Positions 1 through 64,000 of a DNA stretch of 64,000 nt are shown piece after piece. Origin of the DNA: Candidatus Magasanikiibacteriota bacterium (GTDB taxonomy: Bacteria; Patescibacteriota; Patescibacteriia; Magasanikbacterales; UBA922). The notes below the pieces were generated by a model that worked only from the letters and a program-made list of their open reading frames with translations, was not told the origin of the DNA and made no database searches. The position numbers and the translations under genes were made by a program. The DNA lies in the NCBI GenBank assembly GCA_041675185.1, contig JBAYUH010000002.1:1052-65051 (forward strand), read 5' to 3'. How positions within the stretch are numbered: the stretch's first letter is position 1; each line of letters begins with the position of its first letter.

Positions 1-601
1 TCCCGAAATAACCGAAAAAATACAAGATGCACCACCAAGAGTAAAAACCGCCAAAAAATACAAAGAGGACAATTTACTAGTCTTTATTAGAAAGTCTGGA
101 AATCTTTATTCCAGAAGTATTAATAATGAAAATAACAAAATTATTGAACATGCAAATTTTGCTGACGTTTTGGAAATGATCAAATGTAAATACGAAGAAA
201 AAAGACAAGATTTATCCGAAACATTTTGGGAGCAATATGTGCAAATTCGTGATCACAATGACAAAGCTAATATACCAACCGGTGAAAATAGTATCGAAAG
301 ACAATCTCTAAATGTTTTACAAGGTTTTGATAGTAATCCACCAGCTAATTTCAATCGGTATCGAAAATTTTTATCTACTCTTTTGGAAGATGCGGCAGAT
401 TATCAAACTCTATCTAAATATACAATGCGTAGAATTGCCAACCTAGATTTTTCTACTAAAAAAGATAAAGAAATAGAAGCAACTAAAAAAGAACTAGATA
501 ATATGATGTTTGAACTTGGTGGAGATAATTATTTAGATGAAATAAAGAAAAAAGGTGATCCACAAAAAGAAGTAATTATTGCGATTGAAAACATAAAATA
601 A
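1..601 (+). CDS. 3' part of a hypothetical protein. The ORF is open to the window's left edge and its stop abuts the start of the downstream methyltransferase
   Basis: Frame 2 is open from position 2 with no stop until 599-601 (TAA). The next gene's ATG is at 603, which implies translational coupling. No recognisable motif. Confidence 0.45.
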   Translation, partial: PEITEKIQDAPPRVKTAKKYKEDNLLVFIRKSGNLYSRSINNENNKIIEHANFADVLEMIKCKYEEKRQDLSETFWEQYVQIRDHNDKANIPTGENSIERQSLNVLQGFDSNPPANFNRYRKFLSTLLEDAADYQTLSKYTMRRIANLDFSTKKDKEIEATKKELDNMMFELGGDNYLDEIKKKGDPQKEVIIAIENIK

Positions 602-602
602 T

Positions 603-3600
603 ATGCCAAAACAGATATTGCAAGACATTATAAACGATTTTTCCTTAGAAAAATTTAATTCTTTTTTTCGTGAAAAATCTGATAAATATAGAGATTTAGA
701 TGAAAGACTATCCAAATATGACAAGGATATTTTTTCTAATTCTACCCGTCTAGGTGTCATAGATTTTGGCGGTCGTACCAAAGATGTGGCTGTAATAGCT
801 GTACAAGTAGCAAAAGATTTAACTGAAAGAACTAGTAAAAAAGCCCAATATGATTTTGCCAAAAATTTATTAAAGCAAGAAGATAAATATGAAGCCGGCA
901 TATTTATTTTTTATGACACAACTGGTAATTTTCGTTTTTCGTTAATTTATCCACAATACCAAGGTAAAAATAGAGTTTGGAATAATTTTAAAAGATTTAC
1001 TCATTTTGTAAGCAAAAAATTGACCAATAAAACTTTTATTACACAGATTGGTAATGGTAATTTTGAAAACATAAATACATTGAAAGAATCATTTAGTGTA
1101 GAAAAAGTTACTAAGGAATTTTTTGCAAACTATAAAAAACTATTTGATAATTTAACAGCACATTTAAACAGTGATGCCTATTTCGACAATTTCGCTAGAA
1201 AAAATGGAATAGATTTAAATATTTTTGCCAAGAAAATTTTGGGTCAAATTGTATTTATTTATTTTTTACAAAAAAGAGGTTGGTTGGGTGCTGAAAAAAA
1301 TAAGCCAGTCGATACTGGTACTATTACCTTTTTAAGAGATCTTTATAATAAATGTGAATCTGATAACAAAAATTATTTTAATGATGTTTTAGAATATTTA
1401 TTCTATGATGCTCTAAACAAAAGACCAGAAAAAATAATTGGTTTTTATAGAGAATATTTTGATTGTCAAATTCCATTTTTAAATGGTGGTTTGTTTGAAC
1501 CGATAAATAATTATAATTGGAAACAAGAATTTTTAAATATTCCAAATAAAATTTTTTCTAACAAGCAAGAAAATGGAATTTTGGATATTTTTGACCAGTA
1601 CAACTTTACTATAGATGAAAATGACAACAGTGATCAAGAAGTGTCTGTTGACCCTGAGATGCTTGGAAAAGTATTTGAAAATTTATTACCAGAAAATATT
1701 CGTAAAGGTCAAGGCGCTTTTTATACACCACGAGAAATAGTTCATTACATGTGTAAAGAAAGTCTTATAAACTATCTTACTAATGAACTTGGTGCAAATG
1801 AAAAGACTGTACGTGATTTTTATGAATGGGATACCTCACCCTTAGACCATTCTGATTTAGAAAATGATGAAAAGGCACAGAAAAAAGTGTTTACATATTG
1901 GGTTTCTGAATTTGATGAATTAATGCCAAAAATGAAGACAGCGTTGCAAAATATAAAGATTGTGGACCCAGCTTGTGGTTCCGGTGCTTTTCTTATTGGC
2001 ATGTTGCAAGAAATTTTAATGTTAAGACATAAAATAAGCATGATATTAGATGAAAAATTTTCAGGCTATGAAGTAAAAAAAGACACAATTCAGAATTGTA
2101 TTTATGGCGTGGATATTGATCCTGGCGCAGTAGATATTGCTAAACTAAGATTATGGCTATCTATTGTGGTAGAACATGATATATCTGAAATAGAACCGCT
2201 ACCAAATTTAGATTATAAAATAATGCAAGGTAATAGTTTGTTAGAAAATTTGATTATTGGTGATAGTGTTATTTCTCTAAATCTTGATGGTAACAAAAAA
2301 ATAGATGGCAGGACAAAGGAGATGAAAAATCTTTTTGACACAAACGATCAAAGTAGAATGACTTTATTTACAGATGAAAAAGCAGTTGCATCTTCCGTAG
2401 ATCAATTAGAAAAACTTCATTCAGTTTTTTTTACTGAGAGCGATCCAGATAAAAAGAAAATTTTAAAAACAAAAATAGACAGCAAAGAAATTGAATTGGT
2501 AGAAAATGCTTGTAAAAATGAAATCACCATATTAGACAATAGAATAAAAAAAGATTTTGAAGATAAAAAGAAATTGCAAAAATATACTGAACAAATTTTG
2601 AATATTAAAAAAGTTTTAAATCAGTTAAAGAAAGATGGGGTTAGACCTTTTTTTCCATGGCATTTACATTTTAGCGATGTTTTCAAAGAAAAAGGTGGGT
2701 TTGATGTGGTAATTGGAAATCCACCATATGGATTTAGGGATGTTTTAACGAATGAAGAGAAAATATATTTTAGAAAAATTGAAAATATCGAATTTAGTAG
2801 TGGTGATGTCGCAGAGCTTTTTTGCAAAAAATCCTTTGATAATTTAGTTGTTAAAAGTGGTATTCTATCATTTATAATCCCCAAAAAATGTACCTATGGT
2901 GATTCATGGGATGGTTGGCGTGTTAATTATTTCCAAAAATATGATCTTCACTTTATTTTAGATTCTGGCAAAGCATTCGATCGAGTTTTACTAGAACAAA
3001 CCGCCTTTGGTCTTGCCAAAAGAAACCAAAGTGGCGATATTCAACTGTGTTTTTTAGATAACAAAATGGACAAAATACATTTATTTGCAAGATCATTAAA
3101 AGAAAAAATATTTAAATCAAACAATACTATACAAATTTATCTTGAATATTTTCCTCGAAGTATATTTGAAAAAATAGTCGCTAAATCAACACCTGAAACT
3201 TTAGTTACTGGAGATTTGGGATTAGGAATTGGTACAGAATTTTTTTCAGATGAAAAAACTGAATATAAATTATTAAAAGGAATAGATATTAGCAGGTGGC
3301 AAGTTCGAAGCCATCGCTTCCTAAAAAATAAAGAGAAACTAAATTGGAATAATGCTAAAAGATTTTTGAGAGCGAAAGTGTTGTGCCAAAGACTGATAGC
3401 TCACATCGAAAATCCAATCCCCCACATAAAAGTGACTGCTTGCTTCGATTCTGAAGGTATAATCATTACTAACACACTAACTGCTTTCAAACTTGATGCT
3501 TCAATAAATGAAAAATTTTGGCTAGGTTATTTAAACTCAAGTTTAGTGAACTGGTTTATATATAATTTTATTTATGGACGCGCAATAAGAGGGATGGATT

Positions 3601-3827
3601 TTTATAGTTTTTATATCGAACAAATTCCTATACCCAAAATTTCTAAAGACCAACAAACGAGTTTTATTGAAATTGTCGATAAAATTCTCACTATTACCTC
3701 AGCCACTAATTATGATCCTAAGAATACACCAATAAAACAAAAAGAATTGGAAAAACAAATTGATGAGCTAGTTTATAAACTCTACAACTTAACAGAAGAA
3801 GAAATAAAAACAATTGAAACGTGTTAA
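603..3827 (+). CDS. Eco57I/MmeI-family (Type IIG-like) restriction-modification enzyme / gamma-class N6-adenine DNA methyltransferase, 1074 aa
   Basis: Carries GQGAFYTPREIV, AdoMet motif I VDPACGSGAFLIGML, and motif IV FDVVIGNPPYG, in the order typical of gamma-class MTases. There is a ~330-aa N-terminal region and a ~370-aa C-terminal region that is a putative target-recognition domain. A coiled-coil insert lies between motifs I and IV. Confidence 0.8.
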   Translation: MPKQILQDIINDFSLEKFNSFFREKSDKYRDLDERLSKYDKDIFSNSTRLGVIDFGGRTKDVAVIAVQVAKDLTERTSKKAQYDFAKNLLKQEDKYEAGIFIFYDTTGNFRFSLIYPQYQGKNRVWNNFKRFTHFVSKKLTNKTFITQIGNGNFENINTLKESFSVEKVTKEFFANYKKLFDNLTAHLNSDAYFDNFARKNGIDLNIFAKKILGQIVFIYFLQKRGWLGAEKNKPVDTGTITFLRDLYNKCESDNKNYFNDVLEYLFYDALNKRPEKIIGFYREYFDCQIPFLNGGLFEPINNYNWKQEFLNIPNKIFSNKQENGILDIFDQYNFTIDENDNSDQEVSVDPEMLGKVFENLLPENIRKGQGAFYTPREIVHYMCKESLINYLTNELGANEKTVRDFYEWDTSPLDHSDLENDEKAQKKVFTYWVSEFDELMPKMKTALQNIKIVDPACGSGAFLIGMLQEILMLRHKISMILDEKFSGYEVKKDTIQNCIYGVDIDPGAVDIAKLRLWLSIVVEHDISEIEPLPNLDYKIMQGNSLLENLIIGDSVISLNLDGNKKIDGRTKEMKNLFDTNDQSRMTLFTDEKAVASSVDQLEKLHSVFFTESDPDKKKILKTKIDSKEIELVENACKNEITILDNRIKKDFEDKKKLQKYTEQILNIKKVLNQLKKDGVRPFFPWHLHFSDVFKEKGGFDVVIGNPPYGFRDVLTNEEKIYFRKIENIEFSSGDVAELFCKKSFDNLVVKSGILSFIIPKKCTYGDSWDGWRVNYFQKYDLHFILDSGKAFDRVLLEQTAFGLAKRNQSGDIQLCFLDNKMDKIHLFARSLKEKIFKSNNTIQIYLEYFPRSIFEKIVAKSTPETLVTGDLGLGIGTEFFSDEKTEYKLLKGIDISRWQVRSHRFLKNKEKLNWNNAKRFLRAKVLCQRLIAHIENPIPHIKVTACFDSEGIIITNTLTAFKLDASINEKFWLGYLNSSLVNWFIYNFIYGRAIRGMDFYSFYIEQIPIPKISKDQQTSFIEIVDKILTITSATNYDPKNTPIKQKELEKQIDELVYKLYNLTEEEIKTIETC

Positions 3828-3834
3828 TAATTTT

Positions 3835-4104
3835 ATGAGTAATTTTTCACCAAAACTTGAAGACGCAACAGACGAGAAATTGATGTACATGATTAACGAA
3901 TTAGATTTTCGGGTTGTTCCACTTGCTTCTGATGAGTTGACGAGGCGCCATTTGGGAAAATTAAGAGAAAATATTGAAAAATTTAACGAACAATCATCAA
4001 AACAGACAAATAAAATGATTCGATTGACCTGGGTAATTGTTTTGTTAACTGTTGTAATGGTTTTTGGCTTAGGTCTACAAATATATTTAGCAATTTATGA
4101 TTAA
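3835..4104 (+). CDS. Small hypothetical protein with a C-terminal transmembrane helix
   Basis: The ORF track start at 3814 is TTG, which sits inside the MTase gene's terminal codons, so the ATG at 3835 is more plausible. The hydrophobic C-terminus reads WVIVLLTVVMVFGLGLQIYLAIY. Confidence 0.4.
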   Translation: MSNFSPKLEDATDEKLMYMINELDFRVVPLASDELTRRHLGKLRENIEKFNEQSSKQTNKMIRLTWVIVLLTVVMVFGLGLQIYLAIYD

Positions 4105-4115
4105 CAAAATATACT

Positions 4116-4400
4116 ATGCCTAAAAAAGAAGATAATAAAACAATTGGTATTAGAATAAGATTTTGGACTAATGATTTACCCGGTAAAGTTGGGAAAGATC
4201 ACAAACAAACTCCATGCTGGAGTTGTGGTGTGGTTATTATAGAAGCTAATAGAACAAAAGGTATTTCATCAGATAGTGAGGTATTCCATTATGTTGATGA
4301 CATTCCAAGAGCTGTTAAAGAAGTAATGAAAAGAGCGAAAATTGCTGTAGTGGAAAATGTGGCTAGTACTGACAGAGCAAAAAAGAGGATAGGAAAATAA
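4116..4400 (+). CDS. Hypothetical 94-aa protein
   Basis: Clean ORF 11 nt after the previous gene. Contains a CWSCG pair and no known motif. Confidence 0.4.
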   Translation: MPKKEDNKTIGIRIRFWTNDLPGKVGKDHKQTPCWSCGVVIIEANRTKGISSDSEVFHYVDDIPRAVKEVMKRAKIAVVENVASTDRAKKRIGK

Positions 4401-4467
4401 TAAATACCTCAGTGGATGTCATTAGTGTTTATGAGTTTTTAAAAAAATATAATTTTATTTTTATATT

Positions 4468-5298
4468 ATGCAAAAACAATTTTTAGTAGGTAGATACTAT
4501 TTCGACACGCTTTTTCGGGATGAAGCTAATAAGTCATTTATTTCTGATTTAACAAAGAAGCCTACTTTTGAAGAAGGTAATATTGGATATGCTTTAGCAA
4601 ATACATCTTTCGAGAAGGTGGGTGAAAGTAAGGAAAGCTTTTTGAGAGGAACATTCGCTAAATTTAAAATTAAGGATTATTACAAAAAATATCTCAAAAA
4701 AGAAAATGGCTTTCAAGAATCCATAACGGATAACAAAGTTGAATCTCAAATTGAATTTTTTCTCCACCATCCGTCCCATCTTATTTTTATTGAAAAATCT
4801 TCACAAATAAGAGAAAATATTTTTAAAAATAAATTCATTAAAATTTACGAAAAAAATACCTCAGTCACCAAGCCAAATATGGGTCTTGATTTTTTATTTG
4901 ATGAAAAAGATGTATATGAAGAAATAAAAAGTTGGGATAGAATAGTTAAAGCTAAATTTAATGATTTACGACCATCTAACCCGCGAATGGATCCACACTT
5001 TGAAAAAATTGAGGAATTATTAAAGGAAACAAAAAGTGATCGTTCTAAATTAGAATTTAAAATTGATGATCCAGATAGCACTAATTCCCTCGATTCAGAA
5101 AGTGTACTTATTAAACAAGCTCTCGCTTTGTCATCATATGGATATGGGAATGCAAATTTTGATGGGTTTAAAGGTAAAAATACAACTAATATCAAAACAA
5201 AAAAGTTTGTTAAATCAGTAAAACTTGATTTTGATTCAGAAACTCCCTTTAGTGTTGTAATAGATTTTATTGAAAAAGACGAAAAAGGAGAAATGTGA
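4468..5298 (+). CDS. Hypothetical 276-aa protein
   Basis: Long ORF in AT-rich context, same strand and operon-like spacing. No recognisable motif. Confidence 0.5.
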   Translation: MQKQFLVGRYYFDTLFRDEANKSFISDLTKKPTFEEGNIGYALANTSFEKVGESKESFLRGTFAKFKIKDYYKKYLKKENGFQESITDNKVESQIEFFLHHPSHLIFIEKSSQIRENIFKNKFIKIYEKNTSVTKPNMGLDFLFDEKDVYEEIKSWDRIVKAKFNDLRPSNPRMDPHFEKIEELLKETKSDRSKLEFKIDDPDSTNSLDSESVLIKQALALSSYGYGNANFDGFKGKNTTNIKTKKFVKSVKLDFDSETPFSVVIDFIEKDEKGEM

Positions 5299-5311
5299 TA
5301 TAATACTAGAT

Positions 5312-5842
5312 ATGAGTACTAATCTTGAAAAAAAATTTGGGTTTTTCTCAAAGATGTTCCAATTTGGTATTGGTAATATTTTTATTTCCCTTGATTTTTT
5401 TGTTGCTTTTTTAGTACTAATACTTTTATTTATTGATAATCACTTTAATTTAAAAATTTTTATTTCGATTGCAGAGGAAAGAAATGCCTATGTTCAGGTT
5501 ATTTTAAGTGCTTCTTCGATTCTTTTTGCACTCATTACCACTGCATTATCTATTATTTTATCTTTCTCAACTAGTAACTTTATCAAATTTTTAAAGAAAA
5601 AAGACATGCTAGATAGCGTACTTTTCCCTTTTTGGTTAGGAAATGCAATTTATCTTTTTACTATAATACTTTCCATTGTATATCTTCTACTAGAGCCGGC
5701 GACATGGATAAAAATAATACCATTTTTATTCATGTTTATAATTTTTTTGTTTATATATGCTATTGGTATTACTTTTTCCTTATTACGAACCATAATTCGT
5801 ATTGGTGAATGGATAGCTCAAAATGATGAAGATTTGGCGTAA
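5312..5842 (+). CDS. Hypothetical polytopic membrane protein (~176 aa)
   Basis: ATG at 5312 (the track start at 5270 is TTG and overlaps the previous gene). At least four hydrophobic helices. Confidence 0.45.
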   Translation: MSTNLEKKFGFFSKMFQFGIGNIFISLDFFVAFLVLILLFIDNHFNLKIFISIAEERNAYVQVILSASSILFALITTALSIILSFSTSNFIKFLKKKDMLDSVLFPFWLGNAIYLFTIILSIVYLLLEPATWIKIIPFLFMFIIFLFIYAIGITFSLLRTIIRIGEWIAQNDEDLA

Positions 5843-5934
5843 CGTCTTATTCAGTTCGAACAAAACGATATGGCTACAGGGGACATTCTCCCCTTTAATT
5901 CCCCTCTGTCCCCTTCCGCTATATTGACGAACGC

Positions 5935-5944
5935 CCCCCCCCCC
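5935..5944. repeat. C10 homopolymer tract inside a C-rich non-coding spacer
   Basis: The sequence gaacgccccccccccttcccc is seen directly and is unusual in this AT-rich genome. Confidence 0.9.
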
Positions 5945-6200
5945 TTCCCCTCTTTAATAAAATGGTAAAAACAAAAGACGAAAAAATAATTTACATCTGA
6001 TAACAGCCGATATATGATTACGCTCCCCACTAACGTGCGGTCGCTCCATCCATATCCCGTATTCTCGGGACATCATATATCGGCGTACGTTAGCTGAAAT
6101 AAAATTTTTACACTTTTTGTTTTTTGTGATTGAGTGATTGGCGAGGGCGAGGCTTTTATCTCTTTTATTCCTATCTTCCCTACCAAAAAAGCACTTTCCT

Positions 6201-6230
6201 TTGCGCGTATCTTGCGCGTATCTTGCGCGA
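6201..6230 (+). repeat. 11-bp direct repeat ttgcgcgtatc x2.7 overlapping the -35 of the fic promoter (candidate operator)
   Basis: ttgcgcgtatc ttgcgcgtatc ttgcgcga, seen directly. Confidence 0.8.
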
Positions 6231-6251
6231 ACCGCTGTTTTGTGATATAAT
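6223..6251 (+). promoter_or_regulatory. Sigma70-like promoter for fic: -35 ttgcgc, 17-bp spacer, extended -10 tgtgatataat
   Basis: Consensus-like hexamers with a TG extension 28 nt upstream of the ATG at 6279. Confidence 0.55.
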
Positions 6252-6278
6252 ACTGGTGTAACTTAAAAAACATATAAT

Positions 6279-7334
6279 ATGTTTAATCCTAAATACAAGC
6301 ACACTAATAAAATTTTACTCGACCTCACTGCTATCGCCGAGGCCAAGGGCATTATTGACCGTGCCAAAATTTTACCACAACAAGAAATAAAACTACGTCG
6401 ACAAGCCATTATCCGTATGACCCACCACTCTACCGAGATTGAAGGCAATAAATTAAATATGGGGCAGGTGGAAGCACTTTATGCTAAGAAAAAAGTAGAT
6501 GCGCCAGACAGGGATATTTACGAAGTAAAAAATTATCTCAACGCTTTAAAATTTATTGAAAAAGTTGTAATTGAACATAAACCAATAACTAAAAAAATAA
6601 TTTTAAAAATACATAAATTAGTCGCTGATAAAACTTTGGCACCGCAATATTGTGGGCATTTCCGCCCAGGACCAATTTATGTGGTTCGTCGACGTTTGGG
6701 CATGCCACAAGAAACTCTATACACCGGACCAGAAGCCAAGCGCGTGCCACAGCTTATAACCGAATTTATCGCATGGCTTAAAGAAAGCGAAAAACAAGAA
6801 ATAAGTCCAGTACTTGTAGCTGCTATTGCTCACATGGAAATCGCCGCTATTCACCCTTTTAACGACGGCAACGGTCGTACAGCTCGCGCTTTAGCCACTT
6901 TGATTCTTTACCAGCGTGGATACGATTTTCGTCGATTATTTGCATTGGAAGATTTTTATAATACTGACCGACCATCATATTACAAGGCCATCAACTTGGG
7001 TAAAACTTATGATGAACGACGTACAGACATTACATCGTGGTTAGAATATTTCGTAAAAGGATTTAAGAAAGAAATTGATGAGGTAAAAAACAAAGTCTTG
7101 CCATTATCTACTCGCAATGTTGACGGGAAAATTAAATCACAAATTTATCTCACTCCAGAACAATTAAAAATTATTGACTTCTTAGATCAAGTTGGAAGAA
7201 TTGTTGTAAAAGATGTCGAGGACATTTTATCTTGTCCACGCCGATCTGCACAGTTACAATTACAAAAATTAAAGAAAATTAAAATGATTAAAGCGATGGG
7301 TAAAGGAAAAACCACCGCCTACATTGCCAACTAA
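6279..7334 (+). CDS. fic: Fic-family protein (AMPylase/adenylyltransferase), class II autoinhibited, with C-terminal winged-helix domain (SoFic-like)
   Basis: Canonical Fic motif HPFNDGNGRTARAL (HxFx[DE]GNGRxxR). The N-terminal inhibitory motif STEIEGN matches [ST]xxxE[GN]. Length is 351 aa, and GC is noticeably higher than in neighbouring genes. Confidence 0.85.
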   Translation: MFNPKYKHTNKILLDLTAIAEAKGIIDRAKILPQQEIKLRRQAIIRMTHHSTEIEGNKLNMGQVEALYAKKKVDAPDRDIYEVKNYLNALKFIEKVVIEHKPITKKIILKIHKLVADKTLAPQYCGHFRPGPIYVVRRRLGMPQETLYTGPEAKRVPQLITEFIAWLKESEKQEISPVLVAAIAHMEIAAIHPFNDGNGRTARALATLILYQRGYDFRRLFALEDFYNTDRPSYYKAINLGKTYDERRTDITSWLEYFVKGFKKEIDEVKNKVLPLSTRNVDGKIKSQIYLTPEQLKIIDFLDQVGRIVVKDVEDILSCPRRSAQLQLQKLKKIKMIKAMGKGKTTAYIAN

Positions 7335-7353
7335 TAAAGCAATACAGCTACAT

Positions 7354-7818
7354 ATGAACTACAAACACACTCAAATTGGTTACCTGATGCTGGTTGTTAC
7401 GCTGGCCGTGCTGGTGATTTTCGTAAGATCTCATATCATGTCCGCCTCCGAGGTCCCTTCGGTTGATTCAGGCACAAATTTTGCAGTTACTTCCATAATG
7501 ACATTAATTCTATTTATTCTTACTTCCTTTGGGTCGCTTCAAGTAATTATTGACGAAAAATATTTACGAATCAAATTTGGCTATGGTATTTATCATAAAA
7601 AGTTTTCACTTGATGATATAATGTCTGCCAAAACCGTAAAGAATCATTGGTATTATGGATGGGGAATAAGAAGATGGTTGTGGCCAAAGATGTGGATTTA
7701 CAATGTTTCTGGTTTTGATGCGGTAGAAATAAAACTGAAAAATGGTAAAACGTACAGGATAGGCACCGATGAACCAAAAAAATTAGAACAAACAATTATT
7801 CATTCAATTAAATTATGA
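7354..7818 (+). CDS. Hypothetical membrane protein (two TM helices plus a soluble C-terminal domain)
   Basis: ATG at 7354 (the track start at 7324 is TTG overlapping the fic stop). Hydrophobic segments. Confidence 0.4.
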   Translation: MNYKHTQIGYLMLVVTLAVLVIFVRSHIMSASEVPSVDSGTNFAVTSIMTLILFILTSFGSLQVIIDEKYLRIKFGYGIYHKKFSLDDIMSAKTVKNHWYYGWGIRRWLWPKMWIYNVSGFDAVEIKLKNGKTYRIGTDEPKKLEQTIIHSIKL

Positions 7819-8081
7819 AAATTTTTATCGCTTCATTCATCACTATTTTTTTGGCAGAACTTGGTGACAAAACACAAATTGCCACATTATTATTTGCAGC
7901 AAACAAAGATCATTCCAAGCTAATAATCTTCCTTGGTGCAGCTTCAGCATTAGTCTTGACCAGTGCGATTGGTGTGCTGCTTGGAAGTACTTTATCTAAC
8001 TTTATAGATGAAAAAACACTAAAAATTATTGGCGGTGTAGGATTTCTTATTGTAGGTGTCTGGACAATTCTTTCGAAATAA
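7815..8081 (+). CDS. UPF0016/GDT1(TMEM165)-family half-size cation transporter subunit (88 aa)
   Basis: Signature E-x-G-D-K-T ([11 protein letters not shown]) plus three TM helices. Confidence 0.6.
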
Positions 8082-8119
8082 ATAAAAACATAATTTATAT
8101 AATCAATAACTACAGATAT

Positions 8120-8509
8120 ATGTTCAAAGAATTCAAAGAATTTGCAATAAAAGGCAACATGATCGACATGGCTGTCGGTATCATTATAGGATCTGCTTTT
8201 GGAAAAATCGTAAGCTCTCTCGTGAAAGACATTATTATGCCACCAATTGGAGTATTGTTGGGTGGTATAGACTTCTCCAACTTAGTCGTAACACTCAAAC
8301 AAGCTACCGAAACAACTGAAGCCGTAACTCTAAACTACGGAATGTTTGTCAACACAATAATTGATTTTTTGATAATTGCTTTTACTATATTTATAGTAGT
8401 CAAACAAATTAATAAATTAAAAAAGAAGAAAGAAGAAAAAAAGACAGACAAGACAACCGAAGAAGTACTACTTCTCAGAGAAATTAGAGATCAACTAAAA
8501 ACAAAATAA
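8120..8509 (+). CDS. mscL: Large-conductance mechanosensitive channel MscL
   Basis: The N-terminus [35 protein letters not shown] is the classic MscL sequence. Confidence 0.85.
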
Positions 8510-8763
8510 AATCACAACAGCTAAATAGCTCAAATCTGTTGGTTCAAGATTGTTCAAAGGCAGATATTCATCCATATTTTGCGTTACTACCTACATACCA
8601 ACAAACACTTCACAAAACAACAGACACACAAATAAAATAAAAATAAATTATTATATTTTTGTTTTTTATAATTGAGCAATCAAAACGATTTGCTATTGCT
8701 AAATTGTCAAAATAGGAATAATATACCTATAGTTAAAGACCTTAATTAACTTAATACGATTAT

Positions 8764-9531
8764 ATGAAAACACGAACAAGCATTTTATTATTTTCTTTTG
8801 TAGCAGGTATTACTTTATTAGGTGCTGGTTGTACCAACAACACTGATATTGTCATCCCTCCAGAAACAGCAACACAACCAACTGCTATTCAAAACAACCC
8901 AACACCACAACCAATAGTTAAACCATACATAAAAGTAATCTACCCAAATGGCAACGAAATATTTAACCCAGGACAAATCGTTACCATAAAATGGGATTCA
9001 GATGGCGTTGACAAAATCTATTTAAGTATGGTAAACGGAGGGAAAGAATTTGGACAAATCGCAGAAAACAGTATTGATGCCAGTCTCAAAGAATATACCT
9101 GGACAGTACCTGACAATTTCGCAGGAGTAGAGTCTGGATACAAAATATTTATTAGTAATAACTCTGTAAACGAAGATATTCGTGATTCTTCTAACGGAAC
9201 ATTTAGTATTAAATCTGCTCCAGTTGCTGTCCAACCATTCTTAAAATTAACAGCACCGACAGGCGATCAACAATTTAAAATTGGTCAGAAAGTAACTATC
9301 AGTTGGACATCCAGTGGTGTAAACAAAGTTTATCTTAGTCTTGTCAACGGCGGGAAAGAATTTGGACAGATCACAGAAAACGGTATTGATGCCTCACTTG
9401 GCAAATATGAATGGACTGTCCCAGACATGTCGGACTTGGGCACAACTGGTTACAAAATTTTCATAACCAACAATGAAGCAGTCAATGAATTACGCGACTC
9501 ATCTTCTGTATCATTTTCGATTGTTAAATAA
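8764..9531 (+). CDS. Secreted lipoprotein with two tandem ~108-aa Ser/Thr-rich 'GPI-anchored/Kre9_KNH-like' (PF10342-type) domains
   Basis: Signal peptide plus lipobox LGAGC. There are two internal repeats, each beginning KIYLSMVNGGKEFGQI / KVYLSLVNGGKEFGQI and about 60% identical. Confidence 0.55.
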   Translation: MKTRTSILLFSFVAGITLLGAGCTNNTDIVIPPETATQPTAIQNNPTPQPIVKPYIKVIYPNGNEIFNPGQIVTIKWDSDGVDKIYLSMVNGGKEFGQIAENSIDASLKEYTWTVPDNFAGVESGYKIFISNNSVNEDIRDSSNGTFSIKSAPVAVQPFLKLTAPTGDQQFKIGQKVTISWTSSGVNKVYLSLVNGGKEFGQITENGIDASLGKYEWTVPDMSDLGTTGYKIFITNNEAVNELRDSSSVSFSIVK

Positions 9532-9577
9532 TACAATTGTATATTCATAAATCACCAATTCATAAACATAAAAATAT

Positions 9578-10204
9578 ATGAAAAAAATAATTTCACTGGC
9601 ATCACTATCATTATTTCTCTTACTTGGTTTTGGATGTCAAACTCAAAAACAAGAACAAAATACTACTCTACCACCCGCAGTCGAGGAATTACAAACTCAA
9701 ACAGTTTCTGAAAATAAAAAACAAAATACTAGTGAAACTACTAATAATCCAACAAAAGTTGGAGTCACTCTTTACAAAGGTTTATGGTTTGATATTCAAT
9801 ATCCACAAAATTTCAATGCAACACCAACAACACAAACTGATGAAGCATATTTCTTGTCTCCAGAAGGAAATGTAGAATTTTTTGTCTATTCTCCACTCTG
9901 GTCTGGAACTCCAAAAAATTATTTGACAATGGCTTCAAACGAAGAGTTGGTAAGTGAAAAAATTGAAGAAACAAAAGCAAGTCAACAACCTAGACAATAT
10001 GGCGACAAAATCACTCGTTGGGTTACTATCAAAGCCAAAGATGGTTCATACTATCGTTCATTTGTATCTATCAAAGAACAAGTCGATACAGGAAGTGAAT
10101 TACATCATGTATTTGGTATTAAGTACAAGGACAATACTTCTTATCAAAAATACAGAGATGATTATATTACTTTCAAAGAATCTCTACATCAATATTCTGA
10201 TTAG
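9578..10204 (+). CDS. Hypothetical lipoprotein
   Basis: Signal peptide with lipobox GFGC. No known motif. Confidence 0.45.
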   Translation: MKKIISLASLSLFLLLGFGCQTQKQEQNTTLPPAVEELQTQTVSENKKQNTSETTNNPTKVGVTLYKGLWFDIQYPQNFNATPTTQTDEAYFLSPEGNVEFFVYSPLWSGTPKNYLTMASNEELVSEKIEETKASQQPRQYGDKITRWVTIKAKDGSYYRSFVSIKEQVDTGSELHHVFGIKYKDNTSYQKYRDDYITFKESLHQYSD

Positions 10205-10276
10205 TAATATTAGACAAATCAAAAAAGCAACTACTAAGTTGCTTTTTTATTTTCAAATTTTATTGACTTAATGGGT

Positions 10277-11092
10277 TTAATGTTTAAACACTTTGACAAA
10301 CATCTTCCCCAAATATCCTACTACAAACAAACTAGTACCTGTCAAAATAATCATCGCACCAGATGGTAAATCAAGATAATAAGAAGCTATAAGACCAACA
10401 ATGACAATACTAATAGAAAACAAAATAGTCAAAAAAGTAAATATTTTGAAATTTCTAGCAAACATCTTGGCAATCGCACTTGGTGTGACAAGCAAAGCAC
10501 TGACCATAATAATACCTACGAGCTTGATACTAAGTACAATAGCAATAGCTGTAGATATATAAAGCAACAAATCATAAATCCAAGGATTAAGACCAGAGAG
10601 GTAGGCTCCACTTGGATCAAAAGTTACAAACAACATCTTGCGATAAAAAAAACTCAAAATGAAAAGAATGAAAATTCCTATAATCAATATAGACCACAAA
10701 TCCAAAGTATTGACTGTCAAAATATTTCCAAACAAATAACTAATAAGCTCTGGTTGATAACCTTGATAAAAATGAAGCAAGATAATACCAATAGCAATCC
10801 CTGTCGTAAACATAATAGCAATAGCCATGTCACTAGAAATATTTGTTTTCTTCTCAAGAAAATAAATTATAATAGCAATGACAACTGCCAAAACTACAGC
10901 TGTAGGAATTGGCGCCCAACCCAAAAGAACAGCAAGAGCAATTCCAGCCAAAGAAGCATGAGCGACACCATCACCAATGAAACTCATTTTTCTTGTTACT
11001 ACAAAAGTACCCAACCAGCCCAAAAGTACTGAAACAAAAGTACCAGCGAGTAAGGCTCTGATCATAAATGGATATTGTAAAAATTCTAGCAT
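10277..11092 (-). CDS. Metal (Zn/Mn) ABC transporter permease, ABC-3 family (ZnuB/MntB-like)
   Basis: A polytopic 271-aa protein with ABC-3 permease character, sitting in an operon with the ATPase, the substrate-binding protein and the Fur-family regulator. Confidence 0.7.
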   Translation of the reverse strand: MLEFLQYPFMIRALLAGTFVSVLLGWLGTFVVTRKMSFIGDGVAHASLAGIALAVLLGWAPIPTAVVLAVVIAIIIYFLEKKTNISSDMAIAIMFTTGIAIGIILLHFYQGYQPELISYLFGNILTVNTLDLWSILIIGIFILFILSFFYRKMLFVTFDPSGAYLSGLNPWIYDLLLYISTAIAIVLSIKLVGIIMVSALLVTPSAIAKMFARNFKIFTFLTILFSISIVIVGLIASYYLDLPSGAMIILTGTSLFVVGYLGKMFVKVFKH

Positions 11093-11103
11093 AGTTTGTT
11101 CAC

Positions 11104-11269
11104 AATCCCGAATCGAGAATACGACGAGGGATCTTTCTTAAAATAAAATTTACTTAATTAACAAAACTTATAAAATTCTTGAAAGACGTTTCCAACGTAC
11201 ACACAATCTTTCTCAAAAAAATATTCTTTTTAAGAAAGATCCCTCCCTGTCTTTCAGCAGTTCGGGATT
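11104..11269. repeat. Large imperfect inverted repeat (outer 9-bp arm aatcccgaa/ttcgggatt, inner 18-bp perfect arm gagggatctttcttaaaa/ttttaagaaagatccctc) flanking an ~84-bp AT-rich loop, between the ABC ATPase and permease genes
   Basis: Seen directly. It lies between the stop of 11276..11995 and the start of 10277..11092. Confidence 0.8.
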
Positions 11270-11275
11270 ACGAAA

Positions 11276-11995
11276 TTAATGAATATGTTCATGTGTATGA
11301 AACAAACCAGTTTGACTTCCATACAACTTTTGTAAAACTTCTGGTGTAATTACTACTTCTGGTGCACCAAAACACACCATTTCTTTGTTTAGACAAATTA
11401 CTGACTTGGTATATTTGTTGACAATATTTAATTCGTGCGAAACTATGACACAAGTCGTACCTCTAGTTTCATTTATTTTTTTTATCAAATCATAAATAGT
11501 TTTTTCACCAACAATATCTATACCTGTAGAAGGCTCATCAAAAATTAGAATTTCTTTTTCATGTAACAAAGCACGTGCAATCATTACGCGTTGAAATTGT
11601 CCACCAGACAAATAACCCAATTGTTTTTGTTCAATATCTTCTAATCCCACTTCTAGCAAAACTTCTATAATATTTTTTTCATCATGACCTTTTTTGCCAC
11701 ACTTTTCTAGACTCATAAATTCATGCACACTAATAGGAATAGTCCTATCAAATTCAAACTTCTGTGGTACATAACCAATTTTTTGTCTGACATCTTTTGG
11801 TTTTTTGCCATCTATAGTAATACTACCTTTTGTTGGACTAAGCACTCCAATAATATTTTGGAGTAAAGTAGTTTTACCACTGCCATTTGGTCCAATGATA
11901 GCTACAATATCACCTTTGGCAATTTCAAAAGAAACATTTTGCAGAGCTACAAAATCATTGAATTTATAAGTCAGATTTTCGACTTTGATTAGCAT
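11276..11995 (-). CDS. Metal ABC transporter ATP-binding protein (ZnuC/MntA-like)
   Basis: Walker A GPNGSGKTT, ABC signature LSGGQFQRV, and Walker B ILIFDEPSTGID. Confidence 0.8.
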   Translation of the reverse strand: MLIKVENLTYKFNDFVALQNVSFEIAKGDIVAIIGPNGSGKTTLLQNIIGVLSPTKGSITIDGKKPKDVRQKIGYVPQKFEFDRTIPISVHEFMSLEKCGKKGHDEKNIIEVLLEVGLEDIEQKQLGYLSGGQFQRVMIARALLHEKEILIFDEPSTGIDIVGEKTIYDLIKKINETRGTTCVIVSHELNIVNKYTKSVICLNKEMVCFGAPEVVITPEVLQKLYGSQTGLFHTHEHIH

Positions 11996-12057
11996 AATTT
12001 AGTTAAAAGTTTGTAAAATTATAAAGTTACTTATTCTGCCTATTCTGCTTAATTTGC

Positions 12058-13002
12058 TTATTCTGCTTTCAACAATTCATAAATATTGTTTACATTGAAA
12101 TCCATCATCTCAATATAGCTCATTCTACCATCTACTCCTCCCAAAGGATCCAAAGTTTTTATCTGTACACCCAAATCACTAGCCAAAGTTTTGATAGAAT
12201 CTTGTGATAATTGTGGTTCAACAAATAATGTTTTAATATTATCATCTTTTACAGTTTTTTGTAATTCTTTCAAATACTGGGCCGTTGGTTCTTGTCCAGG
12301 AAATGGTTCAAAAGTACCAACAATTTTCAAATCAAAATGGTCAGCAAAATATCCCCAAGCGTCATGAAATACTACAATGTTTTTATTAGTCAAACTACTC
12401 AATTTGTTTTTCCATTCCACATCTTTGGTTTGCAATTTTTCGATGAAATCTTGCGTATTAATATTATAGTAACCTTTGTTTTGTGGATTAAACTCGGATA
12501 ATTTGTTGCTAACAGCTTGTGCTATCAAAATGGCGTTGTCGAGATTAAGCCAATAGTGTGGGTCATAAGATGTAGTGTCAACTTGGTCTGGATCAGGAAT
12601 ATGATTAGGATCACTTTCATCCAGTCTTTGCAATGTAACATTTTGACTCAAATCATAAGTCTCTGCACCTGGAACTGAATCAGTAATGTCTTTTACCCAA
12701 TTATCAAGCGATTGCCCATTCACAAAAAATATTTTTGTACCTTGCAAACTTTTTATTTGAGAAGTCGAAACTTCAAAAGTGTGTGGACTGGCTCCTGGTG
12801 GCAAAATTACATTGACATCTACTTTGTCACCGCCAATTTCTTTTACCAAATCGTAAAGTGGAAAAATACTAGCAACTATTTTTAATTTTTGACTGTCTAC
12901 TTTATTTTGTGCAGATTCATTGGTCTGTATAACACTACAGCCAGACAAAAAGAAAGTTAGAGACAAAAATAAAATTATTATCAAAACTATTTTTTTATAC
13001 AT
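12058..13002 (-). CDS. Metal-binding periplasmic substrate-binding lipoprotein, TroA/ZnuA-like (cluster 9 SBP)
   Basis: Signal peptide with LSGC lipobox. Metal-ligand motifs SPHTFE and DPHYWL. Confidence 0.75.
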   Translation of the reverse strand: MYKKIVLIIILFLSLTFFLSGCSVIQTNESAQNKVDSQKLKIVASIFPLYDLVKEIGGDKVDVNVILPPGASPHTFEVSTSQIKSLQGTKIFFVNGQSLDNWVKDITDSVPGAETYDLSQNVTLQRLDESDPNHIPDPDQVDTTSYDPHYWLNLDNAILIAQAVSNKLSEFNPQNKGYYNINTQDFIEKLQTKDVEWKNKLSSLTNKNIVVFHDAWGYFADHFDLKIVGTFEPFPGQEPTAQYLKELQKTVKDDNIKTLFVEPQLSQDSIKTLASDLGVQIKTLDPLGGVDGRMSYIEMMDFNVNNIYELLKAE

Positions 13003-13006
13003 AAAT

Positions 13007-13384
13007 TTATTTACTACATTTCTTACAAAGTCCAGTTAATGTCAATTGATGATGGACATTAGTGAAATTTTTAAATTCATCAAACGAATAATTACAAGCG
13101 ACCTCTTCACTATAACCACACTTTTTACAAATCACATGGTGATGTGGTTCTTTGACCAAACAATACAATTTTTCATTATTCATATTTTCGATATTTACCA
13201 ATCCCAATTCTTCCAATAAATTCAAAACACGGTAAACAGAAACTTTGTCTACAGTTTTTATTTTTTGATGAATATCTTGAGCAGAAATAGCCTGATGGTT
13301 AGATGACAAAACTCCCAAAACTTTTTCTCGCGGTTTGGTCAATTTGTAACCATGTTGCTTAAGTTGTAGTAATATTTCTTTCAT
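13007..13384 (-). CDS. Fur-family metal-responsive transcriptional regulator (Zur/Fur-like)
   Basis: The 125-aa size fits, with a C-terminal HHHVICKKCG...C..C metal site, and it sits directly upstream of the metal ABC operon. Confidence 0.75.
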   Translation of the reverse strand: MKEILLQLKQHGYKLTKPREKVLGVLSSNHQAISAQDIHQKIKTVDKVSVYRVLNLLEELGLVNIENMNNEKLYCLVKEPHHHVICKKCGYSEEVACNYSFDEFKNFTNVHHQLTLTGLCKKCSK

Positions 13385-13482
13385 AAGAAACCTACTATAC
13401 CACTATTGCAAACCATTTGCAATAGCATATTATCCACAAGTATGTTATAATAAAAAATACTTTTAATTTTTATGCAAAAACT

Positions 13483-14745
13483 ATGAAAACAAAATCAATT
13501 TTTCTTTCTATACTATTTATCATTGCGTCACTTATGTTGCCACTAAAAAGTCTGGCAATCACGAGTGACTACGACTTAGTCACACCACCTCCTCCTGACT
13601 ATGGTCCCGATTCTTATGATCTCACTCTTGGTCAAGAAAATAATACTTCTACCAAAACAGAATTAAGCCCTGATGAAATTCCTCAAGCTGAATATAGTAC
13701 AGCCATAATACTTAGTATTGATACCAAAGGTAGTCACAAAATAGCTGGCAATTATACTGAAGATTATCAGACTTACACTGTCAAAATTTTGTCTGGCAAA
13801 GAAAAAAACAAAGAAGTGACTATAAAAAATTCTGGTGTACAAACAATCGACAAACTTGAAAATAGAAAAGTTGGTGAAAAAATAGTTGTTGTCAAAACTT
13901 ACTCTGTAGACGGTACTGTTACTTATGATTATGCTGACAATTATCGTATCCCAGCATTACTACTAATTCTAGGTATTTTTATTTTTTTCGTTTTATTACT
14001 TGGACGTCTAAAAGGATTTGGCTCTTTATTGGGTCTAATTTTTAGTATTTTAGTTTTGGGATTTTTTATTGTACCTCAGATTGCTCATGGTAAAAATCCT
14101 TTGACTGTTACAATTATCGGATCATTATTTATTGTTTGTATTTCTCTATACCTAGCTCACGGTTTCAACAAAAGAACAAATCTATCACTACTCAGTACTA
14201 TAATTACTTTAGTAATATCTATTATAATGGCCCAGATTTTTGTGCGCATGGCTAGTCTATTTGGTATGGGTTCAGAAGAAGCCTTCTTCTTACAAACTAC
14301 TCAATTTGGTGATATCAATTTACAAGGCTTATTGCTTGCTGGAATTATCATTGGTACACTAGGCGTCCTTGATGATATTACCACTGCTCAGACTGCTGTA
14401 GTTGGTGAACTTCGTTTTGCCAATCCAAATCTAAATAAAAATGAATTAAACAAGAGAGCTTTGGTAGTTGGCAAAGAACATATTTCTTCCCTCGTAAATA
14501 CTCTGGTCTTGGCTTACGCTGGTGCTTCCTTACCGCTGTTCCTCTTATTTTCTGCTTCACAAAATTCACCTATTTGGTACACAATCAATAGTCAATTTAT
14601 CTCTGAAGAATTAGTACGTACACTAGTTGGCAGTCTATCTCTTATTTTAGCTGTGCCCATCTCTACTTATATTGCTGCCCATTTTTTGAGCAAACAAGAC
14701 GTTACAAAAATGCATGAAGCAAATTATCATGGACACCACCATTAA
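13483..14745 (+). CDS. YibE/F-family integral membrane protein with N-terminal extracytoplasmic domain and His-rich C-terminus
   Basis: Signal/anchor, a ~150-aa soluble region, then multiple TM helices. Ends ...HEANYHGHHH. Confidence 0.5.
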   Translation: MKTKSIFLSILFIIASLMLPLKSLAITSDYDLVTPPPPDYGPDSYDLTLGQENNTSTKTELSPDEIPQAEYSTAIILSIDTKGSHKIAGNYTEDYQTYTVKILSGKEKNKEVTIKNSGVQTIDKLENRKVGEKIVVVKTYSVDGTVTYDYADNYRIPALLLILGIFIFFVLLLGRLKGFGSLLGLIFSILVLGFFIVPQIAHGKNPLTVTIIGSLFIVCISLYLAHGFNKRTNLSLLSTIITLVISIIMAQIFVRMASLFGMGSEEAFFLQTTQFGDINLQGLLLAGIIIGTLGVLDDITTAQTAVVGELRFANPNLNKNELNKRALVVGKEHISSLVNTLVLAYAGASLPLFLLFSASQNSPIWYTINSQFISEELVRTLVGSLSLILAVPISTYIAAHFLSKQDVTKMHEANYHGHHH

Positions 14746-14810
14746 AAAGATTTACAAAAAATAAAACCAACAGCTTCCAAACTGATGGTTTTAAAATCAA
14801 AAATTTACTT

Positions 14811-15956
14811 TTAAAACGTTGCTTGCGGTAACGACAAATCACTAAGTTGTGTATAGTTAGACACTAATATTTTTTTGCTTATTAATGTGTTTGGTTCATC
14901 ACCCAAAGCTTGTGTAGACCCATGATCAAGATAATTTACTACCAATTTATTATCTGTGAATTGTATTGATTGTACTCTTACTCTATCACCAAGTAAAATA
15001 TCATTACTACCCACATAACCTTGTGGCGAACTAAGATAGGCATACAAAGAATAAAAACTACCACTTCCACCATCATTTTCTGTGGCAATAAAAGCTATAT
15101 CTTCTAGACCATCATTATTAAAATCCCCTTTCAAATCATAACCTAAATATTTTATCACCATTTTTTCAGCAGAACCTGGAAATAATTTTTTTTCAAAAAC
15201 ACCATTTACAAAAGTAAAAGTATTATTATACGTAGCATTCATATATTCATCATCTACTTTGGCACTATTTACAATTGAGTCAACAATATTATCTACGTCT
15301 GTATAAAATTTGGATTCTTCATCACTACACTGTTGTTGTTGTGGATTATCATAATTCATACATTGTGGCAATTGAGCTACAAAACTTACATCCAACAATT
15401 TCCCATTTCGCTCAGTAGTATATTTATAAGTATTATAAATTGAACCAGCAGCTCCTTCACTAGAAAGACTTACACAATATACTCTATTATTTATACTTTT
15501 TTGTACTTGTTTATTTTGAGCATCTGCACCAACTGTTTCGCACGAAAAAGTACCACTAACCAAAGTAACCTCTGGTGGCCAATTCATAATTTTGACAAAA
15601 TTATAAGTAGACAAACTTGCTAAAGTCTGGAAACTAAGATTACCAGCATCATTTTTGTATAAATGAAAATCCAAAGAAGTATCTTTTGGAACTACTACTG
15701 AAGTTGTAGTTATTTTATTTTCAGGACAAACAGCAAATTCACAATTTGGACCACTCCTCGCCACATAAGAACCATCAGAACAAAGCTTAGCTTCCGTAGT
15801 ACAAGCAGTTTGTCCACCACTACTTTTGTTTGTATTTACAAAAGGTAAAAATTGTTTAGCAAAAAATACAAAAACAATTATTGAAGATACTACACACAAA
15901 ATTAAAAAAGATAACAATACTACTATGGTTTTTTTTGTAATCATACAATTCGTCAA
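14811..15956 (-). CDS. Hypothetical membrane-anchored exported protein with FG-GAP-like Ca-binding repeat
   Basis: N-terminal TM anchor; DLKGDFNNDGLEDIAFIA resembles an FG-GAP repeat; several Cys residues. Confidence 0.4.
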   Translation of the reverse strand: MTNCMITKKTIVVLLSFLILCVVSSIIVFVFFAKQFLPFVNTNKSSGGQTACTTEAKLCSDGSYVARSGPNCEFAVCPENKITTTSVVVPKDTSLDFHLYKNDAGNLSFQTLASLSTYNFVKIMNWPPEVTLVSGTFSCETVGADAQNKQVQKSINNRVYCVSLSSEGAAGSIYNTYKYTTERNGKLLDVSFVAQLPQCMNYDNPQQQQCSDEESKFYTDVDNIVDSIVNSAKVDDEYMNATYNNTFTFVNGVFEKKLFPGSAEKMVIKYLGYDLKGDFNNDGLEDIAFIATENDGGSGSFYSLYAYLSSPQGYVGSNDILLGDRVRVQSIQFTDNKLVVNYLDHGSTQALGDEPNTLISKKILVSNYTQLSDLSLPQATF

Positions 15957-16009
15957 GATTAAAAATTATCGATAATAATTTCAATGTAAATAATATTTCA
16001 AAAAAATAT

Positions 16010-17239
16010 TTACAGTTTAGTATTTACATTATACGAATTATTCGAAATTTCTGCTTTCAAAAAATCTTCACCCTTTGAAGCCCAATCATTCAAACCAAGA
16101 TATTTCATCTCCAAAATATAATCAGTAATAATTTGCTGTTTTTCTGTTTCATCAGTCAAGCTAGTCAAATATTTTGTAATAACCATATAATGTTGTTCCT
16201 CTCTTAGTATAGCATCTTCTATCTGCAACCACAATTGATTATCAAAAGCCCACTTAACAAATTTTGCATCATCTTCTTTTAACGCTTCCAAAATTCTTTG
16301 GTCAGCTTCTTCTACTGTAACCCCAGTATAACTTTTACTAGATAAATAATTTTTGACAGGTGCGATCATTTTTTGGACATACTCTCCTACTGTATTTGGA
16401 TCATAAGCTATATCTTGCACATTGTAGCTTGGACGCATAAACAAAGATATACGTTCAGGGTGATTAGGTAAATCCATAGTTATCAAAACGTCTAGAATCT
16501 TTTCACTTTCATCAAAAGTCAAATCTGTTTTTATAATTTTGTATAAAATATAGTGAAAAGCAATATCCAATTTTGATTTCTTTTCTGGCAAAAATTTAGT
16601 AAGCAATTCTTTGATAAATGTTGAATGATTACGTGCTCTTTGAGGCTCACCAATACTATACACATGACGTTGGCGCAACCACTGCAAAGTCTCAGTTGTT
16701 GGCAATTTCAAATTACGCAAAATTCCCAAAGTCTCAGAAAATCCTACCATCACTAGATAATCTGCTTTTTTACCTAAGATTTTTTCTATTTTATCTATTC
16801 CATACTCAAGTCCAGCCAGACCACAAGCATTGGATACATAATAATCTGTAGAAGTTGTTGCTTTGCCAGGTGGCAGAGGTGAATAAGTGCCTCGAGGTAC
16901 AGCTGTAATACTTACAGTATTATTGTTTTTGTTTATCTCAAGCATCTGAATCACATCACAATGACCAGCTGTCTGTCCAGCTCGACTATCCAAACCAAGC
17001 ACCAAAATACGTACAATCCCATCTTCTCCAAAAGGATCAGCGTTAGTATCAATATTAATTTCTTGAGTTTGTCTATCTTTTATTATTTGTTCCATCTCCA
17101 AAGTTTGTCTGTCTACTATTTCTTCGCCAATTTGTTCTTCTGGAGTTTGTTTGTGATGAAAAATAAAATATAGAGCGAAAGCCAAAATCGCCACACTACT
17201 AATACCAATTATAATAAATTTTATTATTTTGTGTTTCAT
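16010..17239 (-). CDS. LytR-CpsA-Psr (LCP) family cell-envelope phosphotransferase
   Basis: N-terminal TM anchor followed by an LCP-like core ILVLGLDSRAG...CDVIQMLEI...VSITAVPRGTY. Confidence 0.6.
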   Translation of the reverse strand: MKHKIIKFIIIGISSVAILAFALYFIFHHKQTPEEQIGEEIVDRQTLEMEQIIKDRQTQEINIDTNADPFGEDGIVRILVLGLDSRAGQTAGHCDVIQMLEINKNNNTVSITAVPRGTYSPLPPGKATTSTDYYVSNACGLAGLEYGIDKIEKILGKKADYLVMVGFSETLGILRNLKLPTTETLQWLRQRHVYSIGEPQRARNHSTFIKELLTKFLPEKKSKLDIAFHYILYKIIKTDLTFDESEKILDVLITMDLPNHPERISLFMRPSYNVQDIAYDPNTVGEYVQKMIAPVKNYLSSKSYTGVTVEEADQRILEALKEDDAKFVKWAFDNQLWLQIEDAILREEQHYMVITKYLTSLTDETEKQQIITDYILEMKYLGLNDWASKGEDFLKAEISNNSYNVNTKL

Positions 17240-17558
17240 ACTTTTATTTTACTATATTTTACAAAAAATTAAAATGGATTTTGATAAATTTTTACTCCAA
17301 CAAAAAACAGCTAGAAAATGCTGTCTTATAGTAGGTACAAAAACCTATTTTGTCAAATGTTTTTTTCATCTTCCAAAATTTCTTTCCTCTATAAAAAATA
17401 ATCAAAATATACGATAAAGATGTCTACTGAAAATCATCTACATGATTTGCAATAGACAACTGGGTTCCTGTGTAAACACTGGAACCCATGTATGCCCTCC
17501 GATGATCACAGACAAGTCGACGTGAGTCGACCGGTATATAAATCACCCACAAAAAACG

Positions 17559-18311
17559 TCAGCGAACAATGAGCTGTTTCAACTCCTTCTTGGAGTTGCA
17601 TACTACTACATTACTCAGACCACGTCCTTTGTTGTTCACTGCCTCAACATTGTCGAGGCTGATATCAAACCTACTCATCTTTGTTTCGGGAAAGTCAAAC
17701 CATCCGACTAACGCAAAAATGTGTCCAGTGTCTGGAATACTAATATGTACCTGGGCATCACTAACTGCCGGCTGGGGCAGATAGACAACACCCCCGACAC
17801 CTTGAGTGAGTGGTTGGACAAAACCACCGCTGACAAAAGGATGATTACCATCCATTGTGTCGTTGTCCAGAATTTCAAATGCGATAATGTTCGCATTATC
17901 ATCATCTTTGTGGAAAAAGCTATAGACCATATCCTCGTCATGATTCCCCTGAGGAACCTCGACGCGGACAGACACACTCTCCACAAATGTTTGTTGATGA
18001 TCGCAGGGTGTTACCATGAACTTCAGCAGAACAGCCTGCTCATCAATCAACACATTGTCGTTCTCTCGAGGGATAATACTAACCACAAAATCCTTACCAG
18101 TACTCTGACAGAGGTGTTTTACCTCCTCATAAGAAACTGGACAATTGATGGTGTTAACGATTTCAACAGAATGTTGCGGGACAGTCTGTTGATGATTGGT
18201 TGAAGTGGTGTTTCCATCATCCTCGCATCCAAGGGCGAAGAAAGAAACAAGAAAAGCGGCAAAAAAACGTGACAACATAAAGCACTCTTTTCCTCTTGAA
18301 GTGACTTTCAA
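17559..18311 (-). CDS. Hypothetical lipoprotein encoded in a GC-rich, compositionally atypical segment
   Basis: Signal peptide plus lipobox FALGC. GC content and codon usage (GAC, CTC, GGC codons) differ from the surrounding genes. Both strands are open here, as expected for higher-GC DNA. Confidence 0.5.
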   Translation of the reverse strand: MKVTSRGKECFMLSRFFAAFLVSFFALGCEDDGNTTSTNHQQTVPQHSVEIVNTINCPVSYEEVKHLCQSTGKDFVVSIIPRENDNVLIDEQAVLLKFMVTPCDHQQTFVESVSVRVEVPQGNHDEDMVYSFFHKDDDNANIIAFEILDNDTMDGNHPFVSGGFVQPLTQGVGGVVYLPQPAVSDAQVHISIPDTGHIFALVGWFDFPETKMSRFDISLDNVEAVNNKGRGLSNVVVCNSKKELKQLIVR

Positions 18312-18471
18312 ACAACGAAGTTACCCAAAACATTGTTAGTGTCTTAGATAACGCAAAATTATAGAATAAAATTGTCATTTTGTCAATATGTAAAATTAGT
18401 TAAACATGTGTACAAAAAAGACTCCCAATAGGAGCCATATTCTTGTATATTATTCAATTATCCAAAATTTA

Positions 18472-19350
18472 TCAAACAAAAAACAACTCCCCATGAAAAT
18501 CTTTGGAAACATCTACATTATTATCAGCATACAAAATTACATATTGAAAACTATATACTTCCAACAAAATTTCTTTGTCCACCATATATAGACAAGTTGC
18601 CAAAGCATCAGCCAACATCGCACTATCAGCTATTACCCACGTTGCCAAAACATCTTTTGAAGATTCCAAAGTTTTTGGATTTATTATGTGATTGAATTTC
18701 CCCCATTTACGACGACTACCAGAAGAAGCGCAGATACTTTGATTACAAATCTCAGCCACACCAATCACTTGTGAAAAATCATTAGGATTTTCCAAACCCA
18801 CACGCATTTTTTCTTGTCCATTATTTTGATAAAAAATATCTCCACCAGCATCCACACAAAAATAATTTATATTAGAATCAATCAACATCTGACTCACAAT
18901 ATCTATTATATATCCTTTACCACAAGCACCAAAATCCAAAACTGTTTTCTGTTTTACAGTCAAATTTGGAAAATCATAATCCAACACATCTTCCCAAGGT
19001 AGTGGCTTTGTTATAATTTCTTTTTGTTTTAGAGAATATTTAGCATCATAACCAGCGTCCACCAAAGTCTTACCAATAAGTGGTGTGAAGACACCTTGAG
19101 TCAAGGCATACAAATCATAGTACAAATCAAACAACGGCTTGGCATCATCTGACAAAACATAATTTCCAGGTTTACTAACCATTTTTGAAAGCCAAGAATC
19201 TTCACGAAAACGAGAATAAGTTTGTTCAAATTTTTCTATTCTATTTTTTATTTTCGTAAAAAAATTCGTCTGATCCAAGACAGACGAATCCAAAATGTCA
19301 ATTTGCCAATGAGTACCAATGGCTTCAAATTGAATACTATTTTTAGTCAT
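18472..19350 (-). CDS. apbE: ApbE-family FAD:protein FMN transferase (flavin transferase)
   Basis: ApbE-like motifs FEAIGTHWQIDI, DFGACGKGY and ADALAT. No N-terminal signal peptide is apparent. Confidence 0.7.
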   Translation of the reverse strand: MTKNSIQFEAIGTHWQIDILDSSVLDQTNFFTKIKNRIEKFEQTYSRFREDSWLSKMVSKPGNYVLSDDAKPLFDLYYDLYALTQGVFTPLIGKTLVDAGYDAKYSLKQKEIITKPLPWEDVLDYDFPNLTVKQKTVLDFGACGKGYIIDIVSQMLIDSNINYFCVDAGGDIFYQNNGQEKMRVGLENPNDFSQVIGVAEICNQSICASSGSRRKWGKFNHIINPKTLESSKDVLATWVIADSAMLADALATCLYMVDKEILLEVYSFQYVILYADNNVDVSKDFHGELFFV

Positions 19351-19355
19351 ATATA

Positions 19356-19931
19356 TTATAAAGAAGCTTGTGATTTTATTATAGAAACAGCATTATTGAA
19401 ACCTTGAGTAGTCAAAGAAGCTCCAGCAACTCTATTTAAATTTAGAGAACTGATGTCTTTACCCACAACTTGTGATTTTAAATTATCAGAAAACATATTT
19501 TGATAAGCAAGGGCAGTTCTGTTATTAGACATAGTCTGAACATTAACATCTGTAACAATATCATTTTGCAATGTAAGACTTATTCCTATAGTTTCTTGAC
19601 CACTAGGAGCACGGTATTGCCCTGTAGTAGAATAACTTCCATCTTTATATTGATTCATCATACTACCATTACCACCCATCATACCAGAACCAGAAGTACC
19701 TGCACTATTATTTGAAACAGTGGTAGGCGCTACTTGTTCACTAGTATTAGAATTTCCCATCACACTAGGATCAATATTTTGAGTAATTGGAATTTGTGAG
19801 ACACTATTATTTGAATCAATAGGTGTCTGATTAGTGGTACTAGTAACTCCACAACCACTAGCCAAAAAAGCCAAAGTAAGTACAGCAACTAATACTAACA
19901 AATTTGGTAAATTACTTATCTGTTTTTTCAT
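19356..19931 (-). CDS. FMN-binding-domain lipoprotein (probable ApbE flavinylation substrate)
   Basis: Lipobox LASGC and a low-complexity S/T/N/G linker. The C-terminal ~90 aa (YKDGSYSTTGQY...VTDVNVQ...RVAGASLTTQGFNNAV) fit the FMN_bind consensus, with S in place of the usual flavinylated T. Confidence 0.5.
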   Translation of the reverse strand: MKKQISNLPNLLVLVAVLTLAFLASGCGVTSTTNQTPIDSNNSVSQIPITQNIDPSVMGNSNTSEQVAPTTVSNNSAGTSGSGMMGGNGSMMNQYKDGSYSTTGQYRAPSGQETIGISLTLQNDIVTDVNVQTMSNNRTALAYQNMFSDNLKSQVVGKDISSLNLNRVAGASLTTQGFNNAVSIIKSQASL

Positions 19932-20135
19932 ATAAAAAAATTAAAATTAAGACCGAACTATTATAACATACTTCGACATAACAGCCTATACTGCAATATG
20001 AACATTAAATTAAATAGTATACTAATTCTATATAATATACTACGCAAATAATAAAACTTTTATTTCAAACAAAGCTTTTTGGCTTAATCTAAAACAAAAA
20101 AACAGAACCTTCCAGCTCTGTCTTTGATAATTTTA

Positions 20136-21431
20136 TTATCTTTCTCCTCTAGTTTGACTACGTCCATATTGACGTTCACGACGGAAGTTACGGTGACGAT
20201 TTTGATTTTGTCCTTGACCTCCACGCTGACGATTGGCAAAATTTTGTCTTGCTGGTGCCGGATTATTTCGTACTGGCAAATAGTCACTTACAGGTTCATG
20301 AGGCATAATTGGCAAATCTAAAATAGGCAAAGATTTGCGAATCAATTTTTCTATTTTTCTAATATCAGATTTTTCTGGTGGAGTTACAAAAGAAATTGCT
20401 TTACCAAATTTACCAGCACGACCAGTACGTCCAATACGATGCACATAATCTTCTGAATTGTCTGGCAAATCAAAATTGATAACAAGAGAAATTTGTTTGA
20501 CATCTATTCCTCTAGCAGCAATATCTGTAGCAACCATAATACGAAATCTACCTTTACTAAATCCATCAAGTGCAGTTTTACGTTGAGCTTGAGTACGGTT
20601 GGAATGAATTTCAGTTACAGTATGATTGGCAATACGAATATCACGAGTAATACGTTTGGCACCATGTTTGGTACGAGAAAAAATAAGTATTGTATCTTGT
20701 TTATAAGTATTCAAAAGAGAATAAAGCAAACGCATTTTGTCCAATTTACTTACAATAAAAACTTCTTGCTCTACATTTTCAGCAGAAGTACCTTGTGGAG
20801 CAATTTCAATTCTAAGTGGCATTTTCATAAAAGCACTAGCCAAACTAGAAATTGAAGGTGGCATAGTTGCTGAAAAAAGCATTGTTTGTTTTTCTTTTGG
20901 AGCTTTTTGCAAAATACGTCTTATTTGTGGCAAAAATCCCACATCAAGCATTCTGTCTGCTTCATCCAAGATCAACACTTTTACATTGTCTAATCGAAAA
21001 TATCTTTGTTCCATCAAATCATCAAGACGGCCAGGAGTAGCAATCACAATATGAGGGTTAGCTTTCAAATCCTTGATTTGAGGACGAGAAGATACACCAC
21101 CAATAATTACAGCTGAACGCATACCAAGAGGTCCACCAATTTGTTTCAGAGCATCAGCTACTTGCTGAGCCAATTCACGAGTTGGAACCAAAATCAGACC
21201 TTGTCCTCTACTGGTCGCTAGACGCTGAAGAAGAGGGATACCATAAGCTAGAGTTTTGCCTGTACCAGTCTGTGCAATACCTACAACATCTTTTCCTTCT
21301 AGAGCACCAGGAATTACCTGATGTTGGATAGGTGTAGGAGTAAAAAATCCTTTTTGTTTAAGAATTTCCAAGAAATTCTTACTTATACCAAGATCGTCGA
21401 AACGACCAGTATTTGATTGTTTTTCTGTCAT
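20136..21431 (-). CDS. DEAD-box ATP-dependent RNA helicase with RG-rich C-terminal tail
   Basis: Motifs AQTGTGKT, PTRELA, DEAD (LDEADRML), SAT and HRIGRTGRAG. The ATG at 21431 is preferred over the track start at 21461. Confidence 0.85.
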   Translation of the reverse strand: MTEKQSNTGRFDDLGISKNFLEILKQKGFFTPTPIQHQVIPGALEGKDVVGIAQTGTGKTLAYGIPLLQRLATSRGQGLILVPTRELAQQVADALKQIGGPLGMRSAVIIGGVSSRPQIKDLKANPHIVIATPGRLDDLMEQRYFRLDNVKVLILDEADRMLDVGFLPQIRRILQKAPKEKQTMLFSATMPPSISSLASAFMKMPLRIEIAPQGTSAENVEQEVFIVSKLDKMRLLYSLLNTYKQDTILIFSRTKHGAKRITRDIRIANHTVTEIHSNRTQAQRKTALDGFSKGRFRIMVATDIAARGIDVKQISLVINFDLPDNSEDYVHRIGRTGRAGKFGKAISFVTPPEKSDIRKIEKLIRKSLPILDLPIMPHEPVSDYLPVRNNPAPARQNFANRQRGGQGQNQNRHRNFRRERQYGRSQTRGER

Positions 21432-21632
21432 AAAAAAAATTGTGTGACCCAATATTTCCAAGAGTCACACATTTATCCGCCTTTGGCGGATTGACACAAA
21501 AAAAATCGAGTCGCAGGGCTGTAATCAGCCGTGCATATAAATTAAGACGTCAGTATAGCAAAGAAACACTATCCTGTCAAGAGCCAAAACAAAAAAATCA
21601 TTATAATTAAGCCAAAAAAACACACAGCTACC

Positions 21633-21661
21633 TTGACAAAAAACATCTTATATGCTATACT
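21633..21661 (+). promoter_or_regulatory. Sigma70-like promoter for the cold-shock gene: -35 ttgaca, 17-bp spacer, -10 tatact, followed by a ~95-nt 5' UTR
   Basis: Consensus hexamers seen directly. Confidence 0.5.
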
Positions 21662-21758
21662 ATTTTTCGTAGCTTAGGTTACAAAATATTCAAAGAGTAG
21701 AGATAAAGTCGAATTTCTGCATCTTGGTATTTAATTCACATTATCTTTACATACATAT

Positions 21759-21953
21759 ATGCAAGGAACAATCAAAAAATTGACAGACAAAAACTTTGGT
21801 TTTATCTCTCAAGATGGCGGCGACGATTTATTTTTTCACGCCAACAGTTTAGCAGGTGTTGACTTCTCTGAATTAAGAGAAGGCGATGCTGTTACTTTTG
21901 AAGTAGAAAATACTCCAAAAGGAAAAGCTGCTACAAACGTACAAAAAGCTTAA
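21759..21953 (+). CDS. Cold-shock protein (CspA family, cold-shock domain)
   Basis: MQGTIKKLTDKNFGFISQDGGDDLFFHANSL shows the RNP1/RNP2-type CSD motifs; 64 aa. Confidence 0.85.
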   Translation: MQGTIKKLTDKNFGFISQDGGDDLFFHANSLAGVDFSELREGDAVTFEVENTPKGKAATNVQKA

Positions 21954-21973
21954 TAACTTTTATACTAAAAAAT

Positions 21974-22000
21974 AGTCCCGATAAAATCGGGACTATTTTT
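21974..22000. terminator. Bidirectional rho-independent terminator between csp and the convergent small gene
   Basis: Hairpin agtcccgat-aaa-atcgggact with a T-run on one side and an A-run on the other. Confidence 0.7.
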
Positions 22001-22012
22001 ATTTGTAAAAAT

Positions 22013-22207
22013 TTATTTAGCTTTAGATGGCTTGGCTAATCTATTACCCATACTACGCTGTCTCTCTGCACCAGCTTGGCTATTTTCTTTGGCATGGAAA
22101 CCATCTTGACGAGACACTTGTTTCTTATATTTACCAAAAGAGATAGTCAAATCTTGACCTTTTTTGTGCTCTATTTTTTTCAAATTTTTGAGAACTTTAC
22201 TTAACAT
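22013..22207 (-). CDS. Hypothetical small basic protein (64 aa)
   Basis: The ORF is bounded by terminators. It is K/R-rich with no recognisable family. Confidence 0.3.
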   Translation of the reverse strand: MLSKVLKNLKKIEHKKGQDLTISFGKYKKQVSRQDGFHAKENSQAGAERQRSMGNRLAKPSKAK

Positions 22208-22307
22208 ATATGTTTATTTTAAAAAAATAAATATACTATATAATACTTACTTAGTATAACCTATTTTCAAAGATAAGAAAAGAGAGAAACTTTATCTGTG
22301 TATTTAG

Positions 22308-22379
22308 CTCCCAGAGCAGGATTCGAACCTACGACATCCACGTTAACAGCGTGGCGTTCTACCACTGAACTATCCGGGA
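22308..22379 (-). tRNA. tRNA-Asn (anticodon GTT)
   Basis: The reverse complement folds as a cloverleaf: acceptor TCCCGGA/TCTGGGA, anticodon stem CCACG/CGTGG, loop CTGTTAA, and T-arm GTAGGTTCGAATCCTGC. Confidence 0.85.
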
Positions 22380-22390
22380 ATATTTAGAAT

Positions 22391-22422
22391 AAAAATCCCG
22401 CTTTTTAGCGGGTTATTTTTTG
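22391..22422 (-). terminator. Rho-independent terminator downstream of the rhodanese gene
   Basis: Hairpin cccgc-ttttta-gcggg flanked by A- and T-runs. Confidence 0.6.
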
Positions 22423-22537
22423 TTCAGAAAAATGACACCCACTATTGGCTGATATTATTATTCAAATTATTGTTATTTGATAGTTGTATCATAACTATAA
22501 TATATTACTATATTTACTTTGAATTGTCAAATATTTT

Positions 22538-22852
22538 TTAATCATTCTCAAACATATTGTATACCATAAAACCACCTACCAGATTATAGACATTTGTATA
22601 ACCTTGGCTTTCCAAAAAATTAGTAGCCAGAGCACTACGTGTGCCAGAGTGACAAACACAAACAATAGTTTCTGATTTGTCTGTTAACTTATTCAGAAAC
22701 TCTTTTTCAAGAATATCCAATGGTACAAGCAATGAACCAGGTATATGACCTTCTTCATATTCTGATTTACTGCGTACATCGAGTATAATAAATTTTTTGG
22801 CCTGTTTTTGCCATTCTTTCAATTCTAGAGTATTAACTGTTTTCATATACAC
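22538..22852 (-). CDS. Single-domain rhodanese-like sulfurtransferase
   Basis: Active-site loop CVCHSGTRS; 104 aa. Confidence 0.75.
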   Translation of the reverse strand: MYMKTVNTLELKEWQKQAKKFIILDVRSKSEYEEGHIPGSLLVPLDILEKEFLNKLTDKSETIVCVCHSGTRSALATNFLESQGYTNVYNLVGGFMVYNMFEND

Positions 22853-22964
22853 TACTTATATAAATTAAAATATTACAATCTATACTACAAAATTCATAAC
22901 AAACCGTCAAGAAACAAAAAGCTGCCCACAAGCATGTGGCAGCTTTTTTTGAAAAAGACAATCA

Positions 22965-23192
22965 TTATACTGTCTTTCCTGTTGTACATTCTTTACAATC
23001 TTTTTTGTGAGTAAACAATACTACTAAACCAGACAAACCTACAAGTATGTAGATAACTCTAGATAAAACAGCTGTTTGACCACCAAAAAGTTGACCAACA
23101 TCCCAACCAAATAAACCTAATAATAACCAATTCAAAGCTCCTACCACAACTAGCAAGAAAGCTATCATATGTAATCCTTTCATATACTTCAC
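22965..23192 (-). CDS. DUF378-family small membrane protein
   Basis: IAFLLVVVGALNWLLLGLFGWDVGQLFGG is the characteristic DUF378 motif. Confidence 0.6.
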   Translation of the reverse strand: MKYMKGLHMIAFLLVVVGALNWLLLGLFGWDVGQLFGGQTAVLSRVIYILVGLSGLVVLFTHKKDCKECTTGKTV

Positions 23193-23223
23193 CCCCTTTC
23201 TAAAATATTAGTTGAATAATACT

Positions 23224-24207
23224 TTATCTAATACCAATAAGATTTCTTATTTCTTTCATTGTGACTCTCGCAATCTTGGAAGCTTTCTCTTCACCTTCAG
23301 AAAGTACTGTAGCCAAAAAACTTCTATCTTCCAAAAATTGTGTACGGTCATTGCGAAACTCTTCAAAATATTCACTTATTGATTGTGCCAATTTTTCTTT
23401 CAACTCTCCGTATTTAATAGTACCATTTTTTTGTGCTTCAGCAAATTTATTATACACAGCTTTACCGGCAAAGTTTTTTAGTAATAAAAATAAATTTTCT
23501 ACACCCGGAGATTTTTCTCCTGATTCAGTAGCAGTGACAGCTTTTTTTAATTTTGCAAAAATTACTTCTGGTTCATCAGCCAATTCTAATACACTATTCA
23601 TACCATAACTCTTGCTCATTTTTTTTGTTGGTTCCACTAGACTCATTATTTTTGGTGTTTCTGTTAGTAACACTTTTGTTTCTGGAAAATATTTTCCATA
23701 ACGATTATTAAACCAACGTGCAATATCACGAGTAATTTCTACATGTTGTACTTGATCCTGTCCGACAGGAACTAAATTTCCATGATACATCAAAATATCA
23801 GCTGCCTGCAAAATTGGATAAGTCAAAAGACCAGTATTAATATTTTTGGCTTGTTTTTGAGATTTATCTTTGTATTGAGTCATTCTTTCCAATTCAGCAA
23901 TAGGAGTAATTGTATTGAAAATCCAAGCCAACTCAGTATGCTCTTGTACATGAGATTGAACAAAAAATGTTGATTTCTTAGGATCAATACCTAGAGCTAG
24001 AAGTTCAGCACCCATAAGAATAATCTGTTCACGTCTATCTTGGGCAGTTTTGTCTCCAGTCATAGCATGATAATCTGCTATACAAAAATAACAATCATAG
24101 TCAGGATTTTTCTGTAATTCTACCCAATTTTTCAAAGCTCCCAGATAATTACCTACATGCAAATTGCCAGTCGGCTGGATAGCGGAAAAAACGATTTTTT
24201 TACTCAT
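23224..24207 (-). CDS. trpS: Tryptophan--tRNA ligase
   Basis: Class I motifs QPTGNLHVGNYLGA (HIGH-like) and KMSKS; 327 aa. Confidence 0.85.
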   Translation of the reverse strand: MSKKIVFSAIQPTGNLHVGNYLGALKNWVELQKNPDYDCYFCIADYHAMTGDKTAQDRREQIILMGAELLALGIDPKKSTFFVQSHVQEHTELAWIFNTITPIAELERMTQYKDKSQKQAKNINTGLLTYPILQAADILMYHGNLVPVGQDQVQHVEITRDIARWFNNRYGKYFPETKVLLTETPKIMSLVEPTKKMSKSYGMNSVLELADEPEVIFAKLKKAVTATESGEKSPGVENLFLLLKNFAGKAVYNKFAEAQKNGTIKYGELKEKLAQSISEYFEEFRNDRTQFLEDRSFLATVLSEGEEKASKIARVTMKEIRNLIGIR

Positions 24208-24298
24208 ACAAATTATTTACTTAGCTAAAATATAATTATACTTTATCATAAAAATAGAATAATACAAGTGTCTTTCATAAAAATATAAAAACAAACTA

Positions 24299-24559
24299 CT
24301 ATTTTTGTCTTATTTTAGATTCTTGTAAAATTAATTGAAGAAAATTATATACAAATTTTTTGTCCAAATTTAATTTTTCTGAAAGTTCATTATATTTTTT
24401 TAAAATTTCTACTTCTCTGTTTTTATCTTCAACAGTCATGTTTTCTAATTTCTTAATTTTTCCAATTTTATCAGTCAAAGCAAAACGTCTGGACAATAAT
24501 TCCAAAATATTTTTGTCAACGCAATCTATTTTTTTACGTAAACATTTTATTTTTTTCAT
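24299..24559 (-). CDS. Chorismate mutase, AroQ class (CM type II), 86 aa
   Basis: Pattern R..ID..D..I..LL..R......IG..K with conserved R/K/E positions; all-helical size. Confidence 0.5.
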   Translation of the reverse strand: MKKIKCLRKKIDCVDKNILELLSRRFALTDKIGKIKKLENMTVEDKNREVEILKKYNELSEKLNLDKKFVYNFLQLILQESKIRQK

Positions 24560-24577
24560 AGAAACTAAATCAAATTA

Positions 24578-24610
24578 CATTCCCCATTCCCCGTTCCCCA
24601 TTCCTCACTC
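24578..24610 (-). repeat. G-rich motif (mRNA sense GGAGTGAGGAATGGGGAACGGGGAATGGGGAATG) immediately 3' of the pgk stop and ~20 nt upstream of the chorismate mutase start. It is copy A of a two-copy element
   Basis: Seen directly. A 13-nt core cgttccccattcc is identical to the copy at 25973..26001. Confidence 0.8.
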
Positions 24611-24612
24611 CA

Positions 24613-25815
24613 CTATAATATCTTCACACCAGGTAATTTTTTTCCAGACAAAAATTCCAACATTGCTCCGCCACCAGTAGAGATATGATCTATATATTCA
24701 GACATTTTGACAGCCTCAAGACTGAGCAAAGTTTCTCCACCACCCACCACACCAAAAGCTTTACCTTTTGACCTACTAGCGACAAGACGCGCAATACTAT
24801 AAGTCCCATGATGATAAGGTCTTTGTTCAAAATAACCCATGGCTCCATTCCAGACAATAGTCTTAGCTTTTTTGATATATTTGGAAAATTCAAAAATTGT
24901 TTTTGGACCAATATCATAAATTGCCAAATTCTTGTCAGTAATTTTGAAATTTTTGTTGATATCCATTACAAAATATTTTTTACCTTTGCTATCACCTACT
25001 ACAACATCCAATGGTTTGATGACTTTTTTGTTTTGGCAATATTTTAGAATTTCTTTTGTCATTTTTTTATCAATAATAGATGAACCAATTTTGAATCCCT
25101 TAGCATAAAGATAAGTATTGACTATTCCGCCACCAATCAGAATCTGATTACTTTTTTTCAAAAGATTTTTTATGACAGGAATTTTTGTTTCTGATTTTAT
25201 TCCACCAACAATTACTACAAATGGTTTTTTTGGATTTTTCAAAACTTTTGACAAACTCTTGACTTCTTCTTCTAGTAATAAACCAGCATAGCTTGGCAAA
25301 TATTTTGCTACACCAACCACAGAAGCATCAGCTCGATGAGAAACAGCAAAACCATCTAGTACAAAAATATCAGCCAAATTGGCTAACTCTTGAGCTAATT
25401 TTCCCTTATTACCTTCCTCATCTGAAGAAAAACGAATATTTTCAAGCATAGCGATTTGACCTGGTAACATCGCATCAATACTAGTCCACAAATCCAATCT
25501 AATTTCCATAGCTTTTTGTTCATCTTTTGGCCAATCTTTACTATCCAATTTGATTATCTTTTGTCCTAATAATTTTCCAAGATGTGAAGCCAATGGATCC
25601 ACTTTCAAAGATGGTATTATTTTACCCTCTGGACGACCAAGATGAGTAACCAAAATAATTTTTGCTTTCTTGTTTTGCAGAGCTTGAATAGTTGGCAAGG
25701 ATTTCACAATTTTTTCATCATCCAAAATTTTGCCTTTTTCAAAAGGAACGTTGTAATCGACTCGTAAAAGTACAATTTTATTTGTTAAATTTTTTAGCTT
25801 ATTAATTGTCTTCAT
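24613..25815 (-). CDS. pgk: Phosphoglycerate kinase
   Basis: RVDYNVP, ILVTHLGRPEGK and a C-terminal GGGAMLEF; 400 aa. Confidence 0.9.
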   Translation of the reverse strand: MKTINKLKNLTNKIVLLRVDYNVPFEKGKILDDEKIVKSLPTIQALQNKKAKIILVTHLGRPEGKIIPSLKVDPLASHLGKLLGQKIIKLDSKDWPKDEQKAMEIRLDLWTSIDAMLPGQIAMLENIRFSSDEEGNKGKLAQELANLADIFVLDGFAVSHRADASVVGVAKYLPSYAGLLLEEEVKSLSKVLKNPKKPFVVIVGGIKSETKIPVIKNLLKKSNQILIGGGIVNTYLYAKGFKIGSSIIDKKMTKEILKYCQNKKVIKPLDVVVGDSKGKKYFVMDINKNFKITDKNLAIYDIGPKTIFEFSKYIKKAKTIVWNGAMGYFEQRPYHHGTYSIARLVASRSKGKAFGVVGGGETLLSLEAVKMSEYIDHISTGGGAMLEFLSGKKLPGVKIL

Positions 25816-25833
25816 AAAAAAAATTTATGAATT

Positions 25834-25927
25834 CCCCTCCTATTAGGAGGGGCTAGGGGAGGTCTTTTGCAAGATAAAACGTCTTGCTCAAAGATGGACC
25901 CCCTCTAACTCCCCCTACTATGGGGAG
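25834..25927 (-). promoter_or_regulatory. Cluster of three GC-rich hairpins in the gap-pgk intergenic region / pgk 5' UTR
   Basis: cccctcct-atta-ggagggg (8-bp stem), gcaaga-taaaacg-tcttgc, and ctcccc-ctactat-ggggag, all seen directly. Confidence 0.6.
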
Positions 25928-25972
25928 AACCCTTTTTTCATAATTTTGTAAATTTCGTATTTAGAATTTTTC

Positions 25973-26001
25973 ATTCCATATTCCTCGTTCCCCATTCCAC
26001 A
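25973..26001 (-). repeat. Copy B of the G-rich motif (mRNA sense TGTGGAATGGGGAACGAGGAATATGGAATG) immediately 3' of the gap stop codon
   Basis: Shares the 13-nt core cgttccccattcc with copy A. Confidence 0.8.
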
Positions 26002-27012
26002 TTAATTCTTTCCTACAATCTCCACCATTTCCACCAACCTATTGGCATAACCCCACTCATTGTCATACCAAGAAATAATCTTGACCATGTTACCAGCTAC
26101 AACTTTAGTAAGACTAAGATCAGCGATAGAAGAATGAGCATTGCCAATAATATCTGATGAGACAATCTCTTCAGTAGTAGTTTCCAAAATTCCTTTTAGA
26201 TAAGTTTTGCTAGCTTTTATCAAAGCTTTGTTTATTTGATCCACAGTAACATCTTTTTTCAAAAGCAAAGTAAAGTCTGTCAGAGATCCAGTAATAGTAG
26301 GCACACGTATAGCCAAACCATCAAATTTGTTTTGGAGTTCTGGTACTACTCTTGTGGTAGCAATAGCAGCGCCTGTAGAAGTTGGAACAATATTTTGAGC
26401 AGCAGCTCTCGCACGACGCAAATCATGATTTGGACCATCTTGAAGATTTTGATCAGCTGTATAAGAGTGAATTGTAGTCAACATGGCTTTTTCAATACCA
26501 AATTCCATTTCCATAACACGCATAATTGGAGCTGTACAATTGGTAGTACAAGAAGCATTGTCAATAATTTTTTCTTTTTTATTTTTGTAAGTACCACAAT
26601 TGACACCACGGACATAAGTGTGGATATCTTCGCCTTTGCCAGGAGCTGACAATACGACTTTCTTGGCACCAGCTTGCAAATGCAATCCTGCTAATTCTAA
26701 AGTACGAAATACACCAGTACATTCAATCACCACATCTACTTTCAATTTTTTCCATGGTAATTCTTTTGGATCACGCATCGCAAAACTTGGAATTTTTTTA
26801 CCATTAACAATAATATTTTTTTCATCAAAACCAATTTTCAATTTCCTATCTGGATAGGCTGTGTCATATTTGAGCAAATGAGCCAAAGTCTTAGTATCAG
26901 TAAGATCATTGATAGCTACAACTTCGACATTTTTTTTTGCTTGAGCTACCTTGAAAGCATGACGTCCGATTCTACCAAAACCATTGATAGCGATTCTTAT
27001 TTTTTGAGACAT
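26002..27012 (-). CDS. gap: Glyceraldehyde-3-phosphate dehydrogenase (type I)
   Basis: N-terminus INGFGRIGR and active site ASCTTNCTAP; 336 aa. Confidence 0.9.
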   Translation of the reverse strand: MSQKIRIAINGFGRIGRHAFKVAQAKKNVEVVAINDLTDTKTLAHLLKYDTAYPDRKLKIGFDEKNIIVNGKKIPSFAMRDPKELPWKKLKVDVVIECTGVFRTLELAGLHLQAGAKKVVLSAPGKGEDIHTYVRGVNCGTYKNKKEKIIDNASCTTNCTAPIMRVMEMEFGIEKAMLTTIHSYTADQNLQDGPNHDLRRARAAAQNIVPTSTGAAIATTRVVPELQNKFDGLAIRVPTITGSLTDFTLLLKKDVTVDQINKALIKASKTYLKGILETTTEEIVSSDIIGNAHSSIADLSLTKVVAGNMVKIISWYDNEWGYANRLVEMVEIVGKN

Positions 27013-27028
27013 AAAATATAGTGTGATT

Positions 27029-27123
27029 AACCCGCAAAAACTTACGGGTTTGAGAAAAAACTTTCTTATAGAAATTCTACAATGAATTGAATTTTCTTGT
27101 CCCCCTTCTCGTGAGAGGGGGGA
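27029..27123 (-). promoter_or_regulatory. Two hairpins in the gap 5' leader: aacccg-caaaaacttac-gggtt 16 nt upstream of the ATG, and GC-rich cccccttctc-gtga-gagggggg
   Basis: Seen directly. Function unknown. Confidence 0.5.
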
Positions 27124-27237
27124 GTTAAATTTATAACATATCTATTTTACCAAAATTCAAAACTAAATACTAGACTGATATTGCCAAAAAAAGTGATAAG
27201 TGATAAAATAGCATCATAATTAATTTAATTATTTTCT

Positions 27238-27699
27238 ATGGAAAATACAGTACCTTCAACAGGTTCTAATTCAGAACTACCAAAAACAGTAGTTACTGAA
27301 AGCACAGAAAAAAAATATGCTGGTTTCTGGATCAGATTTCTGGCTATAATAATAGATAGTGTTTTATTGAGTTTCATTGGTAGTTTGTTTGGAGCTACTA
27401 CCTATAGTGGTTTATCTGTAAGTGTAAGTTATACAGGATGGAAAGCACTAATACCTCTAGCATATGTACTAATTTTTTGGATATGGAAAGGTGCCACTCC
27501 TGGAAAAATGGTCTTGGGTTTAAAAATTATAGAAGAGGATGGCAAAAAATTAACTTGGCAAAAAGCCGTCGTACGTTATTTATCTATGTTCCTTAGTGGC
27601 ATCGCTTTCTGTCTTGGTTTTTTCTGGATTGGTTTCAATCCAAAAAAACAAGGTTGGCATGATTTGCTGGCTAAGACTTATGTAATAAAAACTAAATAA
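27238..27699 (+). CDS. RDD-family membrane protein
   Basis: WIRFLAIIIDSVLL motif with three TM helices; 153 aa. Confidence 0.55.
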   Translation: MENTVPSTGSNSELPKTVVTESTEKKYAGFWIRFLAIIIDSVLLSFIGSLFGATTYSGLSVSVSYTGWKALIPLAYVLIFWIWKGATPGKMVLGLKIIEEDGKKLTWQKAVVRYLSMFLSGIAFCLGFFWIGFNPKKQGWHDLLAKTYVIKTK

Positions 27700-27965
27700 T
27701 TTTTTACAAATAAAAAACACTAGCTCAATCATTCATGCTAGTGTTTTTTTGTTTTCTAAATAAAAAAGAAAGCTTAATAGACAAAAAGAAGATTAAAAAC
27801 AAAGAAACACCCTCGGGAGGTGTCTCTTTGATGAAATACTTAACCCACTTATAATATAAAACAAATATTATACTTTGTCAATTTTATGTATGTGAATAAC
27901 TAGAAAAAATAAAATAAAAAATCAAAAAATATAAGCAATCTCACATTTATTTACAGGTCCTTAAT

Positions 27966-28466
27966 CTACATCTTGAGCATTTTCAATCCTGTACTACATG
28001 TCAACGCCACTGCCAAAGCATCGGCTGCATCATCTGGGGTAATTGGTTTTTTGACTCCAAGCATCATCTTGACCATGCGTTGCAACTGTCCTTTTTCTGC
28101 ACGACCATAACCTGTAATACTTTGTTTGACTTGCAAAGGTGTAAATTCATAAACTATGACATTTTGTTGTTTCAATGTCAGAAGAATTACCCCCCTAGCT
28201 TGCCCAACTTTGATAGCTGTTGTGACATTGGTATAAAAAAATAATTCTTCAACAGCACTAAACTCAGGTTTGTATTTCTTGATTATTTCAGTCAGATTCA
28301 GACTAATTTCTTCTAGTCTACTCACAAAATCTTTTTTTTTATCAGTCTCAATACAGCCATAAGCTACACCAACCCATTTACCTTGCTTATTTTCAATCAC
28401 TCCCCAACCTATACGCCCAAAGCCAGGATCTATACCAAGTATACGTTGATTTTTTTGCGTAGGCAT
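27966..28466 (-). CDS. ruvC: Crossover junction endodeoxyribonuclease RuvC
   Basis: ILGIDPGFGRIGWGVIE at the true N-terminus. The track's 41-codon 5' extension reads through an AT-rich repeat, and the ATG at 28466 gives a typical 167 aa. Confidence 0.8.
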   Translation of the reverse strand: MPTQKNQRILGIDPGFGRIGWGVIENKQGKWVGVAYGCIETDKKKDFVSRLEEISLNLTEIIKKYKPEFSAVEELFFYTNVTTAIKVGQARGVILLTLKQQNVIVYEFTPLQVKQSITGYGRAEKGQLQRMVKMMLGVKKPITPDDAADALAVALTCSTGLKMLKM

Positions 28467-28551
28467 ATAGATTAATTTAGAAATTTTGAATTTTAAATTT
28501 CGAAACAATTTTAAATTTCTGAATTTTGAAAATAATTTGTATATGGTTAAT

Positions 28552-29280
28552 TTAAAATTCGTTTGTATAAACGTCTTCAATATCATCAAGATCTTCCAAA
28601 GCCTCGACTAATTTTGCCAATGATTCAGACTTATCAGTAGAAAGCTCAATAGTTTCTTTGGCAAGCCACTCCAAACCAGATGTTTCAACTTCTATACCAA
28701 ATTTTTCGACTGTCTCCATGATAGACTGAAACTTTTCTTTAGCACCAATTAATTCAACACCTTCTTCACTTTCACGGATATCGTTTACTCCAGCGTCCAT
28801 CAATTCCAATTGAGATTCTTCCCAATTTGAAATTTTTGATTTCTTTTCAGTGGTGATACGTACCATTGCAACATTTTCAAATTGCCATTGTACTGAACCT
28901 TTCGCACCAAGAGATGCATTGAATTTATTGAAAATTCCTTTTAATTCTGAAATAGTACGATTGATATTGTCAGTAACAGTCTTGATAAGTAGTGCCACAC
29001 CACCAGGTCCATAACCTTCATAGACTACTTCTTGCAAAACTCCACCATCAAGCTCGCCAGTACCACGTTTGATAGCACGATCAATATTGTCTTTTGGCAT
29101 ATTACCAACTTTGGCTTTGTCTATAGCTAGACGTAAAGAAAAATTCATTTCAGGATCACTACCACCAAGCTGAGCTGCCACAGTGATTGTCTTGGCTAAT
29201 TTGGTAAACAAATTACCACGAGCTTTGTCAGCTTTGCCTTTTTTACCTTGTATGTTATGCCATTTTGAGTGTCCAGACAT
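28552..29280 (-). CDS. YebC/PmpR-family (TACO1) probable transcriptional regulatory protein
   Basis: MSGHSKWHNIQGKKGKADKARGNLFTKLAKTITVAA. The arrangement immediately upstream of ruvC is classic. Confidence 0.8.
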   Translation of the reverse strand: MSGHSKWHNIQGKKGKADKARGNLFTKLAKTITVAAQLGGSDPEMNFSLRLAIDKAKVGNMPKDNIDRAIKRGTGELDGGVLQEVVYEGYGPGGVALLIKTVTDNINRTISELKGIFNKFNASLGAKGSVQWQFENVAMVRITTEKKSKISNWEESQLELMDAGVNDIRESEEGVELIGAKEKFQSIMETVEKFGIEVETSGLEWLAKETIELSTDKSESLAKLVEALEDLDDIEDVYTNEF

Positions 29281-29477
29281 AAGTTTAAAATTAATTTTTT
29301 AATTTATGTTTATTTATCTATAATTTATCATATCTTAAGAAGAAAATCAAGAAAATTTTATATAACTTATAACACCTATCCTATACCAATTTGTTATGAG
29401 TTATGTGATACGAGGTGTATAACAATTACCAAAAACTCCCCGCTTTCACGAGGAGTTTTATTTTACAAAACTTTGAT

Positions 29478-32400
29478 TTATTTTGTAGCAACAGTTTCTT
29501 CTTCAACTTTATTAGCATGCTTTTCTTCCAATTCTGGAATACCAGAAATACCAGTCCCAGCAGATATTAGACGACCGATAATCACATTTTCTTTTAGACC
29601 TTCTAGATAATCTATTTTACCAGTGATAGCGGCTGAAACAAGTACACGAGATGTTTCTTGGAAAGAAGCAGCTGATAAGAAACTTTGAGTGGTAAGAGAA
29701 ATTTTACTAATACCCATAAGCATCTCACGAGCTTTGGCCAATTTGACACCATCTTTTTTGGCTTGTCTGTTGGCAATAATAAGTTGTGATTTTTCTACAA
29801 TTTCGCCAGGAAGCAAATCTGTGTCTCCTGGATCTTCTACGAAGACACGACTAAACATTTGTTTGATAATGATTTCAATATGTTTATCATTCAATCTTTG
29901 ACCTTGTGAAGCATAGATTTCTTGAATTTCAGCAAGTACATATCTCTTGACAGCATCTTGACCTTTTAATTCAAATAATTCTTTTAGATCAATAGCGCCT
30001 TCAGTAAGTTGGTCACCTTTTTCTACTTGTTCACTGTCAGTAACCCACAATTTATAACCTACAGGGATGACATATTCTTTAGTAGTCTTACCATCATAGA
30101 TAAGAACCAAATTATCACCATCTACACGGATAACACCAGGATAAAGAGCTTTCATTTCTTCTCCTGAACCACCACGGATGACGATTTTATCACCTTTTTT
30201 AATTTTTTGACCATCGGCCACTTTGACATCATCTTCTTTGTTGATTTCAAAAATCATTTCTTCTGTACCTTCATGATGTACTTTGACAATTTTTTGTCCA
30301 CGACGTCCTTCAAATATTTTTCTACCAGTTGCACTAGTAATAATTTTACCATCAGCATCTTCAATTTCTATTTTACCAGCGACTTCAGACAAAATAGCTT
30401 TACGTTTTGGATTGCGAGCTTCAAACAATTCTTCTACACGAGGCAAACCTTGTGTAATATCTCCACCACCAGCCACACCACCCAAATGGAAAGTACGCAT
30501 AGTGAGCTGAGTACCAGGTTCACCAATGGATTGGGCAGCAATCACACCAACAGCAGTACCAGTCTTTACAGGTTTACGATTACTAAGATCAAAACCATAA
30601 CATTTGGTACAAACACCCTTTGGCAATTGGCATTGTAAAATAGAACGAACATGAATATTGTCTACTTCTTCTTTTTCAATAGCACGACCTGCTTGTGCAT
30701 CCACCACTTCACCAGCTTTGACAATTATTTTGTTACCTTTTTTGACATCAACCAAGACATAACGACCAAGTACACGTTCTGATAATTTTTCTCCCATTTG
30801 TTTGGATTGTTCTAGAGTAAACAATTCACCTACGGTATCACCACAATCTTCTTCTTTGACTACTACTTCTTGAGCAACATCCACTAGACGACGAGTAAGA
30901 TAACCAGCATTAGCAGTACGAAGCGCCATATCTGACAAACCTTTTCTAGTACCATGAGATGAGATAAAGAATTCCAAAACTCCGAAGCCTTCTTTGAAAT
31001 TTCCTTTTACTGGCAACTCAATAACATCTCCAGAAGGAGAAGCTACAAGACCTTTCATAGCAATAACTTGTCCCAACTGACCCCAACTACCACGAGCACC
31101 AGAATCAATCATAGCAAAGACTGATTTGCCTTGATCCATTACTTCTCTACCCATAGAAACCAATTGTTCTTTGGTTTCAGTCCAAATTTCTAGTACTTTT
31201 CCATGACGTTCAGAATCAGTCAACAAACCTTCAGCATATTGCTCTTCTACCAACACAACTTTCTTGTCAGCTTCAAGCAATATTTCTTTTTTAGCAGGAA
31301 TAGATGGGAAATCACTTTTACCAAGTGAATAACCTGATTTAGTTACATATTTATAACCAAGATCTTTTATTTTATCCAAATGTTCAGCAGTAATTTCTTG
31401 TCCATAAAATTCCAACAAAAGTTGAATGATATTACTCAAATCTTTTTTAGTTACAGTTTGATTATAGTAAGCGATTTTATCTGGAAAAATTTCATTGAAC
31501 AAAATTCTACCAAAACTAGTCGCAACAATCTTTGAAGTGCCTTCTTCAAATTTATTTAAATCATCAAATCTAACTTTGACATTTTCACGAAGACCAATCA
31601 CACCAGTCTTATAAGCATATCTAGCTTCAGTAATACTAGAAAATACTTTAAGTTTTGTTTGATCAGCATCTTCATTTTCTATTTTTGTCATGTAATAACA
31701 ACCAAGAGCAATATCTTGTTGAGGAGTAGTCACTGGAGCACCAGTAGCTGGTTTCAAAAGATTCTTTTCTGAGGCTAACAAATTTTCAGCTTCCCATTTT
31801 GCTTGTTCAGAAAGTGGCAAATGAACAGCCATTTGATCTCCATCAAAGTCAGCATTGAAAGCCGCACAAACAAGAGGGTGAAGACGAATAGCTTTACCTT
31901 CTACCAAAGTAGGACGAAAAGCTTGAATACCAAGTCTGTGCAAAGTAGGAGCACGATTTAGAAGTACACGAGTTTTTTTGGTCAATTCTTCCAAAATATC
32001 CCAAACTTCAGAAGCATTACTTTCGATAAACCTAGAAGCACTACGAACATTGTGTGCAAATTCACGTTTGATAATTTCAGACATAACAAACGGTTTGAAA
32101 AGTTCAAGAGCAATCATTTTTGGCAAGCCACACTCACTAATTTTTAAATTAGGTCCAACTACGATGACAGAACGACCAGAATAGTCAACACGTTTACCAA
32201 GCAAATTTTGACGAAAACGACCCTGTTTACCTTTCAAAATATCAGCTAGAGAACGTAATTGTCGTTTTTGTCCAGTTGAGGCACGAACAGTCTTGGTAGC
32301 ACGAGCATTGTTGTCAATAAGAGCGTCAACTGCTTCTTGTAACATGCGTTTTTCATTACGACAAATGACTTCTGGAGCATTGAGATCAAGAAGACGACGT

Positions 32401-33401
32401 AGACGATTGTTTCTATTGATAACACGACGATACAAATCATTCAAATCAGAAGTAGCAAAACGTCCTCCATCAAGAGCAACCATCGGACGTAAATCTGGTG
32501 GAACTACAGGAAGATTGGTCAAAATCATCCATTCTGGACGAATAGCATTTTTTTGCAAACTCTTCAACAATTTGATACGACGCATGAGACGTTCACGCTT
32601 AGCACCTTTACTTTTTTTGAGCTCAGTCTCTAATCTTTTGCCAGTTTCTTCAAAATCCAATCTTTCTAGCAAACCTCGAATAGCCCCAGCACCAATACCA
32701 GCCTCAAACAAATGACCATAACGCAAAGACAAATTTTGATAACGTGATTCTGAAATAATATTAAGCATTGTAATATCTTTCAATTCTTCTTCAGCATCTG
32801 TGAAATCTTCTTCCAAAGATTCTATTTTTCTATCACGTTCTGTTTCTAATTCGGTAATAACTAGAGGAGTAGCTCCAGCTGATTTGCGAGTAAATTCAGA
32901 TTCAATTTCTTTTTTCTTTGTTTTGTATTCTTTTTTTAGAGAGTCGCCTACTATTTTCTTTTCATTTTCATCAACATGAGTAATGATGAAAGAAGCAAAA
33001 TAAATAACTCTTTCCAAAGCTTGGATAGACAAATCAAGCACTAGACCAACACGTGAAGGAATAGTACGCAAAAACCAAATATGAGAGACAGGTGAAGCCA
33101 GTTCAATGTGACCCATACGTTCACGACGAACAAGTGAATGAGTAACTTCTACTCCACATTTATCGCAAACAATTCCTTTGTAACGAATTTTTTTGTATTT
33201 TCCACAATAACATTCCCAATCTTTAGTTGGTCCAAAAATTTCTTCAGCAAACAGACCACCTTTTTCAGGTTTCTGAGTACGATAGTTGATAGTTTCAGGT
33301 TTGTAAACTTCTCCAAAAGACCAATTACGAATAGTCTCCGGTGAAGCGACTTTGAGACGCAAGGCGTCAAAGTTCATAGAATGAAAGGTATCGCGTGACA
33401 T
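29478..33401 (-). CDS. rpoC: DNA-directed RNA polymerase subunit beta'
   Basis: NADFDGDQMAVH catalytic motif, zinc-finger Cys cluster CGKYKKIRYKGIVCDKCG, and trigger loop/bridge helix; 1307 aa. Confidence 0.95.
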   Translation of the reverse strand: MSRDTFHSMNFDALRLKVASPETIRNWSFGEVYKPETINYRTQKPEKGGLFAEEIFGPTKDWECYCGKYKKIRYKGIVCDKCGVEVTHSLVRRERMGHIELASPVSHIWFLRTIPSRVGLVLDLSIQALERVIYFASFIITHVDENEKKIVGDSLKKEYKTKKKEIESEFTRKSAGATPLVITELETERDRKIESLEEDFTDAEEELKDITMLNIISESRYQNLSLRYGHLFEAGIGAGAIRGLLERLDFEETGKRLETELKKSKGAKRERLMRRIKLLKSLQKNAIRPEWMILTNLPVVPPDLRPMVALDGGRFATSDLNDLYRRVINRNNRLRRLLDLNAPEVICRNEKRMLQEAVDALIDNNARATKTVRASTGQKRQLRSLADILKGKQGRFRQNLLGKRVDYSGRSVIVVGPNLKISECGLPKMIALELFKPFVMSEIIKREFAHNVRSASRFIESNASEVWDILEELTKKTRVLLNRAPTLHRLGIQAFRPTLVEGKAIRLHPLVCAAFNADFDGDQMAVHLPLSEQAKWEAENLLASEKNLLKPATGAPVTTPQQDIALGCYYMTKIENEDADQTKLKVFSSITEARYAYKTGVIGLRENVKVRFDDLNKFEEGTSKIVATSFGRILFNEIFPDKIAYYNQTVTKKDLSNIIQLLLEFYGQEITAEHLDKIKDLGYKYVTKSGYSLGKSDFPSIPAKKEILLEADKKVVLVEEQYAEGLLTDSERHGKVLEIWTETKEQLVSMGREVMDQGKSVFAMIDSGARGSWGQLGQVIAMKGLVASPSGDVIELPVKGNFKEGFGVLEFFISSHGTRKGLSDMALRTANAGYLTRRLVDVAQEVVVKEEDCGDTVGELFTLEQSKQMGEKLSERVLGRYVLVDVKKGNKIIVKAGEVVDAQAGRAIEKEEVDNIHVRSILQCQLPKGVCTKCYGFDLSNRKPVKTGTAVGVIAAQSIGEPGTQLTMRTFHLGGVAGGGDITQGLPRVEELFEARNPKRKAILSEVAGKIEIEDADGKIITSATGRKIFEGRRGQKIVKVHHEGTEEMIFEINKEDDVKVADGQKIKKGDKIVIRGGSGEEMKALYPGVIRVDGDNLVLIYDGKTTKEYVIPVGYKLWVTDSEQVEKGDQLTEGAIDLKELFELKGQDAVKRYVLAEIQEIYASQGQRLNDKHIEIIIKQMFSRVFVEDPGDTDLLPGEIVEKSQLIIANRQAKKDGVKLAKAREMLMGISKISLTTQSFLSAASFQETSRVLVSAAITGKIDYLEGLKENVIIGRLISAGTGISGIPELEEKHANKVEEETVATK

Positions 33402-33448
33402 AAAATTTTGTTAGATTTAAGTTTTTTAAGTTAAAAAAGATTATTATT

Positions 33449-36400
33449 TTATTCTGTATCTCTTTCTCTTCCTACCATATTATTATTTATATCAGCAAAT
33501 TTGTATTCTTTTTCTTTTTTGTTTGTTTCTTGCACTTCTATATATTCATCATTGTCATTTTTCTTTAATAACTCTACATCCAAACACAAACCTTTCATTT
33601 CACGTACCAAAACATTGAATGATTCTGGCAAGTTTACTTTGGTAATAGGTTCACCTTTGATAATAGCTTCATAAGCTTTTGATCTACCAGGGACATCATC
33701 AGATTTGATAGTCAAAATTTCTTGCAAACTATAAGCAGCGCCATAAGCTTGCAAAGCCCAAACTTCCATTTCTCCAAAACGTTGTCCACCGAATTGTGCT
33801 TTACCTCCCAATGGTTGTTGGGTGATGAGACTATAAGGACCAATAGAACGTTGGTGAATTTTATCTTCGACCATGTGGTTCAATTTGAGCATGTAGTTGT
33901 AACCAACAGTAGTCTTATTATCATAAGGTTCACCAGTACGACCATCGTAAAGTTGTAATTGTCCATCTAGTGGGAAACCAGCTTCAGTAAGTTCATCTTC
34001 AATTTGTTTTTCTGTAATACCATTCAACACTGGAGTAGCAACTTTGTGACCAAGAGCATTGGCAGCAAGACCAAGATGAGTTTCTAACAATTGTCCTAAA
34101 TTCATACGAGAAACCACACCAAGTGGAGACAAAATAATATCTACAGGAGTACCATCTTCCAAGAAAGGCATATCACCTGCTGGCACCACACGAGAGATAA
34201 CACCTTTGTTACCATGACGACCAGCCATTTTATCACCGACTTGAATTTTTCTCATATCAGCAACAGTGATTTGTACTTGTTTGATAACACCAGGTTGTAG
34301 TTTGTCACCTTGTTCTGTAGAAAATATTTTGACATCAATTACTTTTCCTTGTTCACCATGTTCTAGATAAAGTGAAGAATCACGAACATCACGAGCTTTT
34401 TCACCAAAGATAGCACGAAGCAATCTTTCTTCTGGGGTAAGTTCTGTTTCACCTTTTGGAGTAATTTTGCCAACAAGAATATCACCTGAACGAACTTCAG
34501 CGCCAATACGTACGATACCTTCAGAATCTAAATGGCGTAACTTCTCTTCACTAACATTTGGAATATCTGAGGTAATTACTTCTTCACCAAGTTTTGTCTC
34601 ACGAACATTGATAGTATAATCTTCAATATGAATAGAAGTATAACGATCATCACGAACCAATCTTTCAGAAACAATAATAGCATCTTCATAGTTGAAACCT
34701 TCCCAAACCATATAAGCTACCAACACATTTTGTCCCAAAGAAAGTTCAGCATCTTTGATAGCTGGACCATCAGACATTGGATCACCTTTTTTCAATTTTT
34801 GACCAAGGCTAACTGTTGGACGTTGATTAATACTACTTGAAGCATTTGATCTAATATATTTTGACAAACTGTAAGTAGTCACTTTTCCTTTGGTATCAGT
34901 AAATTCAATTTTACCACCATCTACAAAAGTCACTTCACCATTGGCTGGAGCAGTAAAAACATAACCACTATTTAGAGCAGCAATACGTTCAACACCTGTA
35001 CCAACCAAAGGAGGCTCTGGCTTGATACAAGGTACAGCTTGACGTTGCATGTTGGTACCCATAAGAGCACGAGTAGCATCATCATGTTCCAAAAATGGAA
35101 TAAGACTAGTAGCTACTGACAAAATTTGATTTGAAGCTACATCAATATAAGCAACTTTGTCTGAATCAATAAGTTGAGGTTCACCATTTACACGAGAAGA
35201 AATTCTATCTTCAAGGAAATATCCATCTTTATCCATTGGAGTAGTGGCACTAGAAGTAATTGTTCTTTCTTCTTGAAAAGAATTGAGGTAGACAACTTCA
35301 CTAGAAACACGAGGTTTTACTTTTATTTCTGTAAGACCTTTTTCTTTTTCCAATTTCTTAGCAATAGTACTGTCAATTTTTTCACCAACTTTGACAATAC
35401 CTTTCACTTCCATATTAGAAATTTCACCTTCAGTAAAACTGGCTTCATTTTTGACAACACTAATAACTTTTTTGTAAGGAGTTTCCAAGAAACCAAATTT
35501 ATTTATTTTTGCAAAAGTGGACAAATGTCCGACTAGACCAATGTTTGGTCCTTCAGGAGTAGCAATCGGACAAATACGACCATAATGAGTTCTATGCACA
35601 TCACGAACTTCGAAACCAGCTCGATCACGAGACAAACCACCAGGTCCAAGAGCAGAAATACGACGTTTGTGTTCAAGTTCTGCAAGAGGATTGATCTGAT
35701 CCATGAATTGAGAAAGCTGTGAACTCATAAAAAATTCACGAATGACAGAAATGACAGGACGAGCATTGATCAATTTGTTTGGTACAATAGTGTCAATATC
35801 CATAGTACTCATACGATCACGAATAATACGTTCCATACGAGCAAGACCAATACGAAAACGATTTTGGACAAGTTCACCAACACCACGAACACGACGATTT
35901 CCTAAATGATCAATATCATCAGCTTCTTCTTGGGTCACATTTAGACGAATAATTTCACGCAAAACTTTTACCAATTTATCTTTTGACAAAACTCTTTTTT
36001 CTTTGTCATCATAATCTTCTTTGGTAAGACCCAAATTGAATTTTATATCAAATTTGTAAACACCAACTTTGCCAAGATCATAGCGATCAAAGTTGAAAAA
36101 CATAGCGTGAATAAGACTCTTTGCATTGTCAGCAGTAGCCAAATCACCTGGACGAATACGTCTGTATACTTCTATCAAACCTTCATCTTCATTGGTAGCA
36201 GCATCTTTTTTCAAAGTGTTTTCAATGTAATCAATATTTGGGTGATTATTTACATCAGTAAATAATTCTTTTATTTCTTCATCAGTAGAAAACCCAAAAG
36301 CACGCAAAAGTGAAGTTGCAGCTACTTTACGTTTTCTGTCTACTTTGATCCAAAGTACGTTATTTTGATCAGTTTCAATTTCTACCCAAGCACCACGATT

Positions 36401-36895
36401 TGGGATAATTTTTGCTCCATAAAAACGACGACCACGACTCAATTCAGCTGTAAAAAAAGCACCAGCACTACGAATAAGTTGAGTAACCACTACTCTTTCA
36501 ATACCATTGACAATAAAAGTGCCTCTATCAGTCATGAGTGGCATGTCACCTAGATAAATTTCTTGTTTTTCAGTTTTATTTGTACGTTTGTTGGTTAGAC
36601 GAACATTGACACGAAGTGGTGCCTCAAAAGTAATATTCTTTTTGATACAAGTCACTTGGTCAAATTTTGGTTCATCAATATAATAATCTTCAAAATAAAT
36701 TTCCAAATCACGACCAGTGAAGTCAGTAATTGGTGATAATTCATCAAAAAGTTCTCTTAAACCTTCTTCAAAAAACCAATTGTAAGAAGATTTTTGGATT
36801 TCTATCAAATCCGGTGCTTCGACCGCATCGCGAAGGGATGTAAAGAACTTGCGTTCCAAGGTCTTAAGCGGTTGACGTTTGTATAATGGAGCCAT
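33449..36895 (-). CDS. rpoB: DNA-directed RNA polymerase subunit beta
   Basis: Conserved beta regions, e.g. rifampicin-cluster-like GSSQLSQFMDQINPLAELEHKRRISALGPGGL and the C-terminal GGQRFGEMEVWALQAYGAAY; 1148 aa. Confidence 0.95.
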   Translation of the reverse strand: MAPLYKRQPLKTLERKFFTSLRDAVEAPDLIEIQKSSYNWFFEEGLRELFDELSPITDFTGRDLEIYFEDYYIDEPKFDQVTCIKKNITFEAPLRVNVRLTNKRTNKTEKQEIYLGDMPLMTDRGTFIVNGIERVVVTQLIRSAGAFFTAELSRGRRFYGAKIIPNRGAWVEIETDQNNVLWIKVDRKRKVAATSLLRAFGFSTDEEIKELFTDVNNHPNIDYIENTLKKDAATNEDEGLIEVYRRIRPGDLATADNAKSLIHAMFFNFDRYDLGKVGVYKFDIKFNLGLTKEDYDDKEKRVLSKDKLVKVLREIIRLNVTQEEADDIDHLGNRRVRGVGELVQNRFRIGLARMERIIRDRMSTMDIDTIVPNKLINARPVISVIREFFMSSQLSQFMDQINPLAELEHKRRISALGPGGLSRDRAGFEVRDVHRTHYGRICPIATPEGPNIGLVGHLSTFAKINKFGFLETPYKKVISVVKNEASFTEGEISNMEVKGIVKVGEKIDSTIAKKLEKEKGLTEIKVKPRVSSEVVYLNSFQEERTITSSATTPMDKDGYFLEDRISSRVNGEPQLIDSDKVAYIDVASNQILSVATSLIPFLEHDDATRALMGTNMQRQAVPCIKPEPPLVGTGVERIAALNSGYVFTAPANGEVTFVDGGKIEFTDTKGKVTTYSLSKYIRSNASSSINQRPTVSLGQKLKKGDPMSDGPAIKDAELSLGQNVLVAYMVWEGFNYEDAIIVSERLVRDDRYTSIHIEDYTINVRETKLGEEVITSDIPNVSEEKLRHLDSEGIVRIGAEVRSGDILVGKITPKGETELTPEERLLRAIFGEKARDVRDSSLYLEHGEQGKVIDVKIFSTEQGDKLQPGVIKQVQITVADMRKIQVGDKMAGRHGNKGVISRVVPAGDMPFLEDGTPVDIILSPLGVVSRMNLGQLLETHLGLAANALGHKVATPVLNGITEKQIEDELTEAGFPLDGQLQLYDGRTGEPYDNKTTVGYNYMLKLNHMVEDKIHQRSIGPYSLITQQPLGGKAQFGGQRFGEMEVWALQAYGAAYSLQEILTIKSDDVPGRSKAYEAIIKGEPITKVNLPESFNVLVREMKGLCLDVELLKKNDNDEYIEVQETNKKEKEYKFADINNNMVGRERDTE

Positions 36896-37570
36896 AAATA
36901 TTTTTATTTATGTAAATAACTTCAAGTTGTTAAACTACCCGCTATTTCCTACAAAAGATTAGTCACAATCTTCCAATAGTTTGTCACGTCTAGTTTATTA
37001 ACTAATTTTAGTAATCAAATTTTGATTATTTAATTAGTCAACAAAGCTAAATTATAAATAAAATTTTATTTTTTAAAATAAATAATTTTATGGCTCACTA
37101 CAGCAACAAAAAAATTCCTTTATTTGAAAAAGGGATTAATTTTTTGATTATTTGTGACAGAAAGCTTGTTGAGCCATGTTGATCCGGATAGTCCGTCCCC
37201 TGCGTGGACGCTAATATAGGGGCGATAATACCAGAATTTGGGCTAAATATAGCAAATTTTGCGCAAATTCAACGAAGTTTTGATAATGTGTTTAGAATAC
37301 ATCAAAAATGAACTCTTGTCAAACAGAGAACAGGTGGATAAGTATTTGTCAAGAAAAGGCTTTTTTGGCTTATACTAGCAAAAATATAAAATTAACCTCA
37401 AAAAGTACTATAAGTTAACCACAGATTTATCCACAAAATAATACCTTAAATAAAGCAAGAACAAGTAAATTTGTCAAGAAGTAAAAACAGGCAATAAACC
37501 TAGATAAAATACAATAAACAATCATATTGTGTGAAATTTGTTTATTAATTATTCAAAAATAACTTCAGAC

Positions 37571-37600
37571 TTCGACTTCATTACAAAACTGTGCTATAAT
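37571..37600 (+). promoter_or_regulatory. Candidate promoter for ftsK (-35 ttcgac, 18-bp spacer, extended -10 tgctataat). It would give a near-leaderless transcript, with the ATG 13 nt downstream of the -10
   Basis: Hexamers seen directly. Confidence 0.4.
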
Positions 37601-37612
37601 GTTTGCACAAGT

Positions 37613-40084
37613 ATGGACAAAAGAAAAAAGAAAAAACATTCTCGTCTAGACCCTACATTATCACGCGGTATTATAGCCGTGCTTTTGACTGTGTTTGCGA
37701 TTATTATTATCCTTAGTTTTTTTAATAAAGCAGGTTTTGTAGGTATTATGCTCAACGATTATATCTTGAGTTTTCTTTTTGGTTCTATTAGATATTTTAC
37801 ACCAATTATAATATTGATACTTTCTTGGTTTTTGATAAGAGATATTAAATACAATTATCGACCAACCCATTTGATTGGTTCTCTTATCTTTTTCTTATCA
37901 CTATCAAGTATCATGCATCTCAATTTCACTACCTCTGATATGTGGCAAGAAGCTCTTAGTGGACATGGTGGTGGAATATTTGGGATGTTGGCTTGGCCAA
38001 TGAAACAATATTTAGGTATTATTGCTAGCTATGTTATCTTAGTTGGTGTGGTAATTATTTCTGTTTTCTTAATTTTCAATACCACTCTTACATCCTTTGT
38101 TATTATCCACCAAAAAATATTTGAAGGTTTAGGTTGGATTGGTAGAAGTGTTTTATTTATTATCAAAAAATTATTTGTACCAAATCCAAACAAATCAAAT
38201 GTAAAAATCAAAGGCGATTATGAAGAAGAAGAAAATTATACTGATACTGATGATGACAATGTATTAGAAGATGATGAAGAAGAAACAGAAAAACATGGCC
38301 GTCGTTTCCTCAGTAAAAAAATTCAAATACAAGAAGAAGATCTAGCCGAAGAAAAAGATAAAAAAGAAATTCCAAAATTTAAAGAAAAGGAAGAAAAGAA
38401 AAAAGATGATGTCTGGTCAAAACGTGTCATTATCAAAAATCTACCACCCCTAGAATTATTAACAACCAAAAAAGGCAAGCCAACAAGTGGCGATATCAAA
38501 TCCAATGCTGAAATAATTCGTAGCACTCTCAATGAATTCAATGTTGGTGTAGCCATGGGAGAAGTACGTGTCGGACCAACAGTCACTCAATATTCTCTAA
38601 AACCTGACAAAGGAGTCAAGCTTACCAAAATTACTACCCTATCCAATGACTTGGCTTTGGCTCTAGCTGCTCACCCAATTCGTATTGAAGCACCCATACC
38701 AGGACAATCTCTAGTAGGTATTGAAGTGCCAAACCAAAAAACTGCCATTGTCTCTCTGCGAGAATTATTAGAATCAAAAGAATTCACCACACGTAATCAC
38801 AACCTAATGATTGCTCTTGGCAAAGATGTTGGTGGCAAAGTTTGGTTTGCGGATTTACCAAAAATGCCTCATTTATTGATTGCTGGTGCTACTGGCAGTG
38901 GAAAGACTGTTTGTATGAATACTATTATCATGAGTTTGCTTTATCAAAACACTGCAGAAACTCTACGTATGATAATGGTCGATCCAAAAAGAGTAGAGCT
39001 CACACTTTACAACGGCATTCCCCATCTTTTGACACCAGTCATCACCAATACCCAACAAACTGTCAATGCTCTCAAATGGTGTATTGGTGAAATGGATAGA
39101 AGATTTGAGATGTTATCAAAAGTTGGCAACCGTGATATTACTTCCTACAACGAAGCTTTCAAAGCCAACAAAATGCCTCACATTGTTTTCATTATTGATG
39201 AACTTGCCGACCTGATGGCAACTGCAGCTGGTGAAGTAGAAGCTGGAATTATCCGCCTAGCCCAAATGGCTCGTGCTGTAGGTATTCATCTAATAGTTGC
39301 AACTCAAAGACCAAGTGTGGATGTCATTACTGGTCTGATGAAAGCCAATATTCCAGCTCGTATTGCTTTTTCAGTAGCTTCACTTGTTGACTCCAGAACT
39401 ATTCTGGATTGCAGTGGTGCTGAAAAACTTATTGGTCGTGGTGACATGCTTTTTCAAACAGCTGAATTAGGAAAACCTGTTCGTATTCAAGGTTCTTATA
39501 TTTCTGAATCTGAAATGAAAAGTGTAGTCAAGTATCTCAAAGGAGATGATGAACCAGAATATGATAACTCTATTGTTGAAAGCAAAAAAAATAATGGAGG
39601 TACTGTAAATATGTTTGGTGGAGTTTCTGATGATCAAGATCCGCTCTTCGAAGAATGTAAAGATCTAATAATAAAATATGAAAAAGCTAGTGCTTCCTTT
39701 CTCCAACGTCGCCTCAAAATTGGTTATGCCAGAGCTGCTAGAATTCTTGATGAATTAGAAGAGGCTGGAATTATTGGCCCTTCCAATGGTGCCAAAGCTC
39801 GTGAAATCTTAGCCACAGCCGAGACAGCTGGTCGTACGATGAATGCTGGTGGCGAACACAATGTTTTTTCTGAACCAGAAAAAGATGAGTCCTCCTTCGC
39901 TGAAGCTTCGGTGGATGAAGAAGAAATAGAAACACCTGAAGAGACAGAAGATCAATATGCTAATGTAGATATGGATGAAGAGGAAGAAAGTACTGATGAC
40001 GAAGAAGAATATGACGAAACAAAAACTGAAGATGAAATAGACGATGACCATACACATGACAAACGATCAAATTTTGAGTATTAG
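37613..40084 (+). CDS. ftsK: DNA translocase FtsK/SpoIIIE with N-terminal membrane domain, motor domain, gamma (winged-helix) domain and an unusual acidic C-terminal extension
   Basis: Walker A GATGSGKT, Walker B IIDELADLM, and ATQRPSVDVITGLMKANIPARIAFSVAS. The gamma domain reads LQRRLKIGYARAARILDELEEAGIIGP. The ATG at 37613 is preferred over the TTG at 37538. Confidence 0.85.
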   Translation: MDKRKKKKHSRLDPTLSRGIIAVLLTVFAIIIILSFFNKAGFVGIMLNDYILSFLFGSIRYFTPIIILILSWFLIRDIKYNYRPTHLIGSLIFFLSLSSIMHLNFTTSDMWQEALSGHGGGIFGMLAWPMKQYLGIIASYVILVGVVIISVFLIFNTTLTSFVIIHQKIFEGLGWIGRSVLFIIKKLFVPNPNKSNVKIKGDYEEEENYTDTDDDNVLEDDEEETEKHGRRFLSKKIQIQEEDLAEEKDKKEIPKFKEKEEKKKDDVWSKRVIIKNLPPLELLTTKKGKPTSGDIKSNAEIIRSTLNEFNVGVAMGEVRVGPTVTQYSLKPDKGVKLTKITTLSNDLALALAAHPIRIEAPIPGQSLVGIEVPNQKTAIVSLRELLESKEFTTRNHNLMIALGKDVGGKVWFADLPKMPHLLIAGATGSGKTVCMNTIIMSLLYQNTAETLRMIMVDPKRVELTLYNGIPHLLTPVITNTQQTVNALKWCIGEMDRRFEMLSKVGNRDITSYNEAFKANKMPHIVFIIDELADLMATAAGEVEAGIIRLAQMARAVGIHLIVATQRPSVDVITGLMKANIPARIAFSVASLVDSRTILDCSGAEKLIGRGDMLFQTAELGKPVRIQGSYISESEMKSVVKYLKGDDEPEYDNSIVESKKNNGGTVNMFGGVSDDQDPLFEECKDLIIKYEKASASFLQRRLKIGYARAARILDELEEAGIIGPSNGAKAREILATAETAGRTMNAGGEHNVFSEPEKDESSFAEASVDEEEIETPEETEDQYANVDMDEEEESTDDEEEYDETKTEDEIDDDHTHDKRSNFEY

Positions 40085-40241
40085 AGTTTGTGAAATTTCT
40101 AATATGGCAATAATTTGTTTTCATAAATTATTTGTGATTACACGTTAACAAAATTGTATCATTGCACCACATCACACATACGTGAACGTTATACGCCATT
40201 GAGTTTTGGTGTATATTTAATCTAAGTTTTAACCAATTAAT

Positions 40242-40694
40242 ATGGAAACAAGTAAATCAAAAATTTTCGCTCAATTTGTTGCAGGCATTTTCGGTGGCAC
40301 AATTTTGGGCATCACAGGACTTCTAACTATGATGAACTATGGCGGGAATCATGGCTGTTGGGCATTTATTGATTATCTCTTCGGTACAGCAGGATATGAA
40401 TCCTGTGGATCATTTGGATCAATTGCTGGAATTATCATCGGCACAATTCTTGGTATAACAGTCATCAGCAAGGTAAAAATTTCAAATTATTCTAAGGTCG
40501 CTATTTACTTACTCTTCGGTGCATTCATTCTACCATTTATATACGGAGTCATTATGTTTTGGCCACCATTTGAGGATGGCGATCTTCTCATTGTACCACC
40601 TGCAATTCTTGGATTTATAATCGCTTCAATAATTCCGTCAGTGATTATTACTGGGGCAATAAATTGGCGAAAATTTTTAGGAAGGAATAAATAA
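40242..40694 (+). CDS. Hypothetical polytopic membrane protein
   Basis: Four to five hydrophobic helices. No family recognised. Confidence 0.4.
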   Translation: METSKSKIFAQFVAGIFGGTILGITGLLTMMNYGGNHGCWAFIDYLFGTAGYESCGSFGSIAGIIIGTILGITVISKVKISNYSKVAIYLLFGAFILPFIYGVIMFWPPFEDGDLLIVPPAILGFIIASIIPSVIITGAINWRKFLGRNK

Positions 40695-40800
40695 CAACGA
40701 CACCAAAACTCAACAAAACATATAGCATGGGATATACGGTTCGCAATCTAAATAGCAAATATTTTTTCTCTATTTAATTTCAAACACTTTTTTATTTTTT

Positions 40801-41643
40801 ATGAATCCTGAAATGAAATCACAAAATCCTTCCAATAATCACAAAGGACTCGAAATGTATTTTTCGCCAGAAATCACTGAAAAATTTGCTGAACATGAAC
40901 AGAACGAAAAAAATTTCAAAGTTGCTCAAATTGTTGATACCATACTTCTTCAAGAGTCTACTGATTTGAAAACTCCAATTTATTCTGCGGAGTTAGGTGG
41001 TGGCGCCCATCCTGATAGATACGACGAGTTTTTCAACAAATTAGCAAACGAACATGGACACATGGATTGGGTTGATGTAGCACCTCTTATGCTCGAACTG
41101 GCAAAAAAATACATTTCGAACGAAAAATATCAAAACCGAAAGGACGTTATCACCTTCGTAAAGAGTGAAATATTAGAATATCTGCGTGGGCTTGAAAATG
41201 AAAAACTTGACCTTACTATCATGAAGTATACGATTGACCATATTGATAATCTTGGTATGTTATTTGAGCTACTCTCTGAAAAATTGACGCAAAGCGGAAA
41301 ACTTATCGCCACAATTGGAAGTACAAGTCCAGAATTAAAAAGTTATTCAACTAATGCGCGGTATTTATATAATGGTGAGCAATTCCCTGATAATGAAACT
41401 CGTACATTAAAAGACGGTGATAATTTTACAGTCAAGTTTTTCAAAGTATCAGGTAATCCAAATGCTGGCTATATTGAAGGTGCTGAAACACTGAAGTATT
41501 TTCATTCAGCTGAAAAAATCAAGCAACTTGCTGAGTCCTACGGTTTTGATTTTTTTCTCGGAGATTGGAAGGATTTTGTTTCGCAAGAGAATCAAAAAGG
41601 TGAAACGATGAATCAAGATGTGTTAGTGCTAACAAAAAAATAG
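40801..41643 (+). CDS. Hypothetical protein, possibly a class I SAM-dependent methyltransferase
   Basis: Possible motif I YSAELGGGAHP and post-I acidic WVDVAP. This is a weak assignment. Confidence 0.3.
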   Translation: MNPEMKSQNPSNNHKGLEMYFSPEITEKFAEHEQNEKNFKVAQIVDTILLQESTDLKTPIYSAELGGGAHPDRYDEFFNKLANEHGHMDWVDVAPLMLELAKKYISNEKYQNRKDVITFVKSEILEYLRGLENEKLDLTIMKYTIDHIDNLGMLFELLSEKLTQSGKLIATIGSTSPELKSYSTNARYLYNGEQFPDNETRTLKDGDNFTVKFFKVSGNPNAGYIEGAETLKYFHSAEKIKQLAESYGFDFFLGDWKDFVSQENQKGETMNQDVLVLTKK

Positions 41644-41768
41644 CATTTTATAACAACTAAAACTCAATTATCACACACGAACGTCAATTGAAATGGGGGC
41701 TATCTATTATCTGTGATTAAGTGTAAGCTTCTAATGATCAACGCCTATTCATTAACCAAAAAAAATCT

Positions 41769-42341
41769 ATGGAACAAACAAAATCCAATGTGGGATCAAT
41801 AGTCCTCACCATCATTATCACTGCTATTGTGGTAGGAGGTGGAATTTATTACTTCCAAAAAAGTAAAGTTGTTACCCCAAATGAACAACAAACTGGACAG
41901 TCACAAACCGAGACAACTAGCAAACCTATAAAATCAGATGAACAGATAGCTCAATCAAAAATGACCGTGACTGATGAAGGTACTGAGTACACAAACTTCA
42001 TCTATCATTTCTCAGTGATTTTGCCAAAAAGTTGGGGAAAAATTGTAGAGAGCAAAGATGCTATCCTAAGTGAAGTAAAAATTTATGACAACATCCGTTT
42101 AGTTTCAGAAAATGATTCTATGCAACGCTACATTCAATTTCAAATTGTAGAAACCAAAGATAAAAACGATTCATTGATTTCTGATTATCCCCAGACATTG
42201 ATTACAGGTAATCCAACTTATACATTTTATTATTCTGGTAGCCAAGATCTTTCAGGATATGGTGGTATAGAGGAAAGTGTGGATTCAGCAAAAATCCAAG
42301 CTGAAATTTTACAAATCAAAGAAAGTTTTAAACTTTTTTAG
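41769..42341 (+). CDS. Hypothetical membrane-anchored protein
   Basis: Single N-terminal TM VGSIVLTIIITAIVVGGGIYYF followed by a soluble domain. Confidence 0.4.
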   Translation: MEQTKSNVGSIVLTIIITAIVVGGGIYYFQKSKVVTPNEQQTGQSQTETTSKPIKSDEQIAQSKMTVTDEGTEYTNFIYHFSVILPKSWGKIVESKDAILSEVKIYDNIRLVSENDSMQRYIQFQIVETKDKNDSLISDYPQTLITGNPTYTFYYSGSQDLSGYGGIEESVDSAKIQAEILQIKESFKLF

Positions 42342-42477
42342 TAATCAAACCAAACAATATTGTATAAACTATTTGCCTATAAACTTATATAAGTGATGAT
42401 GTTAACTTAAATAAAAAAACAGACTTCTCCAAAGTCTGTTTTTATATTTTAATAATTTAATATTTTTATACTAAAAA

Positions 42478-43533
42478 TTATTCTTCCACACTCTCATCTT
42501 CCCCTACTTTGCCTTTTTCTTCATCTGGAGCTTCGCCAAGTTTTACTGCTTCCCAAACTTTTGTTTTTATTTCCACCATCAACTTTGGATTTTCACGCAA
42601 AAATTGTTTAGCTTTTTCACGACCAACACCAAGTTTTTCCTCACCAAAAGTATAACTGTTACCAGATTTGTGAATGACTTTGTAAGTAACACCAGTATCT
42701 ATCATATCTCCAGAAACTGAAATACCTTCATTGTACATGATATCAAATTCTGTGGTACGGAAAGGTGCAGCAACTTTGTTCTTCACAATTTTTACTTTTA
42801 CTCTGTTGCCAATAATCTTGTCACCTTGTTTGATTTGAGCACTACGACGAACTTCGATACGAACTGAGGAATAAAATTTGAGAGCAGTACCACCAGTAGT
42901 AGTCTCAGGGTTACCAAAAAATACACCAATTTTTTGTCTAGTCTGGTTGATAAAGATAACTACAGTTCTAGTCTTACTTACAATACCTGTCAATTTGCGC
43001 AAAGCTTGAGACATTAGTCTAGCTTGTAAACCCATATGACTAGCACCCATTTCACCTTCAATTTCAGCTTTTGGCACAAGAGCAGCGACAGAGTCGACCA
43101 CTACAACATCTACAGCATTGGAACGAACAAGAGTTTCCAAAATTTCTAGAGCTTGTTCACCTGTATCTGGCTGAGAAATATACAAAGCATTGATATCTAC
43201 ACCAATTTTCTTGGCATATTCTGGATCTAGTGCATGTTCTGCATCCACAAAAGCTGCAATACCACCAAGTTTCTGGACTTCGGAGATGATATGTTGAGCC
43301 AAAGTAGTCTTACCACTGGCTTCTGGTCCAAAAATTTCTATAATACGTCCACGAGGTACACCACCAACACCAAGAGCAATATCTAAAGATACTGAGCCTG
43401 TAGAGACTGCATCCACTTCCATAGTTTTGGCTTCACCAAAACGCATAATAGAGTTGTCTCCATACTTTTGTTTAATTTGATCAATAGCTGTCTTAGCAGC
43501 TTCCATTTTTGGACTTTCTTTCTTGATAGCCAT
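42478..43533 (-). CDS. recA: Recombinase RecA
   Basis: Walker [14 protein letters not shown], plus L1/L2 loop regions, and an acidic C-terminus; 351 aa. Confidence 0.95.
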
Positions 43534-43713
43534 AATACTTACTTTAGTTGAGTTAAATTTGATAAAAAGACAGGCTTATTTTTGGAATAAAAAAGAGGGA
43601 AATTCTCTCCTTTGTGCTTAATTTTACTACGTGATAGATATTGTGTCAAACAGCATACGTGTTTATTTCTTGAGATAGAGATGTTATAATAATACACAGT
43701 TTTAATACCAAAT

Positions 43714-44055
43714 ATGCAAAAATATACAGAAGAAAGACCTTGGGGAAAATTCAAACAATTTTGTCACAATGAACAAGTGACTGTCAAAATAATTTCAGTG
43801 AAACCACACTCTAAATTAAGTCTTCAATACCACCACAAAAGAGATGAATTCTGGAGAGTAGTGAGTGGTAAGGGACAAATTATTATTGGTGAAGAGATTA
43901 TTGATGTACAAATTGGTGATGAACATTTCATACCCAAGACTACCAAACACAGGATGATGACAAAAAATGATGAATTAGAAATTATGGAAATATCTTTTGG
44001 AGAATTTGATGAAAACGATATTATACGATTGGAAGATAATTATAATAGAAAATAA
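43714..44055 (+). CDS. Cupin-domain protein (mannose-6-phosphate-isomerase-like cupin_2)
   Basis: Two His-containing beta-barrel motifs LQYHHKRDEFWRVVSGKG and HFIPKTTKHRMM. Confidence 0.45.
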   Translation: MQKYTEERPWGKFKQFCHNEQVTVKIISVKPHSKLSLQYHHKRDEFWRVVSGKGQIIIGEEIIDVQIGDEHFIPKTTKHRMMTKNDELEIMEISFGEFDENDIIRLEDNYNRK

Positions 44056-44095
44056 AAAAACGACCTACGTCGTTTTTTTGTATATTTAAATAAAT

Positions 44096-44788
44096 TTACC
44101 TCAAAGAAATACCACTATTATTTTTGTAAATTACGTTCCTAACCTCTTCAGTAGTTTTACCATGTTTGTTCTTGGCTTCTATTACAAAAGTATTGATACC
44201 TGGTAGAAGATTTATACTCTGGCTGAAGTTTCCATTTTCATCATTTTTTACCAATTCATCATTGATAGTGATTTGAATTTCTGGATCAGTTTTACCATTG
44301 ACGTCTACAAAATTGCTATTACTAATAAAACCATTTTCTGGAGATATTACTAATAGAATTGGTGGCGTCAAAACATTTTTGACATGAAAACCAAGAAAAA
44401 GAAGAAGTAAAAACACAAATATACCAAAAAATGAAAACCGTAAAATATTTGGTATATTACTAAAATGGTATTTTCTGTATTTTAAATTTGGCGTATTATC
44501 TTTTGGTGTTTCGTATGTCAATTCTTCGTTGACAAATTGCTCTACAAAACACATCGCATCCTCTCCCAAAGCTTGGACATACTTTTTTACAAAATTCTTT
44601 TTGTACAAAGAAGATTGTGGCAAATCCGAAAAACGACATTCTTCGATTGCTCTTAAATATTCTTTGTTTATTTTGGTTTTTGATTCTAATTCTAACAAAG
44701 AAATATGTTTTTCTTCACGCAAAGCTTTGAGACGAACACAAATTCTTGTGGTAGGTAACAAACATTTCTTTTTGAAAGATACTTCCAT
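44096..44788 (-). CDS. RodZ-like protein: N-terminal Xre-type HTH, single TM segment, C-terminal domain
   Basis: HTH LKALREEKHISLLELESKTKINKEYLRAIE, then TM FGIFVFLLLLFLGF. The architecture matches RodZ. Confidence 0.45.
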   Translation of the reverse strand: MEVSFKKKCLLPTTRICVRLKALREEKHISLLELESKTKINKEYLRAIEECRFSDLPQSSLYKKNFVKKYVQALGEDAMCFVEQFVNEELTYETPKDNTPNLKYRKYHFSNIPNILRFSFFGIFVFLLLLFLGFHVKNVLTPPILLVISPENGFISNSNFVDVNGKTDPEIQITINDELVKNDENGNFSQSINLLPGINTFVIEAKNKHGKTTEEVRNVIYKNNSGISLR

Positions 44789-44791
44789 AAA

Positions 44792-46672
44792 TTATTGGTA
44801 AATCAAATTTATATTTATACCAGTATAATAATATTGTAATATTTCTCGCCAATTTTTACCACCTTCATCAGCCATATAGGCAGCATCACGAGCACTCATA
44901 CCTACGCCATGACCAAACAAAGATTTGTGATCTCTCTGATCATAAGTAGCTGGGACTGATACAAGCCAAGGCTTGATGGCTCCACCCCAAACTTCTGTCC
45001 AACTTCTCGTACGACCATCACTATTACCATAGTATGGTGTAATGACTATATTATTGTCATAAGTAATCATATATCCCCTAGTAGCTTTTTGGGCAGCGAC
45101 TACATTTGGCATGAGTAATTCACTAGCTACACCTAGATAAAGTTGGTCACCAGTATTGGCAACTACATCAAAATTACGAGAATCATGTTTGTTGGTATAT
45201 TCTTTGATATAATAACCATAAGTACGAGCAGCTACTAACAAAGCTTTGACATATTCTGTCGGACCAATATTGGAAGTTTCAGCAATACCAGCTATATAAT
45301 CTTCTATCAAAACTTCTTCAATCACATACACGTCTGCCCCACTATTTGTTTTTCGTAATTCCATTATACCACGATATTTGTTGAAGTTTACAGGCCCTTT
45401 CCAAGTCACTGCCCTGTTGTAATTTACTAGAGAAAAAATAGCATGCATATCATTTTGTGGCACAAGACGAATGAATTGATTGGTAGAAAAATCTAATCCA
45501 AAAGAATTGAAATAATAAATACCATCTAGATAATACATTGTAGCAAGAGTATTTCTACTCAAAATACCTTGCTGTATATCGCCAGCAAAAACAAGATAAT
45601 TGTCATCAGCTGATTGGAATTTGACTTTATCTTCTGGATTTTGCCAAACCCCTACTCTAATAGTAGGCTCTTGTGTAAGGCGTGGTACTTCTTGATTGAT
45701 GATTGGTGAATCAGAATAATTGGCAGCATTAGCAGTCACATTTACTGGAATATTTATTTCCATGTTATTTATTTCTTTGTCGTCAGCTTTTAATTTTAAG
45801 GTCAAAGTATAAGCTCCAGCTTTGCCAGGTGTCACAAAATTGAACTGATCTCTTGTGGTACCCCATTGAGTTATTTCTTGAATTTTTTCCAAAATAGTAT
45901 TGCTATCTTTCCAGTCAGAATCAGCAAAAGTAAGATTTGAAACTGAATCACTTGCCAATGACACAGGGCTGTTGGCGACAATAGAATATTTTTGCCAAGT
46001 AGCTGTACCTAAATTTTGCAAACCTAAAATAATTTTTACTTTTTTACCACCTTGAGCTGTTACACTTTTGGTATTTAGGATAAATTGTTTGGCCTGATAG
46101 TCACTAGAAGCGACTTTGTCTGTAGTAGTACTGTTTAATGTAGTGTTTGTAGAACTATTATTTGATGTAGAAACTATAGTTTTTGGTACGACATTTAAAA
46201 TAAAATAAAAATAACCACCCTTAACCCAAGAATAGTTTTGTGCAGCTAACCAAAATTTCTCAGTATATGTCCCAACTTTTTCAGGAGCTTTTATTTGGAT
46301 ACTAATCGTACCTGTTTCACCAGGTTTTATTTTGCCAGCAATTTTGGCTGTTTGTTCTTTGTCCAACCAGTTGGCTCCAGCAAAATCAGAATTATGATAA
46401 CGTGGTTCCATAGTAAAAGCAGAAATAAAATTTTTGCCATTACCATCCCAAGTTGCTGTGCCGATATTTTTGAACTTGAAATCTACAGTAATCGTAGCTC
46501 CAGCTTCAATTTTGATAGGATCATTGACACTTTGACTAATATACTTGGCAGCAAAACCAGAATCACGTACTGTTACTACTGGCAAAGTAGCTGATCTAGT
46601 AATAGAAGGTGCAAAAATACTACTTATAATAAGTAAACCTATAAAATATAAAGAAACTTTTTTGGAAATCAT
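44792..46672 (-). CDS. SpoIID/LytB-domain protein (peptidoglycan lytic transglycosylase/amidase-enhancer family) with N-terminal repeated beta-rich domains
   Basis: C-terminal region ALLVAARTYGYYI...GDQLYLG fits the SpoIID signature. Has a signal peptide; 626 aa. Confidence 0.5.
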   Translation of the reverse strand: MISKKVSLYFIGLLIISSIFAPSITRSATLPVVTVRDSGFAAKYISQSVNDPIKIEAGATITVDFKFKNIGTATWDGNGKNFISAFTMEPRYHNSDFAGANWLDKEQTAKIAGKIKPGETGTISIQIKAPEKVGTYTEKFWLAAQNYSWVKGGYFYFILNVVPKTIVSTSNNSSTNTTLNSTTTDKVASSDYQAKQFILNTKSVTAQGGKKVKIILGLQNLGTATWQKYSIVANSPVSLASDSVSNLTFADSDWKDSNTILEKIQEITQWGTTRDQFNFVTPGKAGAYTLTLKLKADDKEINNMEINIPVNVTANAANYSDSPIINQEVPRLTQEPTIRVGVWQNPEDKVKFQSADDNYLVFAGDIQQGILSRNTLATMYYLDGIYYFNSFGLDFSTNQFIRLVPQNDMHAIFSLVNYNRAVTWKGPVNFNKYRGIMELRKTNSGADVYVIEEVLIEDYIAGIAETSNIGPTEYVKALLVAARTYGYYIKEYTNKHDSRNFDVVANTGDQLYLGVASELLMPNVVAAQKATRGYMITYDNNIVITPYYGNSDGRTRSWTEVWGGAIKPWLVSVPATYDQRDHKSLFGHGVGMSARDAAYMADEGGKNWREILQYYYTGININLIYQ

Positions 46673-46904
46673 AAAATACAGGTTATAAAGCAGATAAATT
46701 AGTTTTAATTATTATAACACATTCTGCTACTTTTCTCCAACAGCCCTATTGGCCAAGTAGATATTGCTAAATTAAGCAAAATTTGTTAAAATGGGCATAA
46801 GTTTTTATAGTTGAAATTGTTCTAAATGTTGTATCATTTTATTTGTTATAATTGATTAGTCATCTACAACATTTTAGAACACCTAAAACATTTACCACAA
46901 TTTT

Positions 46905-48326
46905 ATGTCAGTCACCAAACAAGTCGCTCACAATACTTTTTTTCAAATGCTAGGTAAAATTATCTCGACTTTTTTTGGTTTGGCAGCTGTTGCTATGATG
47001 ACACGTTATTTGGGCCAAGAAAAATTTGGTTGGTACATTACCACTATTTCCTTTTTGGGCGTGATAGGAATATTTATAGATTTTGGTATGACACCAGTCA
47101 CTGCCCAAATACTTGGCGAAAATAAATTTGATAAAACAAAAATATTCAATAATCTTGTCACTTTTAGATTTTTGTCTGCTATTTTTTTCTTGAGTTTAGC
47201 TCCACTCATTGCCTTGTTCTTCCCTTATCCAAATACTGTCAAAATTGCTATTAGTTTTACAGCTATATCTTTTGTGGCAATTTCTCTAAACCAAGTTTTT
47301 ATTGGGTTTTTACAAGAAAAACTCCAAATGCACATTCAAGCTATTGGAGAAATAATTGGTAGATTTGTCTTAGTCATTGGTCTTCTGATAGCCATATACA
47401 ACCAAGCTCAATTTCTGACTATCATGCTAGTAATAATTTTGGCTAGTATTGCTTACACTACCACACTCTATTTATTTATACGCAAAAAAACCAAACTAAA
47501 TTTCAGTTTTGACAAAAATATTTGGCGAGAAATTATCATAAAAATGTGGCCAATAGCTGTAGCTATAATTTTCAATGTAGTTTATTTGAGAGGAGATTTA
47601 TTGTTATTAAGTTTTTTTGGTTCACAAACTGATGTTGGGATTTATGGTGCAGCTTACCGAGTCATAGATATTGTGGTCCAGACTGCCATGATGATCATGG
47701 GGGTGATGTTGCCACTACTAGCCACTTCTTGGGTACAAAAAAACAAAGAAGAATTCAAACAAAGATACCAAGTAGCATTTGACGCTATGATGATACTAGC
47801 TATCCCGATGTTTACTGGTTTGTTTTTGTTATCTCACAAAATAATGGTTCTAGTAGCTGGACAAGATTTTTTTATTTCTGGTAATGCTTTACAAATTTTG
47901 TCTTTGGCGATTTTGGGTGTTTTTTGGGCAGGAATTTTTGGACATCTAGTCGTAGCTGTCAATCTCCAAAAAGAAGTCTTATGGGTTTATATCAGTAATG
48001 CTATTATTACTTTCACTGGTTATATGATTTTTATCCCAAAATATGGTATGTATGGAGCAGCTTGGATGACAGTATTTTCTGAATGGTATACAGCTGTTAT
48101 GGTCACTTTGGTAGCCAGAAAAAATGTCAAAGAAAAAATAAACTATAAATTTCTCACAAAAGTAATATTCTCAAGTATAATCATGGGAGTCTTCATAATT
48201 CTACTAAACAAAATACAAATTCTAATTTTGATAACAATTAGTATAGCTATCTATACTTTGATGCTATTTGCAACCAGAGCTGTTTCCAAAGGACAAATGA
48301 AAGATATTTTAAGTCTAAAGAGCTAA
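46905..48326 (+). CDS. Polysaccharide/oligosaccharide flippase, MOP superfamily (Wzx/MurJ-like)
   Basis: A 473-aa protein with ~12-14 TM helices and Polysacc_synt-like topology. Confidence 0.55.
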   Translation: MSVTKQVAHNTFFQMLGKIISTFFGLAAVAMMTRYLGQEKFGWYITTISFLGVIGIFIDFGMTPVTAQILGENKFDKTKIFNNLVTFRFLSAIFFLSLAPLIALFFPYPNTVKIAISFTAISFVAISLNQVFIGFLQEKLQMHIQAIGEIIGRFVLVIGLLIAIYNQAQFLTIMLVIILASIAYTTTLYLFIRKKTKLNFSFDKNIWREIIIKMWPIAVAIIFNVVYLRGDLLLLSFFGSQTDVGIYGAAYRVIDIVVQTAMMIMGVMLPLLATSWVQKNKEEFKQRYQVAFDAMMILAIPMFTGLFLLSHKIMVLVAGQDFFISGNALQILSLAILGVFWAGIFGHLVVAVNLQKEVLWVYISNAIITFTGYMIFIPKYGMYGAAWMTVFSEWYTAVMVTLVARKNVKEKINYKFLTKVIFSSIIMGVFIILLNKIQILILITISIAIYTLMLFATRAVSKGQMKDILSLKS

Positions 48327-48330
48327 CAAC

Positions 48331-49629
48331 ATGGCTATAAGCATTTTGACAATTATTTTTCTAGTGTTATTTTCTATTTTAGCTTGGCGAAATTTTGCTT
48401 ATGCTTTGTTTTTATTTTTTGTTTTGTTACCAAGCTATGTCTTGAGATTTCAAATAGGTCCCTTACCTGCTACTTTGTTAGAATTACAATTTGCGATTAT
48501 TTTTATTTTTGGAATTTACAAATTTCACAAACAAATTTCTACGCAACTGAAATTTTATTTCAAAAAATATCCTTACTTCTTTTTTTTCTTACTACTTTTT
48601 GTATTAGCTTCTATTATTTCCATTTTTACCAGTGCAGATATAAGAAAAGCTCTTGGTGAATGGAAAGCTTTTTATATCGAGCCTATTTTATTTTTCTTAA
48701 TATTGCTTGGTTTGGATAAAAAATATAGCCAAAATTTGACTACAGCAATTTTGCTTTGTGGACTTGTTACTTCTCTACTAGCAATTTTCCAACACTTTAC
48801 TGGCTTTCTAGTGCCTCATGCTTTTTGGGAAAATCAAAATACTTATAGAGTTACGGCTTGGTATGGTTTCCCAAATGGTGTTGGATTATTTTTAGCTCCG
48901 CTTTTTGCCTTAGCTTTTTACAATATTTTCAAATACAAAAAAATAAATTGGCAGACTATCATTGCCATCTTGTTTATTCCCACAAATATTCTAGCAATAT
49001 TCTTTGCCAAATCTACTGGCGCTCTAATTGCTATAGCTGGAACAATTTTCCTCTTATTATTTTTTTACAAAAAAACTAGATTATTAATAACTATTTTTAC
49101 AATTACCGGATTTGTTTTGTTATTTTCTTTATCACAATTAGCTAGTATCAAAACAGAAATCACTATGCAAGACAGATCCGGACAAATCCGTCTTGGTATT
49201 TGGCGTGATACAGCAAATTTTCTCAAAGATCACCCTCTTACTGGCTCAGGTATAGCTTCTTATAATTTACGCATTGTACCATATCACCAAAAAGTAAATG
49301 GTGAAAAAATTGAAATCTTTCACCATCCTCACAATATATTCCTAACTATCTGGATCAATACAGGAATACTAGGACTAATAGCATTCTTAGGAATTTTGTT
49401 CAATATTTTTTATCTAAATATTTTTGAAAAAAAGTTGACTACACAAAATTATATTGTTTTAGTTAGTCTAATAAGTTTATTAATCACTGGTTTGGTGGAT
49501 TCACCTATTATAAAAAATGATTTAGCAATAGTATTTTGGTTTATTGTATTTTTGAATATTATACCTAATCAAAATGGAGAGATGTCTGAGTTGGTTGAAG
49601 GTGCCGCTCTCGAAAAGCGGTGTATCTGA
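48331..49629 (+). CDS. O-antigen ligase/polymerase-like (Wzy_C) membrane protein. The annotated 3' end runs 54 nt into the tRNA-Ser gene
   Basis: Polytopic 432-aa protein with a Wzy_C-like loop region. The stop codon TGA lies inside the tRNA. Confidence 0.45.
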   Translation: MAISILTIIFLVLFSILAWRNFAYALFLFFVLLPSYVLRFQIGPLPATLLELQFAIIFIFGIYKFHKQISTQLKFYFKKYPYFFFFLLLFVLASIISIFTSADIRKALGEWKAFYIEPILFFLILLGLDKKYSQNLTTAILLCGLVTSLLAIFQHFTGFLVPHAFWENQNTYRVTAWYGFPNGVGLFLAPLFALAFYNIFKYKKINWQTIIAILFIPTNILAIFFAKSTGALIAIAGTIFLLLFFYKKTRLLITIFTITGFVLLFSLSQLASIKTEITMQDRSGQIRLGIWRDTANFLKDHPLTGSGIASYNLRIVPYHQKVNGEKIEIFHHPHNIFLTIWINTGILGLIAFLGILFNIFYLNIFEKKLTTQNYIVLVSLISLLITGLVDSPIIKNDLAIVFWFIVFLNIIPNQNGEMSELVEGAALEKRCI

Positions 49630-49666
49630 AAGGGTACCGAGGGTTCGAATCCCTCTCTCTCCGCCA
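49576..49666 (+). tRNA. tRNA-Ser (anticodon CGA), CCA encoded
   Basis: Acceptor GGAGAGA/TCTCTCC, anticodon stem CCGCT/AGCGG with loop CTCGAAA, a long variable arm, T-arm GAGGGTTCGAATCCCTC, and a terminal GCCA. Confidence 0.9.
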
Positions 49667-49961
49667 ATTTTCAAACAAACGTCAATTTGGGAAATAAGGC
49701 TATATATTTTGTGAGTTGTTTCTGGATTGAATGAAAACCTTTTAATAAATTTATACATATTTTTATCTTATATATTAATTATATTTGATTGTATGCGATT
49801 ATATTGGTTTTATTAAATGTACATAGATAAATATGCAATAATTTATCTTAACCTGAATTGAGTCATTTATTTTCTAACTTTGCGTGTTTAAATTTCGGTT
49901 GACTGGTGGGCTAAAACGGCCTATACTAAACTACAGCGTTTACCCATTTTTTAATAAAATT

Positions 49962-50858
49962 ATGGACAAAAAGATTTTGGAACATTACCTAAAATTTAGT
50001 ACTTTCACTAACCCAGGTTGTTATAAAGATTTTTTGAAAAAATTACCTGATGACGTTAAAGAACTTGGTAATTTGATAAGCCACCAAATTATTCATCGCA
50101 TAACATTAAAAGACGGGAATACAAATACCAACAGTGATAAGAAATATGGAGACATGAAAAAATTCCCATGGTATAGATTGAGATGTGAGGACGGGGTTTT
50201 AACAAATACGGTAGCTATGATTGCTGAACTACTAAGGCTGGACGATAAAGGCTTCCTATCAGATAGAAAAGTTGAAAATAAGATTGTTGTAACTTGTAGG
50301 TATGTGGCCATACTAATGGCCTCGATTTTAAAATCAAAAGGCATTCCTTGTCGTGTTCGTTCTGGTTTTGCACCATATTTTTTTAAAGGTAGTCATGATC
50401 ATTGGATAAACCAATATTGGAACAAAAATAAAGAAAAATGGGTTACTTTTGATGCCGACGGATTCTTTGAAGGCTTCTTAAAATTTGACCAGTATGACAT
50501 ACCAACAGAAAAATTTGATTGGTCTGCTAATACTTGGCTTGGAATACGAAACGGTCAACTCAAAGCAGATAATTTTATCAACGCCGGCGGTTTTAATGGC
50601 CTAATGCCTGTAATGTGGGAATTATTTTATGATTTCCATTGTCTAATGAACAACGAAATCACCTATACTCAAATGCCGAGCTATGTACATTCAAAATTTG
50701 ATAAACTAACAGAAATTGATTTCAAAAAACTCGACGAATTGGCAGAATTAATGTTAGACCCTGATAAGAATTTTAACAAACTCTTTAAAGTCTGGAACAC
50801 AAAAAAGAAATTCAGAATTTTGAACGATACGCTTATTGGAGATGTTGATCATATATAA
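49962..50858 (+). CDS. Transglutaminase-like cysteine-protease-fold domain protein
   Basis: Core motif TCRYVAILMASILKSKGIPCRVRSGF (G-C-x2-fA...R..GIPaR.V.G) followed by HDHWINQYW...WVTFDAD, giving a Cys/His/Asp triad. The ATG at 49962 is preferred over the GTG at 49884. Confidence 0.55.
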   Translation: MDKKILEHYLKFSTFTNPGCYKDFLKKLPDDVKELGNLISHQIIHRITLKDGNTNTNSDKKYGDMKKFPWYRLRCEDGVLTNTVAMIAELLRLDDKGFLSDRKVENKIVVTCRYVAILMASILKSKGIPCRVRSGFAPYFFKGSHDHWINQYWNKNKEKWVTFDADGFFEGFLKFDQYDIPTEKFDWSANTWLGIRNGQLKADNFINAGGFNGLMPVMWELFYDFHCLMNNEITYTQMPSYVHSKFDKLTEIDFKKLDELAELMLDPDKNFNKLFKVWNTKKKFRILNDTLIGDVDHI

Positions 50859-50866
50859 AATTTGTC

Positions 50867-51406
50867 ATGCTTACCAAAGAACAACAAAAATGGCTTGATC
50901 ATCTAAGCGATATCAAAAAGATAGCCATTGTTCCGTATAATCCAAAAACAAAAGAAGTGTTTAAAATAATCAAAGCAGAGTTAACAAAAATACTGGGTAA
51001 GGTAAGAATATCGCACCGAGGCTCAACAGCCATGAGAATATCAGGGCAAGGCGAAATTGATCTTTATATTCCTGTTTGCAAAAAAGATTTTAATGATACT
51101 GTTGCCAAATTGGTAAAATATTTAGGTGAAGCAGGTAGTTTATACGAATATAAACGAGCAAGATTTATAAAATACATAGATGGTATTAAGATTGAGATAT
51201 TTGTTATTAACAAAAATGATAGTAGTTGGAAAACTAGTATAAAATTTGAGAAATACTTAAAAGGCAATTCTAAAGCTTTGGCCGAATATGAAAGATTAAA
51301 AAACAGAGCGAATGGTCAATCTATAAGAAAATATTACACTTTAAAAACAATCTTTATAAACAAAATTTTACAAAAAATTGATTATGAAAATCCGTCTAGC
51401 TCGTGA
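50867..51406 (+). CDS. GrpB/UPF0157-family nucleotidyltransferase-fold protein
   Basis: ISHRGSTAMRISGQGEIDLYIPV and IEIFVINKNDSSWKTSIKFEKYLKGNSKALAEYERLK match the GrpB pattern (hIGSTaVpG...IDi...). Confidence 0.55.
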   Translation: MLTKEQQKWLDHLSDIKKIAIVPYNPKTKEVFKIIKAELTKILGKVRISHRGSTAMRISGQGEIDLYIPVCKKDFNDTVAKLVKYLGEAGSLYEYKRARFIKYIDGIKIEIFVINKNDSSWKTSIKFEKYLKGNSKALAEYERLKNRANGQSIRKYYTLKTIFINKILQKIDYENPSSS

Positions 51407-51848
51407 TGAAGACTATGTTGTTATAGCACGACTACATCGTCAAACAATTCGCCAAGTAAATAAAAAAGATTATAATAAAGAACAAATCAGAGTTTGGTCT
51501 GGTCGTACCAGCACAAAACGTTTTCGTGAAAGCGCCCACATGTGCAAAAGATGGGTAGCTCTTGATACTGAAAAAGTTATTGGTTTCGCCGATCACCCTT
51601 TGGACAAATGCGTTTTATGGGGTTTATTTGTTCACAAAGATTACATTGGGAAAAGTGTGGGAAGTAAGTTGATAAAAAAAGTCGAAGCTTCACTACTCAA
51701 ACAAGGTTGTAAAAATATAAAAATAGAATCAACAATTACTGCCAAAGAATTTTATAAAAAACAAGGTTATAAAGTTAGAAAAAAAAGTTTTCATCAATTT
51801 GAAAATCAAAAAGTGGAAACTTATATTTTATCAAAAAAAATAAAATAA
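51384..51848 (+). CDS. GNAT-family N-acetyltransferase
   Basis: Acetyl-CoA motif A region VIGFADHPL...LWGLFVHKDYIGKSVGSKLIKKVE and C-terminal FYKKQGYKV. Overlaps the previous gene by 23 nt. Confidence 0.7.
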   Translation: MKIRLARDEDYVVIARLHRQTIRQVNKKDYNKEQIRVWSGRTSTKRFRESAHMCKRWVALDTEKVIGFADHPLDKCVLWGLFVHKDYIGKSVGSKLIKKVEASLLKQGCKNIKIESTITAKEFYKKQGYKVRKKSFHQFENQKVETYILSKKIK

Positions 51849-51871
51849 CCATTATTTATAACCACAACAAA

Positions 51872-51905
51872 AAGGCAACTGTTTAGAGCAGTTGCCTTTT
51901 AAGTT
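51872..51905. terminator. Bidirectional rho-independent terminator between the GNAT gene and convergent rpsA
   Basis: Hairpin aaggcaactg-tttagag-cagttgcctt followed by a T-run. Confidence 0.7.
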
Positions 51906-51916
51906 TTTCGAGCCTT

Positions 51917-53155
51917 TTATTTTTTAGTTTCTTCTACCTTTTTTTCAGCTTTCTTTTCTTTTTTTTCTTCTACTTTTTCTTCGTCTATCGAAGCCTTAGC
52001 GGAGGAGGATTTTTCCTCTTCTACTTTTTCTTCAACTTTCTTTTCTTTCTTATCTTCTACTTTATCTTCTTTTTTACCAACACCTTCTAATTTCAAACCT
52101 AGACGATGTTCAGCTGGTTCTATAGAGATAATTTCAAAGTTGTATTTTTTACTAACTTCAAATTTGGAAAGAAGCATCTTAGTATCTGAAACACGTTTAT
52201 CACTAAGATCAGAGATATGAGCTAGACCATGAATTTCATTGTCTAGTTTTACCATTAGACCAAAAGGTTCAATTTTGTGTACTTCAGCATTGACAATTTG
52301 TCCAACTTTGTAAGTATCTTTTACTTTTTTCCAAGGATCAATAATAAGCCTCTTGATAGATAAATAAATTTTTGATTTGTTCAAATCAATAATTTGAGCT
52401 TTGATTTTGTCACCAACTTTCAATATTTCACGAGGATGACTAATTCTTTGCCAAACAATTTCAGAAATATGAACAAGACCTTCCAAATTGGTACCAAATT
52501 TTATAAAAGCACCAAATGAAGTAAGAGCACTCACTTCTCCTTCTACAATGTCACCAACACTATAAGAATCAAGTACGTTTTTTTGTTCTTCTTCCCAAAC
52601 TTCTTTTTCAGAGAAAATAAGTTTTTCATCATCCATGTCAGCTGTAATAACTTTTACTTTGATAGTCTCACCAATAAATTTTCTCAAATGTTCCAAAATT
52701 CTATTTTTGTCACCACCTTGTACACGTGGGTAATTATTTGGATTCAATTGTGATACTGGCATGAAACCTACCAAGGCATCAGATTGAAGCATAAGACCAC
52801 CTTTGTTGGCAGCCAAAATTTTTGCTTTGACAATGTCACCTGTTTTGACATGTTCAGCCATTCTACTCCAAACCAATTTGTTTCCAGCAACACGGAAAGA
52901 TAATTCCATTTCACCGTTTTCATTTTCATCATCTATAACAGTAGCTTCTACTTCAGTACCTACTTTTATATCTGTAAATTCTTTTGATTCAGAAAATAAT
53001 TCTGGACCACGGACAACACCAACAATAAGTCCGCTAACGTCAACACGAACTTCGCCTTTATCTATAGCGATAATTTTACCTTTTACCAAATCTCCAACTT
53101 TTGGAATGTTGGCAAAGTAGTCTTTTAAAAGTTCTTCAAAACTTTGACTAGACAT
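51917..53155 (-). CDS. rpsA: 30S ribosomal protein S1-like (four S1 domains) with Lys/Glu-rich repetitive C-terminal tail
   Basis: Four recognisable S1 OB-fold repeats, e.g. GDIVKAKILAANKGGLML and GDIVEGEVSALTSFGAFIKF. The tail is KKVEEKVEEEK-type. Confidence 0.6.
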   Translation of the reverse strand: MSSQSFEELLKDYFANIPKVGDLVKGKIIAIDKGEVRVDVSGLIVGVVRGPELFSESKEFTDIKVGTEVEATVIDDENENGEMELSFRVAGNKLVWSRMAEHVKTGDIVKAKILAANKGGLMLQSDALVGFMPVSQLNPNNYPRVQGGDKNRILEHLRKFIGETIKVKVITADMDDEKLIFSEKEVWEEEQKNVLDSYSVGDIVEGEVSALTSFGAFIKFGTNLEGLVHISEIVWQRISHPREILKVGDKIKAQIIDLNKSKIYLSIKRLIIDPWKKVKDTYKVGQIVNAEVHKIEPFGLMVKLDNEIHGLAHISDLSDKRVSDTKMLLSKFEVSKKYNFEIISIEPAEHRLGLKLEGVGKKEDKVEDKKEKKVEEKVEEEKSSSAKASIDEEKVEEKKEKKAEKKVEETKK

Positions 53156-53402
53156 AAATTAATAATTTAACCCGCTTTTGCGAGCCCTCAAATATTGAGG
53201 TTTAATAAAAAGCCTTTTTGTACCTAATTTAGACAAAATTTAAGGCTCGAATACTATAACAAATGATGTAATTTTTGTCAAGAATGAAGCAATACAACAC
53301 CCAAACACTAACACCTTGGTACTTAAACAAAAACACCCACAAATTATTAGTAGGGTGTTTTTATGTTTTAATGTTTTTATGATTTAATATTTTAATGAAA
53401 AA

Positions 53403-55910
53403 TTACACAAAAGCAATCGCAGCAATCTTATCATTTGGATCTTTGAAACGCATAATACGTACTCCCTGAGTAGCTCTACCCAAAGTAGAAATACTTTTCA
53501 AAGATGTACGAATTACCTGTCCTTTGACAGAAACAATCATAATATCTTTTTCTTCTGTAATATTGACTATCTGACTACTTATGATTTTACCTGTTTTGGT
53601 TGTAATAGCCATAGTCTTGATACCACTACCACCACGACCTTGGACTTTGTATTCATTGATTTTGGTCTTCTTACCCATACCATTTTCAGATACTACTAAT
53701 AATTCCAATACTTTCATTTTGACTAGACTGTTGTCAATAATACTCATACCCACGACTTCATCAGTGGATTTCAATTTGATAGCTCTCACACCAGAAGCAG
53801 TACGGCCCATAGCTCGGACATCTTTTTCTTTGAACCTGATAGATTGACCCAAGGATGTCGTAATCATAATATCATTGTTGCCAGCAGTTGGCTGAACCCA
53901 TTCAAGCATATCATTTTCTTTCAATTTCAAAGCAATGAGTCCTGATTTACGAACATTTTTGAAATCTTCAATTTTTGTTTTCTTGATATTTCCTTTACTT
54001 GTCACCATGATCAAAGATTCATAACTACTAAGATTTTCTAATGACAAAAATATAGAAACTTTTTCATTTGGTGCTAGTTGTAAGAAATTGACCAAAGCCT
54101 GACCTTTGGAGGTACGAGTAGCTTGTGGAATATCATAAGCACTAAGTTGGAAAACGCGTCCACGAGTAGTGAAGAAAAGAATATTGTCATGAGTGTTGGT
54201 AGAAATTATTTTATCTACCACGTCTTCTTCTTTGGTAGTCAAACCAATCACACCTTTTCCACCACGACTTTGTTGCTTGAAAGTGTCTGGTGGCAAACGT
54301 TTGATATAACCATCACGACTAGAGATAATAAGTGTTGGCTCATTTGGTACCAAATCTTCAATATTGAATTCTTTGACACCATGAGAAATAATTTGAGTAC
54401 GTCTTTCATTACTATAAGACATCTTAATAGAAGTGATTTCTTCTTTGATAAGATTCAAAATTTTCTTTTCACTCTTGAGCAAAGCTTCTAAATCAGCAAT
54501 AATTTTTTGTTTTTCTTTTAGTTCGTCTTCTATTTTCTTGCGCTCAAGATTTGCTAGTTGTTGTAATTTCATTTCAAGAATAGCTGTAGTTTGTCTTTCA
54601 CTAAAACTAAATTTACTCATCAAATTTACTTTGGCCTCTTCTTTGTCTTTTGATTTGCGGATCAAAGAAATAATTAGATCAATTTTGTCCAATGCTTTTT
54701 TGAGACCTTCCAAAATATGAGCCCGATCCAATGCTTTGTCCAATTCGAATTGAGTACGACGACGAATAACTATTTGACGATGTTTCAAATATTCTTCCAA
54801 AACTGTTTTCAAATTCAAAACTCTAGGTTGAATACCATCTACCAGCGCCAACATATTGACATGAAAAGTAGTTTGTAATTGAGTGAGTTTGAAAAGTCTA
54901 TTCAAAATCTTTTTTGGATAAGCATCTTTTTTTATTTCAATTACAATACGTACACCATCTCTATTGGATTCATCACGCAAATCTTTGATACCTTCCAACT
55001 TTTTCTCTTGTACCAACATAGCTATCTTTTCTATCAAGGTAGCTTTGTTTACTTGGTAAGGAACTTCTGTAATAATAATATTTGTTCTATCCCCTTTGTC
55101 AGTTTCTTGAATATCTGTCTTAGCACGCATCACAATACCACCACGACCAGTAGCATAAGCAGCTGCTATGTCTTTTTTATTATAAATAATTCCCCCAGTT
55201 GGAAAATCTGGACCTTTGATATATTCAGTCAATTCTTCAATACTTAATTTTGGATTTTCAATCAAGGCCATTATGCCATCACAAAGCTCAGACAAATTGT
55301 GAGGAGGAATATTTGTCGCCATACCCACAGCAATACCCATACTACCATTCAAAAGCAAATTTGGTAATTTGGCTGGCAACACTCTTGGTTCTTTGTAAGA
55401 ACCATCATAAGTTGGCACAAAATCAACTGTATTTTTGTCAATATCTACAATCAATTCTTCGGCAATAGCTCGCAATTTGGCTTCAGTATAACGCATAGCA
55501 GCTGCACTGTCTCCATCCATAGAACCAAAATTACCCTGACCATGGACAAGCATCTCACGCATGTTGAAATCCTGAGCCATACGTACCAAAGAATCATAAA
55601 TAGCACTGTCACCATGTGGATGGAATTTGGCCATCACCTCACCAACTACGTGAGCTGATTTCTTGGACTTGGCAGTATGTTTTAGACCCAAACCCCACAT
55701 CGCATAGAGAATACGACGATGTACTGGTTTTAGACCATCACGAACATCTGGCAAAGCACGAGAAACAATCACACTCATAGCATAGTCCAGATAAGATGTT
55801 TCCATTTCTTGTACCAAATTTATTGGTTCAATTTTTTCGACAATTTCCCCCTCTACAACACTTTCATCTGTATTATTTTTAGATTTTTGAATACTTTTCA
55901 AACGTGGCAT
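53403..55910 (-). CDS. gyrA: DNA gyrase subunit A
   Basis: YAMSVIVSRALPDVRDGLKPVHRRILYAM, an active-site Tyr in AAMRYTEAKL, and a GyrA-box QQSRGGKGV in the CTD; 835 aa. Confidence 0.9.
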   Translation of the reverse strand: MPRLKSIQKSKNNTDESVVEGEIVEKIEPINLVQEMETSYLDYAMSVIVSRALPDVRDGLKPVHRRILYAMWGLGLKHTAKSKKSAHVVGEVMAKFHPHGDSAIYDSLVRMAQDFNMREMLVHGQGNFGSMDGDSAAAMRYTEAKLRAIAEELIVDIDKNTVDFVPTYDGSYKEPRVLPAKLPNLLLNGSMGIAVGMATNIPPHNLSELCDGIMALIENPKLSIEELTEYIKGPDFPTGGIIYNKKDIAAAYATGRGGIVMRAKTDIQETDKGDRTNIIITEVPYQVNKATLIEKIAMLVQEKKLEGIKDLRDESNRDGVRIVIEIKKDAYPKKILNRLFKLTQLQTTFHVNMLALVDGIQPRVLNLKTVLEEYLKHRQIVIRRRTQFELDKALDRAHILEGLKKALDKIDLIISLIRKSKDKEEAKVNLMSKFSFSERQTTAILEMKLQQLANLERKKIEDELKEKQKIIADLEALLKSEKKILNLIKEEITSIKMSYSNERRTQIISHGVKEFNIEDLVPNEPTLIISSRDGYIKRLPPDTFKQQSRGGKGVIGLTTKEEDVVDKIISTNTHDNILFFTTRGRVFQLSAYDIPQATRTSKGQALVNFLQLAPNEKVSIFLSLENLSSYESLIMVTSKGNIKKTKIEDFKNVRKSGLIALKLKENDMLEWVQPTAGNNDIMITTSLGQSIRFKEKDVRAMGRTASGVRAIKLKSTDEVVGMSIIDNSLVKMKVLELLVVSENGMGKKTKINEYKVQGRGGSGIKTMAITTKTGKIISSQIVNITEEKDIMIVSVKGQVIRTSLKSISTLGRATQGVRIMRFKDPNDKIAAIAFV

Positions 55911-55923
55911 AGATTTTAAATTA

Positions 55924-56520
55924 TTAATTTTTGGTTGTGGTGCTTACAAACAAACTATTTAAAGCATCTTGTAATTTTTGAAAATTATCAGTACTTGTAG
56001 TATTGGTTTCTACAGTACTACTAGTAGTCAAATTTTTCAAGTTTTCTGTTTTTTTATTTTGCCCATCATCAAAATTTTTGAAAATATTTTGCAATTCTCC
56101 TTTGCTATCTTGCAAAGAATCAAGTGGTCCGTTGGAATTACCTTTGTTGTCAAAAAATAAGTTGCCAATACTTAGTATCCATAAACCAAAAATGACAATG
56201 GTAAAGATTATTACTGCTGACCAAAGCCAGACTTTACTGTTTTTTGGTGAACTATAAATCTGAGCAGTTGTTTTCTTGATAGGTATAGAAATCTCTCTGG
56301 ATACAGGCACTTTTATACTTTCTTTCTCTTCTTTTTCTTCATTTACTTCATTTTGCTTATACATTTCTTGCATTATAGCAGATGGTAAATCTTTGACAGC
56401 TTTTTTGATATCTTGATTATTTTTTTTGGCTGTATTTTTACTCACCTGTTTTTTGGTTTTTCCAAATTTCTTATTTTTCTTTCCATCAAGACTGCTTTTT
56501 TTATTTTTTTTGACAGACAT
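55924..56520 (-). CDS. Hypothetical Lys-rich membrane protein
   Basis: Basic N-terminal ~60 aa, then a single TM VWLWSAVIIFTIVIFGLWIL. Confidence 0.4.
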   Translation of the reverse strand: MSVKKNKKSSLDGKKNKKFGKTKKQVSKNTAKKNNQDIKKAVKDLPSAIMQEMYKQNEVNEEKEEKESIKVPVSREISIPIKKTTAQIYSSPKNSKVWLWSAVIIFTIVIFGLWILSIGNLFFDNKGNSNGPLDSLQDSKGELQNIFKNFDDGQNKKTENLKNLTTSSTVETNTTSTDNFQKLQDALNSLFVSTTTKN

Positions 56521-56664
56521 ATATAAATTAATTTCAAATTTTTAATTTTCAATTTTAAAACAATTTTCAATTTTAAAAATTTTCAAATAATACCACAATA
56601 CTATTTACATTTAAAAAAATTTGTACTTTCGACTTTACGAACTTTATGGACTTTATGGATTTGT

Positions 56665-57279
56665 CTATTCCTTTTCCAAAACAACCACCATAGTATCTTC
56701 TTCTGGTAAATCTTTTTCTTTGATGATAACTTTCTTTTCTGGTGTACTATTTTTACTGCCAATTTCTTTGAGAAATGTATCTATGGCTTTGGCATCTGGA
56801 TCATTGTCAGAATTAAACGCATAAGGAATTACAATTTTTGGCTCAATTTCATTGATTAGCTTTATAGCATTTTCTGCATCAAAAGAATCTGGATGACCTA
56901 CAGGCAAACACAAAATATCAATATTAGAAAGAACTTCCAATTGTCTAGCAGTGAGTTGTTTTTTGATAATACCGACATGAGCCAAAGTCATATTTTCACT
57001 ATCAATACGCAACATGATTTGTCCAGCTTCGTGACCATCTACAGCAGTAATAAGTACACCTTTTGTGTCCACTTCGCCAGGTGTAGAAAAAACAAAAGGA
57101 TCACCTGACAAGGTAATAATATCTTTTTCACCACGAGTATAAAGAGCGATGTCTGGAGTCAGACTACGTGGACAAGCACCTTTTGTCTGTTTGTAAGCAT
57201 CTATAACTATAGTTACATCTTTTTCAAAAGGTTTTGTCTGAATTTTTATGGCACTATTGCCAAGCCAAGAAATATGCAT
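56665..57279 (-). CDS. Metallo-beta-lactamase-fold hydrolase-like protein (UPF0173-like, degenerate metal motifs)
   Basis: N-terminus MHISWLGNSAIKIQT..VTIVIDAY resembles MBL-fold UPF0173 proteins, but a clear HxHxDH is absent. Confidence 0.4.
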   Translation of the reverse strand: MHISWLGNSAIKIQTKPFEKDVTIVIDAYKQTKGACPRSLTPDIALYTRGEKDIITLSGDPFVFSTPGEVDTKGVLITAVDGHEAGQIMLRIDSENMTLAHVGIIKKQLTARQLEVLSNIDILCLPVGHPDSFDAENAIKLINEIEPKIVIPYAFNSDNDPDAKAIDTFLKEIGSKNSTPEKKVIIKEKDLPEEDTMVVVLEKE

Positions 57280-57444
57280 AAATTGATGTTTATTAAAGCT
57301 AAAAAGACCAAAAAGTCTGTAATTTAATCTTTATTTTTGTTTAAATACAGAGATATTATATATGATTTTAATCAATAAGACAAGACCTTATAACAGACCT
57401 TGTAACAATATAAAAAAAAATATATAATAAAGCTAAACAAACTT

Positions 57445-58158
57445 ATGTCTTATTACAAAATCATTTCCGAACTAAAAAATCTAGCCAACCCTACCAAAGC
57501 CAAACTTCTCTCTGGTTTTTTCAAAACTGGCAAAAATCAATATGGTGAAGGCGACAAATTTATTGGCATTACTGTCCCTGAACAAAGAAAAATTGCCAAA
57601 AAATATTATGAAAAAATAAGTTTTGGAGACTTGCAAAAAATACTAGAAAACAAAATTCATGAATATCGCCTAACAGCTCTCATAATTTTGTGTTACAAAT
57701 ATGAAAAAACCAAAGATGAAAATCTCAAAAAAGAAATCTACAATTTTTATATCAAAAATTTGCAATTTGTAAACAATTGGGATCTAGTAGATGTCACCAC
57801 TCCCAATATAGTTGGGAATTATTTATTTTATAATCAAAATAAAAAAAATATTATCTATAAATTAGTGAAATCAAAAAATCTTTGGGAAAGACGCGTAGCT
57901 ATTTTAGCTACATTCAAATTTATTAGAGAAAAACAATTTGAAGACAGTCTAAAAATCTCCGAAATACTACTTTTTGACAACCATGATCTAATTCACAAAG
58001 CAGTTGGCTGGATGCTACGAGAAATTGGCAAGAGAGATACGAAAGTTTTGATAAAATTTCTAAATCAACACACTACAAAAATGCCTCGCACCATGCTAAG
58101 ATACGCGATTGAAAAATTCCCAGAGGAAATAAGAAAAAATTATTTAAATAAAAAATAA
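57445..58158 (+). CDS. DNA alkylation repair protein (AlkD/AlkC-like HEAT-repeat glycosylase family)
   Basis: FFKTGKNQYGEGDKFIGITVPEQRKIAKKY matches the PF08713 N-terminal signature; 237 aa. Confidence 0.65.
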   Translation: MSYYKIISELKNLANPTKAKLLSGFFKTGKNQYGEGDKFIGITVPEQRKIAKKYYEKISFGDLQKILENKIHEYRLTALIILCYKYEKTKDENLKKEIYNFYIKNLQFVNNWDLVDVTTPNIVGNYLFYNQNKKNIIYKLVKSKNLWERRVAILATFKFIREKQFEDSLKISEILLFDNHDLIHKAVGWMLREIGKRDTKVLIKFLNQHTTKMPRTMLRYAIEKFPEEIRKNYLNKK

Positions 58159-58196
58159 TTCAATTACAACACTTTCAACATTTACAACATTCAACT

Positions 58197-58976
58197 ATGA
58201 AAATAATTTCTTGGAATATAAACGGCATTAGAGCTGTAATAAAAAAAGGCTTCACAGATTTTTTGCAAACTACAAAACCAGACATATTAGGTTTACAAGA
58301 AGTAAAAATTGGCGATTCACATCGTGAAAAAGAAATTTTCAATTTTGCCAATTATATTGAAAATTGGAATTCAGCCAAACGTCCTGGTTACTCTGGTACC
58401 ATGACACTTATCAAAGATAAATCTGAAGTACAAAAAACATTTATTAAACACACCACAGGACTTGGTGTAGAAAAATTTGATGATGAAGGACGTGCCCAAA
58501 CTTTAGAATTTGCAAATTTCTATTTTGTAAATTGTTATTTCCCAAATACGCGCGATGATTTGTCCAGACTTGATTTTAAAGAAGAATTCAATGATGCATT
58601 TTTGAAATACATAAAAAAACTTGATAAGAAAAAACCAGTCATTGCTGTCGGTGACTACAATGTTGCTCACGAACCAATCGACCTAGCTAGACCAGAACCA
58701 AATGAAGGTAAAGCTGGTTATACCAATGAAGAAAGAAAATGGATGACCAAATTTACTGAAGCTAATTTTGTAGATACTTTTAGAAATTTTAATCCAAAAA
58801 AAGTTCAATACAGTTGGTGGAGTTTTCGTGCTGCAGCTCGCACTAGAAATATTGGTTGGCGTATTGATTATGTGTTGGTTAGTAAAAGATTTGTAAAGAA
58901 AATAAAAAAAGCTTTTATTTTGGATGAGGTAAATGGCTCTGACCATTGTCCTGTTGGTATAGAAATTGATTTATAA
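58197..58976 (+). CDS. xth: Exodeoxyribonuclease III (AP endonuclease, Xth family)
   Basis: MKIISWNINGIRA, LGLQEVK, GDYNVAH, WWSFR, RIDYVLVS and SDHCPV. Confidence 0.85.
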   Translation: MKIISWNINGIRAVIKKGFTDFLQTTKPDILGLQEVKIGDSHREKEIFNFANYIENWNSAKRPGYSGTMTLIKDKSEVQKTFIKHTTGLGVEKFDDEGRAQTLEFANFYFVNCYFPNTRDDLSRLDFKEEFNDAFLKYIKKLDKKKPVIAVGDYNVAHEPIDLARPEPNEGKAGYTNEERKWMTKFTEANFVDTFRNFNPKKVQYSWWSFRAAARTRNIGWRIDYVLVSKRFVKKIKKAFILDEVNGSDHCPVGIEIDL

Positions 58977-59276
58977 ACAACACCACTTATTGACAAAACA
59001 ACCAAAATAGTCTACAATAATACAGCTTTTGATTGAAATAACAAAAGCTGTGTCAAAGCTCTGGTATCCTTCAGCGCGAATAAGTAGGAATATAAAAATT
59101 TATATCTCTACTCTTTCGCTCAGAAGGTCTGAGCAAACTCGAGTAAACCAAAAACTGTCAGAGAAAAAGATGAAAAATCTAAACTTTGTGCTCACCGCCT
59201 GGACATTGTGTCTGGCAATATTCCCCATCGTAACGGTGATTGTTATTGGATTTAACCACTAGACACACCTCTCGCC

Positions 59277-59396
59277 CAAAACCTTCCCGACCCGCGTCGG
59301 GAAGGTTTGGACGAGAATAAAAATAAATATATCAAATCGCCTTAAGGGCGTTTTTTGTTATAAAAAACAATCCAGATTGAATCGGGATTGTTTTTC
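59277..59396. terminator. Cluster of three consecutive hairpins (ccttcccgac-ccgc-gtcgggaagg; cgccc-ttaa-gggcg+T6; caatcc...ggattg+T5) between convergent xth and VIT-family genes
   Basis: Seen directly. Each is followed or preceded by T/A runs. Confidence 0.65.
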
Positions 59397-59415
59397 AAAT
59401 AAACAAAATAAAAAA

Positions 59416-60135
59416 TTACTTCAAAAATCCATCTACTAATTGCCCCACAAAATAACCAATCAAAGCAGCTAATGAAGCAAGAGCTGTCATCTCTAATCCA
59501 GCTTTCCACCATTTTCTCTTGGTAAATCTTGTGGTGAAAATACCCAAAACAAACAAACCAATCAAAGTAAAAACAATGGAAATAGGAACAGCATCATGAA
59601 TAGGAAAAAGGACATAAGGTATAAGAGGTATTGATCCACCAACCACATAAGAAGCAAACATTACCCAACCTTTTTTTATCGGATTATCAGTATTGTCTGT
59701 AATAATATCCAATTCACGATAAGCCATTTCTTTTAGAAAAAGATGTTTGTCTTTGGAGGCTATCAAAGCCATATCTTTGGCCATTTTTTTTGGCCAACCA
59801 TCACCTACATACATTTCAAACAATTCTTCTTTTTCATCTTCTGGATACTTTTGTAGTTCTTCTCTTTCTTCGTAGAGTTTTCTATCATCAGTGTCTTTTT
59901 CAGATTTGTTGGATAAATAAGAACCTACTGCCATTGATATTGATTCAACAGAAATAACCACAAAACCTGAAAGCAAAGTAGTAAATTGACTATTGGTCGC
60001 TGTTGCAATACCAGTCACAGCTCCAAGGGTAGAGACCATACCATCTTCCAAACCAAAAACTATTTCTCGCAAAAGTGAAGGAGAAATTTTACTTTGGATA
60101 TGATGAATATATTCGTTGTTGTGAGGAATTGTCAT
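59416..60135 (-). CDS. VIT1/CCC1-family Fe/Mn transporter
   Basis: N-terminal helical domain with an E-rich metal-binding region, LREIVFGLEDGMVSTLGAVTGIA matching the VIT family, and a C-terminal TM bundle. Confidence 0.65.
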   Translation of the reverse strand: MTIPHNNEYIHHIQSKISPSLLREIVFGLEDGMVSTLGAVTGIATATNSQFTTLLSGFVVISVESISMAVGSYLSNKSEKDTDDRKLYEEREELQKYPEDEKEELFEMYVGDGWPKKMAKDMALIASKDKHLFLKEMAYRELDIITDNTDNPIKKGWVMFASYVVGGSIPLIPYVLFPIHDAVPISIVFTLIGLFVLGIFTTRFTKRKWWKAGLEMTALASLAALIGYFVGQLVDGFLK

Positions 60136-60291
60136 AATAAAAGTCTAAAAGTTTATAAAGTCAAAAGTCCATAAAGTCTAAATACCACAAGACTTTTTAC
60201 TTTCTTGTCCACCTTTGATGGAATGGACTTTATAGACTTTATTCTAACATAAATGGACAAAAAACCAAAATTATGCTAAGATAACAACAAT

Positions 60292-61566
60292 ATGAATACT
60301 CTAAAAATAGAAAAATTAGTTTTTGGTGGACAAGGTTTGGCTAGACTAGACAACAAAGTAGTTTTTGTTTGGAATGCCCTACCAGGAGAGGAAGTAGAAT
60401 ACAAGATAATCAAAGATAAAAAAGATTATCTAGAAGCTGTAGCTACAAAAATTATCAAAGTTTCTCCAAAAAGAGTAGAAGCACAAGAAGCAGAATTCCT
60501 ATCCACTTCACCTTGGCAAATAGTTTCTTACGAAACAGAAAACAAATGGAAAAAAGATATAACAGAAGAAACTTACAAAAAACTTGGCGGCGAAATTTTT
60601 GCTGACTTAGATATTCCTCTTGTTTTTGATAAATTAGACAAAAATTATCGCAACAAAATGGAATTTAGTTTTACAGAACTTGAAGACCATTCAAAATCTC
60701 TAGCTTTTTTTGAACGTGGAGGACGCAGGACCTTTGCAGTCCAAGGTTCTATTTTAGCTGAAGAAATTATCAATGAAACAGCGAAATATATTTTGGCATG
60801 GGTAAATGAAAATGAAATATCAATGCGTAGTTTGAAATCTCTAATTATTCGAAGTAATGGGCAAGGACAAGCTATTGCTGCACTTTTTATCAAAGACAGA
60901 TTGAGTTTTGAAAATTATCCAAAACTAAAAACTAATTTACTTGGTTTCCAAGTCTACTATTCCACTCACAAATCCCCTGCTTCTGTACCAACTGCATTAC
61001 TATATACTACAGGACAAGATTATTTATTAAGTGATATTGCTAAAATAAAATTAAAATTTGGTTTACTTAGTTTTTTCCAAATTCATATTCCAGTGTTTAC
61101 AACTTGTCTAGCACAAATAAAAAAACATATCCCAAAAAATTCTTCTGTCTTAGACTTTTATTCTGGAGTAGGATCTATTGGTTTACCATTAGCAAAAATC
61201 TGCAAAGATCTAGTCCTAGTAGACAACAATGAAGAAGCCATTGACTATTCACAAGAAAATATAAAATTAAATAAATTAAAAAATACAGAGGCTTTTTGTA
61301 AACCAGCTGAAAAAATTACTGAGCTTATTACTTCTGACAAAATCCTAATTGTAGATCCACCACGAGCTGGTATGCATGACAAAGTGATTGATAGAATCTT
61401 ACAAGTCACACCACCAAAAATTATTTATCTTTCTTGCAACATCTCTACCCAAGCTCGTGACGTGAAGAAGCTTGCTGAAAAATACAAAATAATTGACGCT
61501 ACTATTTACAATTTCTTCCCAAAGACTCCTCATATAGAGGGTTTGCTTATTTTGGAATTGAAATAA
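60292..61566 (+). CDS. 23S rRNA (uracil-5)-methyltransferase RlmD/RumA-family (TRAM plus class I MTase)
   Basis: TRAM-like N-terminus VFGGQGLARLDNKVVFVWNALPGE, motif I DFYSGVGSIGLPLA, motif IV DPPRAGM, and catalytic Cys region LSCNIST. Confidence 0.7.
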   Translation: MNTLKIEKLVFGGQGLARLDNKVVFVWNALPGEEVEYKIIKDKKDYLEAVATKIIKVSPKRVEAQEAEFLSTSPWQIVSYETENKWKKDITEETYKKLGGEIFADLDIPLVFDKLDKNYRNKMEFSFTELEDHSKSLAFFERGGRRTFAVQGSILAEEIINETAKYILAWVNENEISMRSLKSLIIRSNGQGQAIAALFIKDRLSFENYPKLKTNLLGFQVYYSTHKSPASVPTALLYTTGQDYLLSDIAKIKLKFGLLSFFQIHIPVFTTCLAQIKKHIPKNSSVLDFYSGVGSIGLPLAKICKDLVLVDNNEEAIDYSQENIKLNKLKNTEAFCKPAEKITELITSDKILIVDPPRAGMHDKVIDRILQVTPPKIIYLSCNISTQARDVKKLAEKYKIIDATIYNFFPKTPHIEGLLILELK

Positions 61567-61621
61567 TCTAAGCCCAAATTACAATTTGAAGATACATTTT
61601 TACTCATTTAAAAATACACTT

Positions 61622-62530
61622 ATGTTACTGATTTTAAAAGAAAAGAAAGGTATCAAAAATAATGTAAACAAAACAATACCAATTCTAAAAAAGAAACTCA
61701 TCAAAAAAGGAATTGCTGTAGACACTTCCAATTTTGAAGAAGTAGAATTATTTATTGAAAAAAATAATGTGAGAGCTTTCATCGAAAAAAAGCCTTTGGA
61801 AAAATACAAAGTAATTTTTTCAAGACAAGTCGGAAAAAAAAGAAATCTAGCCTTTATATTATCTGAACTTTGTAAACAAAAAGGAATATTTTATATAGAC
61901 AAAGTCTATAGCTCAATCAATGACGCCACTAAACTAAAACAAACAACACTACTAGCACTAAACAATATTCCTGTACCAAAAACTTATTTTACTTCAATTT
62001 ATAACAAAAAAACATTGACAACTGCTGAAGAATTTATTGGATTTCCCATGGTTATAAAAATTTCTAGTAGTAGAAAAGGGTTGGGAGTATTTTTGGCAAA
62101 AAATAAAATAGAAGCAAAACAAATAATGACCAGAGAAAAATCTACTGAAATTATTATTCAAGAATTCATACCTAACACTTTTGATTATCGTATATTAGTT
62201 CTAGGAAAAACTATTGGTTGTATTATCAAAAGAGAACGACAAATCAATAAAAAAGAATTTAGAAACAATGTCTATCTTGGAGCTAGTGAAACTTTTTTGA
62301 AAATTTCAAGTGTAGATAAAATAATAAAAAAAATAGCTTTGAAATCTGCAAAAATCGCCAACATCCAAGTAGCTGGTGTAGATATTGTAGTCGATGATAA
62401 TGGACAACCTTGCGTTTTTGAAGTCAACAGCTCCCCAGCTTTTACCTTTGATGAAAAGATCTCCAATGAGATTGAATCTTTGTCTGAATATCTATATTTA
62501 TGCCACAAGAAAAAATTTCTTGGTAAATAA
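61622..62530 (+). CDS. ATP-grasp ligase, RimK-like (alpha-L-glutamate ligase family)
   Basis: GFPMVIKISSSRKGLGVF, IIQEFIPNTFDYRILVLG and VAGVDIVVDDNGQPCVFEVNSSPAF. The ATG at 61622 is preferred over the TTG at 61586. Confidence 0.6.
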   Translation: MLLILKEKKGIKNNVNKTIPILKKKLIKKGIAVDTSNFEEVELFIEKNNVRAFIEKKPLEKYKVIFSRQVGKKRNLAFILSELCKQKGIFYIDKVYSSINDATKLKQTTLLALNNIPVPKTYFTSIYNKKTLTTAEEFIGFPMVIKISSSRKGLGVFLAKNKIEAKQIMTREKSTEIIIQEFIPNTFDYRILVLGKTIGCIIKRERQINKKEFRNNVYLGASETFLKISSVDKIIKKIALKSAKIANIQVAGVDIVVDDNGQPCVFEVNSSPAFTFDEKISNEIESLSEYLYLCHKKKFLGK

Positions 62531-62578
62531 CAAAAAATAAAGTATAATAGAGTAATATTTTTTTAAATTAAAACAATT

Positions 62579-63529
62579 ATGTTTCTTACAATTATTATTC
62601 TAATAATTGGTATTGCTATTTTAATTTATGGTGCTGACATTTTGGTCAAAGGCTCAGCCTCAATTGCCAAAAAACTTGGTATTCCATCTATTGTCATTGG
62701 TCTGACAGTAGTAGCTTTTGGGACATCAGCTCCAGAATTAGCTGTCAATTTATTTTCTATAGCCAAAGGCACGACAGATCTAGCTATTGCTCATATTATT
62801 GGTAGTAATATAGCCAATATTTTGCTTATCCTTGGTATCTCAGCTATTATTTTTCCACTAGCAGTCAAAAAAAATACAACCTACAAAGAAATACCTTTTG
62901 CCTTATTGGCAGTCGTAGTTGTGGCAATTTTTAGCAATGATGCTCTAATAAATGGCCATGGTAACAATATCCTAGACCGCACTGAAGGTATTGTTCTTAT
63001 TTTATTTTTTATACTTTTCCTTTATTATATTTTTGGATTAAGTAAGACAAAAGATAAACATGAAAAAATAAAAACTTATTCATTGGGAAAATCTTTCTTA
63101 TTATTTTTCATTGGATTAGTAGCTTTGATAATTGGTGGAAAAATAATTGTGAACAATGCTGTCATATTAGCCAGACTGGCTGGTATGTCTGAGAGATTAA
63201 TTGGTCTTACTGTTATAGCTCTTGGCACATCTTTACCTGAATTGGCCATATCTATAGTAGCAGCAATTCGCAAACAAGCAGACATAGCCATTGGCAATGT
63301 AGTCGGTAGTAATATTTTCAATGTTTTCTGGGTATTAGGTTTGACAGCTATTATCAAACCAATTCCTTTTGATACCAGCATCAATATTGATGTCCTTATG
63401 TCTATTGTCGCCACACTCTTATTATTTTTCTTTATGTTTATCCATGATAAACATAGATTGAATCGTTGGCAAGGTATATTTTTTGTTTTACTTTATGTGG
63501 CTTATATTACGTTTATTATTGTGAAGTAA
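62579..63529 (+). CDS. Ca2+/Na+ (cation) antiporter, CaCA family (YrbG-like)
   Basis: Duplicated alpha-repeats GTSAPELAV / GTSLPELAISI and GSNIANILLILG / GSNIFNVFWVLG. Confidence 0.8.
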   Translation: MFLTIIILIIGIAILIYGADILVKGSASIAKKLGIPSIVIGLTVVAFGTSAPELAVNLFSIAKGTTDLAIAHIIGSNIANILLILGISAIIFPLAVKKNTTYKEIPFALLAVVVVAIFSNDALINGHGNNILDRTEGIVLILFFILFLYYIFGLSKTKDKHEKIKTYSLGKSFLLFFIGLVALIIGGKIIVNNAVILARLAGMSERLIGLTVIALGTSLPELAISIVAAIRKQADIAIGNVVGSNIFNVFWVLGLTAIIKPIPFDTSINIDVLMSIVATLLLFFFMFIHDKHRLNRWQGIFFVLLYVAYITFIIVK

Positions 63530-63543
63530 TAGTCAAAAAAAAT

Positions 63544-63577
63544 ACCCCGCCTCTTGCGAGAGGCGGGGTATTTTTTT
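63544..63577. terminator. Strong bidirectional rho-independent terminator
   Basis: Perfect hairpin accccgcctct-tgcg-agaggcggggt flanked by A8 and T7. Confidence 0.8.
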
Positions 63578-63590
63578 AACTTAAGTAATC

Positions 63591-64000
63591 TCAGTTCTTC
63601 AGACAACGCACAGACAACCCGCTTGCCTTGGTGTTGAAGCTGTCGCGGTTCACTCTCGCCTCACTGGATTGGAAGTAGCGGTTCCATGCGACCGTGGCGG
63701 AATACTGCGAAGCAGACCAGAGGTAACCTTCCGTGCCTAGATTGAAGAACGAGCCATTCGTGGCGCGGAGGCCACCAAGGAGGAAGTTGAAACCGGAAGT
63801 ACCACCAGATTTAAGCTGTGTCCCTTGATTAGTACCACGGTATCCAGTTGCATCAACACATCCCGCCCCTGCTCCTGCACACATACCAAGATAAGATTCA
63901 AGCGTTTTAAACTCAGTATCAGTAGGAATATGCCAACCAGAAGGACAGATTCCTTGAGAGGGAGAAGATGGAGTACAAGAGTTAGTATTACAGGTAGTAG
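63591..64000 (-). CDS. Partial (C-terminal) Fibrobacter-succinogenes-major-paralogous-domain (Fib_succ_major/TIGR02145-like) protein, encoded in a GC-rich segment and continuing beyond the window
   Basis: C-terminus ...GYLWSASQYSATVAWNRYF...ASGLSVRCLKN matches the family's xFWSST...AW.R.L...GFSVRCVKD signature. GC is well above the genome background. Confidence 0.55.
   Translation of the reverse strand, partial: TTCNTNSCTPSSPSQGICPSGWHIPTDTEFKTLESYLGMCAGAGAGCVDATGYRGTNQGTQLKSGGTSGFNFLLGGLRATNGSFFNLGTEGYLWSASQYSATVAWNRYFQSSEARVNRDSFNTKASGLSVRCLKN

What the first reader, a model, noticed from the sequence alone, without database searches (positions are those of the whole stretch)
1..5842. Eco57I/MmeI-family Type IIG-like methyltransferase operon embedded among uncharacterised genes: candidate defense locus
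A partial upstream ORF ends at 601 with a TAA that abuts the ATG at 603 of a 1074-aa gamma-class N6-adenine MTase (FYTPREIV, DPACGSGAFL, NPPYG). Four small genes of unknown function follow head-to-tail with gaps of 11-70 nt or slight overlaps. There is no PglZ, BrxL, helicase or Type I hsdR/hsdS, so it is not BREX, DISARM or a Type I system. Defense genes cluster into islands, and uncharacterised genes co-operonic with an RM enzyme are prime candidates for novel accessory or defense functions.
Basis: partly seen in the sequence, partly recalled or inferred. Interest (0 to 1): 0.7.

Follow-up and report, generated by a model that had tools for sequence, protein, structure and literature searches.

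The report
Helicase-methylase restriction plus Rex-like defence island
This stretch of a small uncultured bacterium's genome is a cluster of anti-virus genes made of mostly known kinds (a helicase-plus-methylase restriction system, a lambda-Rex-like suicide pair and a Fic enzyme), with one small unstudied protein that keeps turning up at the tail of restriction operons.

Summary
The partial upstream ORF is the C-terminus of an SNF2 helicase (DrmD/BrxH-like). This helicase is the regular partner of this methylase family, adjacent in 67 of 80 related genome loci. Full-length partners carry an N-terminal PLD-type nuclease domain, and the methylase's own N-terminal domain has no conserved nuclease residues. 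The pair is therefore a two-subunit, ATP-dependent restriction-like system, not a single-chain Type IIG enzyme.

None of the four small genes travels with that pair (0 of 80 loci).
- Two of them, a 276-aa DUF4747 protein and a 4-TM protein, form a separate co-conserved module. Its predicted fold matches lambda RexA, so it is a RexAB/CarolAnn-like abortive-infection pair.
- The 94-aa protein belongs to a conserved, basic, unannotated family. It sits as a single-gene cassette at the 3' end of unrelated restriction or defence operons in groundwater metagenomes.
- The 89-aa TM-anchored ORF has no detected homologues outside this strain.

A SoFic-like Fic gene follows.

Verdict: a real defence island in a Candidatus Magasanikbacteria genome, built mostly of known kinds. 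The 94-aa family is the only new lead. Interest is moderate to low.

The parts
1..601 (+). 3' end (last 199 codons) of an SNF2-family helicase gene, cut by the window and contig start. It is the putative translocase/nuclease (R-like) subunit.
   Evidence: L001 extends it to 551 aa: Helicase_C 2.5e-20, PADLOC DrmD 3e-36, BrxHI, HmaA. P0001 is annotated 'C-terminal helicase domain-containing protein, partial [Candidatus Magasanikbacteria]'. Complete homologues of the same subtype (L039, L084, L090, L092) are about 1,075-1,190 aa, with Walker A near aa 280 preceded by a PLD-like domain.
603..3827 (+). 1074-aa gamma-class N6-adenine DNA methyltransferase with a fused C-terminal TaqI_C-type specificity domain (M+S-like subunit). 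Sub-features: NTD aa 1-160 (nt 603-1082); motif X FYTPREIV (nt 1719-1742); motif I DPACGSGAF (nt 1965-1991); motif IV NPPY (nt 2718-2729); TRD aa 889-1010 (nt 3267-3632).
   Evidence: Pfam and PADLOC hits. The family has at least 8000 members. Invariant catalytic columns are present, and aa 1-160 has no invariant D/E/K. An SNF2 helicase is adjacent in 67 of 80 loci. The NTD co-varies with the helicase subtype, and the TRD is shuffled independently.
3835..4104 (+). 89-aa ORF (96 aa from TTG 3814) with one C-terminal transmembrane segment. It has no detected homologues outside this strain and its function is unknown.
   Evidence: It was called as a gene on two other contigs that carry the identical methylase, L001 and L002. 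One hydrophobic segment spans aa 67-85. There are no family hits and no tblastn match at E <= 0.01 among about 170 fetched loci, including the closest relative L093.
4116..4400 (+). 94-aa basic protein, member of a conserved unannotated small-protein family found at the 3' end of diverse RM or defence operons.
4468..5298 (+). 276-aa DUF4747 protein: the RexA-like cytoplasmic component of a Rex/CarolAnn-type two-gene abortive-infection module.
5312..5842 (+). 176-aa membrane protein with four hydrophobic segments: the RexB-like partner of the DUF4747 protein.
   Evidence: Four TM-like segments, as in lambda RexB and in its homologues. It is co-conserved at 40-43% identity directly downstream of the DUF4747 gene in L005-L011, with an 8-nt overlap there.
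6279..7334 (+). 351-aa Fic/DOC-family protein (SoFic-like) with a C-terminal winged-helix-like region. It is a neighbouring defence-associated gene, separated by a 436-nt gap.
   Evidence: Pfam Fic 9.6e-18; PADLOC SoFic 4.6e-52; PHROG 5978 6.5e-51. The HPFNDGNGRTAR active-site motif and the STEIEGN inhibitory motif can be read in the translation.

Best explanation
Window 1-7334 is a chromosomal defence island of a Candidatus Magasanikbacteria (CPR) genome. It is made of independent modules placed head to tail.

**Module 1 (1-3827): helicase + methylase.** This is a two-subunit, ATP-dependent restriction-modification-like system.
- The 1074-aa protein reads an asymmetric site through its TaqI_C-type domain and methylates adenine to mark self. 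This is inferred from the MmeI/Eco57I family.
- Its N-terminal domain has lost the nuclease role. It most likely docks the SNF2 helicase. This is inferred from co-variation.
- On unmodified DNA the helicase would translocate and cut with its N-terminal PLD nuclease domain. That domain is seen in complete homologues but lies beyond the contig end here.

**Module 2 (4468-5842): a RexA-like DNA-binding sensor and a 4-TM RexB-like partner.** It is a second-line abortive-infection pair, presumed to depolarise the membrane when a phage replication or recombination intermediate is sensed. The mechanism is inferred from lambda Rex and from the Sbash and CarolAnn systems.

**Between them:** an 89-aa TM-anchored ORF with no detected homologues, and a 94-aa basic protein. 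The 94-aa protein belongs to a conserved single-gene cassette found repeatedly at the tail of unrelated RM or defence operons. My best guess is a small nucleic-acid-binding regulator or accessory factor of such operons. This is inference only.

**Module 3 (6279-7334):** a SoFic-like Fic gene.
For: **Helicase identity and pairing**
- Helicase identity.
- The helicase-methylase pairing is seen in L004, where the genes overlap by 4 nt. It is seen in 67 of 80 genome loci, and no other gene family is shared by more than 9 loci.

**Nuclease on the partner, not on the methylase**
- The partner's N-terminal domain matches PLDc_2 at 7.9e-11 and the NgoFVII PLD domain at 6e-6.
- That domain is homologous across both helicase subtypes. 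The motif HxK...ITGSSN is conserved in 59 sequences.
- The full-length partner aligns end to end with PADLOC 'HKD+Snf2'.
- The methylase NTD has no invariant D/E/K.

**Domain coupling and shuffling**
- NTD similarity tracks helicase similarity (Spearman 0.55-0.57, P about 1e-6, 66 loci). The other methylase regions do not.
- The TRD is swapped between systems.

**Literature on this architecture**
- PMC2731913 describes MmeI homologues that lack PD-ExK and are flanked by a helicase.
- PMC9881135 describes a Type II RM CDS with an upstream PLD-SNF CDS.

**Rex-like module**
- Annotation and co-conservation.
- Structure.
- 4-TM partner.
- Gene order and sizes match rexA (279 aa)-rexB (144 aa).
- Published DUF4747 + 4-TM defence systems: PMC6426606, PMC6426596 and PMC7542560. 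RM-adjacent DUF4747/CarolAnn operons: PMC13373217.

**p94:**

**Fic:**
Against: - The PLD domain and everything upstream of the helicase are missing here, because the contig ends inside the gene. A third partner upstream, such as a YprA-like helicase as in ARMADA type I, cannot be excluded.
- No activity has been shown for this helicase-methylase family. The related B. subtilis DnmA/YeeA-YeeB-YeeC showed no restriction in transformation assays (PMC7261158).
- One close helicase homologue (P0058, L003) stands without a methylase.
- The DUF4747-RexA link is structural only. hhalign against RexA gives 0.5% probability, and a profile search of PDB sequences finds nothing.
- The tool's Pfam copy does not report PF15931 for any family member, so that label rests on precomputed annotation.
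- No homologue was found in phage collections.
- The p94 loci come largely from a few groundwater projects and are not independent samples.
Confidence: 0.7

Rival explanations
1. The helicase-methylase pair is the visible end of a larger DISARM class 1 or ARMADA type I system. Its YprA-like helicase/nuclease (DrmA/ArmC with DUF1998) would lie upstream, beyond the contig end.
For: The helicase's best PADLOC match is DrmD, and the methylase matches DrmMI at 3.8e-28. ARMADA type I is usually ordered YprA, then helicase, then methylase (10.1101/2025.09.15.676423). The sequence upstream of the helicase is unavailable.
Against: - In 80 related loci no third family recurs in more than 9 loci.
- The eleven loci with the same helicase subtype have unrelated, mostly small neighbours upstream and downstream.
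- The partner helicases carry their own PLD nuclease domain.
- The methylase matches REase_MTase_IIG far better (4.3e-113) than DrmMI or PglX. NCBIfam BREX PglX scores are far below cut-off.
Confidence: 0.1
2. The methylase is a non-restricting, epigenetic or regulatory methyltransferase, like B. subtilis DnmA/YeeA, and the helicase has another role. On this reading the locus is not an active RM system.
For: DnmA, a helicase-flanked MmeI homologue without a nuclease motif, showed no restriction of incoming plasmid (PMC7261158). YeeA and MslORFHP showed no endonuclease activity alone (PMC2731913).
Against: - PLD catalytic-type residues are conserved in the partner helicases.
- Gene coupling is tight, with a 1-nt gap here and 1-4-nt overlaps elsewhere.
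- TRD swapping is typical of specificity diversification.
- The pair sits among other defence genes.
- In ARMADA II the homologous helicase and methylase are both required for phage defence.
Confidence: 0.15
3. The 276-aa protein is an RdgC-like recombination or replication-associated DNA-binding protein with a housekeeping role, and the membrane protein next to it is unrelated to defence.
Against: - The gene is always followed by the same 4-TM gene, usually overlapping it.
- It has few homologues and sits in variable, RM-rich contexts rather than conserved housekeeping synteny.
- DUF4747 + 4-TM pairs are experimentally shown defence systems.
Confidence: 0.07
4. p94 is not functionally linked to RM systems. 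It is a selfish or hitch-hiking small gene, or an independent one-gene defence or toxin-antitoxin-type element, that merely accumulates in defence islands.
For: Both flanks vary while p94 stays 80-92% identical. Some upstream neighbours are housekeeping genes such as ribosomal S9, S16 and YqeY. None of the 80 genome loci with the helicase-methylase pair has it.
Against: It is on the same strand as the upstream gene in 53 of 58 loci, with a median gap of 24 nt. It follows methylase or other RM-type genes far more often than chance would suggest: 25 of 69 upstream ORFs are N6 methylases.
Confidence: 0.35

Closest known systems
Helicase-flanked MmeI/Eco57I homologues without a PD-ExK domain (Morgan et al. 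2009, PMC2731913), and the 'Type II RM CDS + PLD-SNF helicase CDS' context (Milman et al. 2023, PMC9881135)
   Same: A gamma-class methylase with a fused TRD and no nuclease motif in its N-terminal domain. An SNF2/DEAD-type helicase gene lies immediately adjacent, and the helicase carries a PLD (HKD) domain in complete homologues. This is the family the window's pair belongs to.
   Different: The published class is noted but not biochemically characterised. The YeeA/YeeB/YeeC variant has a third, GIY-YIG-like gene, which is absent here. The PLD part of this strain's helicase is not in the available sequence.
Type ISP restriction enzymes (LlaGI, LlaBIII) and Type I RM (own knowledge)
   Same: The domain set is a nuclease, an SF2 translocase, a gamma-class adenine methylase and a TRD. 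The expected logic is methylation-marked self and ATP-driven translocation to cleavage.
   Different: The system here is split into two polypeptides. The nuclease is PLD-type, not Mrr or PD-(D/E)XK. The helicase is SNF2-type. There is no separate HsdS. Nothing has been tested biochemically.
DISARM class 1 (DrmD + DrmMI) and ARMADA (ArmA + ArmB)
   Same: A homologous SNF2 helicase + PglX/Eco57I-like adenine methylase gene pair.
   Different: Those systems need a YprA-like helicase with DUF1998 (DrmA/DrmB, ArmC), and usually DrmC or ArmD as well. None is present downstream here or conserved in related loci. The helicase of this family brings its own PLD domain.
Lambda RexAB and the actinophage systems Sbash gp30/31, CarolAnn gp44/43 and Butters gp30/31
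   Same: A two-gene module: a cytoplasmic protein of about 280 aa with a RexA/RdgC-like fold, followed by a small 4-TM protein. The gene order is the same, and the DUF4747 label is shared with the actinophage proteins.
   Different: - There is no detectable sequence similarity to lambda RexA or RexB.
- The module is chromosomal, in a CPR bacterium, next to RM genes rather than a prophage immunity region.
- The actinophage RexA-like proteins are longer (337-372 aa).
- Function is untested.
SoFic (PADLOC/NCBIfam protein adenylyltransferase Fic)
   Same: A full-length match to the PADLOC SoFic profile (4.6e-52), with an intact Fic motif and inhibitory motif.
   Different: The NCBIfam SoFic score (68.5) is far below its equivalog cut-off (550), so this is a relative and not an orthologue.

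Membership tests
Type IIG restriction-modification enzyme (MmeI/Eco57I type, single polypeptide) | Gamma-class N6-adenine methyltransferase motifs (X, I, IV) with a fused target-recognition domain | tested here: met
   FYTPREIV, DPACGSGAF and NPPY are invariant in 20 homologues. Eco57I, MmeI_Mtase and TaqI_C hit in Pfam. PADLOC REase_MTase_IIG scores 4.3e-113.
Type IIG restriction-modification enzyme (MmeI/Eco57I type, single polypeptide) | An endonuclease domain (PD-ExK or similar) in the same polypeptide, N-terminal to the methylase | tested here: not met
   Residues 1-160 have no invariant or near-invariant D, E or K. The conserved positions are F21, G51, A98, R111, S113, R131 and T144. No nuclease family hit was found. 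No structure prediction of this domain was run.
PLD-SNF2 helicase + Eco57I-like methylase two-gene RM-like cassette | SNF2 helicase gene directly adjacent to the methylase, on the same strand | tested here: met
   Window 1-601 and 603-3827 are separated by 1 nt. The helicase domains are shown. The pairing holds in 67 of 80 loci.
PLD-SNF2 helicase + Eco57I-like methylase two-gene RM-like cassette | N-terminal PLD (HKD) nuclease domain on the helicase | not testable with these tools
   The source contig and L001 end inside the helicase gene. The domain is present in complete homologues of the same subtype and carries the HxK...ITGSSN motif.
DISARM class 1 / ARMADA | YprA-like helicase with DUF1998 (DrmA+DrmB or ArmC) in the same operon | tested here: inconclusive
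   It is absent downstream: the genes at 3835-7334 are small proteins and Fic. It is not conserved in 80 related loci. The sequence upstream of the helicase is unavailable.
BREX | PglZ, BrxC and BrxL partners, and PglX at equivalog score | tested here: not met
   NCBIfam PglX models score 35-63 bits against cut-offs of 400-900. No such partner genes lie downstream.
RexAB / CarolAnn-type (DUF4747 + 4-TM) abortive-infection pair | Cytoplasmic component with the DUF4747 / RexA-like fold | tested here: met
RexAB / CarolAnn-type (DUF4747 + 4-TM) abortive-infection pair | Adjacent, co-conserved small membrane protein with four transmembrane segments, downstream of the sensor gene | tested here: met
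   Four hydrophobic segments in p176, in its homologues and in RexB. The partner is co-conserved in all 7 fetched loci.
RexAB / CarolAnn-type (DUF4747 + 4-TM) abortive-infection pair | Phage exclusion with loss of membrane potential | not testable with these tools
   This needs an experiment. It has been shown only for lambda, Sbash, CarolAnn and Butters.
CapK/CapS regulators placed between RM and DUF4747 operons | GHKL-type kinase plus STAS-wHTH repressor (184 aa) | tested here: not met
   The genes in that position here are 89 aa (TM-anchored) and 94 aa, with no kinase, STAS or HTH hits. CapS architecture is taken from PMC13373217.

The most novel reading that the evidence does not exclude
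Probability: 0.3. Interest if true: 0.6.

Novelty: new member of a known kind. Interest (0 to 1): 0.38.

Why it matters
**For annotation.** 'Type IIG' calls made from Eco57I/MmeI motifs alone can be wrong. This very large family (at least 8000 database members) works, if at all, with a separate PLD-SNF2 partner. Its N-terminal domain looks like a partner-docking module that is exchanged together with the helicase, while the specificity domain is exchanged separately. The class was flagged in 2009 and I found no biochemical characterisation of it in the papers I read.

**For CPR biology.** The locus shows that a genome-reduced episymbiont lineage carries layered defence: an RM-like system, a Rex-like abortive-infection pair and Fic. 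Rex-like DUF4747 + 4-TM pairs therefore occur outside prophage immunity regions.

**The p94 family.** This is a cheap, testable lead: a small, strongly conserved, basic protein that is repeatedly attached to unrelated restriction operons.

Tried and rejected
- **Sequence link from the 276-aa family to lambda RexA.** hhalign gave 0.5% probability, and a profile search of PDB sequences found nothing relevant. Only fold comparison worked.
- **Pfam scans for DUF4747.** Three scans, at E up to 0.1 and up to 10, gave no DUF4747 for any member. Lambda RexA hits PF15969 in the same library. PF15931 therefore seems absent from the tool's Pfam copy, and the label rests on precomputed annotation.
- **Phage origin of the Rex-like pair.** tblastn against 50,697 phage records found no match, and IMG/VR gave no confirmed hit.
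- **PADLOC, NCBIfam and PHROGs for the four small proteins.** Nothing was found.
- **Helicase without a nuclease.** I first read P0054 (901 aa) and P0058 (911 aa) as showing that the helicase has no nuclease domain. I rejected this after complete ORFs in genome loci showed Walker A at about aa 280, preceded by a PLD-like domain. P0054 is probably a short gene call. P0058 (911 aa) lacks the domain and has no adjacent methylase.
- **A third conserved gene around the pair.** Apart from the methylase and helicase clusters, the largest are a serine recombinase (9 loci) and an SLFN/AlbA_2-HATPase_c_4-HTH protein (7 loci).
- **Invertible TRD or shufflon repeats in the window.** Only AT-rich chance repeats were found.
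- **RNA elements.** No Rfam family lies in 1-8000. The promoter scan is not above shuffled background.
- **p94 as CapS, or p89/p94 as CapK/CapS.** Rejected on size and domains.
- **The 1250-aa, 10-repeat hit of p94 (P0283).** It is a eukaryotic saposin-repeat protein and a spurious match.
- **The first metagenome scan with the 30-sequence p94 alignment.** It failed for lack of a conserved stretch and was repeated with 6 sequences.

Full report
**Observation**

- An ORF open at the window start ends with TAA at 599-601, and ATG follows at 603.
- A 1074-aa ORF (603-3827) carries FYTPREIV, DPACGSGAF and NPPY.
- Four same-strand ORFs follow. Gene callers on two other contigs that carry the identical methylase start them at 3835, 4116, 4468 and 5312.
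- Pfam confirms Eco57I, MmeI_Mtase, N6_Mtase and a C-terminal TaqI_C specificity domain.
- The source is a 65,582-nt contig of a Candidatus Magasanikbacteria MAG.
- G+C is 28-30% over 1-6000, against 28-40% (mostly above 30%) elsewhere in the window.

**The upstream ORF is a helicase**

An identical contig (L001) adds 1,056 nt upstream and then ends too. The 551-aa fragment has Helicase_C (2.5e-20). It matches PADLOC DrmD (3e-36), BrxHI, HmaA and PLD_Helicase.

**The helicase-methylase pair is a unit**

- In L004 the two genes overlap by 4 nt, and the methylase is 34% identical.
- A scan of one genome per species returned 80 loci with relatives of the methylase. In 67 an SNF2 helicase homologue is adjacent, almost always immediately upstream on the same strand. 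Most of the rest are contigs too short to show it.
- No other gene family is shared by more than 9 loci.
- None of the 80 loci has a homologue of any of the four small proteins or of the Fic protein.

**Where the nuclease is**

- The methylase family has at least 8000 members. In a 20-sequence alignment, residues 1-160 have no invariant or near-invariant D, E or K, while all catalytic methylase columns are invariant. The methylase therefore lacks the PD-ExK module that defines MmeI-type Type IIG enzymes.
- Complete partner helicases are about 1,060-1,130 aa, with the Walker A motif near residue 280.
- The region before Walker A matches PLDc_2 (7.9e-11) and the NgoFVII PLD domain.
- That region is homologous across both helicase subtypes, including the subtype found in the window.
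- It keeps an HxK...ITGSSN...EFNVE signature in 59 sequences.
- The full-length protein aligns end to end with PADLOC 'HKD+Snf2'.
- The window's own helicase is cut before this region, so its PLD domain is inferred and not seen.

**Modularity inside the methylase**

- Compared with relatives, the N-terminal domain is 73% identical in L093, whose helicase tail is 72% identical.
- It is only 22-25% identical in proteins whose specificity domain is 74-80% identical.
- Across 66 loci, NTD similarity correlates with helicase similarity (Spearman 0.55-0.57, P about 1e-6). The helical, catalytic and TRD parts do not correlate (rho -0.09 to -0.27).
- This fits the 2009 proposal that the nuclease-less N-terminal domain contacts the helicase (PMC2731913).
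- Caveat: the two helicase subtypes are two clades, so the data points are not independent.

**What is already known about this pair**

[quoted passage not shown] - B. subtilis DnmA/YeeA, a relative with a helicase and a third gene, showed no restriction.
- The homologous helicase + methylase pair is part of DISARM class 1 and ARMADA, where both genes are needed for defence alongside a YprA-like helicase.
- No YprA-like gene lies downstream here or recurs in related loci. The upstream side cannot be checked.

**The DUF4747 + 4-TM pair**

- The 276-aa protein has only seven detectable relatives, all labelled PF15931.
- In every locus fetched, it is followed by a 171-176-aa protein that is 40-43% identical to the window's 176-aa protein, overlapping by 8 nt there.
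- The neighbours differ between loci: a Type III Mod/Res pair, an N6_N4 methylase cluster, or no RM at all.
- Neither the 89-aa nor the 94-aa protein is present in those loci.
- The membrane protein and its homologues have four hydrophobic segments, as RexB does.
- An AlphaFold model (pLDDT 77) finds just two PDB chains at E <= 1e-3 out of 350,542: RdgC and lambda RexA.
- Published work ties DUF4747 + 4-TM pairs to Rex-like phage exclusion in Sbash, CarolAnn and Butters. It also notes DUF4747/CarolAnn operons downstream of RM operons.
- Sequence-level similarity to RexA is absent. The tool's own Pfam copy reports no PF15931 hit. Both are stated as caveats.

**The two remaining small genes**

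The 89-aa ORF has one C-terminal TM segment. It has no homologue in any fetched locus, not even in the closest relative L093, which has a 210-aa gene in that position.

The 94-aa protein is different.
- An exhaustive search finds 85 representatives, mostly 75-125 aa. The core is KDNKTIG-RFFTNDLP-CW-G-EANK-KGI-FN-EDI-AIK.
- In 80 metagenome loci, the gene is preceded on the same strand in 53 of 58 cases, with a median gap of 24 nt.
- Proteins from loci with unrelated flanks are 80-92% identical, and nucleotide similarity stops within about 20 nt of the ORF ends. The gene therefore moves, or is retained, as a single-gene cassette.
- The family is strongly basic, with a median net charge of +7.
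- Caveats: many loci come from a few groundwater projects. After single-linkage grouping at 90% identity, the informative groups are few. The enrichment is suggestive and not yet statistically established.

**Fic**

Fic (6279-7334) matches PADLOC SoFic (4.6e-52). It keeps the HPFxDGNGR motif and an inhibitory S/TxxxEG motif. Its NCBIfam SoFic score is far below the cut-off. It is separated from the Rex-like pair by 436 nt, in which I found no RNA family.

**Conclusion**

The region is a defence island made of independent modules:
- a PLD-SNF2 + methylase RM-like cassette, a noted but uncharacterised class;
- a Rex/CarolAnn-like pair, a known kind;
- a SoFic-like gene;
- an ORF with no detected homologues;
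- one small protein family that deserves a follow-up.

The specific reading, a Type IIG enzyme with four novel accessory genes, does not.

Noticed in passing
window 4116-4400; loci L093-L172: The 94-aa protein family is 80-92% identical between loci whose flanks share no nucleotide similarity. The similarity ends within about 20 nt of the ORF. It looks like a portable single-gene cassette at the tail of different RM or defence operons.
   Followed up: partly
window 603-1082 (methylase aa 1-160) versus window 1-601 and L001:2-1657: The methylase N-terminal domain co-varies with the helicase subtype, while the TRD (aa ~800-1010) is exchanged independently. The TRD is 74-80% identical in P0131, P0132 and P0134, whose NTD is only 22-25% identical.
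   Followed up: yes
window 1; L001 position 1; P0001: The source contig and an independent assembly (ERZ27247358) both break inside the helicase gene at almost the same codon (549 vs 551 aa). L013 and L093 also start inside their helicase genes. This may reflect a repeat or strain-variable segment in the 5' half of the gene.
   Followed up: no
L023:8565-9905, L030:850-2172, L037:3817-5169 and others: In 7 related loci, a gene of about 445 aa (SLFN/AlbA_2 + HATPase_c_4 + HTH) is associated with the pair. It is inserted between the helicase and the methylase in several of them, including L023 and L037.
   Followed up: partly
L057:10820-11524 and 8 other loci: Serine recombinase (resolvase) genes lie near the methylase in 9 of 80 loci. 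This would fit the phase-variable TRD inversions reported for Eco57I-type methylases. No inverted TRD repeats were seen in the window itself.
   Followed up: partly
L003:10001-12736: A close homologue of the helicase (P0058, 911 aa, without the N-terminal PLD region) sits after an AddA/AddB-like pair and has no methylase next to it. The helicase core therefore also exists outside the RM-like cassette.
   Followed up: no
L119:5998-7556, L112, L100: Fic-family genes lie next to or near p94 homologues in three metagenome loci (27-30% identical to the window's Fic). In L119 the Fic gene is directly downstream of p94, with no Rex-like pair in between.
   Followed up: no
L131, L133, L138, L146, L147 (upstream of p94 homologues): A recurring trio precedes p94 in several loci: a 76-aa protein, a 209-aa protein with no family hit, and a 647-aa HATPase_c_3 protein. 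It may be another uncharacterised defence-type operon.
   Followed up: no
window 1-6000 versus the rest: G+C is 28-30% in the island against 28-40% (mostly above 30%) elsewhere. The next genes (GDT1, MscL, ZnuABC, Fur) are ordinary chromosomal genes, which suggests a horizontally acquired island in a chromosomal setting.
   Followed up: partly
P0088 (891 aa): One database protein combines Helicase_C with MmeI_Mtase Pfam hits. It may be a helicase-methylase fusion, or a read-through gene call across the 1-4-nt junction.
   Followed up: no

Follow-up and report, generated by a model that had tools for sequence, protein, structure and literature searches.

A candidate RexAB-like gene pair and two separate restriction-linked small genes in a defence island of Candidatus Magasanikbacteria

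The four small genes g1 to g4, which follow a restriction-modification system near the start of the window (the whole stretch of 64,000 nucleotides that was analysed), do not form a single four-gene module. They are three independent units, namely the pair g3+g4, g1, and g2. The explanation that we consider probable is that g3 and g4 represent a RexAB-like exclusion pair and that g1 and g2 are separate genes linked to restriction-modification. The host contig belongs to Candidatus Magasanikbacteria, a lineage of the CPR, and the region forms the end of a defence island on the chromosome.

The division into three units follows the distribution of the genes. A sequence-only reading had treated the four genes as one module. 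In tblastn searches with g1 to g4 covering 50 loci (designated below by L numbers), two or more of the units were found together in none of the loci. Each unit showed a distribution of its own: the examined loci with g3+g4 lack g1 and g2, the examined loci with g2 lack g1, g3, and g4, and 26 loci carry g1 without any of the other three genes. The loci L056 and L057, which lie outside these 50, contain all four genes in the same arrangement; both are assemblies of this same sequence.

Table 1. Coordinates of the genes and of the noncoding element at the start of the window
Feature	Coordinates	Strand	Description
PLD-SNF2 helicase/nuclease gene	1..601	+	3' end, cut by window start; restriction partner of methylase
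MmeI/Eco57I-type N6-adenine methylase	603..3827	+	TaqI_C specificity domain, type IIG-like, 1074 aa
g1	3835..4104	+	tail-anchored, 89 aa; N-domain acidic and cytoplasmic, single TM helix at C-terminus
g2	4116..4400	+	94-aa basic soluble protein, pI 9.8
g3	4468..5298	+	276-aa cytoplasmic RexA-like protein, DUF4747 superfamily, predicted RexA/RdgC fold
g4	5312..5842	+	176 aa, four TM helices; RexB-like size, topology, position
C-rich noncoding element with poly-C run	5866..6013	.	conserved; 3' edge of variable gene cluster
Fic-domain protein, SoFic-like	6279..7334	+	Pfam Fic 1e-17; PADLOC SoFic 4.6e-52; past boundary element

The four open reading frames described in the sequence-only reading are present on one strand directly downstream of the methylase gene (Table 1), and they are coding and conserved, as homologues were found for each of them. 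The membrane assignments were also right: the hydropathy profiles contain one C-terminal hydrophobic segment in g1, four peaks in g4, and none in g2 and g3. That reading was to be given up if the homologues were housekeeping proteins or if the reading frames were not conserved; neither was found, since no homologue is annotated as housekeeping and the reading frames are conserved.

A different result was obtained for the gene starts. It had been suggested that g1 starts at a TTG codon overlapping the stop codon of the methylase gene and that g4 overlaps g3, with translational coupling as the consequence. Both TTG codons exist (positions 3814 and 5270, respectively), yet neither is supported as a start, and they were dropped on the basis of the homologue alignments and the gene calls in two assemblies. 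For g1 the ATG at 3835 is favoured, which lies 7 nt past the methylase stop codon; the homologues begin at the conserved N-terminus MSNFSPKLED, and g1 is called as an 89-aa product in two independent assemblies. The most likely start of g4 is the ATG at 5312, 13 nt past the stop codon of g3. From this codon g4 has 176 aa compared with 171–175 aa in its homologues, and two assemblies call the same start. The two overlaps, which had been taken as a sign of translational coupling, are thus not the best gene starts in the window. The intergenic gaps between the methylase gene and g1, g1 and g2, g2 and g3, and g3 and g4 amount to 7, 11, 67, and 13 nt, respectively. A scan for terminators gave no convincing terminator between the four genes, and in a promoter scan of the cluster promoter-like matches were no more common than in shuffled sequence. 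Given the short gaps, the result of the terminator scan, and promoter matches at the level of shuffled sequence, cotranscription of the cluster is plausible. The four genes lie in a block of low GC content (28.8% vs 33.3% in the rest of the window).

The upstream gene that had been described as the restriction-modification gene is one of two that make up an ATP-dependent restriction-modification system, and it comes second. The first gene has an open reading frame which extends from base 2 as far as the stop codon at 599–601, and its last 143 aa are 64% (L012) and 62% (L011) identical to the C-termini of PLDc_2/SNF2/Helicase_C proteins, which are encoded upstream of related methylases. At the same place L056 has a cut open reading frame of at least 551 aa. 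The methylase matches Eco57I (1e-29), N6_Mtase, MmeI_Mtase, and TaqI_C in Pfam and REase_MTase_IIG (4e-113) in PADLOC. Its first 170 aa are 82% (L012) and 71% (L011) identical to the related methylases; in the remainder the identity is 31%. The PLD-SNF2 and MmeI/Eco57I-type methylase system is related to DISARM (DrmMI/DrmD/DrmC) and to type IIG/ISP systems; it is not DISARM, because genes for DrmA and DrmB are absent.

On the other side of the four genes lies a noncoding element which is 76% identical to positions 6672–6827 of L012 and which is carried by six further metagenome loci. An Rfam scan of this region returned one sub-threshold match at chance level and no family. The element is outside the four-gene finding and serves as a boundary mark of the cluster. 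Neither an integrase nor a repressor was found among the neighbours, which are restriction-modification genes, Fic, and the housekeeping genes for GDT1, MscL, and an ABC transporter.

Scans of g1 to g4 against Pfam, PADLOC, NCBIfam, and PHROGs gave nothing significant. For g3 there are eight close homologues among 5.8 billion proteins, and a profile search gave 310 relatives after clustering at 50%. The precomputed annotation assigns PF15931 (DUF4747; PF15931.11, E <= 1e-5) to g3 and to all close homologues. Against the older local Pfam model PF15931.10 and against PADLOC, g3 itself had no match; of 74 relatives that the g3 profile recovered, however, 20 did match this DUF4747 model (best E 9e-14), and none matched another family. 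Through the precomputed match and these 20 relatives the cytoplasmic component of the pair belongs to DUF4747.

Structure prediction followed by a Foldseek search had been proposed as a check. The fold match comes from one AF2 model (pLDDT 77, pTM 0.73, alignment depth eight sequences); the other four models have a pLDDT of 46–60. When this model was compared with 350,542 chains, only RdgC and lambda RexA were found below 1e-3, the E. coli RdgC structure (PDB 2OWL) with 8.6e-5 and a probability of 0.99, and RexA (8TWQ) with 7e-4. Both matches correspond to the RexA/RdgC two-domain fold. According to the model, then, g3 is a soluble protein with this fold. Proteins related to RexA by this fold include Chl4, whose human counterpart is CENP-N. 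In the paper on the RexA structure RdgC, Iml3, and Chl4 are given as the fold relatives of RexA (PMC11077077), with which the matches of g3 agree.

A homologue of g4 with 171–176 aa was found directly downstream of each g3 relative examined (L001, L007, L008/L009, and L060), so that the pair is present in five neighbourhoods, the window, L001, L007, L008, and L060. In these relatives the reading frames of the two genes overlap, the shared stretch being 8 nt long in L001, L007, and L008 and 20 nt long in L060. The g3 relatives are situated downstream of a type III Mod/Res pair (L001–L006), of a RadC-related fragment (L007), and of RadC, a methylase, and unknown genes (L008/L009), with 38–40% identity in all of these loci; L060 contains a more distant relative (E 4e-30). 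Four hydropathy peaks are seen in g4, in the proteins of L001, L007, and L008, in RexB, and in CarolAnn gp43, and three peaks at the same threshold in the protein of L060. Thus a small 4-TM protein is encoded downstream on the same strand in the window, L001, L007, and L008/L009, and a protein with three peaks in L060. The loop between TM2 and TM3 is basic in g4 and most of its homologues, as it is in RexB and gp43.

We also looked for sequence similarity to the described pairs. Comparison by hhalign of g3 profiles (8 and 74 sequences) with lambda RexA and CarolAnn gp44 gave probabilities below 1%, as did comparison of the g4 profile with RexB and gp43. Profile searches of the PDB sequences did not recover RexA. 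The RexA and RexB models of Pfam and PADLOC recognised the lambda controls (RexA with 1e-97 and 9e-110, RexB with 8.5e-92 and 8.6e-61) and did not match g3, g4, or their homologues. In pattern scans no relative of g3 was found in IMG/VR or in 185,579 species-representative genomes of GTDB. A location in a prophage beside a cI-like repressor was not found either, as there is no cI/cro-like neighbour.

Since the fold and the pairing with a 4-TM protein are found without detectable sequence similarity, g3+g4 belongs to the Rex-like/DUF4747 kind by structure and architecture and stands outside the sequence families of lambda RexA and RexB. The reading of g3/g4 as a sequence-divergent RexAB-like defence pair is supported. 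The proposal of a membrane effector combined with a soluble sensor, acting in defence or abortive infection, therefore holds for g3/g4 and fails for the four genes jointly.

The combination of a cytoplasmic DUF4747 protein with a 4-TM protein is the defining architecture of RexAB, Sbash 30/31, CarolAnn 44/43, and Butters 30/31, and the DUF4747 motif was detected with HHpred in lambda RexA, Sbash gp30, CarolAnn gp44, and Butters gp30 (PMC6426596, PMC6426606, PMC7542560). With lambda RexA/RexB (PF15969/PF15968; PDB 8TWQ) g3/g4 shares the RexA fold and the downstream 4-TM protein. No sequence similarity was detected between the two pairs, however, and g4 exceeds RexB in length by about 30 aa. Whereas the lambda genes lie beside cI in the prophage immunity region, g3/g4 is found in a chromosomal defence island of a CPR bacterium behind a restriction-modification system. 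The actinophage pairs CarolAnn gp44/gp43, Sbash gp30/gp31, and Butters gp30/gp31 consist, like g3/g4, of a DUF4747-related cytoplasmic protein and a 4-TM protein (165–178 aa). CarolAnn gp44 and gp43 overlap by 26 nt, compared with 8–20 nt in the relatives of g3/g4. The cytoplasmic proteins of the actinophages are longer (370 aa vs 276 aa for g3), and no similarity is seen with hhalign; moreover, these pairs are prophage-encoded and expressed in lysogens, whereas the CPR pair is chromosomal and has no relative in IMG/VR. An operon named DUF4747/CarolAnn is a known immune operon which is often located downstream of restriction-modification operons (PMC13373217). A literature search gave no report of a Rex-like pair in this phylum.

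If the pair works as lambda RexAB and Sbash gp30/31 do, g3 would be a dimeric, non-specific DNA-binding protein sensing an intermediate of phage replication or recombination. It may then switch on g4 through the basic loop between TM2 and TM3; for Sbash gp31 it was reported that defence needs the central cytoplasmic loop (PMC6426596). Once switched on, g4 would dissipate the membrane potential, whereby ATP would decrease and phage growth would be aborted. The pair might in this way constitute a second defence layer behind the upstream restriction system. The effector step is the weakest part of this analogy, because the Rex mechanism is itself debated and Butters gp30 is active largely without its membrane partner (PMC7542560).

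We considered two alternatives to a defence function of the pair. First, g3 could be a housekeeping DNA-binding or recombination protein of the RdgC kind, with g4 unrelated to it and without a role in phage defence. E. coli RdgC has the same fold family as g3 and is its top Foldseek match, orphan RexA homologues exist outside prophages, and a common ancestry of RexA and RdgC has been proposed (PMC11077077); the non-prophage context of g3 and the empty IMG/VR scan agree with this alternative as well. On the other hand, the members of the g3 subfamily are few and scattered, with eight close homologues and no relative in the pattern scan of the GTDB representatives, which is not the pattern of a housekeeping gene. 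In addition, a gene for a 4-TM partner is present at all examined g3 loci, with overlapping reading frames in the relatives, and the neighbours of g3 are restriction-modification, RadC, Fic, and other defence-island genes. We therefore regard a housekeeping function as improbable.

Second, g3+g4, possibly together with g1, could be an addiction module of the toxin–antitoxin type, which would stabilise the restriction island and would not sense phages. The toxin of such a module would be a membrane protein, g4 or g1, restrained by the soluble protein. A small membrane protein beside a soluble partner is typical of these modules, and g1 is tightly appended to mobile restriction operons. Furthermore, the ratio of RexA to RexB sets toxicity according to the Rex literature, and Butters gp31 modulates gp30 (PMC7542560). 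Against this stands that no known toxin or antitoxin family was matched in Pfam, PADLOC, NCBIfam, or PHROGs, and we give pure addiction a slightly lower probability still than the housekeeping function. As one module can serve both addiction and abortive infection, it is more a variant of the RexAB-like explanation than an alternative to it.

The gene g1 belongs to a much larger family. At least 172 clusters of homologues with 55–79% identity were found; the proteins have 87–90 aa and come from many CPR lineages, with few records binned elsewhere. The hydropathy profile places the single hydrophobic segment at about residues 59–89, preceded by an acidic N-terminal domain of about 58 aa (pI 5.3) which is predicted to be cytoplasmic. 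The N-terminus MSNFSPKLED is nearly invariant in the family, which also has the motif PLASDELTRR, and in a few homologues about 50 additional aa with cysteines follow the anchor. No family match was obtained in the four collections named above.

A restriction-modification gene or operon is located immediately upstream of g1 in 10 of the 14 contexts examined, this window included. The upstream gene is a type III Res in L017, L033, and L035, a MutH-like endonuclease with a methylase in L022 and L027, a type I S subunit in L028, a type I R subunit in L036, a type ISP enzyme in L030, an N6_N4 methylase in L032, and GmrSD-HNH in L042; the upstream neighbours are mainly ResIII, N6_N4_Mtase, SWI2_SNF2, N6_Mtase, Eco57I, type I S/R, type ISP, MutH-like, and GmrSD proteins. 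The distance from the upstream stop codon to the ATG of g1 is usually 4–8 nt, often with the sequence TAAAATT-ATG. Downstream of g1 the neighbours vary and are defence-like (KAP NTPase, AAA_14/DUF4143, NucS_C, DUF3800, and others); HARE-HTH nuclease genes in this position overlap g1 by 4 nt. That g1 so closely follows restriction genes of many unrelated kinds points to a role tied to restriction operons in general. Our guess is that g1 serves these operons as an accessory or exclusion factor tethered to the membrane.

For g2 we found 16 homologues with 44–87% identity. The protein is composed of three beta-strands and two helices; the fold comparison gave no match, and neither did the family scans give a significant one. 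In three other lineages (L011, L012/L013, and L051) the g2 homologue is situated downstream of the pair of PLD-SNF2 and MmeI-type methylase genes, in L055 it lies behind a Dcm/Vsr cluster, and L014 has it on its own. The gene g2 is inherited together with the PLD-SNF2 and MmeI-type methylase system. It has no counterpart in any described system, and we can only guess at a nucleic-acid-binding accessory protein or regulator of the PLD-SNF2/methylase system. When the small proteins encoded next to the g1 and g2 homologues were compared all against all by BLASTP, no common extra partner emerged.

A more far-reaching reading takes g1 for a class of accessory proteins of restriction operons that is widespread in CPR/Patescibacteria and has so far escaped recognition, and g2 for a third component of the PLD-SNF2/methylase system. 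We put this forward tentatively and consider it unlikely. If it were true, g1, which follows restriction genes of types I, II, IIG/ISP, III, and IV, could tie restriction to the membrane. It might place the enzymes where phage DNA enters the cell, or it might act as a membrane effector or exclusion factor once restriction fails.

Finally, one new four-component defence system cotranscribed with or coupled to the restriction-modification genes, with g1 and g4 as membrane effectors and g2 and g3 as soluble sensors, would be in keeping with the common strand, the short gaps, the lack of a clear terminator, the shared low GC content, and the identical arrangement in the two other assemblies of the same sequence, but no other locus holds more than one of the three units and the proposed overlaps are unsupported starts, so that we judge it very improbable.

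CPR bacteria are largely without CRISPR and are thought to be reliant on restriction and abortive infection (PMC4742961). As a RexAB-like pair, g3/g4 would extend the sensor-plus-channel architecture of RexAB/DUF4747 into the CPR, in a form that is overlooked by standard defence annotation, since PADLOC and the RexA/RexB models of Pfam miss the pair. Its position behind a restriction-modification system would correspond to a layered defence of restriction followed by abortive infection, as in the DUF4747/CarolAnn operons (PMC13373217). Compared with the Rex-like pair, the g1 family offers more novelty as a lead: g1 and g2 are unannotated small proteins which are recurrently attached to restriction operons, and g1 is especially common.

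The window opens inside a gene for a PLD-SNF2 helicase/nuclease, which is cut by the window start (positions 1-601). Therefore, the gene that the sequence-only reading had termed the "RM gene" supplies only one half, methylase and specificity, of an ATP-dependent restriction system made up of two genes. The pair of PLD-SNF2 and methylase genes is also present in L011, L012, and L051, three other loci with relatives of window genes.

We compared the methylase of the window (603-3827) with those of L012 (1804-5235) and L011 (2419-5982). The first 170 aa are 82% identical to the L012 protein and 71% identical to the L011 protein; for the remainder of about 900 aa the identity to these proteins is only 31%. 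Judged by these sequences the window methylase is a mosaic, suggesting a conserved N-terminal module fused to methylase and specificity parts that have been exchanged. Contact with the PLD-SNF2 partner might be made through this module.

The first gene of the four-gene block following the methylase, g1 (89 aa, tail-anchored), has homologues in the loci L017-L049, where the 60 nt upstream of each ATG were compared. The homologues start 4-8 nt past the end of unrelated upstream genes, TAAAATT-ATG is a frequent junction sequence, and distant lineages have nearly identical sequences over the initial 30 nt of g1. Tight coupling of translation could explain this arrangement, as could recombination at a conserved junction. 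In two lineages (L017 and L022) the g1 homologue has 4 nt (ATGA) in common with the overlapping gene of a 247-248 aa protein labelled HARE-HTH by Pfam, the C-terminal half of which resembles a PD-(D/E)xK nuclease by eye. In L017 a gene for a KAP-family NTPase follows next. Possibly g1 has a recurrent partner in this HARE-HTH protein, which is absent from the window.

Coordinates of the non-coding element and of genes in the window and in related loci
Feature	Locus	Position	Strand	Remark
C-rich non-coding element, conserved	window	5866-6013		~150 nt
C-rich element, copy	L012	6672-6827
Fic-domain protein	window	6279-7334		PADLOC SoFic model, 4.6e-52
g1 homologue and HARE-HTH protein gene	L017	5001-6007
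g1 homologue and HARE-HTH protein gene	L022	5001-6004
Putative ISL3-type transposase	L065	9186-10421	-	411-aa ORF; appearance by eye

The GC content is 28.8% in the restriction genes and the four-gene block (1-5842), 41.5% in the boundary region (5843-6278), and 33.3% in the remaining 58 kb, a contrast consistent with horizontally acquired island content. Within the boundary region lies a C-rich element with further copies in L061-L066. Its core, ATGGCTACAGGGGnCATTCnCCCCTTTnnTTCCCCTCTGTCCCCTT, is followed by 10-12 C in a row, and in four metagenome contigs this poly-C run is the end of the contig. The plus strand contains a hairpin (ATGGC...GCCAT; in the window one pair is G.U), and the fold z-score is -1.9 for this strand versus -0.1 for the minus strand. 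An Rfam scan of the element returned no matching family.

In the window, L062, and L065 the variable defence genes end at the C-rich element, which forms their 3' edge, and conserved downstream genes, Fic among them, lie 3' of it. In the window the SoFic-like gene is situated just past the element, and therefore defence-type genes are also found on its far side. The element could be a leader, a small RNA, or a marker of an island boundary or hotspot. The putative transposase ORF directly adjoining the element in the syntenic locus L065 fits with this site being an insertion hotspot.

Follow-up and report, generated by a model that had tools for sequence, protein, structure and literature searches.

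The window analyzed here is a 64-kb stretch of DNA from a Patescibacteria genome, in which a spacer of 436 nt (5843–6278) separates a restriction island from a fic gene. The upstream genes are a helicase-like gene, a type IIG restriction-modification gene, three small open reading frames (ORFs; one with DUF4747) and an ORF for a 176-aa membrane protein, whose stop codon lies 24 nt before the first element of the spacer, hairpin A. Downstream follow fic, a 164-aa ORF, GDT1, MscL and others. A preliminary description of this DNA had regarded the spacer as non-coding, and this is borne out, the only ORFs listed there being mechanical ones of 40–66 aa, none of them supported. The same contig is present in an ENA assembly and, as pieces, in a Logan assembly. 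The features discussed below, all on the + strand, are these (with the evidence in parentheses):

5312–5842, +, 176-aa membrane-protein ORF, last gene of the restriction/DUF4747 island (ORF list; called gene in the matching contig)
5866–5926, +, hairpin A, stem arms 5868–5885 and 5907–5924 (repeat search, fold)
5934–5944, +, C11 tract between hairpin A and site B (counted; DNA fold)
5945–5992, +, A-rich linker, with the left arm (5967–5987) of an outer inverted repeat (repeat search, DNA fold)
5993–6094, +, site B, candidate attC-like folded recombination site (covariance model, covariation, AAC/GTT logo, homology break)
5998–6004, +, in site B, R''-like TGATAAC (AAC at 6002–6004)
6006–6018 and 6072–6084, +, in site B, P1 stem
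6050–6055, +, in site B, junction CCATAT
6056–6059 and 6066–6069, +, in site B, P3 hairpin CCCG/CGGG
6085–6088, +, in site B, spacer GTAC
6089–6091, +, in site B, GTT, start of the R'-like GTTAGCT (6089–6095), with the predicted crossover between G6089 and T6090
6095–6170, +, start of the next unit, with the right arm (6104–6124) of the outer repeat and a G-rich run at 6140–6152 (repeats, BLAST, fold)
6171–6278, +, conserved fic control region (homology to 50+ fic loci)
6201–6211, 6212–6222 and 6223–6233, +, three 11-bp direct repeats (repeat search)
6279–7334, +, fic, 351 aa, Fic/DOC domain and C-terminal extension (Pfam PF02661, E 1e-17; PDB relatives)
7335–7351, +, remnant of the 3' hairpin A of fic itself, outer 5' arm ending GCTACA (alignment, BLAST ends)

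The spacer contains a run of 11 C (5934–5944), the sole run of C or G of at least 7 nt counted within the 64 kb. The preliminary description had noticed this tract, but one nucleotide short (C10, 5935–5944). It had also noticed the inverted repeat, as 12-bp arms about 55 bp apart; the arms, GCCGATATATGAT (6006–6018) and ATCATATATCGGC (6072–6084), are in fact 13 bp long with 53 nt between them. The direct repeat reported just upstream of fic (ttgcgcgtatc, 2.7 copies) was recovered as two copies of TTGCGCGTATC, at 6201 and 6212, with the imperfect copy TTGCGCGAACC at 6223. An outer inverted repeat (5967–5987 and 6104–6124, 21 nt, 81%) brackets site B, an arrangement found also at loci L192 and L011, and within this outer palindrome the C11 tract faces the G-rich run GGCGAGGGCGAGG (6140–6152). 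The segment 6095–6170 is without homology to other fic loci; a similar right flank is present in L192. The GC content of the spacer is 41.5%, against 33.0% for the window, which places it in the top 2% of 436-nt windows (C 25.2%, G 16.3%). For fic it is 37.3%, in the top 8.6% among windows of the same size, and for the upstream restriction island 28.7%. From these ranks the compositional step is real for the spacer and modest for fic, through which it had been said to run. It is by their conservation elsewhere, and not by statistics from within the window, that the features of the spacer are seen to rise above chance. No further copies of spacer segments occur elsewhere in the 64 kb, and a tRNA/tmRNA scan had no match in the spacer. 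A promoter-like TTTACA-17-TATGAT (5990–6018) was set aside (one found, fewer than the 2.8 in shuffles), as was a spurious terminator call within hairpin A from the promoter/terminator scan.

The right-hand part of the spacer belongs with fic. The close relatives of this gene are all in Patescibacteria MAGs; the protein is 75–94% identical in ~59 of them, under many different labels (Magasanikbacteria, Uhrbacteria, Parcubacteria, Peregrinibacteria, Gracilibacteria, Saccharibacteria and others). In BLAST comparisons of 50+ fic loci, DNA homology to the window starts sharply at ~6171–6201 and ends at ~7338–7352. The comparison of these sequences supports the view that fic is a horizontally mobile module, which would travel with its own conserved promoter. 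The spacer and fic had been proposed to form one acquired insert. The horizontal spread of fic agrees with this proposal, but spacer and fic are not one unit, since 5866–6094 follows unrelated genes elsewhere and the fic module starts only at ~6171–6200. Within the control region, the third direct repeat provides the –35 element (TTGCGC, 6223–6228), followed by a 17-nt spacer and an extended –10 element, TGaTATAAT (6243–6251). Three 11-bp repeats (TTGCGCGAWTN) precede fic in 53 of 53 loci, with a spacing of 11 nt in 93 of the 94 intervals, and they are kept even in loci whose Fic is only 55–65% identical. In having three 11-bp repeats at 11-bp spacing, the last of them the –35 element, and in the conservation of these repeats together with the gene, the arrangement resembles the phased direct-repeat operators of autoregulated toxin and regulator genes. 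The earlier suggestion of an operator is thus upheld for these repeats, and the TTGCGCG repeats are most likely a helically phased operator over the fic promoter.

The left-hand part of the spacer carries two structured elements. Hairpin A has a conserved, C-rich loop, ATTCTCCCCTTTAATTCCCCTCT (5885–5907), for which the pattern ATTCACCCCT-N(1-8)-CCCCTCT is constant, and a stem of free sequence. Scanning metagenome contigs with the loop pattern gave at least 120 loci. Of the 123 loop matches listed, 57 have flanks that pair at no fewer than 10 of 12 positions, nearly all of these in low-GC contigs, and among the matches listed there are at least 63 distinct hairpins and at least 41 distinct stems, which are unrelated but complementary and hold the same loop. 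Of the 45 matches in viral contigs most lie close to the terminase in a single family of actinophages and have poor stems, and we judged the viral matches to be chance. When copies of hairpin A were aligned with MAFFT alone, their stems fell out of register and RNAalifold returned no structure, so loop-anchored counting was used instead. Mispairs in the stem comprise 41 G.T versus 28 A.C, with no strand-specific G-U bias. In 50 of 71 cases a co-directional stop codon lies 0–80 nt (mostly <15 nt) before hairpin A, and the genes that precede it are mutually unrelated and rich in restriction and defence functions. It accompanies 31 of 95 B sites, usually 73–86 nt upstream; most B sites that lack it directly follow a stop codon. 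A coding role for hairpin A was ruled out, as the conserved loop falls in different reading frames among copies, and so was its identity as an attC site, as its ends (GTTTTG...CAAAAC) have the opposite polarity. The loop of hairpin A (TTCACCCC..ATT) resembles the unpaired junction of site B (TTCACCCAWATT), the common motif being TTCACCC, and this likeness suggests that one factor binds both.

Site B is a three-way junction of ~100 nt, the main stem of which (P1) is the 13-bp inverted repeat. The covariance model R1, run on the window with filters off, had B as its sole confident match (71.1 bits, E 3e-17; next best 14.5 bits, E 0.18). In an alignment of 105 distinct B sites, which was fitted to the covariance model and so favours structure, 92.8% of the cells pair versus 62.4% in shuffles, double changes are seen in 21 of 22 pairs, and the covariation score is 0.67 versus 0.15 in shuffles (0 of 500 reach it) and 0.05–0.09 in slid controls; an independent MAFFT alignment gives the same pattern. 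RNAalifold on 25 copies of B aligned by MAFFT predicted 22 pairs, 17 of them with compensatory changes. The ends of the 105 sites are nearly invariant: AAC opens 100% of them and is followed by A in 97%, and the three positions of the closing GTT are kept in 86, 96 and 98%. The R/Y positions that flank AAC and GTT are only partly kept. P1 is a continuous helix of 10–13 bp that begins 1 nt past AAC and has no extrahelical bases, and the sole asymmetry of the site lies beside the R box, with 1 nt opposite 4 nt (A versus GAAC or GTAC). From R'' to R' the site in the window measures 98 nt, and members of the family are mostly 80–200 nt. G.T and A.C account for 1.5% and 1.8% of the paired cells, respectively, with no sense-strand excess of G-U. 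In P1 there are 22 A.C versus 9 G.T on the top strand, and an A.C on the top strand would be a G.T on the bottom strand. This mispair pattern would fit folded DNA, and the bias in P1 leans toward the bottom strand. The inverted repeat, in which the preliminary description saw a potential operator or recombination scar, is better read as the conserved, covarying stem of a putative, attC-like recombination site, and neither of the earlier suggestions agrees with this. Inspection by eye also covered the folds of hammerhead, twister, 5S, tRNA-like and retron elements, which were rejected for want of a matching core and of Rfam support.

The arrangement of B sites in other Patescibacteria is regular. 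Within a locus all B sites are on one strand, one behind each gene, and their number reaches eight within 10 kb (L187), seven within 4.5 kb (L193) and six in each of two others (L026 and L234). In fic loci, 35 of the 35 matches to B are on the fic strand. Thirteen pairs of B sites from different loci have cores at least 90% identical, and in these pairs the identity runs through AAC to GTT and ends 0–3 nt later. This break after GTT implies a cassette boundary at GTT, as in integrons, and such comparisons of sequence place the predicted crossover between G and TT of the B core site. The cargo of the arrays is of a kind typical for cassettes (AadB-like, kinase, NUDIX, nitroreductase, NAPRTase, Fic and restriction genes).

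A tyrosine recombinase accompanies these arrays. A regex prefilter applied to loci chosen for hairpin A found 10 recombinases, which constitute one family (~280 aa; 35–54% identity to the first aligned sequence), and in 8 of these 10 loci the gene lies 0.8–3.2 kb upstream of the first B, on the opposite strand. Three independent homologues on long contigs were picked regardless of A or B. In all three loci B was present only on the opposite strand and only on the upstream side, one per small gene, with housekeeping genes on the other side of the recombinase; hairpin A was found in these recombinase-selected arrays as well. The best match among solved structures is VchIntIA (2a3v, E 2e-44), to which the recombinase aligns across the N-terminal and catalytic parts. 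It shares with IntI the N-terminal SAM-like domain PF13495 and the catalytic motifs HxLRHSFATHLLE and LGH...TTQIY, and it scores higher with integron-integrase models than with those for XerC and XerD. Matches to NF040815 ("site-specific tyrosine recombinase/integron integrase") are above the cut-off in most cases, and those to TIGR02249, in two stretches, reach 197–231 bits against a cut-off of 265. The recombinase differs from IntI in its length, in its best NCBIfam match, which is XerA-like, and in having 20 aa where VchIntIA has 63, a deficit of ~43 residues exactly at the position of the IntI-specific additional domain near patch III. A paper on archaeal integrons describes this domain as a defining feature that integron recombination requires (PMC9668308). 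At E ≤ 1e-30 the family exceeds 7000 proteins, many of which carry the NF040815 name at NCBI; in view of its size and its setting among housekeeping genes, the enzyme may double as the Xer-type resolvase of the cell.

An attC site is an imperfect palindrome of ~57–141 nt with an inverse core, RYYYAAC, at its 5' end and a core, GTTRRRY, at its 3' end. Site B has the AAC and GTT core triplets at its two ends in the same polarity (R'' RYYYAAC ... R' GTTRRRY), a structure that is conserved while the sequence is free, and a length within the attC range. Like attC sites, B sites stand 3' of ORFs in co-oriented arrays that lead away from a divergent tyrosine recombinase, the homology of their cassettes ends at GTT, and their cargo is varied and accessory. 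The unpaired central spacer of an attC and the extrahelical bases that distinguish its recombined strand are missing from B: its main stem has none of the latter, and its R-L spacer is base-paired, with the 1-nt versus 4-nt asymmetry. In addition, the three-way junction of B and its unpaired motif are both conserved, TAT/ATA is invariant in the stem, and hairpin A, for which known integrons have no counterpart, often precedes the site. The paired R-L spacer and the lack of extrahelical bases mean that canonical attC mechanics may not apply. At the level of the whole system, a divergent integrase beside a co-oriented array is seen in the relatives and not in the window, and the associated recombinase lacks the additional domain that the IntI of a complete integron has. 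The system is set apart from the integron family by this recombinase, by the absence of extrahelical bases in B and by the size of a recombinase family that is associated with housekeeping genes.

Three other systems bear comparison. A short Xer-like recombinase that is surrounded by housekeeping genes and perhaps acts on mobile modules too recalls Xer/dif, pdif modules and IMEX. Sites of the dif type are double-stranded and 28 bp long, with two 11-bp arms and a spacer of 6–8 bp, whereas B sites are 80–200 nt, depend on a fold and occur one per gene in arrays. The repeats of Vibrio cholerae (sedentary chromosomal integrons) share with the B system the long, mutually similar sites, the chromosomal arrays and the fixed location, and differ in fold, type of recombinase and phylum. 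With its orphaned B, the window is similar to a CALIN, but it has a single B, where a CALIN has two or more attC sites and lacks an integrase in its neighbourhood; the truncated hairpin A behind fic suggests that a second site was lost.

In our view the spacer is likely to be the place where two gene cassettes meet, both belonging to an integron-like system with a wide distribution among Patescibacteria. The reading of B as an attC-type site comes from the conserved ends, the Watson-Crick pairing, the arrays, the divergent recombinase, the breakpoints at GTT and the cargo taken together. The segment 5866–6094 would be the 3' end of the upstream unit, consisting of hairpin A and then site B, and 6171–6278 would be the promoter that belongs to the fic cassette, with the phased repeats over the –35 element as a putative operator. 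One DNA strand of B, perhaps the bottom strand, would fold into the three-way junction; by analogy with attC, a tyrosine recombinase would bind this folded single strand and carry out the exchange between G6089 and T6090. Strand exchange at GTT would excise or insert whole cassettes.

The foremost alternative is that A and B act in RNA, as 3'-UTR elements that serve the termination, processing or stabilisation of the upstream transcript or yield a small RNA from its 3' end. This is what one might expect from their strict orientation just past co-directional stop codons and from the strong folding of the sense strand (5990–6130, z-score –5), and in our reading of the sequence the C-rich, G-free loop of hairpin A recalls anti-Shine-Dalgarno or Rho-binding sequences. 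A riboswitch or other 5' leader was discarded for B, as 9 of 32 sites are followed by a convergent gene and the downstream genes are mutually unrelated; this counts in favour of a 3' element. Selected RNA helices usually tolerate G-U, however, and here G-U pairing is nearly absent, with no sense-strand bias in the remainder; neither stem has a trailing U-tract. An Rfam covariance search for non-coding RNA in the spacer, which had been suggested as a check, yielded no family for A or B at gathering or permissive thresholds: with Rfam 15 the window matched only two tRNAs, the spacer gave only noise at E ≤ 10 and five A+B loci gave zero matches even at E ≤ 1, and Rfam had no match in 18 related loci. 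The invariant AAC and GTT ends, the breaks right after GTT and the constant divergent recombinase are left without explanation by an RNA function, which we regard as unlikely.

Still less probable, in our view, is that A and B spread by themselves as selfish palindromes of the MITE or REP type and lie near the recombinase and the accessory genes by coincidence. Many copies per contig, some of them tandem (L172 and L205), are indeed a property of such repeats, as would be the outer inverted repeat around B in the subfamily to which the window belongs. A few hairpins (L206:227, L160, L142 and L122) are hybrids, in which the loop links an arm of one stem type to an arm of another. These could be counted as copies of repeats that have been joined; together with locus L024, where the loop of hairpin A is joined straight to the fic promoter, they also indicate that exchange occurs at the loop as well. 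The family has, however, neither target-site duplications nor conserved terminal inverted repeats. Its stems are wholly different among copies and its loops and junctions are kept, which is the opposite of what a recently copied repeat shows, and the copies in arrays share one orientation and are tied to genes and to the recombinase.

Under the cassette reading, what the window has kept resembles the remains of a decayed array: a single site, no tyrosine recombinase encoded in the 64 kb and the A and B of fic truncated at 7351. In nine fic loci, the sequence directly 3' of the fic stop codon matches 5860–6130 of the window, a segment that in the window precedes fic. After the fic stop codon of the window, 17 nt of the hairpin-A arm of the relatives are kept, to 7351, and the sequences then diverge; from this end of homology we infer that the A and B of fic itself were lost. 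The simplest history would be one in which a unit composed of the restriction island through the 176-aa gene, A and B was joined to a unit composed of the fic promoter, fic, A and B, with the A and B of fic later deleted. The left edge of fic homology (~6171–6200) does not coincide with the predicted crossover between 6089 and 6090, and L043, the only further locus in which fic closely follows a B site, has an unrelated 60-nt filler. Either the 5' leader of the cassette evolves fast, or fic modules also move by another route.

The poly-C tract belongs to a single subfamily, made up of the window, L007, L011, L038, L192, L206 and L209, in which B is bracketed by the outer inverted repeat and the C tract faces a G-rich run. 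That the tract is a slipped-strand phase-variation switch for fic, on an acquired island comprising spacer and fic, is most improbable. In favour of such a switch, the window has no other long homopolymer, homologous copies in the other genomes of the subfamily have C5–C9 or double tracts, giving a range of C5 to C11, and fic has clearly spread horizontally. Against it, the tract is C11 in all three independent assemblies of the strain of the window, it lies ~300 nt upstream of the fic promoter, outside the –35/–10 spacer and the ORFs and within the upstream unit, and other fic loci retain the promoter repeats with no upstream C tract. The potential for slipped-strand variation raised in the preliminary description is therefore unsupported.

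The origin of integrons from Xer-type recombination and the way in which a gene comes to carry an attC are among the unsettled questions of the field. The genomes of Patescibacteria are tiny, and these bacteria rely to a large extent on acquired genes. A more tentative proposal than the cassette junction, and one that we put forward as a possibility that may well fail, is that Patescibacteria possess an integron of their own, possibly an ancestral one, made of a short IntI/XerA-like recombinase, three-way-junction sites and hairpin A as an accessory or cassette-forming element. In the searchable literature, which covers few of the subscription journals, no integron or attC-type system of this sort is described for Patescibacteria, CPR, Parcubacteria or Saccharibacteria, and the wider system of A, B and recombinase appears to be undescribed both there and in Rfam. 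If the proposal is true, the system would stand as a surviving link between Xer recombination and classical integrons; it would supply a mechanism for the near-identical fic and restriction genes of distant lineages and account for the movement of fic and defence genes among these reduced genomes. As a widespread cassette system whose recombinase is without the hallmark domain of integrons and whose sites have no extrahelical bases, it would be a concrete intermediate that can be tested. In practice, the R1 covariance model marks cassette boundaries in these genomes that are invisible to Rfam and to protein annotation.

For the window itself the gain is smaller, in that an unexplained spacer becomes an annotated junction. 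The fic side of this junction has one further feature. The C-terminal part of the Fic protein aligns with the C-terminal parts of solved Fic proteins and has a weak match to a regulator domain (E 0.007, under the family cut-off), and this C-terminal domain is possibly what binds the repeat operator.

Several copies of hairpin A, the conserved hairpin with a C-rich loop, are hybrids in the related loci, with the 5' arm and the 3' arm belonging to different stem types (L206:227, L160, L142 and L122). At L024:5-23 the A loop is fused directly to the promoter of the Fic/DOC gene, fic. The hybrid hairpins and this joint between loop and promoter suggest that exchange takes place within the conserved loop. 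A family consensus, TTCACCC(C/A)..ATT, is common to the unpaired loop of A and the unpaired junction of site B, the attC-like three-way-junction element. The window's two versions of the shared motif, TTCTCCCC and TCCATCCATAT, depart slightly from this consensus and lie in the following regions.

5886-5900, loop of hairpin A
6044-6055, junction of site B

The 14-mer TGTGATATAATACT, an extended -10 sequence, also occurs at two places in the window, one copy (5294-5307) lying 5' of a 176-aa membrane ORF and the other (6241-6254) 5' of fic. The G-richest and GC-richest part of the window is 63600-63800, where G reaches about 0.30-0.34 in 100-nt windows; no Rfam match at the gathering threshold was found in this stretch.

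Within the ORF at window 7324-7818, an A run at 7688 varies by a one-base indel, being CCAAAG in the window and in the Logan contig and CCAAG in the ENA contig. As the ENA contig carries no called gene at the matching place, a frameshift or a mistake in assembly may lie behind the indel. On both sides of site B the Logan assembly of SRR6484325 is interrupted, L004 ending at window 5961 and L002 starting at 6128, such that 5962-6127 is left unassembled. Possible causes of this gap are a repeat, a branch point and the dropout of a palindrome in the sample.

Among the relatives, a single cassette array in L016 holds two different Fic-family genes (4183-5283 and 6942-8000). One combines Fic_N with Fic, the other is of the same type as the window fic, and NAPRTase, NUDIX and nitroreductase cassettes adjoin them. 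B sites stand in tandem, back to back, in L205 (1986-2200), and A hairpins are spaced about 70 nt apart on the minus strand of L172 (near 297-389); such units would be empty or lack an ORF. In L234 (10001-15111), ftsK is 2 kb and recA 5 kb away from the array-linked recombinase, a tyrosine recombinase of about 280 aa. This proximity fits a second role for the enzyme in resolving chromosome dimers.

The fic module and B arrays occur in several MAGs titled 'uncultured Gammaproteobacteria' (binchicken co-assemblies; L008, L010, L022, L024, L026, L030 and others). Because their low GC and gene content resemble those of Patescibacteria, this label is probably wrong. The exact loop string ATTCACCCCTATACCCCCTCT was found in L064-L103, many of which are IMG/VR actinophage contigs. 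In a high-GC prophage family it has the HNH endonuclease gene on one side and the small-terminase gene on the other, a curious location near cos. Its flanks pair poorly in the actinophage contigs, and we therefore judged it a chance match. L089, a 71-kb IMG/VR contig classed as viral, holds a complete A+B element (near 1214-1318, minus strand) following a restriction-modification gene of 845 aa. The contig could be a misclassified piece of a Patescibacteria genome or a cassette-carrying phage.

Follow-up and report, generated by a model that had tools for sequence, protein, structure and literature searches.

A class II Fic protein with a C-terminal winged helix and a conserved triple-repeat candidate operator in Patescibacteria

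A 64,000-nucleotide stretch of a Candidatus Magasanikiibacteriota genome (contig JBAYUH010000002.1; hereafter, the window) holds a fic gene whose predicted product ends in a winged helix-turn-helix (wHTH) and whose promoter is overlapped by direct repeats. The locus raises the question of what binds these repeats and with what effect, and whether the gene is a mobile, defense-associated acquisition, as proposed in a sequence-only reading of the window, or belongs to the inherited genome. The features concerned are the following.

5866..5925, forward strand: hairpin whose stem covaries and whose C-rich loop, AUUCNCCCCU-N-CCCCUCU, is invariant (fold and covariance model)
6201..6233, forward strand: candidate operator of three head-to-tail 11-bp units, TTGCGCGTATC, TTGCGCGTATC and TTGCGCGAACC (Tandem Repeats Finder)
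6223..6228, forward strand: −35-like hexamer TTGCGC, which opens repeat unit 3
6243..6251, forward strand: extended −10 TGaTATAAT (from sequence)
6279..7334, forward strand: Fic coding sequence, 351 amino acids, class II Fic with C-terminal wHTH; stop codon included
6429..6449, forward strand: inhibitory-helix motif STEIEGN, residues 51 to 57, with E55 as the inhibitory glutamate (from translation)
6852..6893, forward strand: Fic active-site motif HPFNDGNGRTARAL, residues 192 to 205 (from translation)
7155..7328, forward strand: wHTH, residues 293 to 350 (AF2 secondary structure and pLDDT, Foldseek)
Residues 321 to 333: wHTH recognition helix, RRSAQLQLQKLKK
Residues 337 to 350: wHTH wing, IKAMGKGKTTAYIA

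The Fic protein and its surroundings

The translation and a structural model support a stand-alone class II Fic protein with a C-terminal winged helix, and on each of these points the sequence-only reading held up. The Pfam Fic profile (PF02661) scored 65.3 bits against a cut-off of 24 and was covered in full by residues 102 to 210. Within this core, HPFNDGNGR (residues 192 to 200) fits the motif HPFx[D/E]GN[G/K]R and is invariant across the clade. The inhibitory motif (S/T)xxxE(G/N) is present as STEIEGN, which belongs to the same chain as the Fic core, lies on its N-terminal side and closes a predicted helix at residues 33 to 54. All seven of its residues (S51, T52, E53, I54, E55, G56 and N57) are invariant among 25 clade members, and in a set of 72 sequences with identities as low as 26%, conservation of E55 and G56 is 90% or more. 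The protein is a putative class II (self-inhibited) AMP-transferase and probably also a de-AMPylase.

An AF2 model built on an alignment of these 72 sequences reached a pLDDT of 93.8 and replaced one from a shallower input (25 sequences, at least 79% identical), for which the value was 48.6. The predicted wHTH consists of helices at residues 293 to 305, 310 to 317 and 321 to 333 and strands at residues 337 to 340 and 347 to 350, and is preceded by a low-confidence linker at residues 281 to 287. Foldseek gave full-length matches to 4RGL, CbFic2, CccR, 7CB8 and SoFic; the profile of the C-terminal domain matched wHTH proteins weakly. The SoFic-like architecture named in the earlier reading was likewise borne out, by Foldseek (3EQX/3ZEC) and by SoFic profiles that align end to end. 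NCBIfam NF046030 placed residues 18 to 349 on profile positions 34 to 347 of 361, with a score of 68.5 bits that lies below the 550-bit equivalog cut-off and marks a distant relative, not an equivalog. PADLOC PDLC03963 placed residues 17 to 350 on positions 34 to 351 of 361 (E = 4.6e-52).

No conserved partner or antitoxin gene was found, as no neighbor was common to more than 5 of the 60 loci compared, a comparison that took in the first 14 kb of the window. Downstream of Fic stop codons the sequences were unrelated except for a hairpin, and no conserved AS1-like small ORF was seen there. Two ORFs on the opposite strand, at 6073-6273 and 6263-6448, lie over parts of the conserved promoter and the Fic coding sequence and were treated as spurious.

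The hairpin lies directly past the Fic stop codon in close relatives and, in the window, after ORF 5270-5842. It folds at −20.1 kcal/mol (z = −4.1), shows compensatory changes in 15 of its 16 pairs and scores 49.9 bits in the window with covariance model R1. Rfam holds no family for either of the hairpins flanking Fic. Integron attC-like hairpins were rejected, with stem ends (GTTTTGG...CCAAAAC and ATGGC...GCCAT) unlike RYYYAAC...GTTRRRY and unrelated preceding genes, and so was a genome-wide REP element, with one copy of the hairpin in 64 kb.

The repeats and what may bind them

The promoter and the 11-bp direct repeats over its −35 were found as the sequence-only reading had described them. 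The repeat units are in register (6201-6211, 6212-6222 and 6223-6233), each with TTGCGCG as an invariant core of 7 bp, followed by an A/T-rich tail of 4 bp; Tandem Repeats Finder returned the unit TTGCGCGTATC with a period of 11, 2.6 copies and a 100% match over positions 6201 to 6229. The hexamer within unit 3 is separated from the −10 by a 17-bp spacer. A consensus scanner did not list this promoter because TTGCGC agrees with TTGACA at three of six positions. Transcription would start near position 6258, so that the leader would measure about 20 nt, with no obvious Shine-Dalgarno sequence in it. The two-unit pattern occurs twice in the window, both times in the candidate operator at 6201-6233, against a chance expectation of 0.01.

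A check for repeat loss in orthologs gave the opposite result, with repeats in every ortholog having upstream sequence. A TTGCGCG-N4 triplet stands upstream of the Fic ortholog in 134 loci, and 329 of the 342 repeat units in orthologous loci keep the core TGCGCG. The spacing from unit 3 to the −10 is exactly 17 bp in 104 of 120 unique orthologous promoters, while TATAAT was found in 55 and TG at −15/−14 in 78 of 120. Because the triplet and its geometry have been kept in 134 loci over distances at which dS runs from 0.8 to saturated, the operator appears to be under selection, and the comparison strongly supports the repeats as a functional element of the fic promoter.

Across over 1.2 Mb of related loci, the motif is also almost confined to Fic. 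The triplet was absent elsewhere in the window and in the approximately 590 kb of genome loci scanned, and among metagenomic triplets with room downstream, the next gene was a Fic ortholog in 98 of 116 cases. Three viral contigs matched a degenerate triplet pattern, with Fic next in none of them; the two of these with T-rich units (TTTTGCGCG) were rejected as unrelated sequence.

Repeat and protein sequences vary together to some extent. Relatives at 41 to 45% identity combine TGCGCGATT units with a recognition helix that starts P[KR]R[ST]AQ, and relatives with different recognition helices carry different direct repeats (three copies of GGCACGATT, three of GGTAAYGAATA or four of TTAGGTTA). 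In the wing, GAAT/GTAT tails go with K at residue 344 (49 of 50), and GATT tails go with P or R there (54 of 60). When operator class was compared with protein columns by mutual information, the C-terminal domain came out slightly enriched (ratio, 0.183 versus 0.156 to 0.167), a signal that phylogeny confounds; the residue 344 contingency alone was retained, as suggestive. The pattern as a whole, with few independent contrasts that are confounded by phylogeny, is suggestive of recognition-helix and wing residues that track the repeat sequence.

Since the triplet is almost Fic specific and the helix and wing residues seem to track the repeats, binding by Fic itself is the best reading, most likely as autorepression, which has been shown for CccR and suggested for SoFic. 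The comparisons establish the domain make-up, the layout of promoter and repeats, and the conservation and vertical descent of both across Patescibacteria. We infer that Fic is the binder, that binding amounts to repression and that it may be coupled to catalysis; autorepression by Fic's own wHTH on a three-site operator is, as a whole, the account we hold to be somewhat better than an even bet. A flexible linker would join the enzyme domain to the wHTH, and the gene would be read from a strong extended −10 promoter of its own, with sites one helical turn apart from the −35 to about −65 and the third TTGCGCG-N4 site doubling as the −35 hexamer. The wHTH domains would sit next to one another on the three sites, along a single face of the DNA, and shut the promoter. 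Such negative autoregulation would keep a potentially toxic enzyme low and at a fixed level. If the protein resembles CbFic2 and SoFic in this respect, its assembly on DNA may further determine which oligomer forms and thereby how AMPylation is balanced against de-AMPylation.

Repression is favored over activation by a −10 that is near consensus and extended and by outgroup promoters in which the repeat units are shifted onto the spacer or the −10. Counting against the repression model, a site centered on the −35 is the classic position of a class II activator such as PhoB. Known Fic-HTH proteins are symmetric dimers. Three direct repeats call for head-to-tail binding, a requirement that makes the model dependent on the predicted flexible linker or on a different oligomer.

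The position of the repeats also suits another regulator, of the OmpR/PhoB type or specific to the clade, that would dock on repeats replacing the −35 and activate transcription, with Fic as a mere target. The pho box of PhoB is built of direct repeats with an 11-bp period, a 7-bp core and a 4-bp A/T-rich tail; they lie at the −35, where winged-helix domains bind them head to tail. The period, the 7 + 4 units and the position at the fic promoter all resemble those of the pho box. TTGCGC is moreover weak as a −35, and 18 metagenomic triplets have other genes or nothing downstream. The genes behind these non-Fic triplets, however, are mutually unrelated and show no common theme, and near confinement to Fic is not what one would usually expect of a general regulator. 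The pho box has two units and serves a regulon activator at a poor promoter, whereas the fic promoter has three units and a consensus extended −10, needing no activator, and concerns a single gene. As the overlap of outgroup units with the spacer or −10 is incompatible with activation and the repeat sequence changes along with the recognition helix of Fic, we regard control by another regulator as unlikely.

The TGCGCG cores could instead act as a sensor of DNA structure, for example through a supercoiling-dependent B-to-Z transition read by a Z-alpha-like wHTH. Each unit does contain a perfect 6-bp alternating pyrimidine-purine tract, and the best PDB sequence matches of the C-terminal profile are Z-alpha of PKZ (E = 0.002) and ADAR1, weak matches with marginal E values; the authors of the CbFic2 study remarked on the same structural resemblance (PMC10628234). 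The Z-alpha signature, however, is lost in an alignment read by eye, where Q329 stands in the place of the helix-3 Tyr and no PPxW wing is seen, and CbFic2 induced no Z-DNA (PMC10628234). The strict 17-bp register with the −10 fits sequence-specific promoter control, and structure sensing seems very improbable to us.

Inheritance of the gene

The sequence-only reading had taken a higher GC content and a position next to a restriction-modification (RM) cluster as signs of mobile or defense-associated acquisition. Fic would then be a horizontally acquired, SoFic-type single-gene abortive-infection system in a defense island beside a type IIG enzyme. The GC content is indeed on the high side (0.374 versus a mean of 0.333 for 50 window ORFs; z = 1.3; rank, 3 of 50), as is GC3 (0.311 versus 0.237; z = 1.4; rank, 5 of 50), but the excess is modest and lies inside the spread of window genes. 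The neighbor at 603-3827 is a type IIG RM enzyme, and fic sits 440 bp past the block that the RM gene heads, but this adjacency was found in this window alone, with no recurrent RM neighbor in the 60 loci. A link to defense is also offered by PADLOC, which lists the SoFic family as antiphage and whose model the protein matches over its full length, and SoFic has been reported as a toxic antiphage protein (PMC12249575).

The acquisition itself was not supported. Across loci, GC3 of Fic follows that of the host (r = 0.68; slope, 0.47), and pairwise Fic identities follow those of RecA (r = 0.96), with Fic the higher in 13 of 15 genome pairs. Omega for Fic is about 0.03 to 0.05, dS is 0.8 to 1.05 at 92 to 94% amino acid identity and saturated beyond, and the clade forms a single cluster at 50% identity. 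A BLAST search with the whole window found the order rpoBC-fic-ftsK-recA kept in several other genomes. No close plasmid or phage homologs were found (best matches, ≤28.6% identity), viral contigs held no close copy of Fic, and no ORF among those scanned, from 170 to 9531, matched an integrase or transposase family. This pattern, together with the lack of a conserved AS1-like downstream ORF, is the opposite of the patchy, fast-moving spread of defense genes. We therefore consider horizontally acquired defense quite improbable, less so than structure sensing; a vertically inherited fic could still, strictly speaking, serve in defense.

Across much of Patescibacteria, Fic changes more slowly than either RecA or RpoB. 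Because the whole Fic unit is kept more strictly than RecA, it looks like an inherited core regulator of Patescibacteria and not a recent mobile or defense gene. Constraint beyond that on RecA comes as a surprise in a family mostly described in terms of toxins, effectors or defense genes, and points to an important layer of post-translational control in bacteria that possess very few regulators. More speculatively, and in our view doubtfully as a whole, the Fic-wHTH protein may be no defense toxin but a lineage-wide housekeeping switch, constrained as strongly as RecA, that reversibly AMPylates a core protein, with EF-Tu the leading guess, the operator setting its level and toggling AMPylation and de-AMPylation through head-to-tail assembly. 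If true, this would be a built-in growth or dormancy control in ultra-small, host-dependent bacteria.

What appears to be new, judged from the compared sequences, is a Patescibacteria-wide Fic clade with a conserved triple-repeat candidate operator. Among the papers returned by searches of a full-text library, none linked Fic proteins to Patescibacteria, which is no proof of novelty. To our knowledge, contact of Fic-wHTH proteins with their own promoters has been shown only recently, and we know of no sequence-defined operator family among them. The clade offers a test-ready candidate operator family, with a 7-bp core in three copies and a fixed promoter register, and testing is aided by natural tail and wing variants and by outgroups with other repeats and recognition helices.

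Comparison with known Fic systems

The metazoan class II protein FICD/HYPE has strong similarity in the Fic core (E about 1e-17) and shares the logic of the inhibitory Glu, the residue that makes FICD bifunctional. FICD differs in having TPR repeats, a membrane anchor, BiP as its target and no wHTH.

SoFic (Shewanella oneidensis SO_4266; PDB 3EQX/3ZEC) has the same order of inhibitory helix, Fic core and wHTH in about 350 to 370 amino acids; it is only about 20% identical to the Patescibacteria protein, with the fold matching over about 350 columns (Foldseek). SoFic binds the stretch of 100 bp that precedes its own gene, for which dimerization is required (bioRxiv 10.64898/2026.07.09.737422). 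No defined operator is known for SoFic, whereas a triple direct repeat is fixed in the Patescibacteria clade, and SoFic is treated as a sporadic defense gene, whereas the clade descends vertically and is conserved at the level of RecA. An EF-Tu target and an AS1 antitoxin are features of SoFic, and antiphage protection and AMPylation of EF-Tu switch I have been described for the E. coli and S. oneidensis proteins only. By analogy, EF-Tu is our best guess for the cellular target of the Patescibacteria Fic.

CccR (Yersinia pseudotuberculosis; PDB 7XUX) represses its own promoter through a C-terminal HTH (PMC9755527), and as in the present case, Fic and the HTH go together with repeats at the −35/−10 region of the protein's own gene. 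A back-to-back CccR dimer binds the operator, a pair of inverted 10-bp repeats set 26 bp from each other. The three 11-bp units of the fic promoter overlap the core promoter in the same way but are direct, unlike the inverted repeats of a CccR-type symmetric dimer. CccR is furthermore a T6SS effector that AMPylates FtsZ, and the Patescibacteria Fic gives no hint of secretion.

CbFic2 (Coxiella burnetii; PDB 8CIL) is likewise a class II Fic with a DeoR/Z-alpha-like wHTH, with a sequence alignment that spans query residues 131 to 348 and so includes the C-terminal domain. DNA binding switches its activity between AMPylase and de-AMPylase (PMC10628234). The DNA binding of CbFic2 is not sequence specific, and the protein that it modifies is host histone H3, whereas the Patescibacteria clade has a conserved candidate site at its own promoter.

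The Fic protein and its promoter

The sequence-only reading had described a Fic ORF with intact motifs, preceded by a promoter under direct repeats. These features were confirmed with Pfam, Tandem Repeats Finder, and the sequence itself.

Fic ORF and promoter (ORF and motifs from translation; repeat units read in register)
6279-7334 (+), Fic ORF, 351 aa
residues 51-57 of Fic, inhibitory motif STEIEGN
residues 192-205 of Fic, Fic motif HPFNDGNGRTARAL
6201-6211 (+), repeat unit 1, TTGCGCGTATC
6212-6222 (+), repeat unit 2, TTGCGCGTATC
6223-6233 (+), repeat unit 3, TTGCGCGAACC
6223-6228 (+), −35-like TTGCGC within unit 3, 17 bp from TATAAT
6246-6251 (+), −10 TATAAT, preceded by TG at 6243-6244

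The ORF matched Pfam Fic at 65.3 bits (cutoff, 24), and a phmmer search of PDB sequences recovered Fic proteins, with the alignments to CbFic2 (8CIL) and 7CB8 extending into the C-terminal domain. Two SoFic profiles aligned end to end, that of PADLOC over residues 17 to 350 (E = 4.6e-52) and that of NCBIfam over residues 18 to 349 (68.5 bits, far under the 550-bit equivalog cutoff). Using a 72-sequence alignment (26 to 89% identity) from the 50%-cluster search, AlphaFold2 reached a pLDDT of 93.8, versus 48.6 with a shallow alignment. The model consists of a Fic core, a low-confidence linker (281-287), and a winged helix-turn-helix (wHTH) formed by helices 293-305, 310-317, and 321-333 and strands 337-340 and 347-350. 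Foldseek gave full-length matches (350 to 370 columns) to the two-domain Fic+HTH proteins 4RGL, CbFic2 (8CIL), CccR (7XUX), 7CB8, and SoFic (3EQX/3ZEC). Profiles, model, and structural matches together show that the earlier description as a class II Fic with a wHTH tail was right.

Tandem Repeats Finder reported an 11-bp unit at 6201-6229 (2.6 copies, 100% match), and the fic promoter is the only site of the two-unit pattern in the 64-kb window (0.01 expected by chance). A consensus scanner skipped this promoter because TTGCGC agrees with TTGACA at only 3 of 6 positions. Approximately 27 nt separate the −10 from the ATG in the window, without a clear Shine-Dalgarno sequence. In six divergent orthologous loci (L031, L033, L037, L038, L048, and L050), the −10 ends as close as 6 to 7 nt to the ATG, so that the Fic mRNAs of these loci would be leaderless.

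Inheritance of fic

The best 120 homolog matches were all full length and 79 to 97% identical, and their source bins carry the names Magasanik-, Kuenen-, Falkow-, Uhr-, Buchanan-, Moran-, and Peregrinibacteria. When sequences were clustered at 50%, a single representative (61% identity) stood for the entire clade, with the next relatives at 45%. Scanning one genome per GTDB species yielded 59 loci, all from Patescibacteria-type MAGs, some with unreliable labels. We found no paper linking Fic proteins to Patescibacteria in the literature searched.

Against the closest orthologs (92 to 94% amino acid identity), dS was already 0.83 to 1.05 and was saturated beyond them; omega was ∼0.03 to 0.05. 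Core genes on the same contig were less conserved than Fic.

Identities to the window proteins at four homologous loci, same contig
L001: Fic 94%; RecA 81%, FtsK 58%
L018: Fic 84.6%; RpoB 74.7%, RecA 78.3%
L058: Fic 80.6%; RecA 72.6%, RpoB 68.9%, RpoC 56.3%
L042: Fic 63.9%; RecA 61.6%

Identities of Fic were correlated with those of RecA across 15 genome pairs (r = 0.96), with Fic higher in 13. By saturated dS, low omega, and this tracking of RecA, the clade is not the product of a recent spread.

Core genes of the window
29478-33401, rpoC
33449-36895, rpoB
37538-40084, ftsK
42478-43533, recA

Conserved synteny was among the grounds for refutation named in the sequence-only reading. The order rpoB/rpoC, fic, ftsK, recA is kept in L001/L164, L018, L019, L042, and L058/L104 (partially in L175 and L112). 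In the window, fic has moved 23 kb from these genes and adjoins the restriction-modification (RM) block. The GC comparison with other genes gave a Fic GC3 of 0.311 against a window mean of 0.237 (SD, 0.052; z = 1.4; rank 5 of 50 ORFs). Across loci, Fic GC3 rose with that of the host (r = 0.68) at a slope of 0.47, a damping that may stem from how strongly the protein sequence is constrained. The window ORF that deviates most in composition is one of 250 aa at 17559-18311 (−) (GC, 0.44; GC3, 0.44), without a Pfam match.

Among plasmid and phage sequences, the best Fic relatives were at most 28.6% identical. None of three viral contigs with a degenerate triplet pattern had a Fic after it, and two carried unrelated T-rich repeats. 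No neighboring gene was shared by over 5 of the 60 loci; an RM neighbor was present only in the window. Composition, synteny, RecA tracking, plasmid and phage sequences, and neighbors thus refute, on its own terms, the mobile or defense-associated acquisition proposed earlier. That fic is a horizontally acquired SoFic-type defense gene is quite improbable: SoFic-type proteins are toxic and are catalogued in PADLOC as single-gene anti-phage systems (PMC12249575), but the correlation with RecA, the saturated dS, and the lack of a recurrent RM neighbor oppose acquisition. A defense function for a vertically inherited fic would remain as a caveat.

A C-rich-loop hairpin and the surroundings of fic

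5866-5925 (+), hairpin with a C-rich loop, between the ORF at 5270-5842 and the repeats

This hairpin (−20.1 kcal/mol; z = −4.1) has a 16-bp stem whose sequence is wholly different among genomes while its pairing is kept, with changes on both sides in 15 of 16 pairs (20 instances) and a covariation score of 0.636, versus ≤0.26 for slid controls and 0.19 for shuffles. The loop is invariant (AUUCACCCCU, 2 to 6 nt, CCCCUCU), and AAUAAGGAG often precedes the hairpin. A covariance model found 30 copies in the loci (among them L012:4343-4398, L057:1867-1922 and 4181-4236, L028:3668-3722, and L013:7061-7116), and the 64-kb window has a single copy; in Fic-oriented genome loci, 18 of 18 were on the Fic strand. 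Most of the copies checked (21 of 25) lie 0 to 37 nt past the stop of an ORF in the same orientation. This ORF is Fic in over half of the 21 and an unrelated gene in the rest. The hairpin, which has no match in Rfam, behaves like a gene 3′-end RNA element, and we propose it as a candidate new 3′-end RNA motif of Patescibacteria.

The hairpin comes after Fic in L003, L007, L034, and L174, which are close relatives, and ahead of Fic in the window; L020 has copies on both sides. The C-run CGCCCCCCCCCCCTTCCCCTC and its flanks at 5926-6013 (+) are homologous (72 to 74% across 111 nt) to the sequence 3′ of Fic in L007 and L110. Such sequence, downstream of Fic in close relatives and upstream in the window, fits a local rearrangement.

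A second long hairpin (gccgatatatgat...atcatatatcggc; ∼6006-6094 [+]; −36.5 kcal/mol; z = −4.7) sits downstream of the C-rich hairpin and ahead of the Fic repeats, and part of the adjacent sequence (6070-6132) is 87% identical to L137:6136-6198. Four ORFs (96, 94, 276, and 190 aa) that follow the type IIG RM gene and precede Fic, at 3814-5842 (+), had no match in Pfam, NCBIfam, or PADLOC; the last, of 190 aa, looks membrane associated by sequence. The GC skew of 1-6000 is opposite in sign to that of 6000-37000, with the change near 5 to 6 kb, where the cumulative skew peaks, and gene orientation turns from + to − near 10.2 kb. These changes may mark a boundary related to replication or may be due to the low GC (0.27 to 0.29) of the RM block at 603-5842. 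L012 also encodes a distant second Fic paralog (3242-4342; 367 aa; 31% identity), 1.7 kb ahead of its conserved Fic. The paralog lacks TTGCGCG repeats and has the C-rich-loop hairpin directly after it.

Conservation of the repeats and their putative binder

Absence of the repeats from orthologous promoters had been named in the sequence-only reading as grounds for refutation; the opposite was found. Every ortholog with upstream sequence has them, two loci with two units and one with a 12-bp step, and triplet plus Fic ORF occurred in 134 loci (genome and metagenome loci pooled). Across 120 unique orthologous promoters, each core position carries at least 1.8 bits. Of these promoters, 104 have a 17-bp spacer between the unit 3 TTGCGC and the −10, 55 have TATAAT as the −10, and 78 have TG ahead of it. 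The TGCGCG core is present in 329 of 342 units. The 4-bp tail differs among genomes, yet the first two units of the same locus match exactly in 99 of 114 cases, versus 15.5% between loci. Retention of the repeats in noncoding DNA while synonymous sites are saturated indicates an element under strong selection. A neutral slippage repeat is excluded by this conservation.

The triplet is close to Fic specific. In the window and the genome loci (∼590 kb), every occurrence of the two-unit pattern is upstream of fic, and among 116 metagenomic triplets with enough sequence downstream, 98 precede a Fic ortholog. The other 18 have unrelated genes or nothing downstream; a 2-hydroxyacid dehydrogenase, a Bro-N-like ORF, and unknowns follow non-Fic triplets (L062, L079, L099/L163, L131, L138, and L159, among others), which may be remnants or extra targets.

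Three lines, namely, precedent, outgroup repeats, and the pairing of residue 344 with the tail, point to Fic itself as the binder. CccR represses its own promoter via its C-terminal HTH (PMC9755527), SoFic shows dimer-dependent binding to the 100 bp upstream of its own gene (bioRxiv 10.64898/2026.07.09.737422), and CbFic2 acts as an AMPylase or a de-AMPylase depending on DNA binding (PMC10628234). We took upstream DNA of outgroup Fic-wHTH genes (41 to 45% identity) from the encoding contigs. The outgroups L182, L184, and L187 retain TGCGCGATT-like units, shifted onto the spacer or −10; L191 (930-1000) has three copies of GGCACGATT before a TTGACA, L185 (1460-1500) has three of GGTAAYGAATA, and a paralog adjacent to that of L191 (L191:2216) has four of TTAGGTTA (2130-2215). 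Repeat operators seem to be a general feature of this Fic subfamily.

In proteins whose genes have TGCGCG units, the recognition helix opens with P[KR]R[ST]AQ, where those with other repeats have SPRTAN, SNKSAY, and similar sequences. Within the clade, wing residue 344 varies with the tail of the unit: K accompanies GAAT/GTAT tails (49 of 50) and P or R accompanies GATT tails (54 of 60). Residue 344 is also P in outgroups with GATT tails. These contrasts are few and confounded by phylogeny, and a general mutual-information scan of operator class against protein columns showed a slight enrichment in the C-terminal domain, likewise confounded by phylogeny. The analysis supports and considerably reinforces the earlier structural and autoregulatory interpretation, in which Fic is the putative binder.

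Repression of the fic promoter is favored over activation because the −10 is an extended consensus and the outgroup sites slide over the spacer or −10; the same evidence makes it unlikely that a separate regulator binds the repeats as a class II activator. A Z-DNA or supercoiling sensor was suggested by the alternation in the TGCGCG cores and by weak matches between the C-terminal domain profile and Z-alpha domains, but the domain lacks the Z-alpha signature residues and CbFic2 was negative for Z-DNA (PMC10628234), which makes such a role very improbable. For an autorepressing Fic, three direct sites at one helical turn would call for proteins bound head to tail along a single face of the DNA, probably by means of the flexible linker; in CccR, by contrast, the sites are inverted repeats 26 bp apart.

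Judged from these comparisons, the Patescibacteria Fic is a SoFic/CccR-like Fic-wHTH protein of an ultraconserved, vertically inherited clade. It resembles SoFic and CccR in its Fic-wHTH architecture and differs from them in the rigid triple-direct-repeat operator of the clade.
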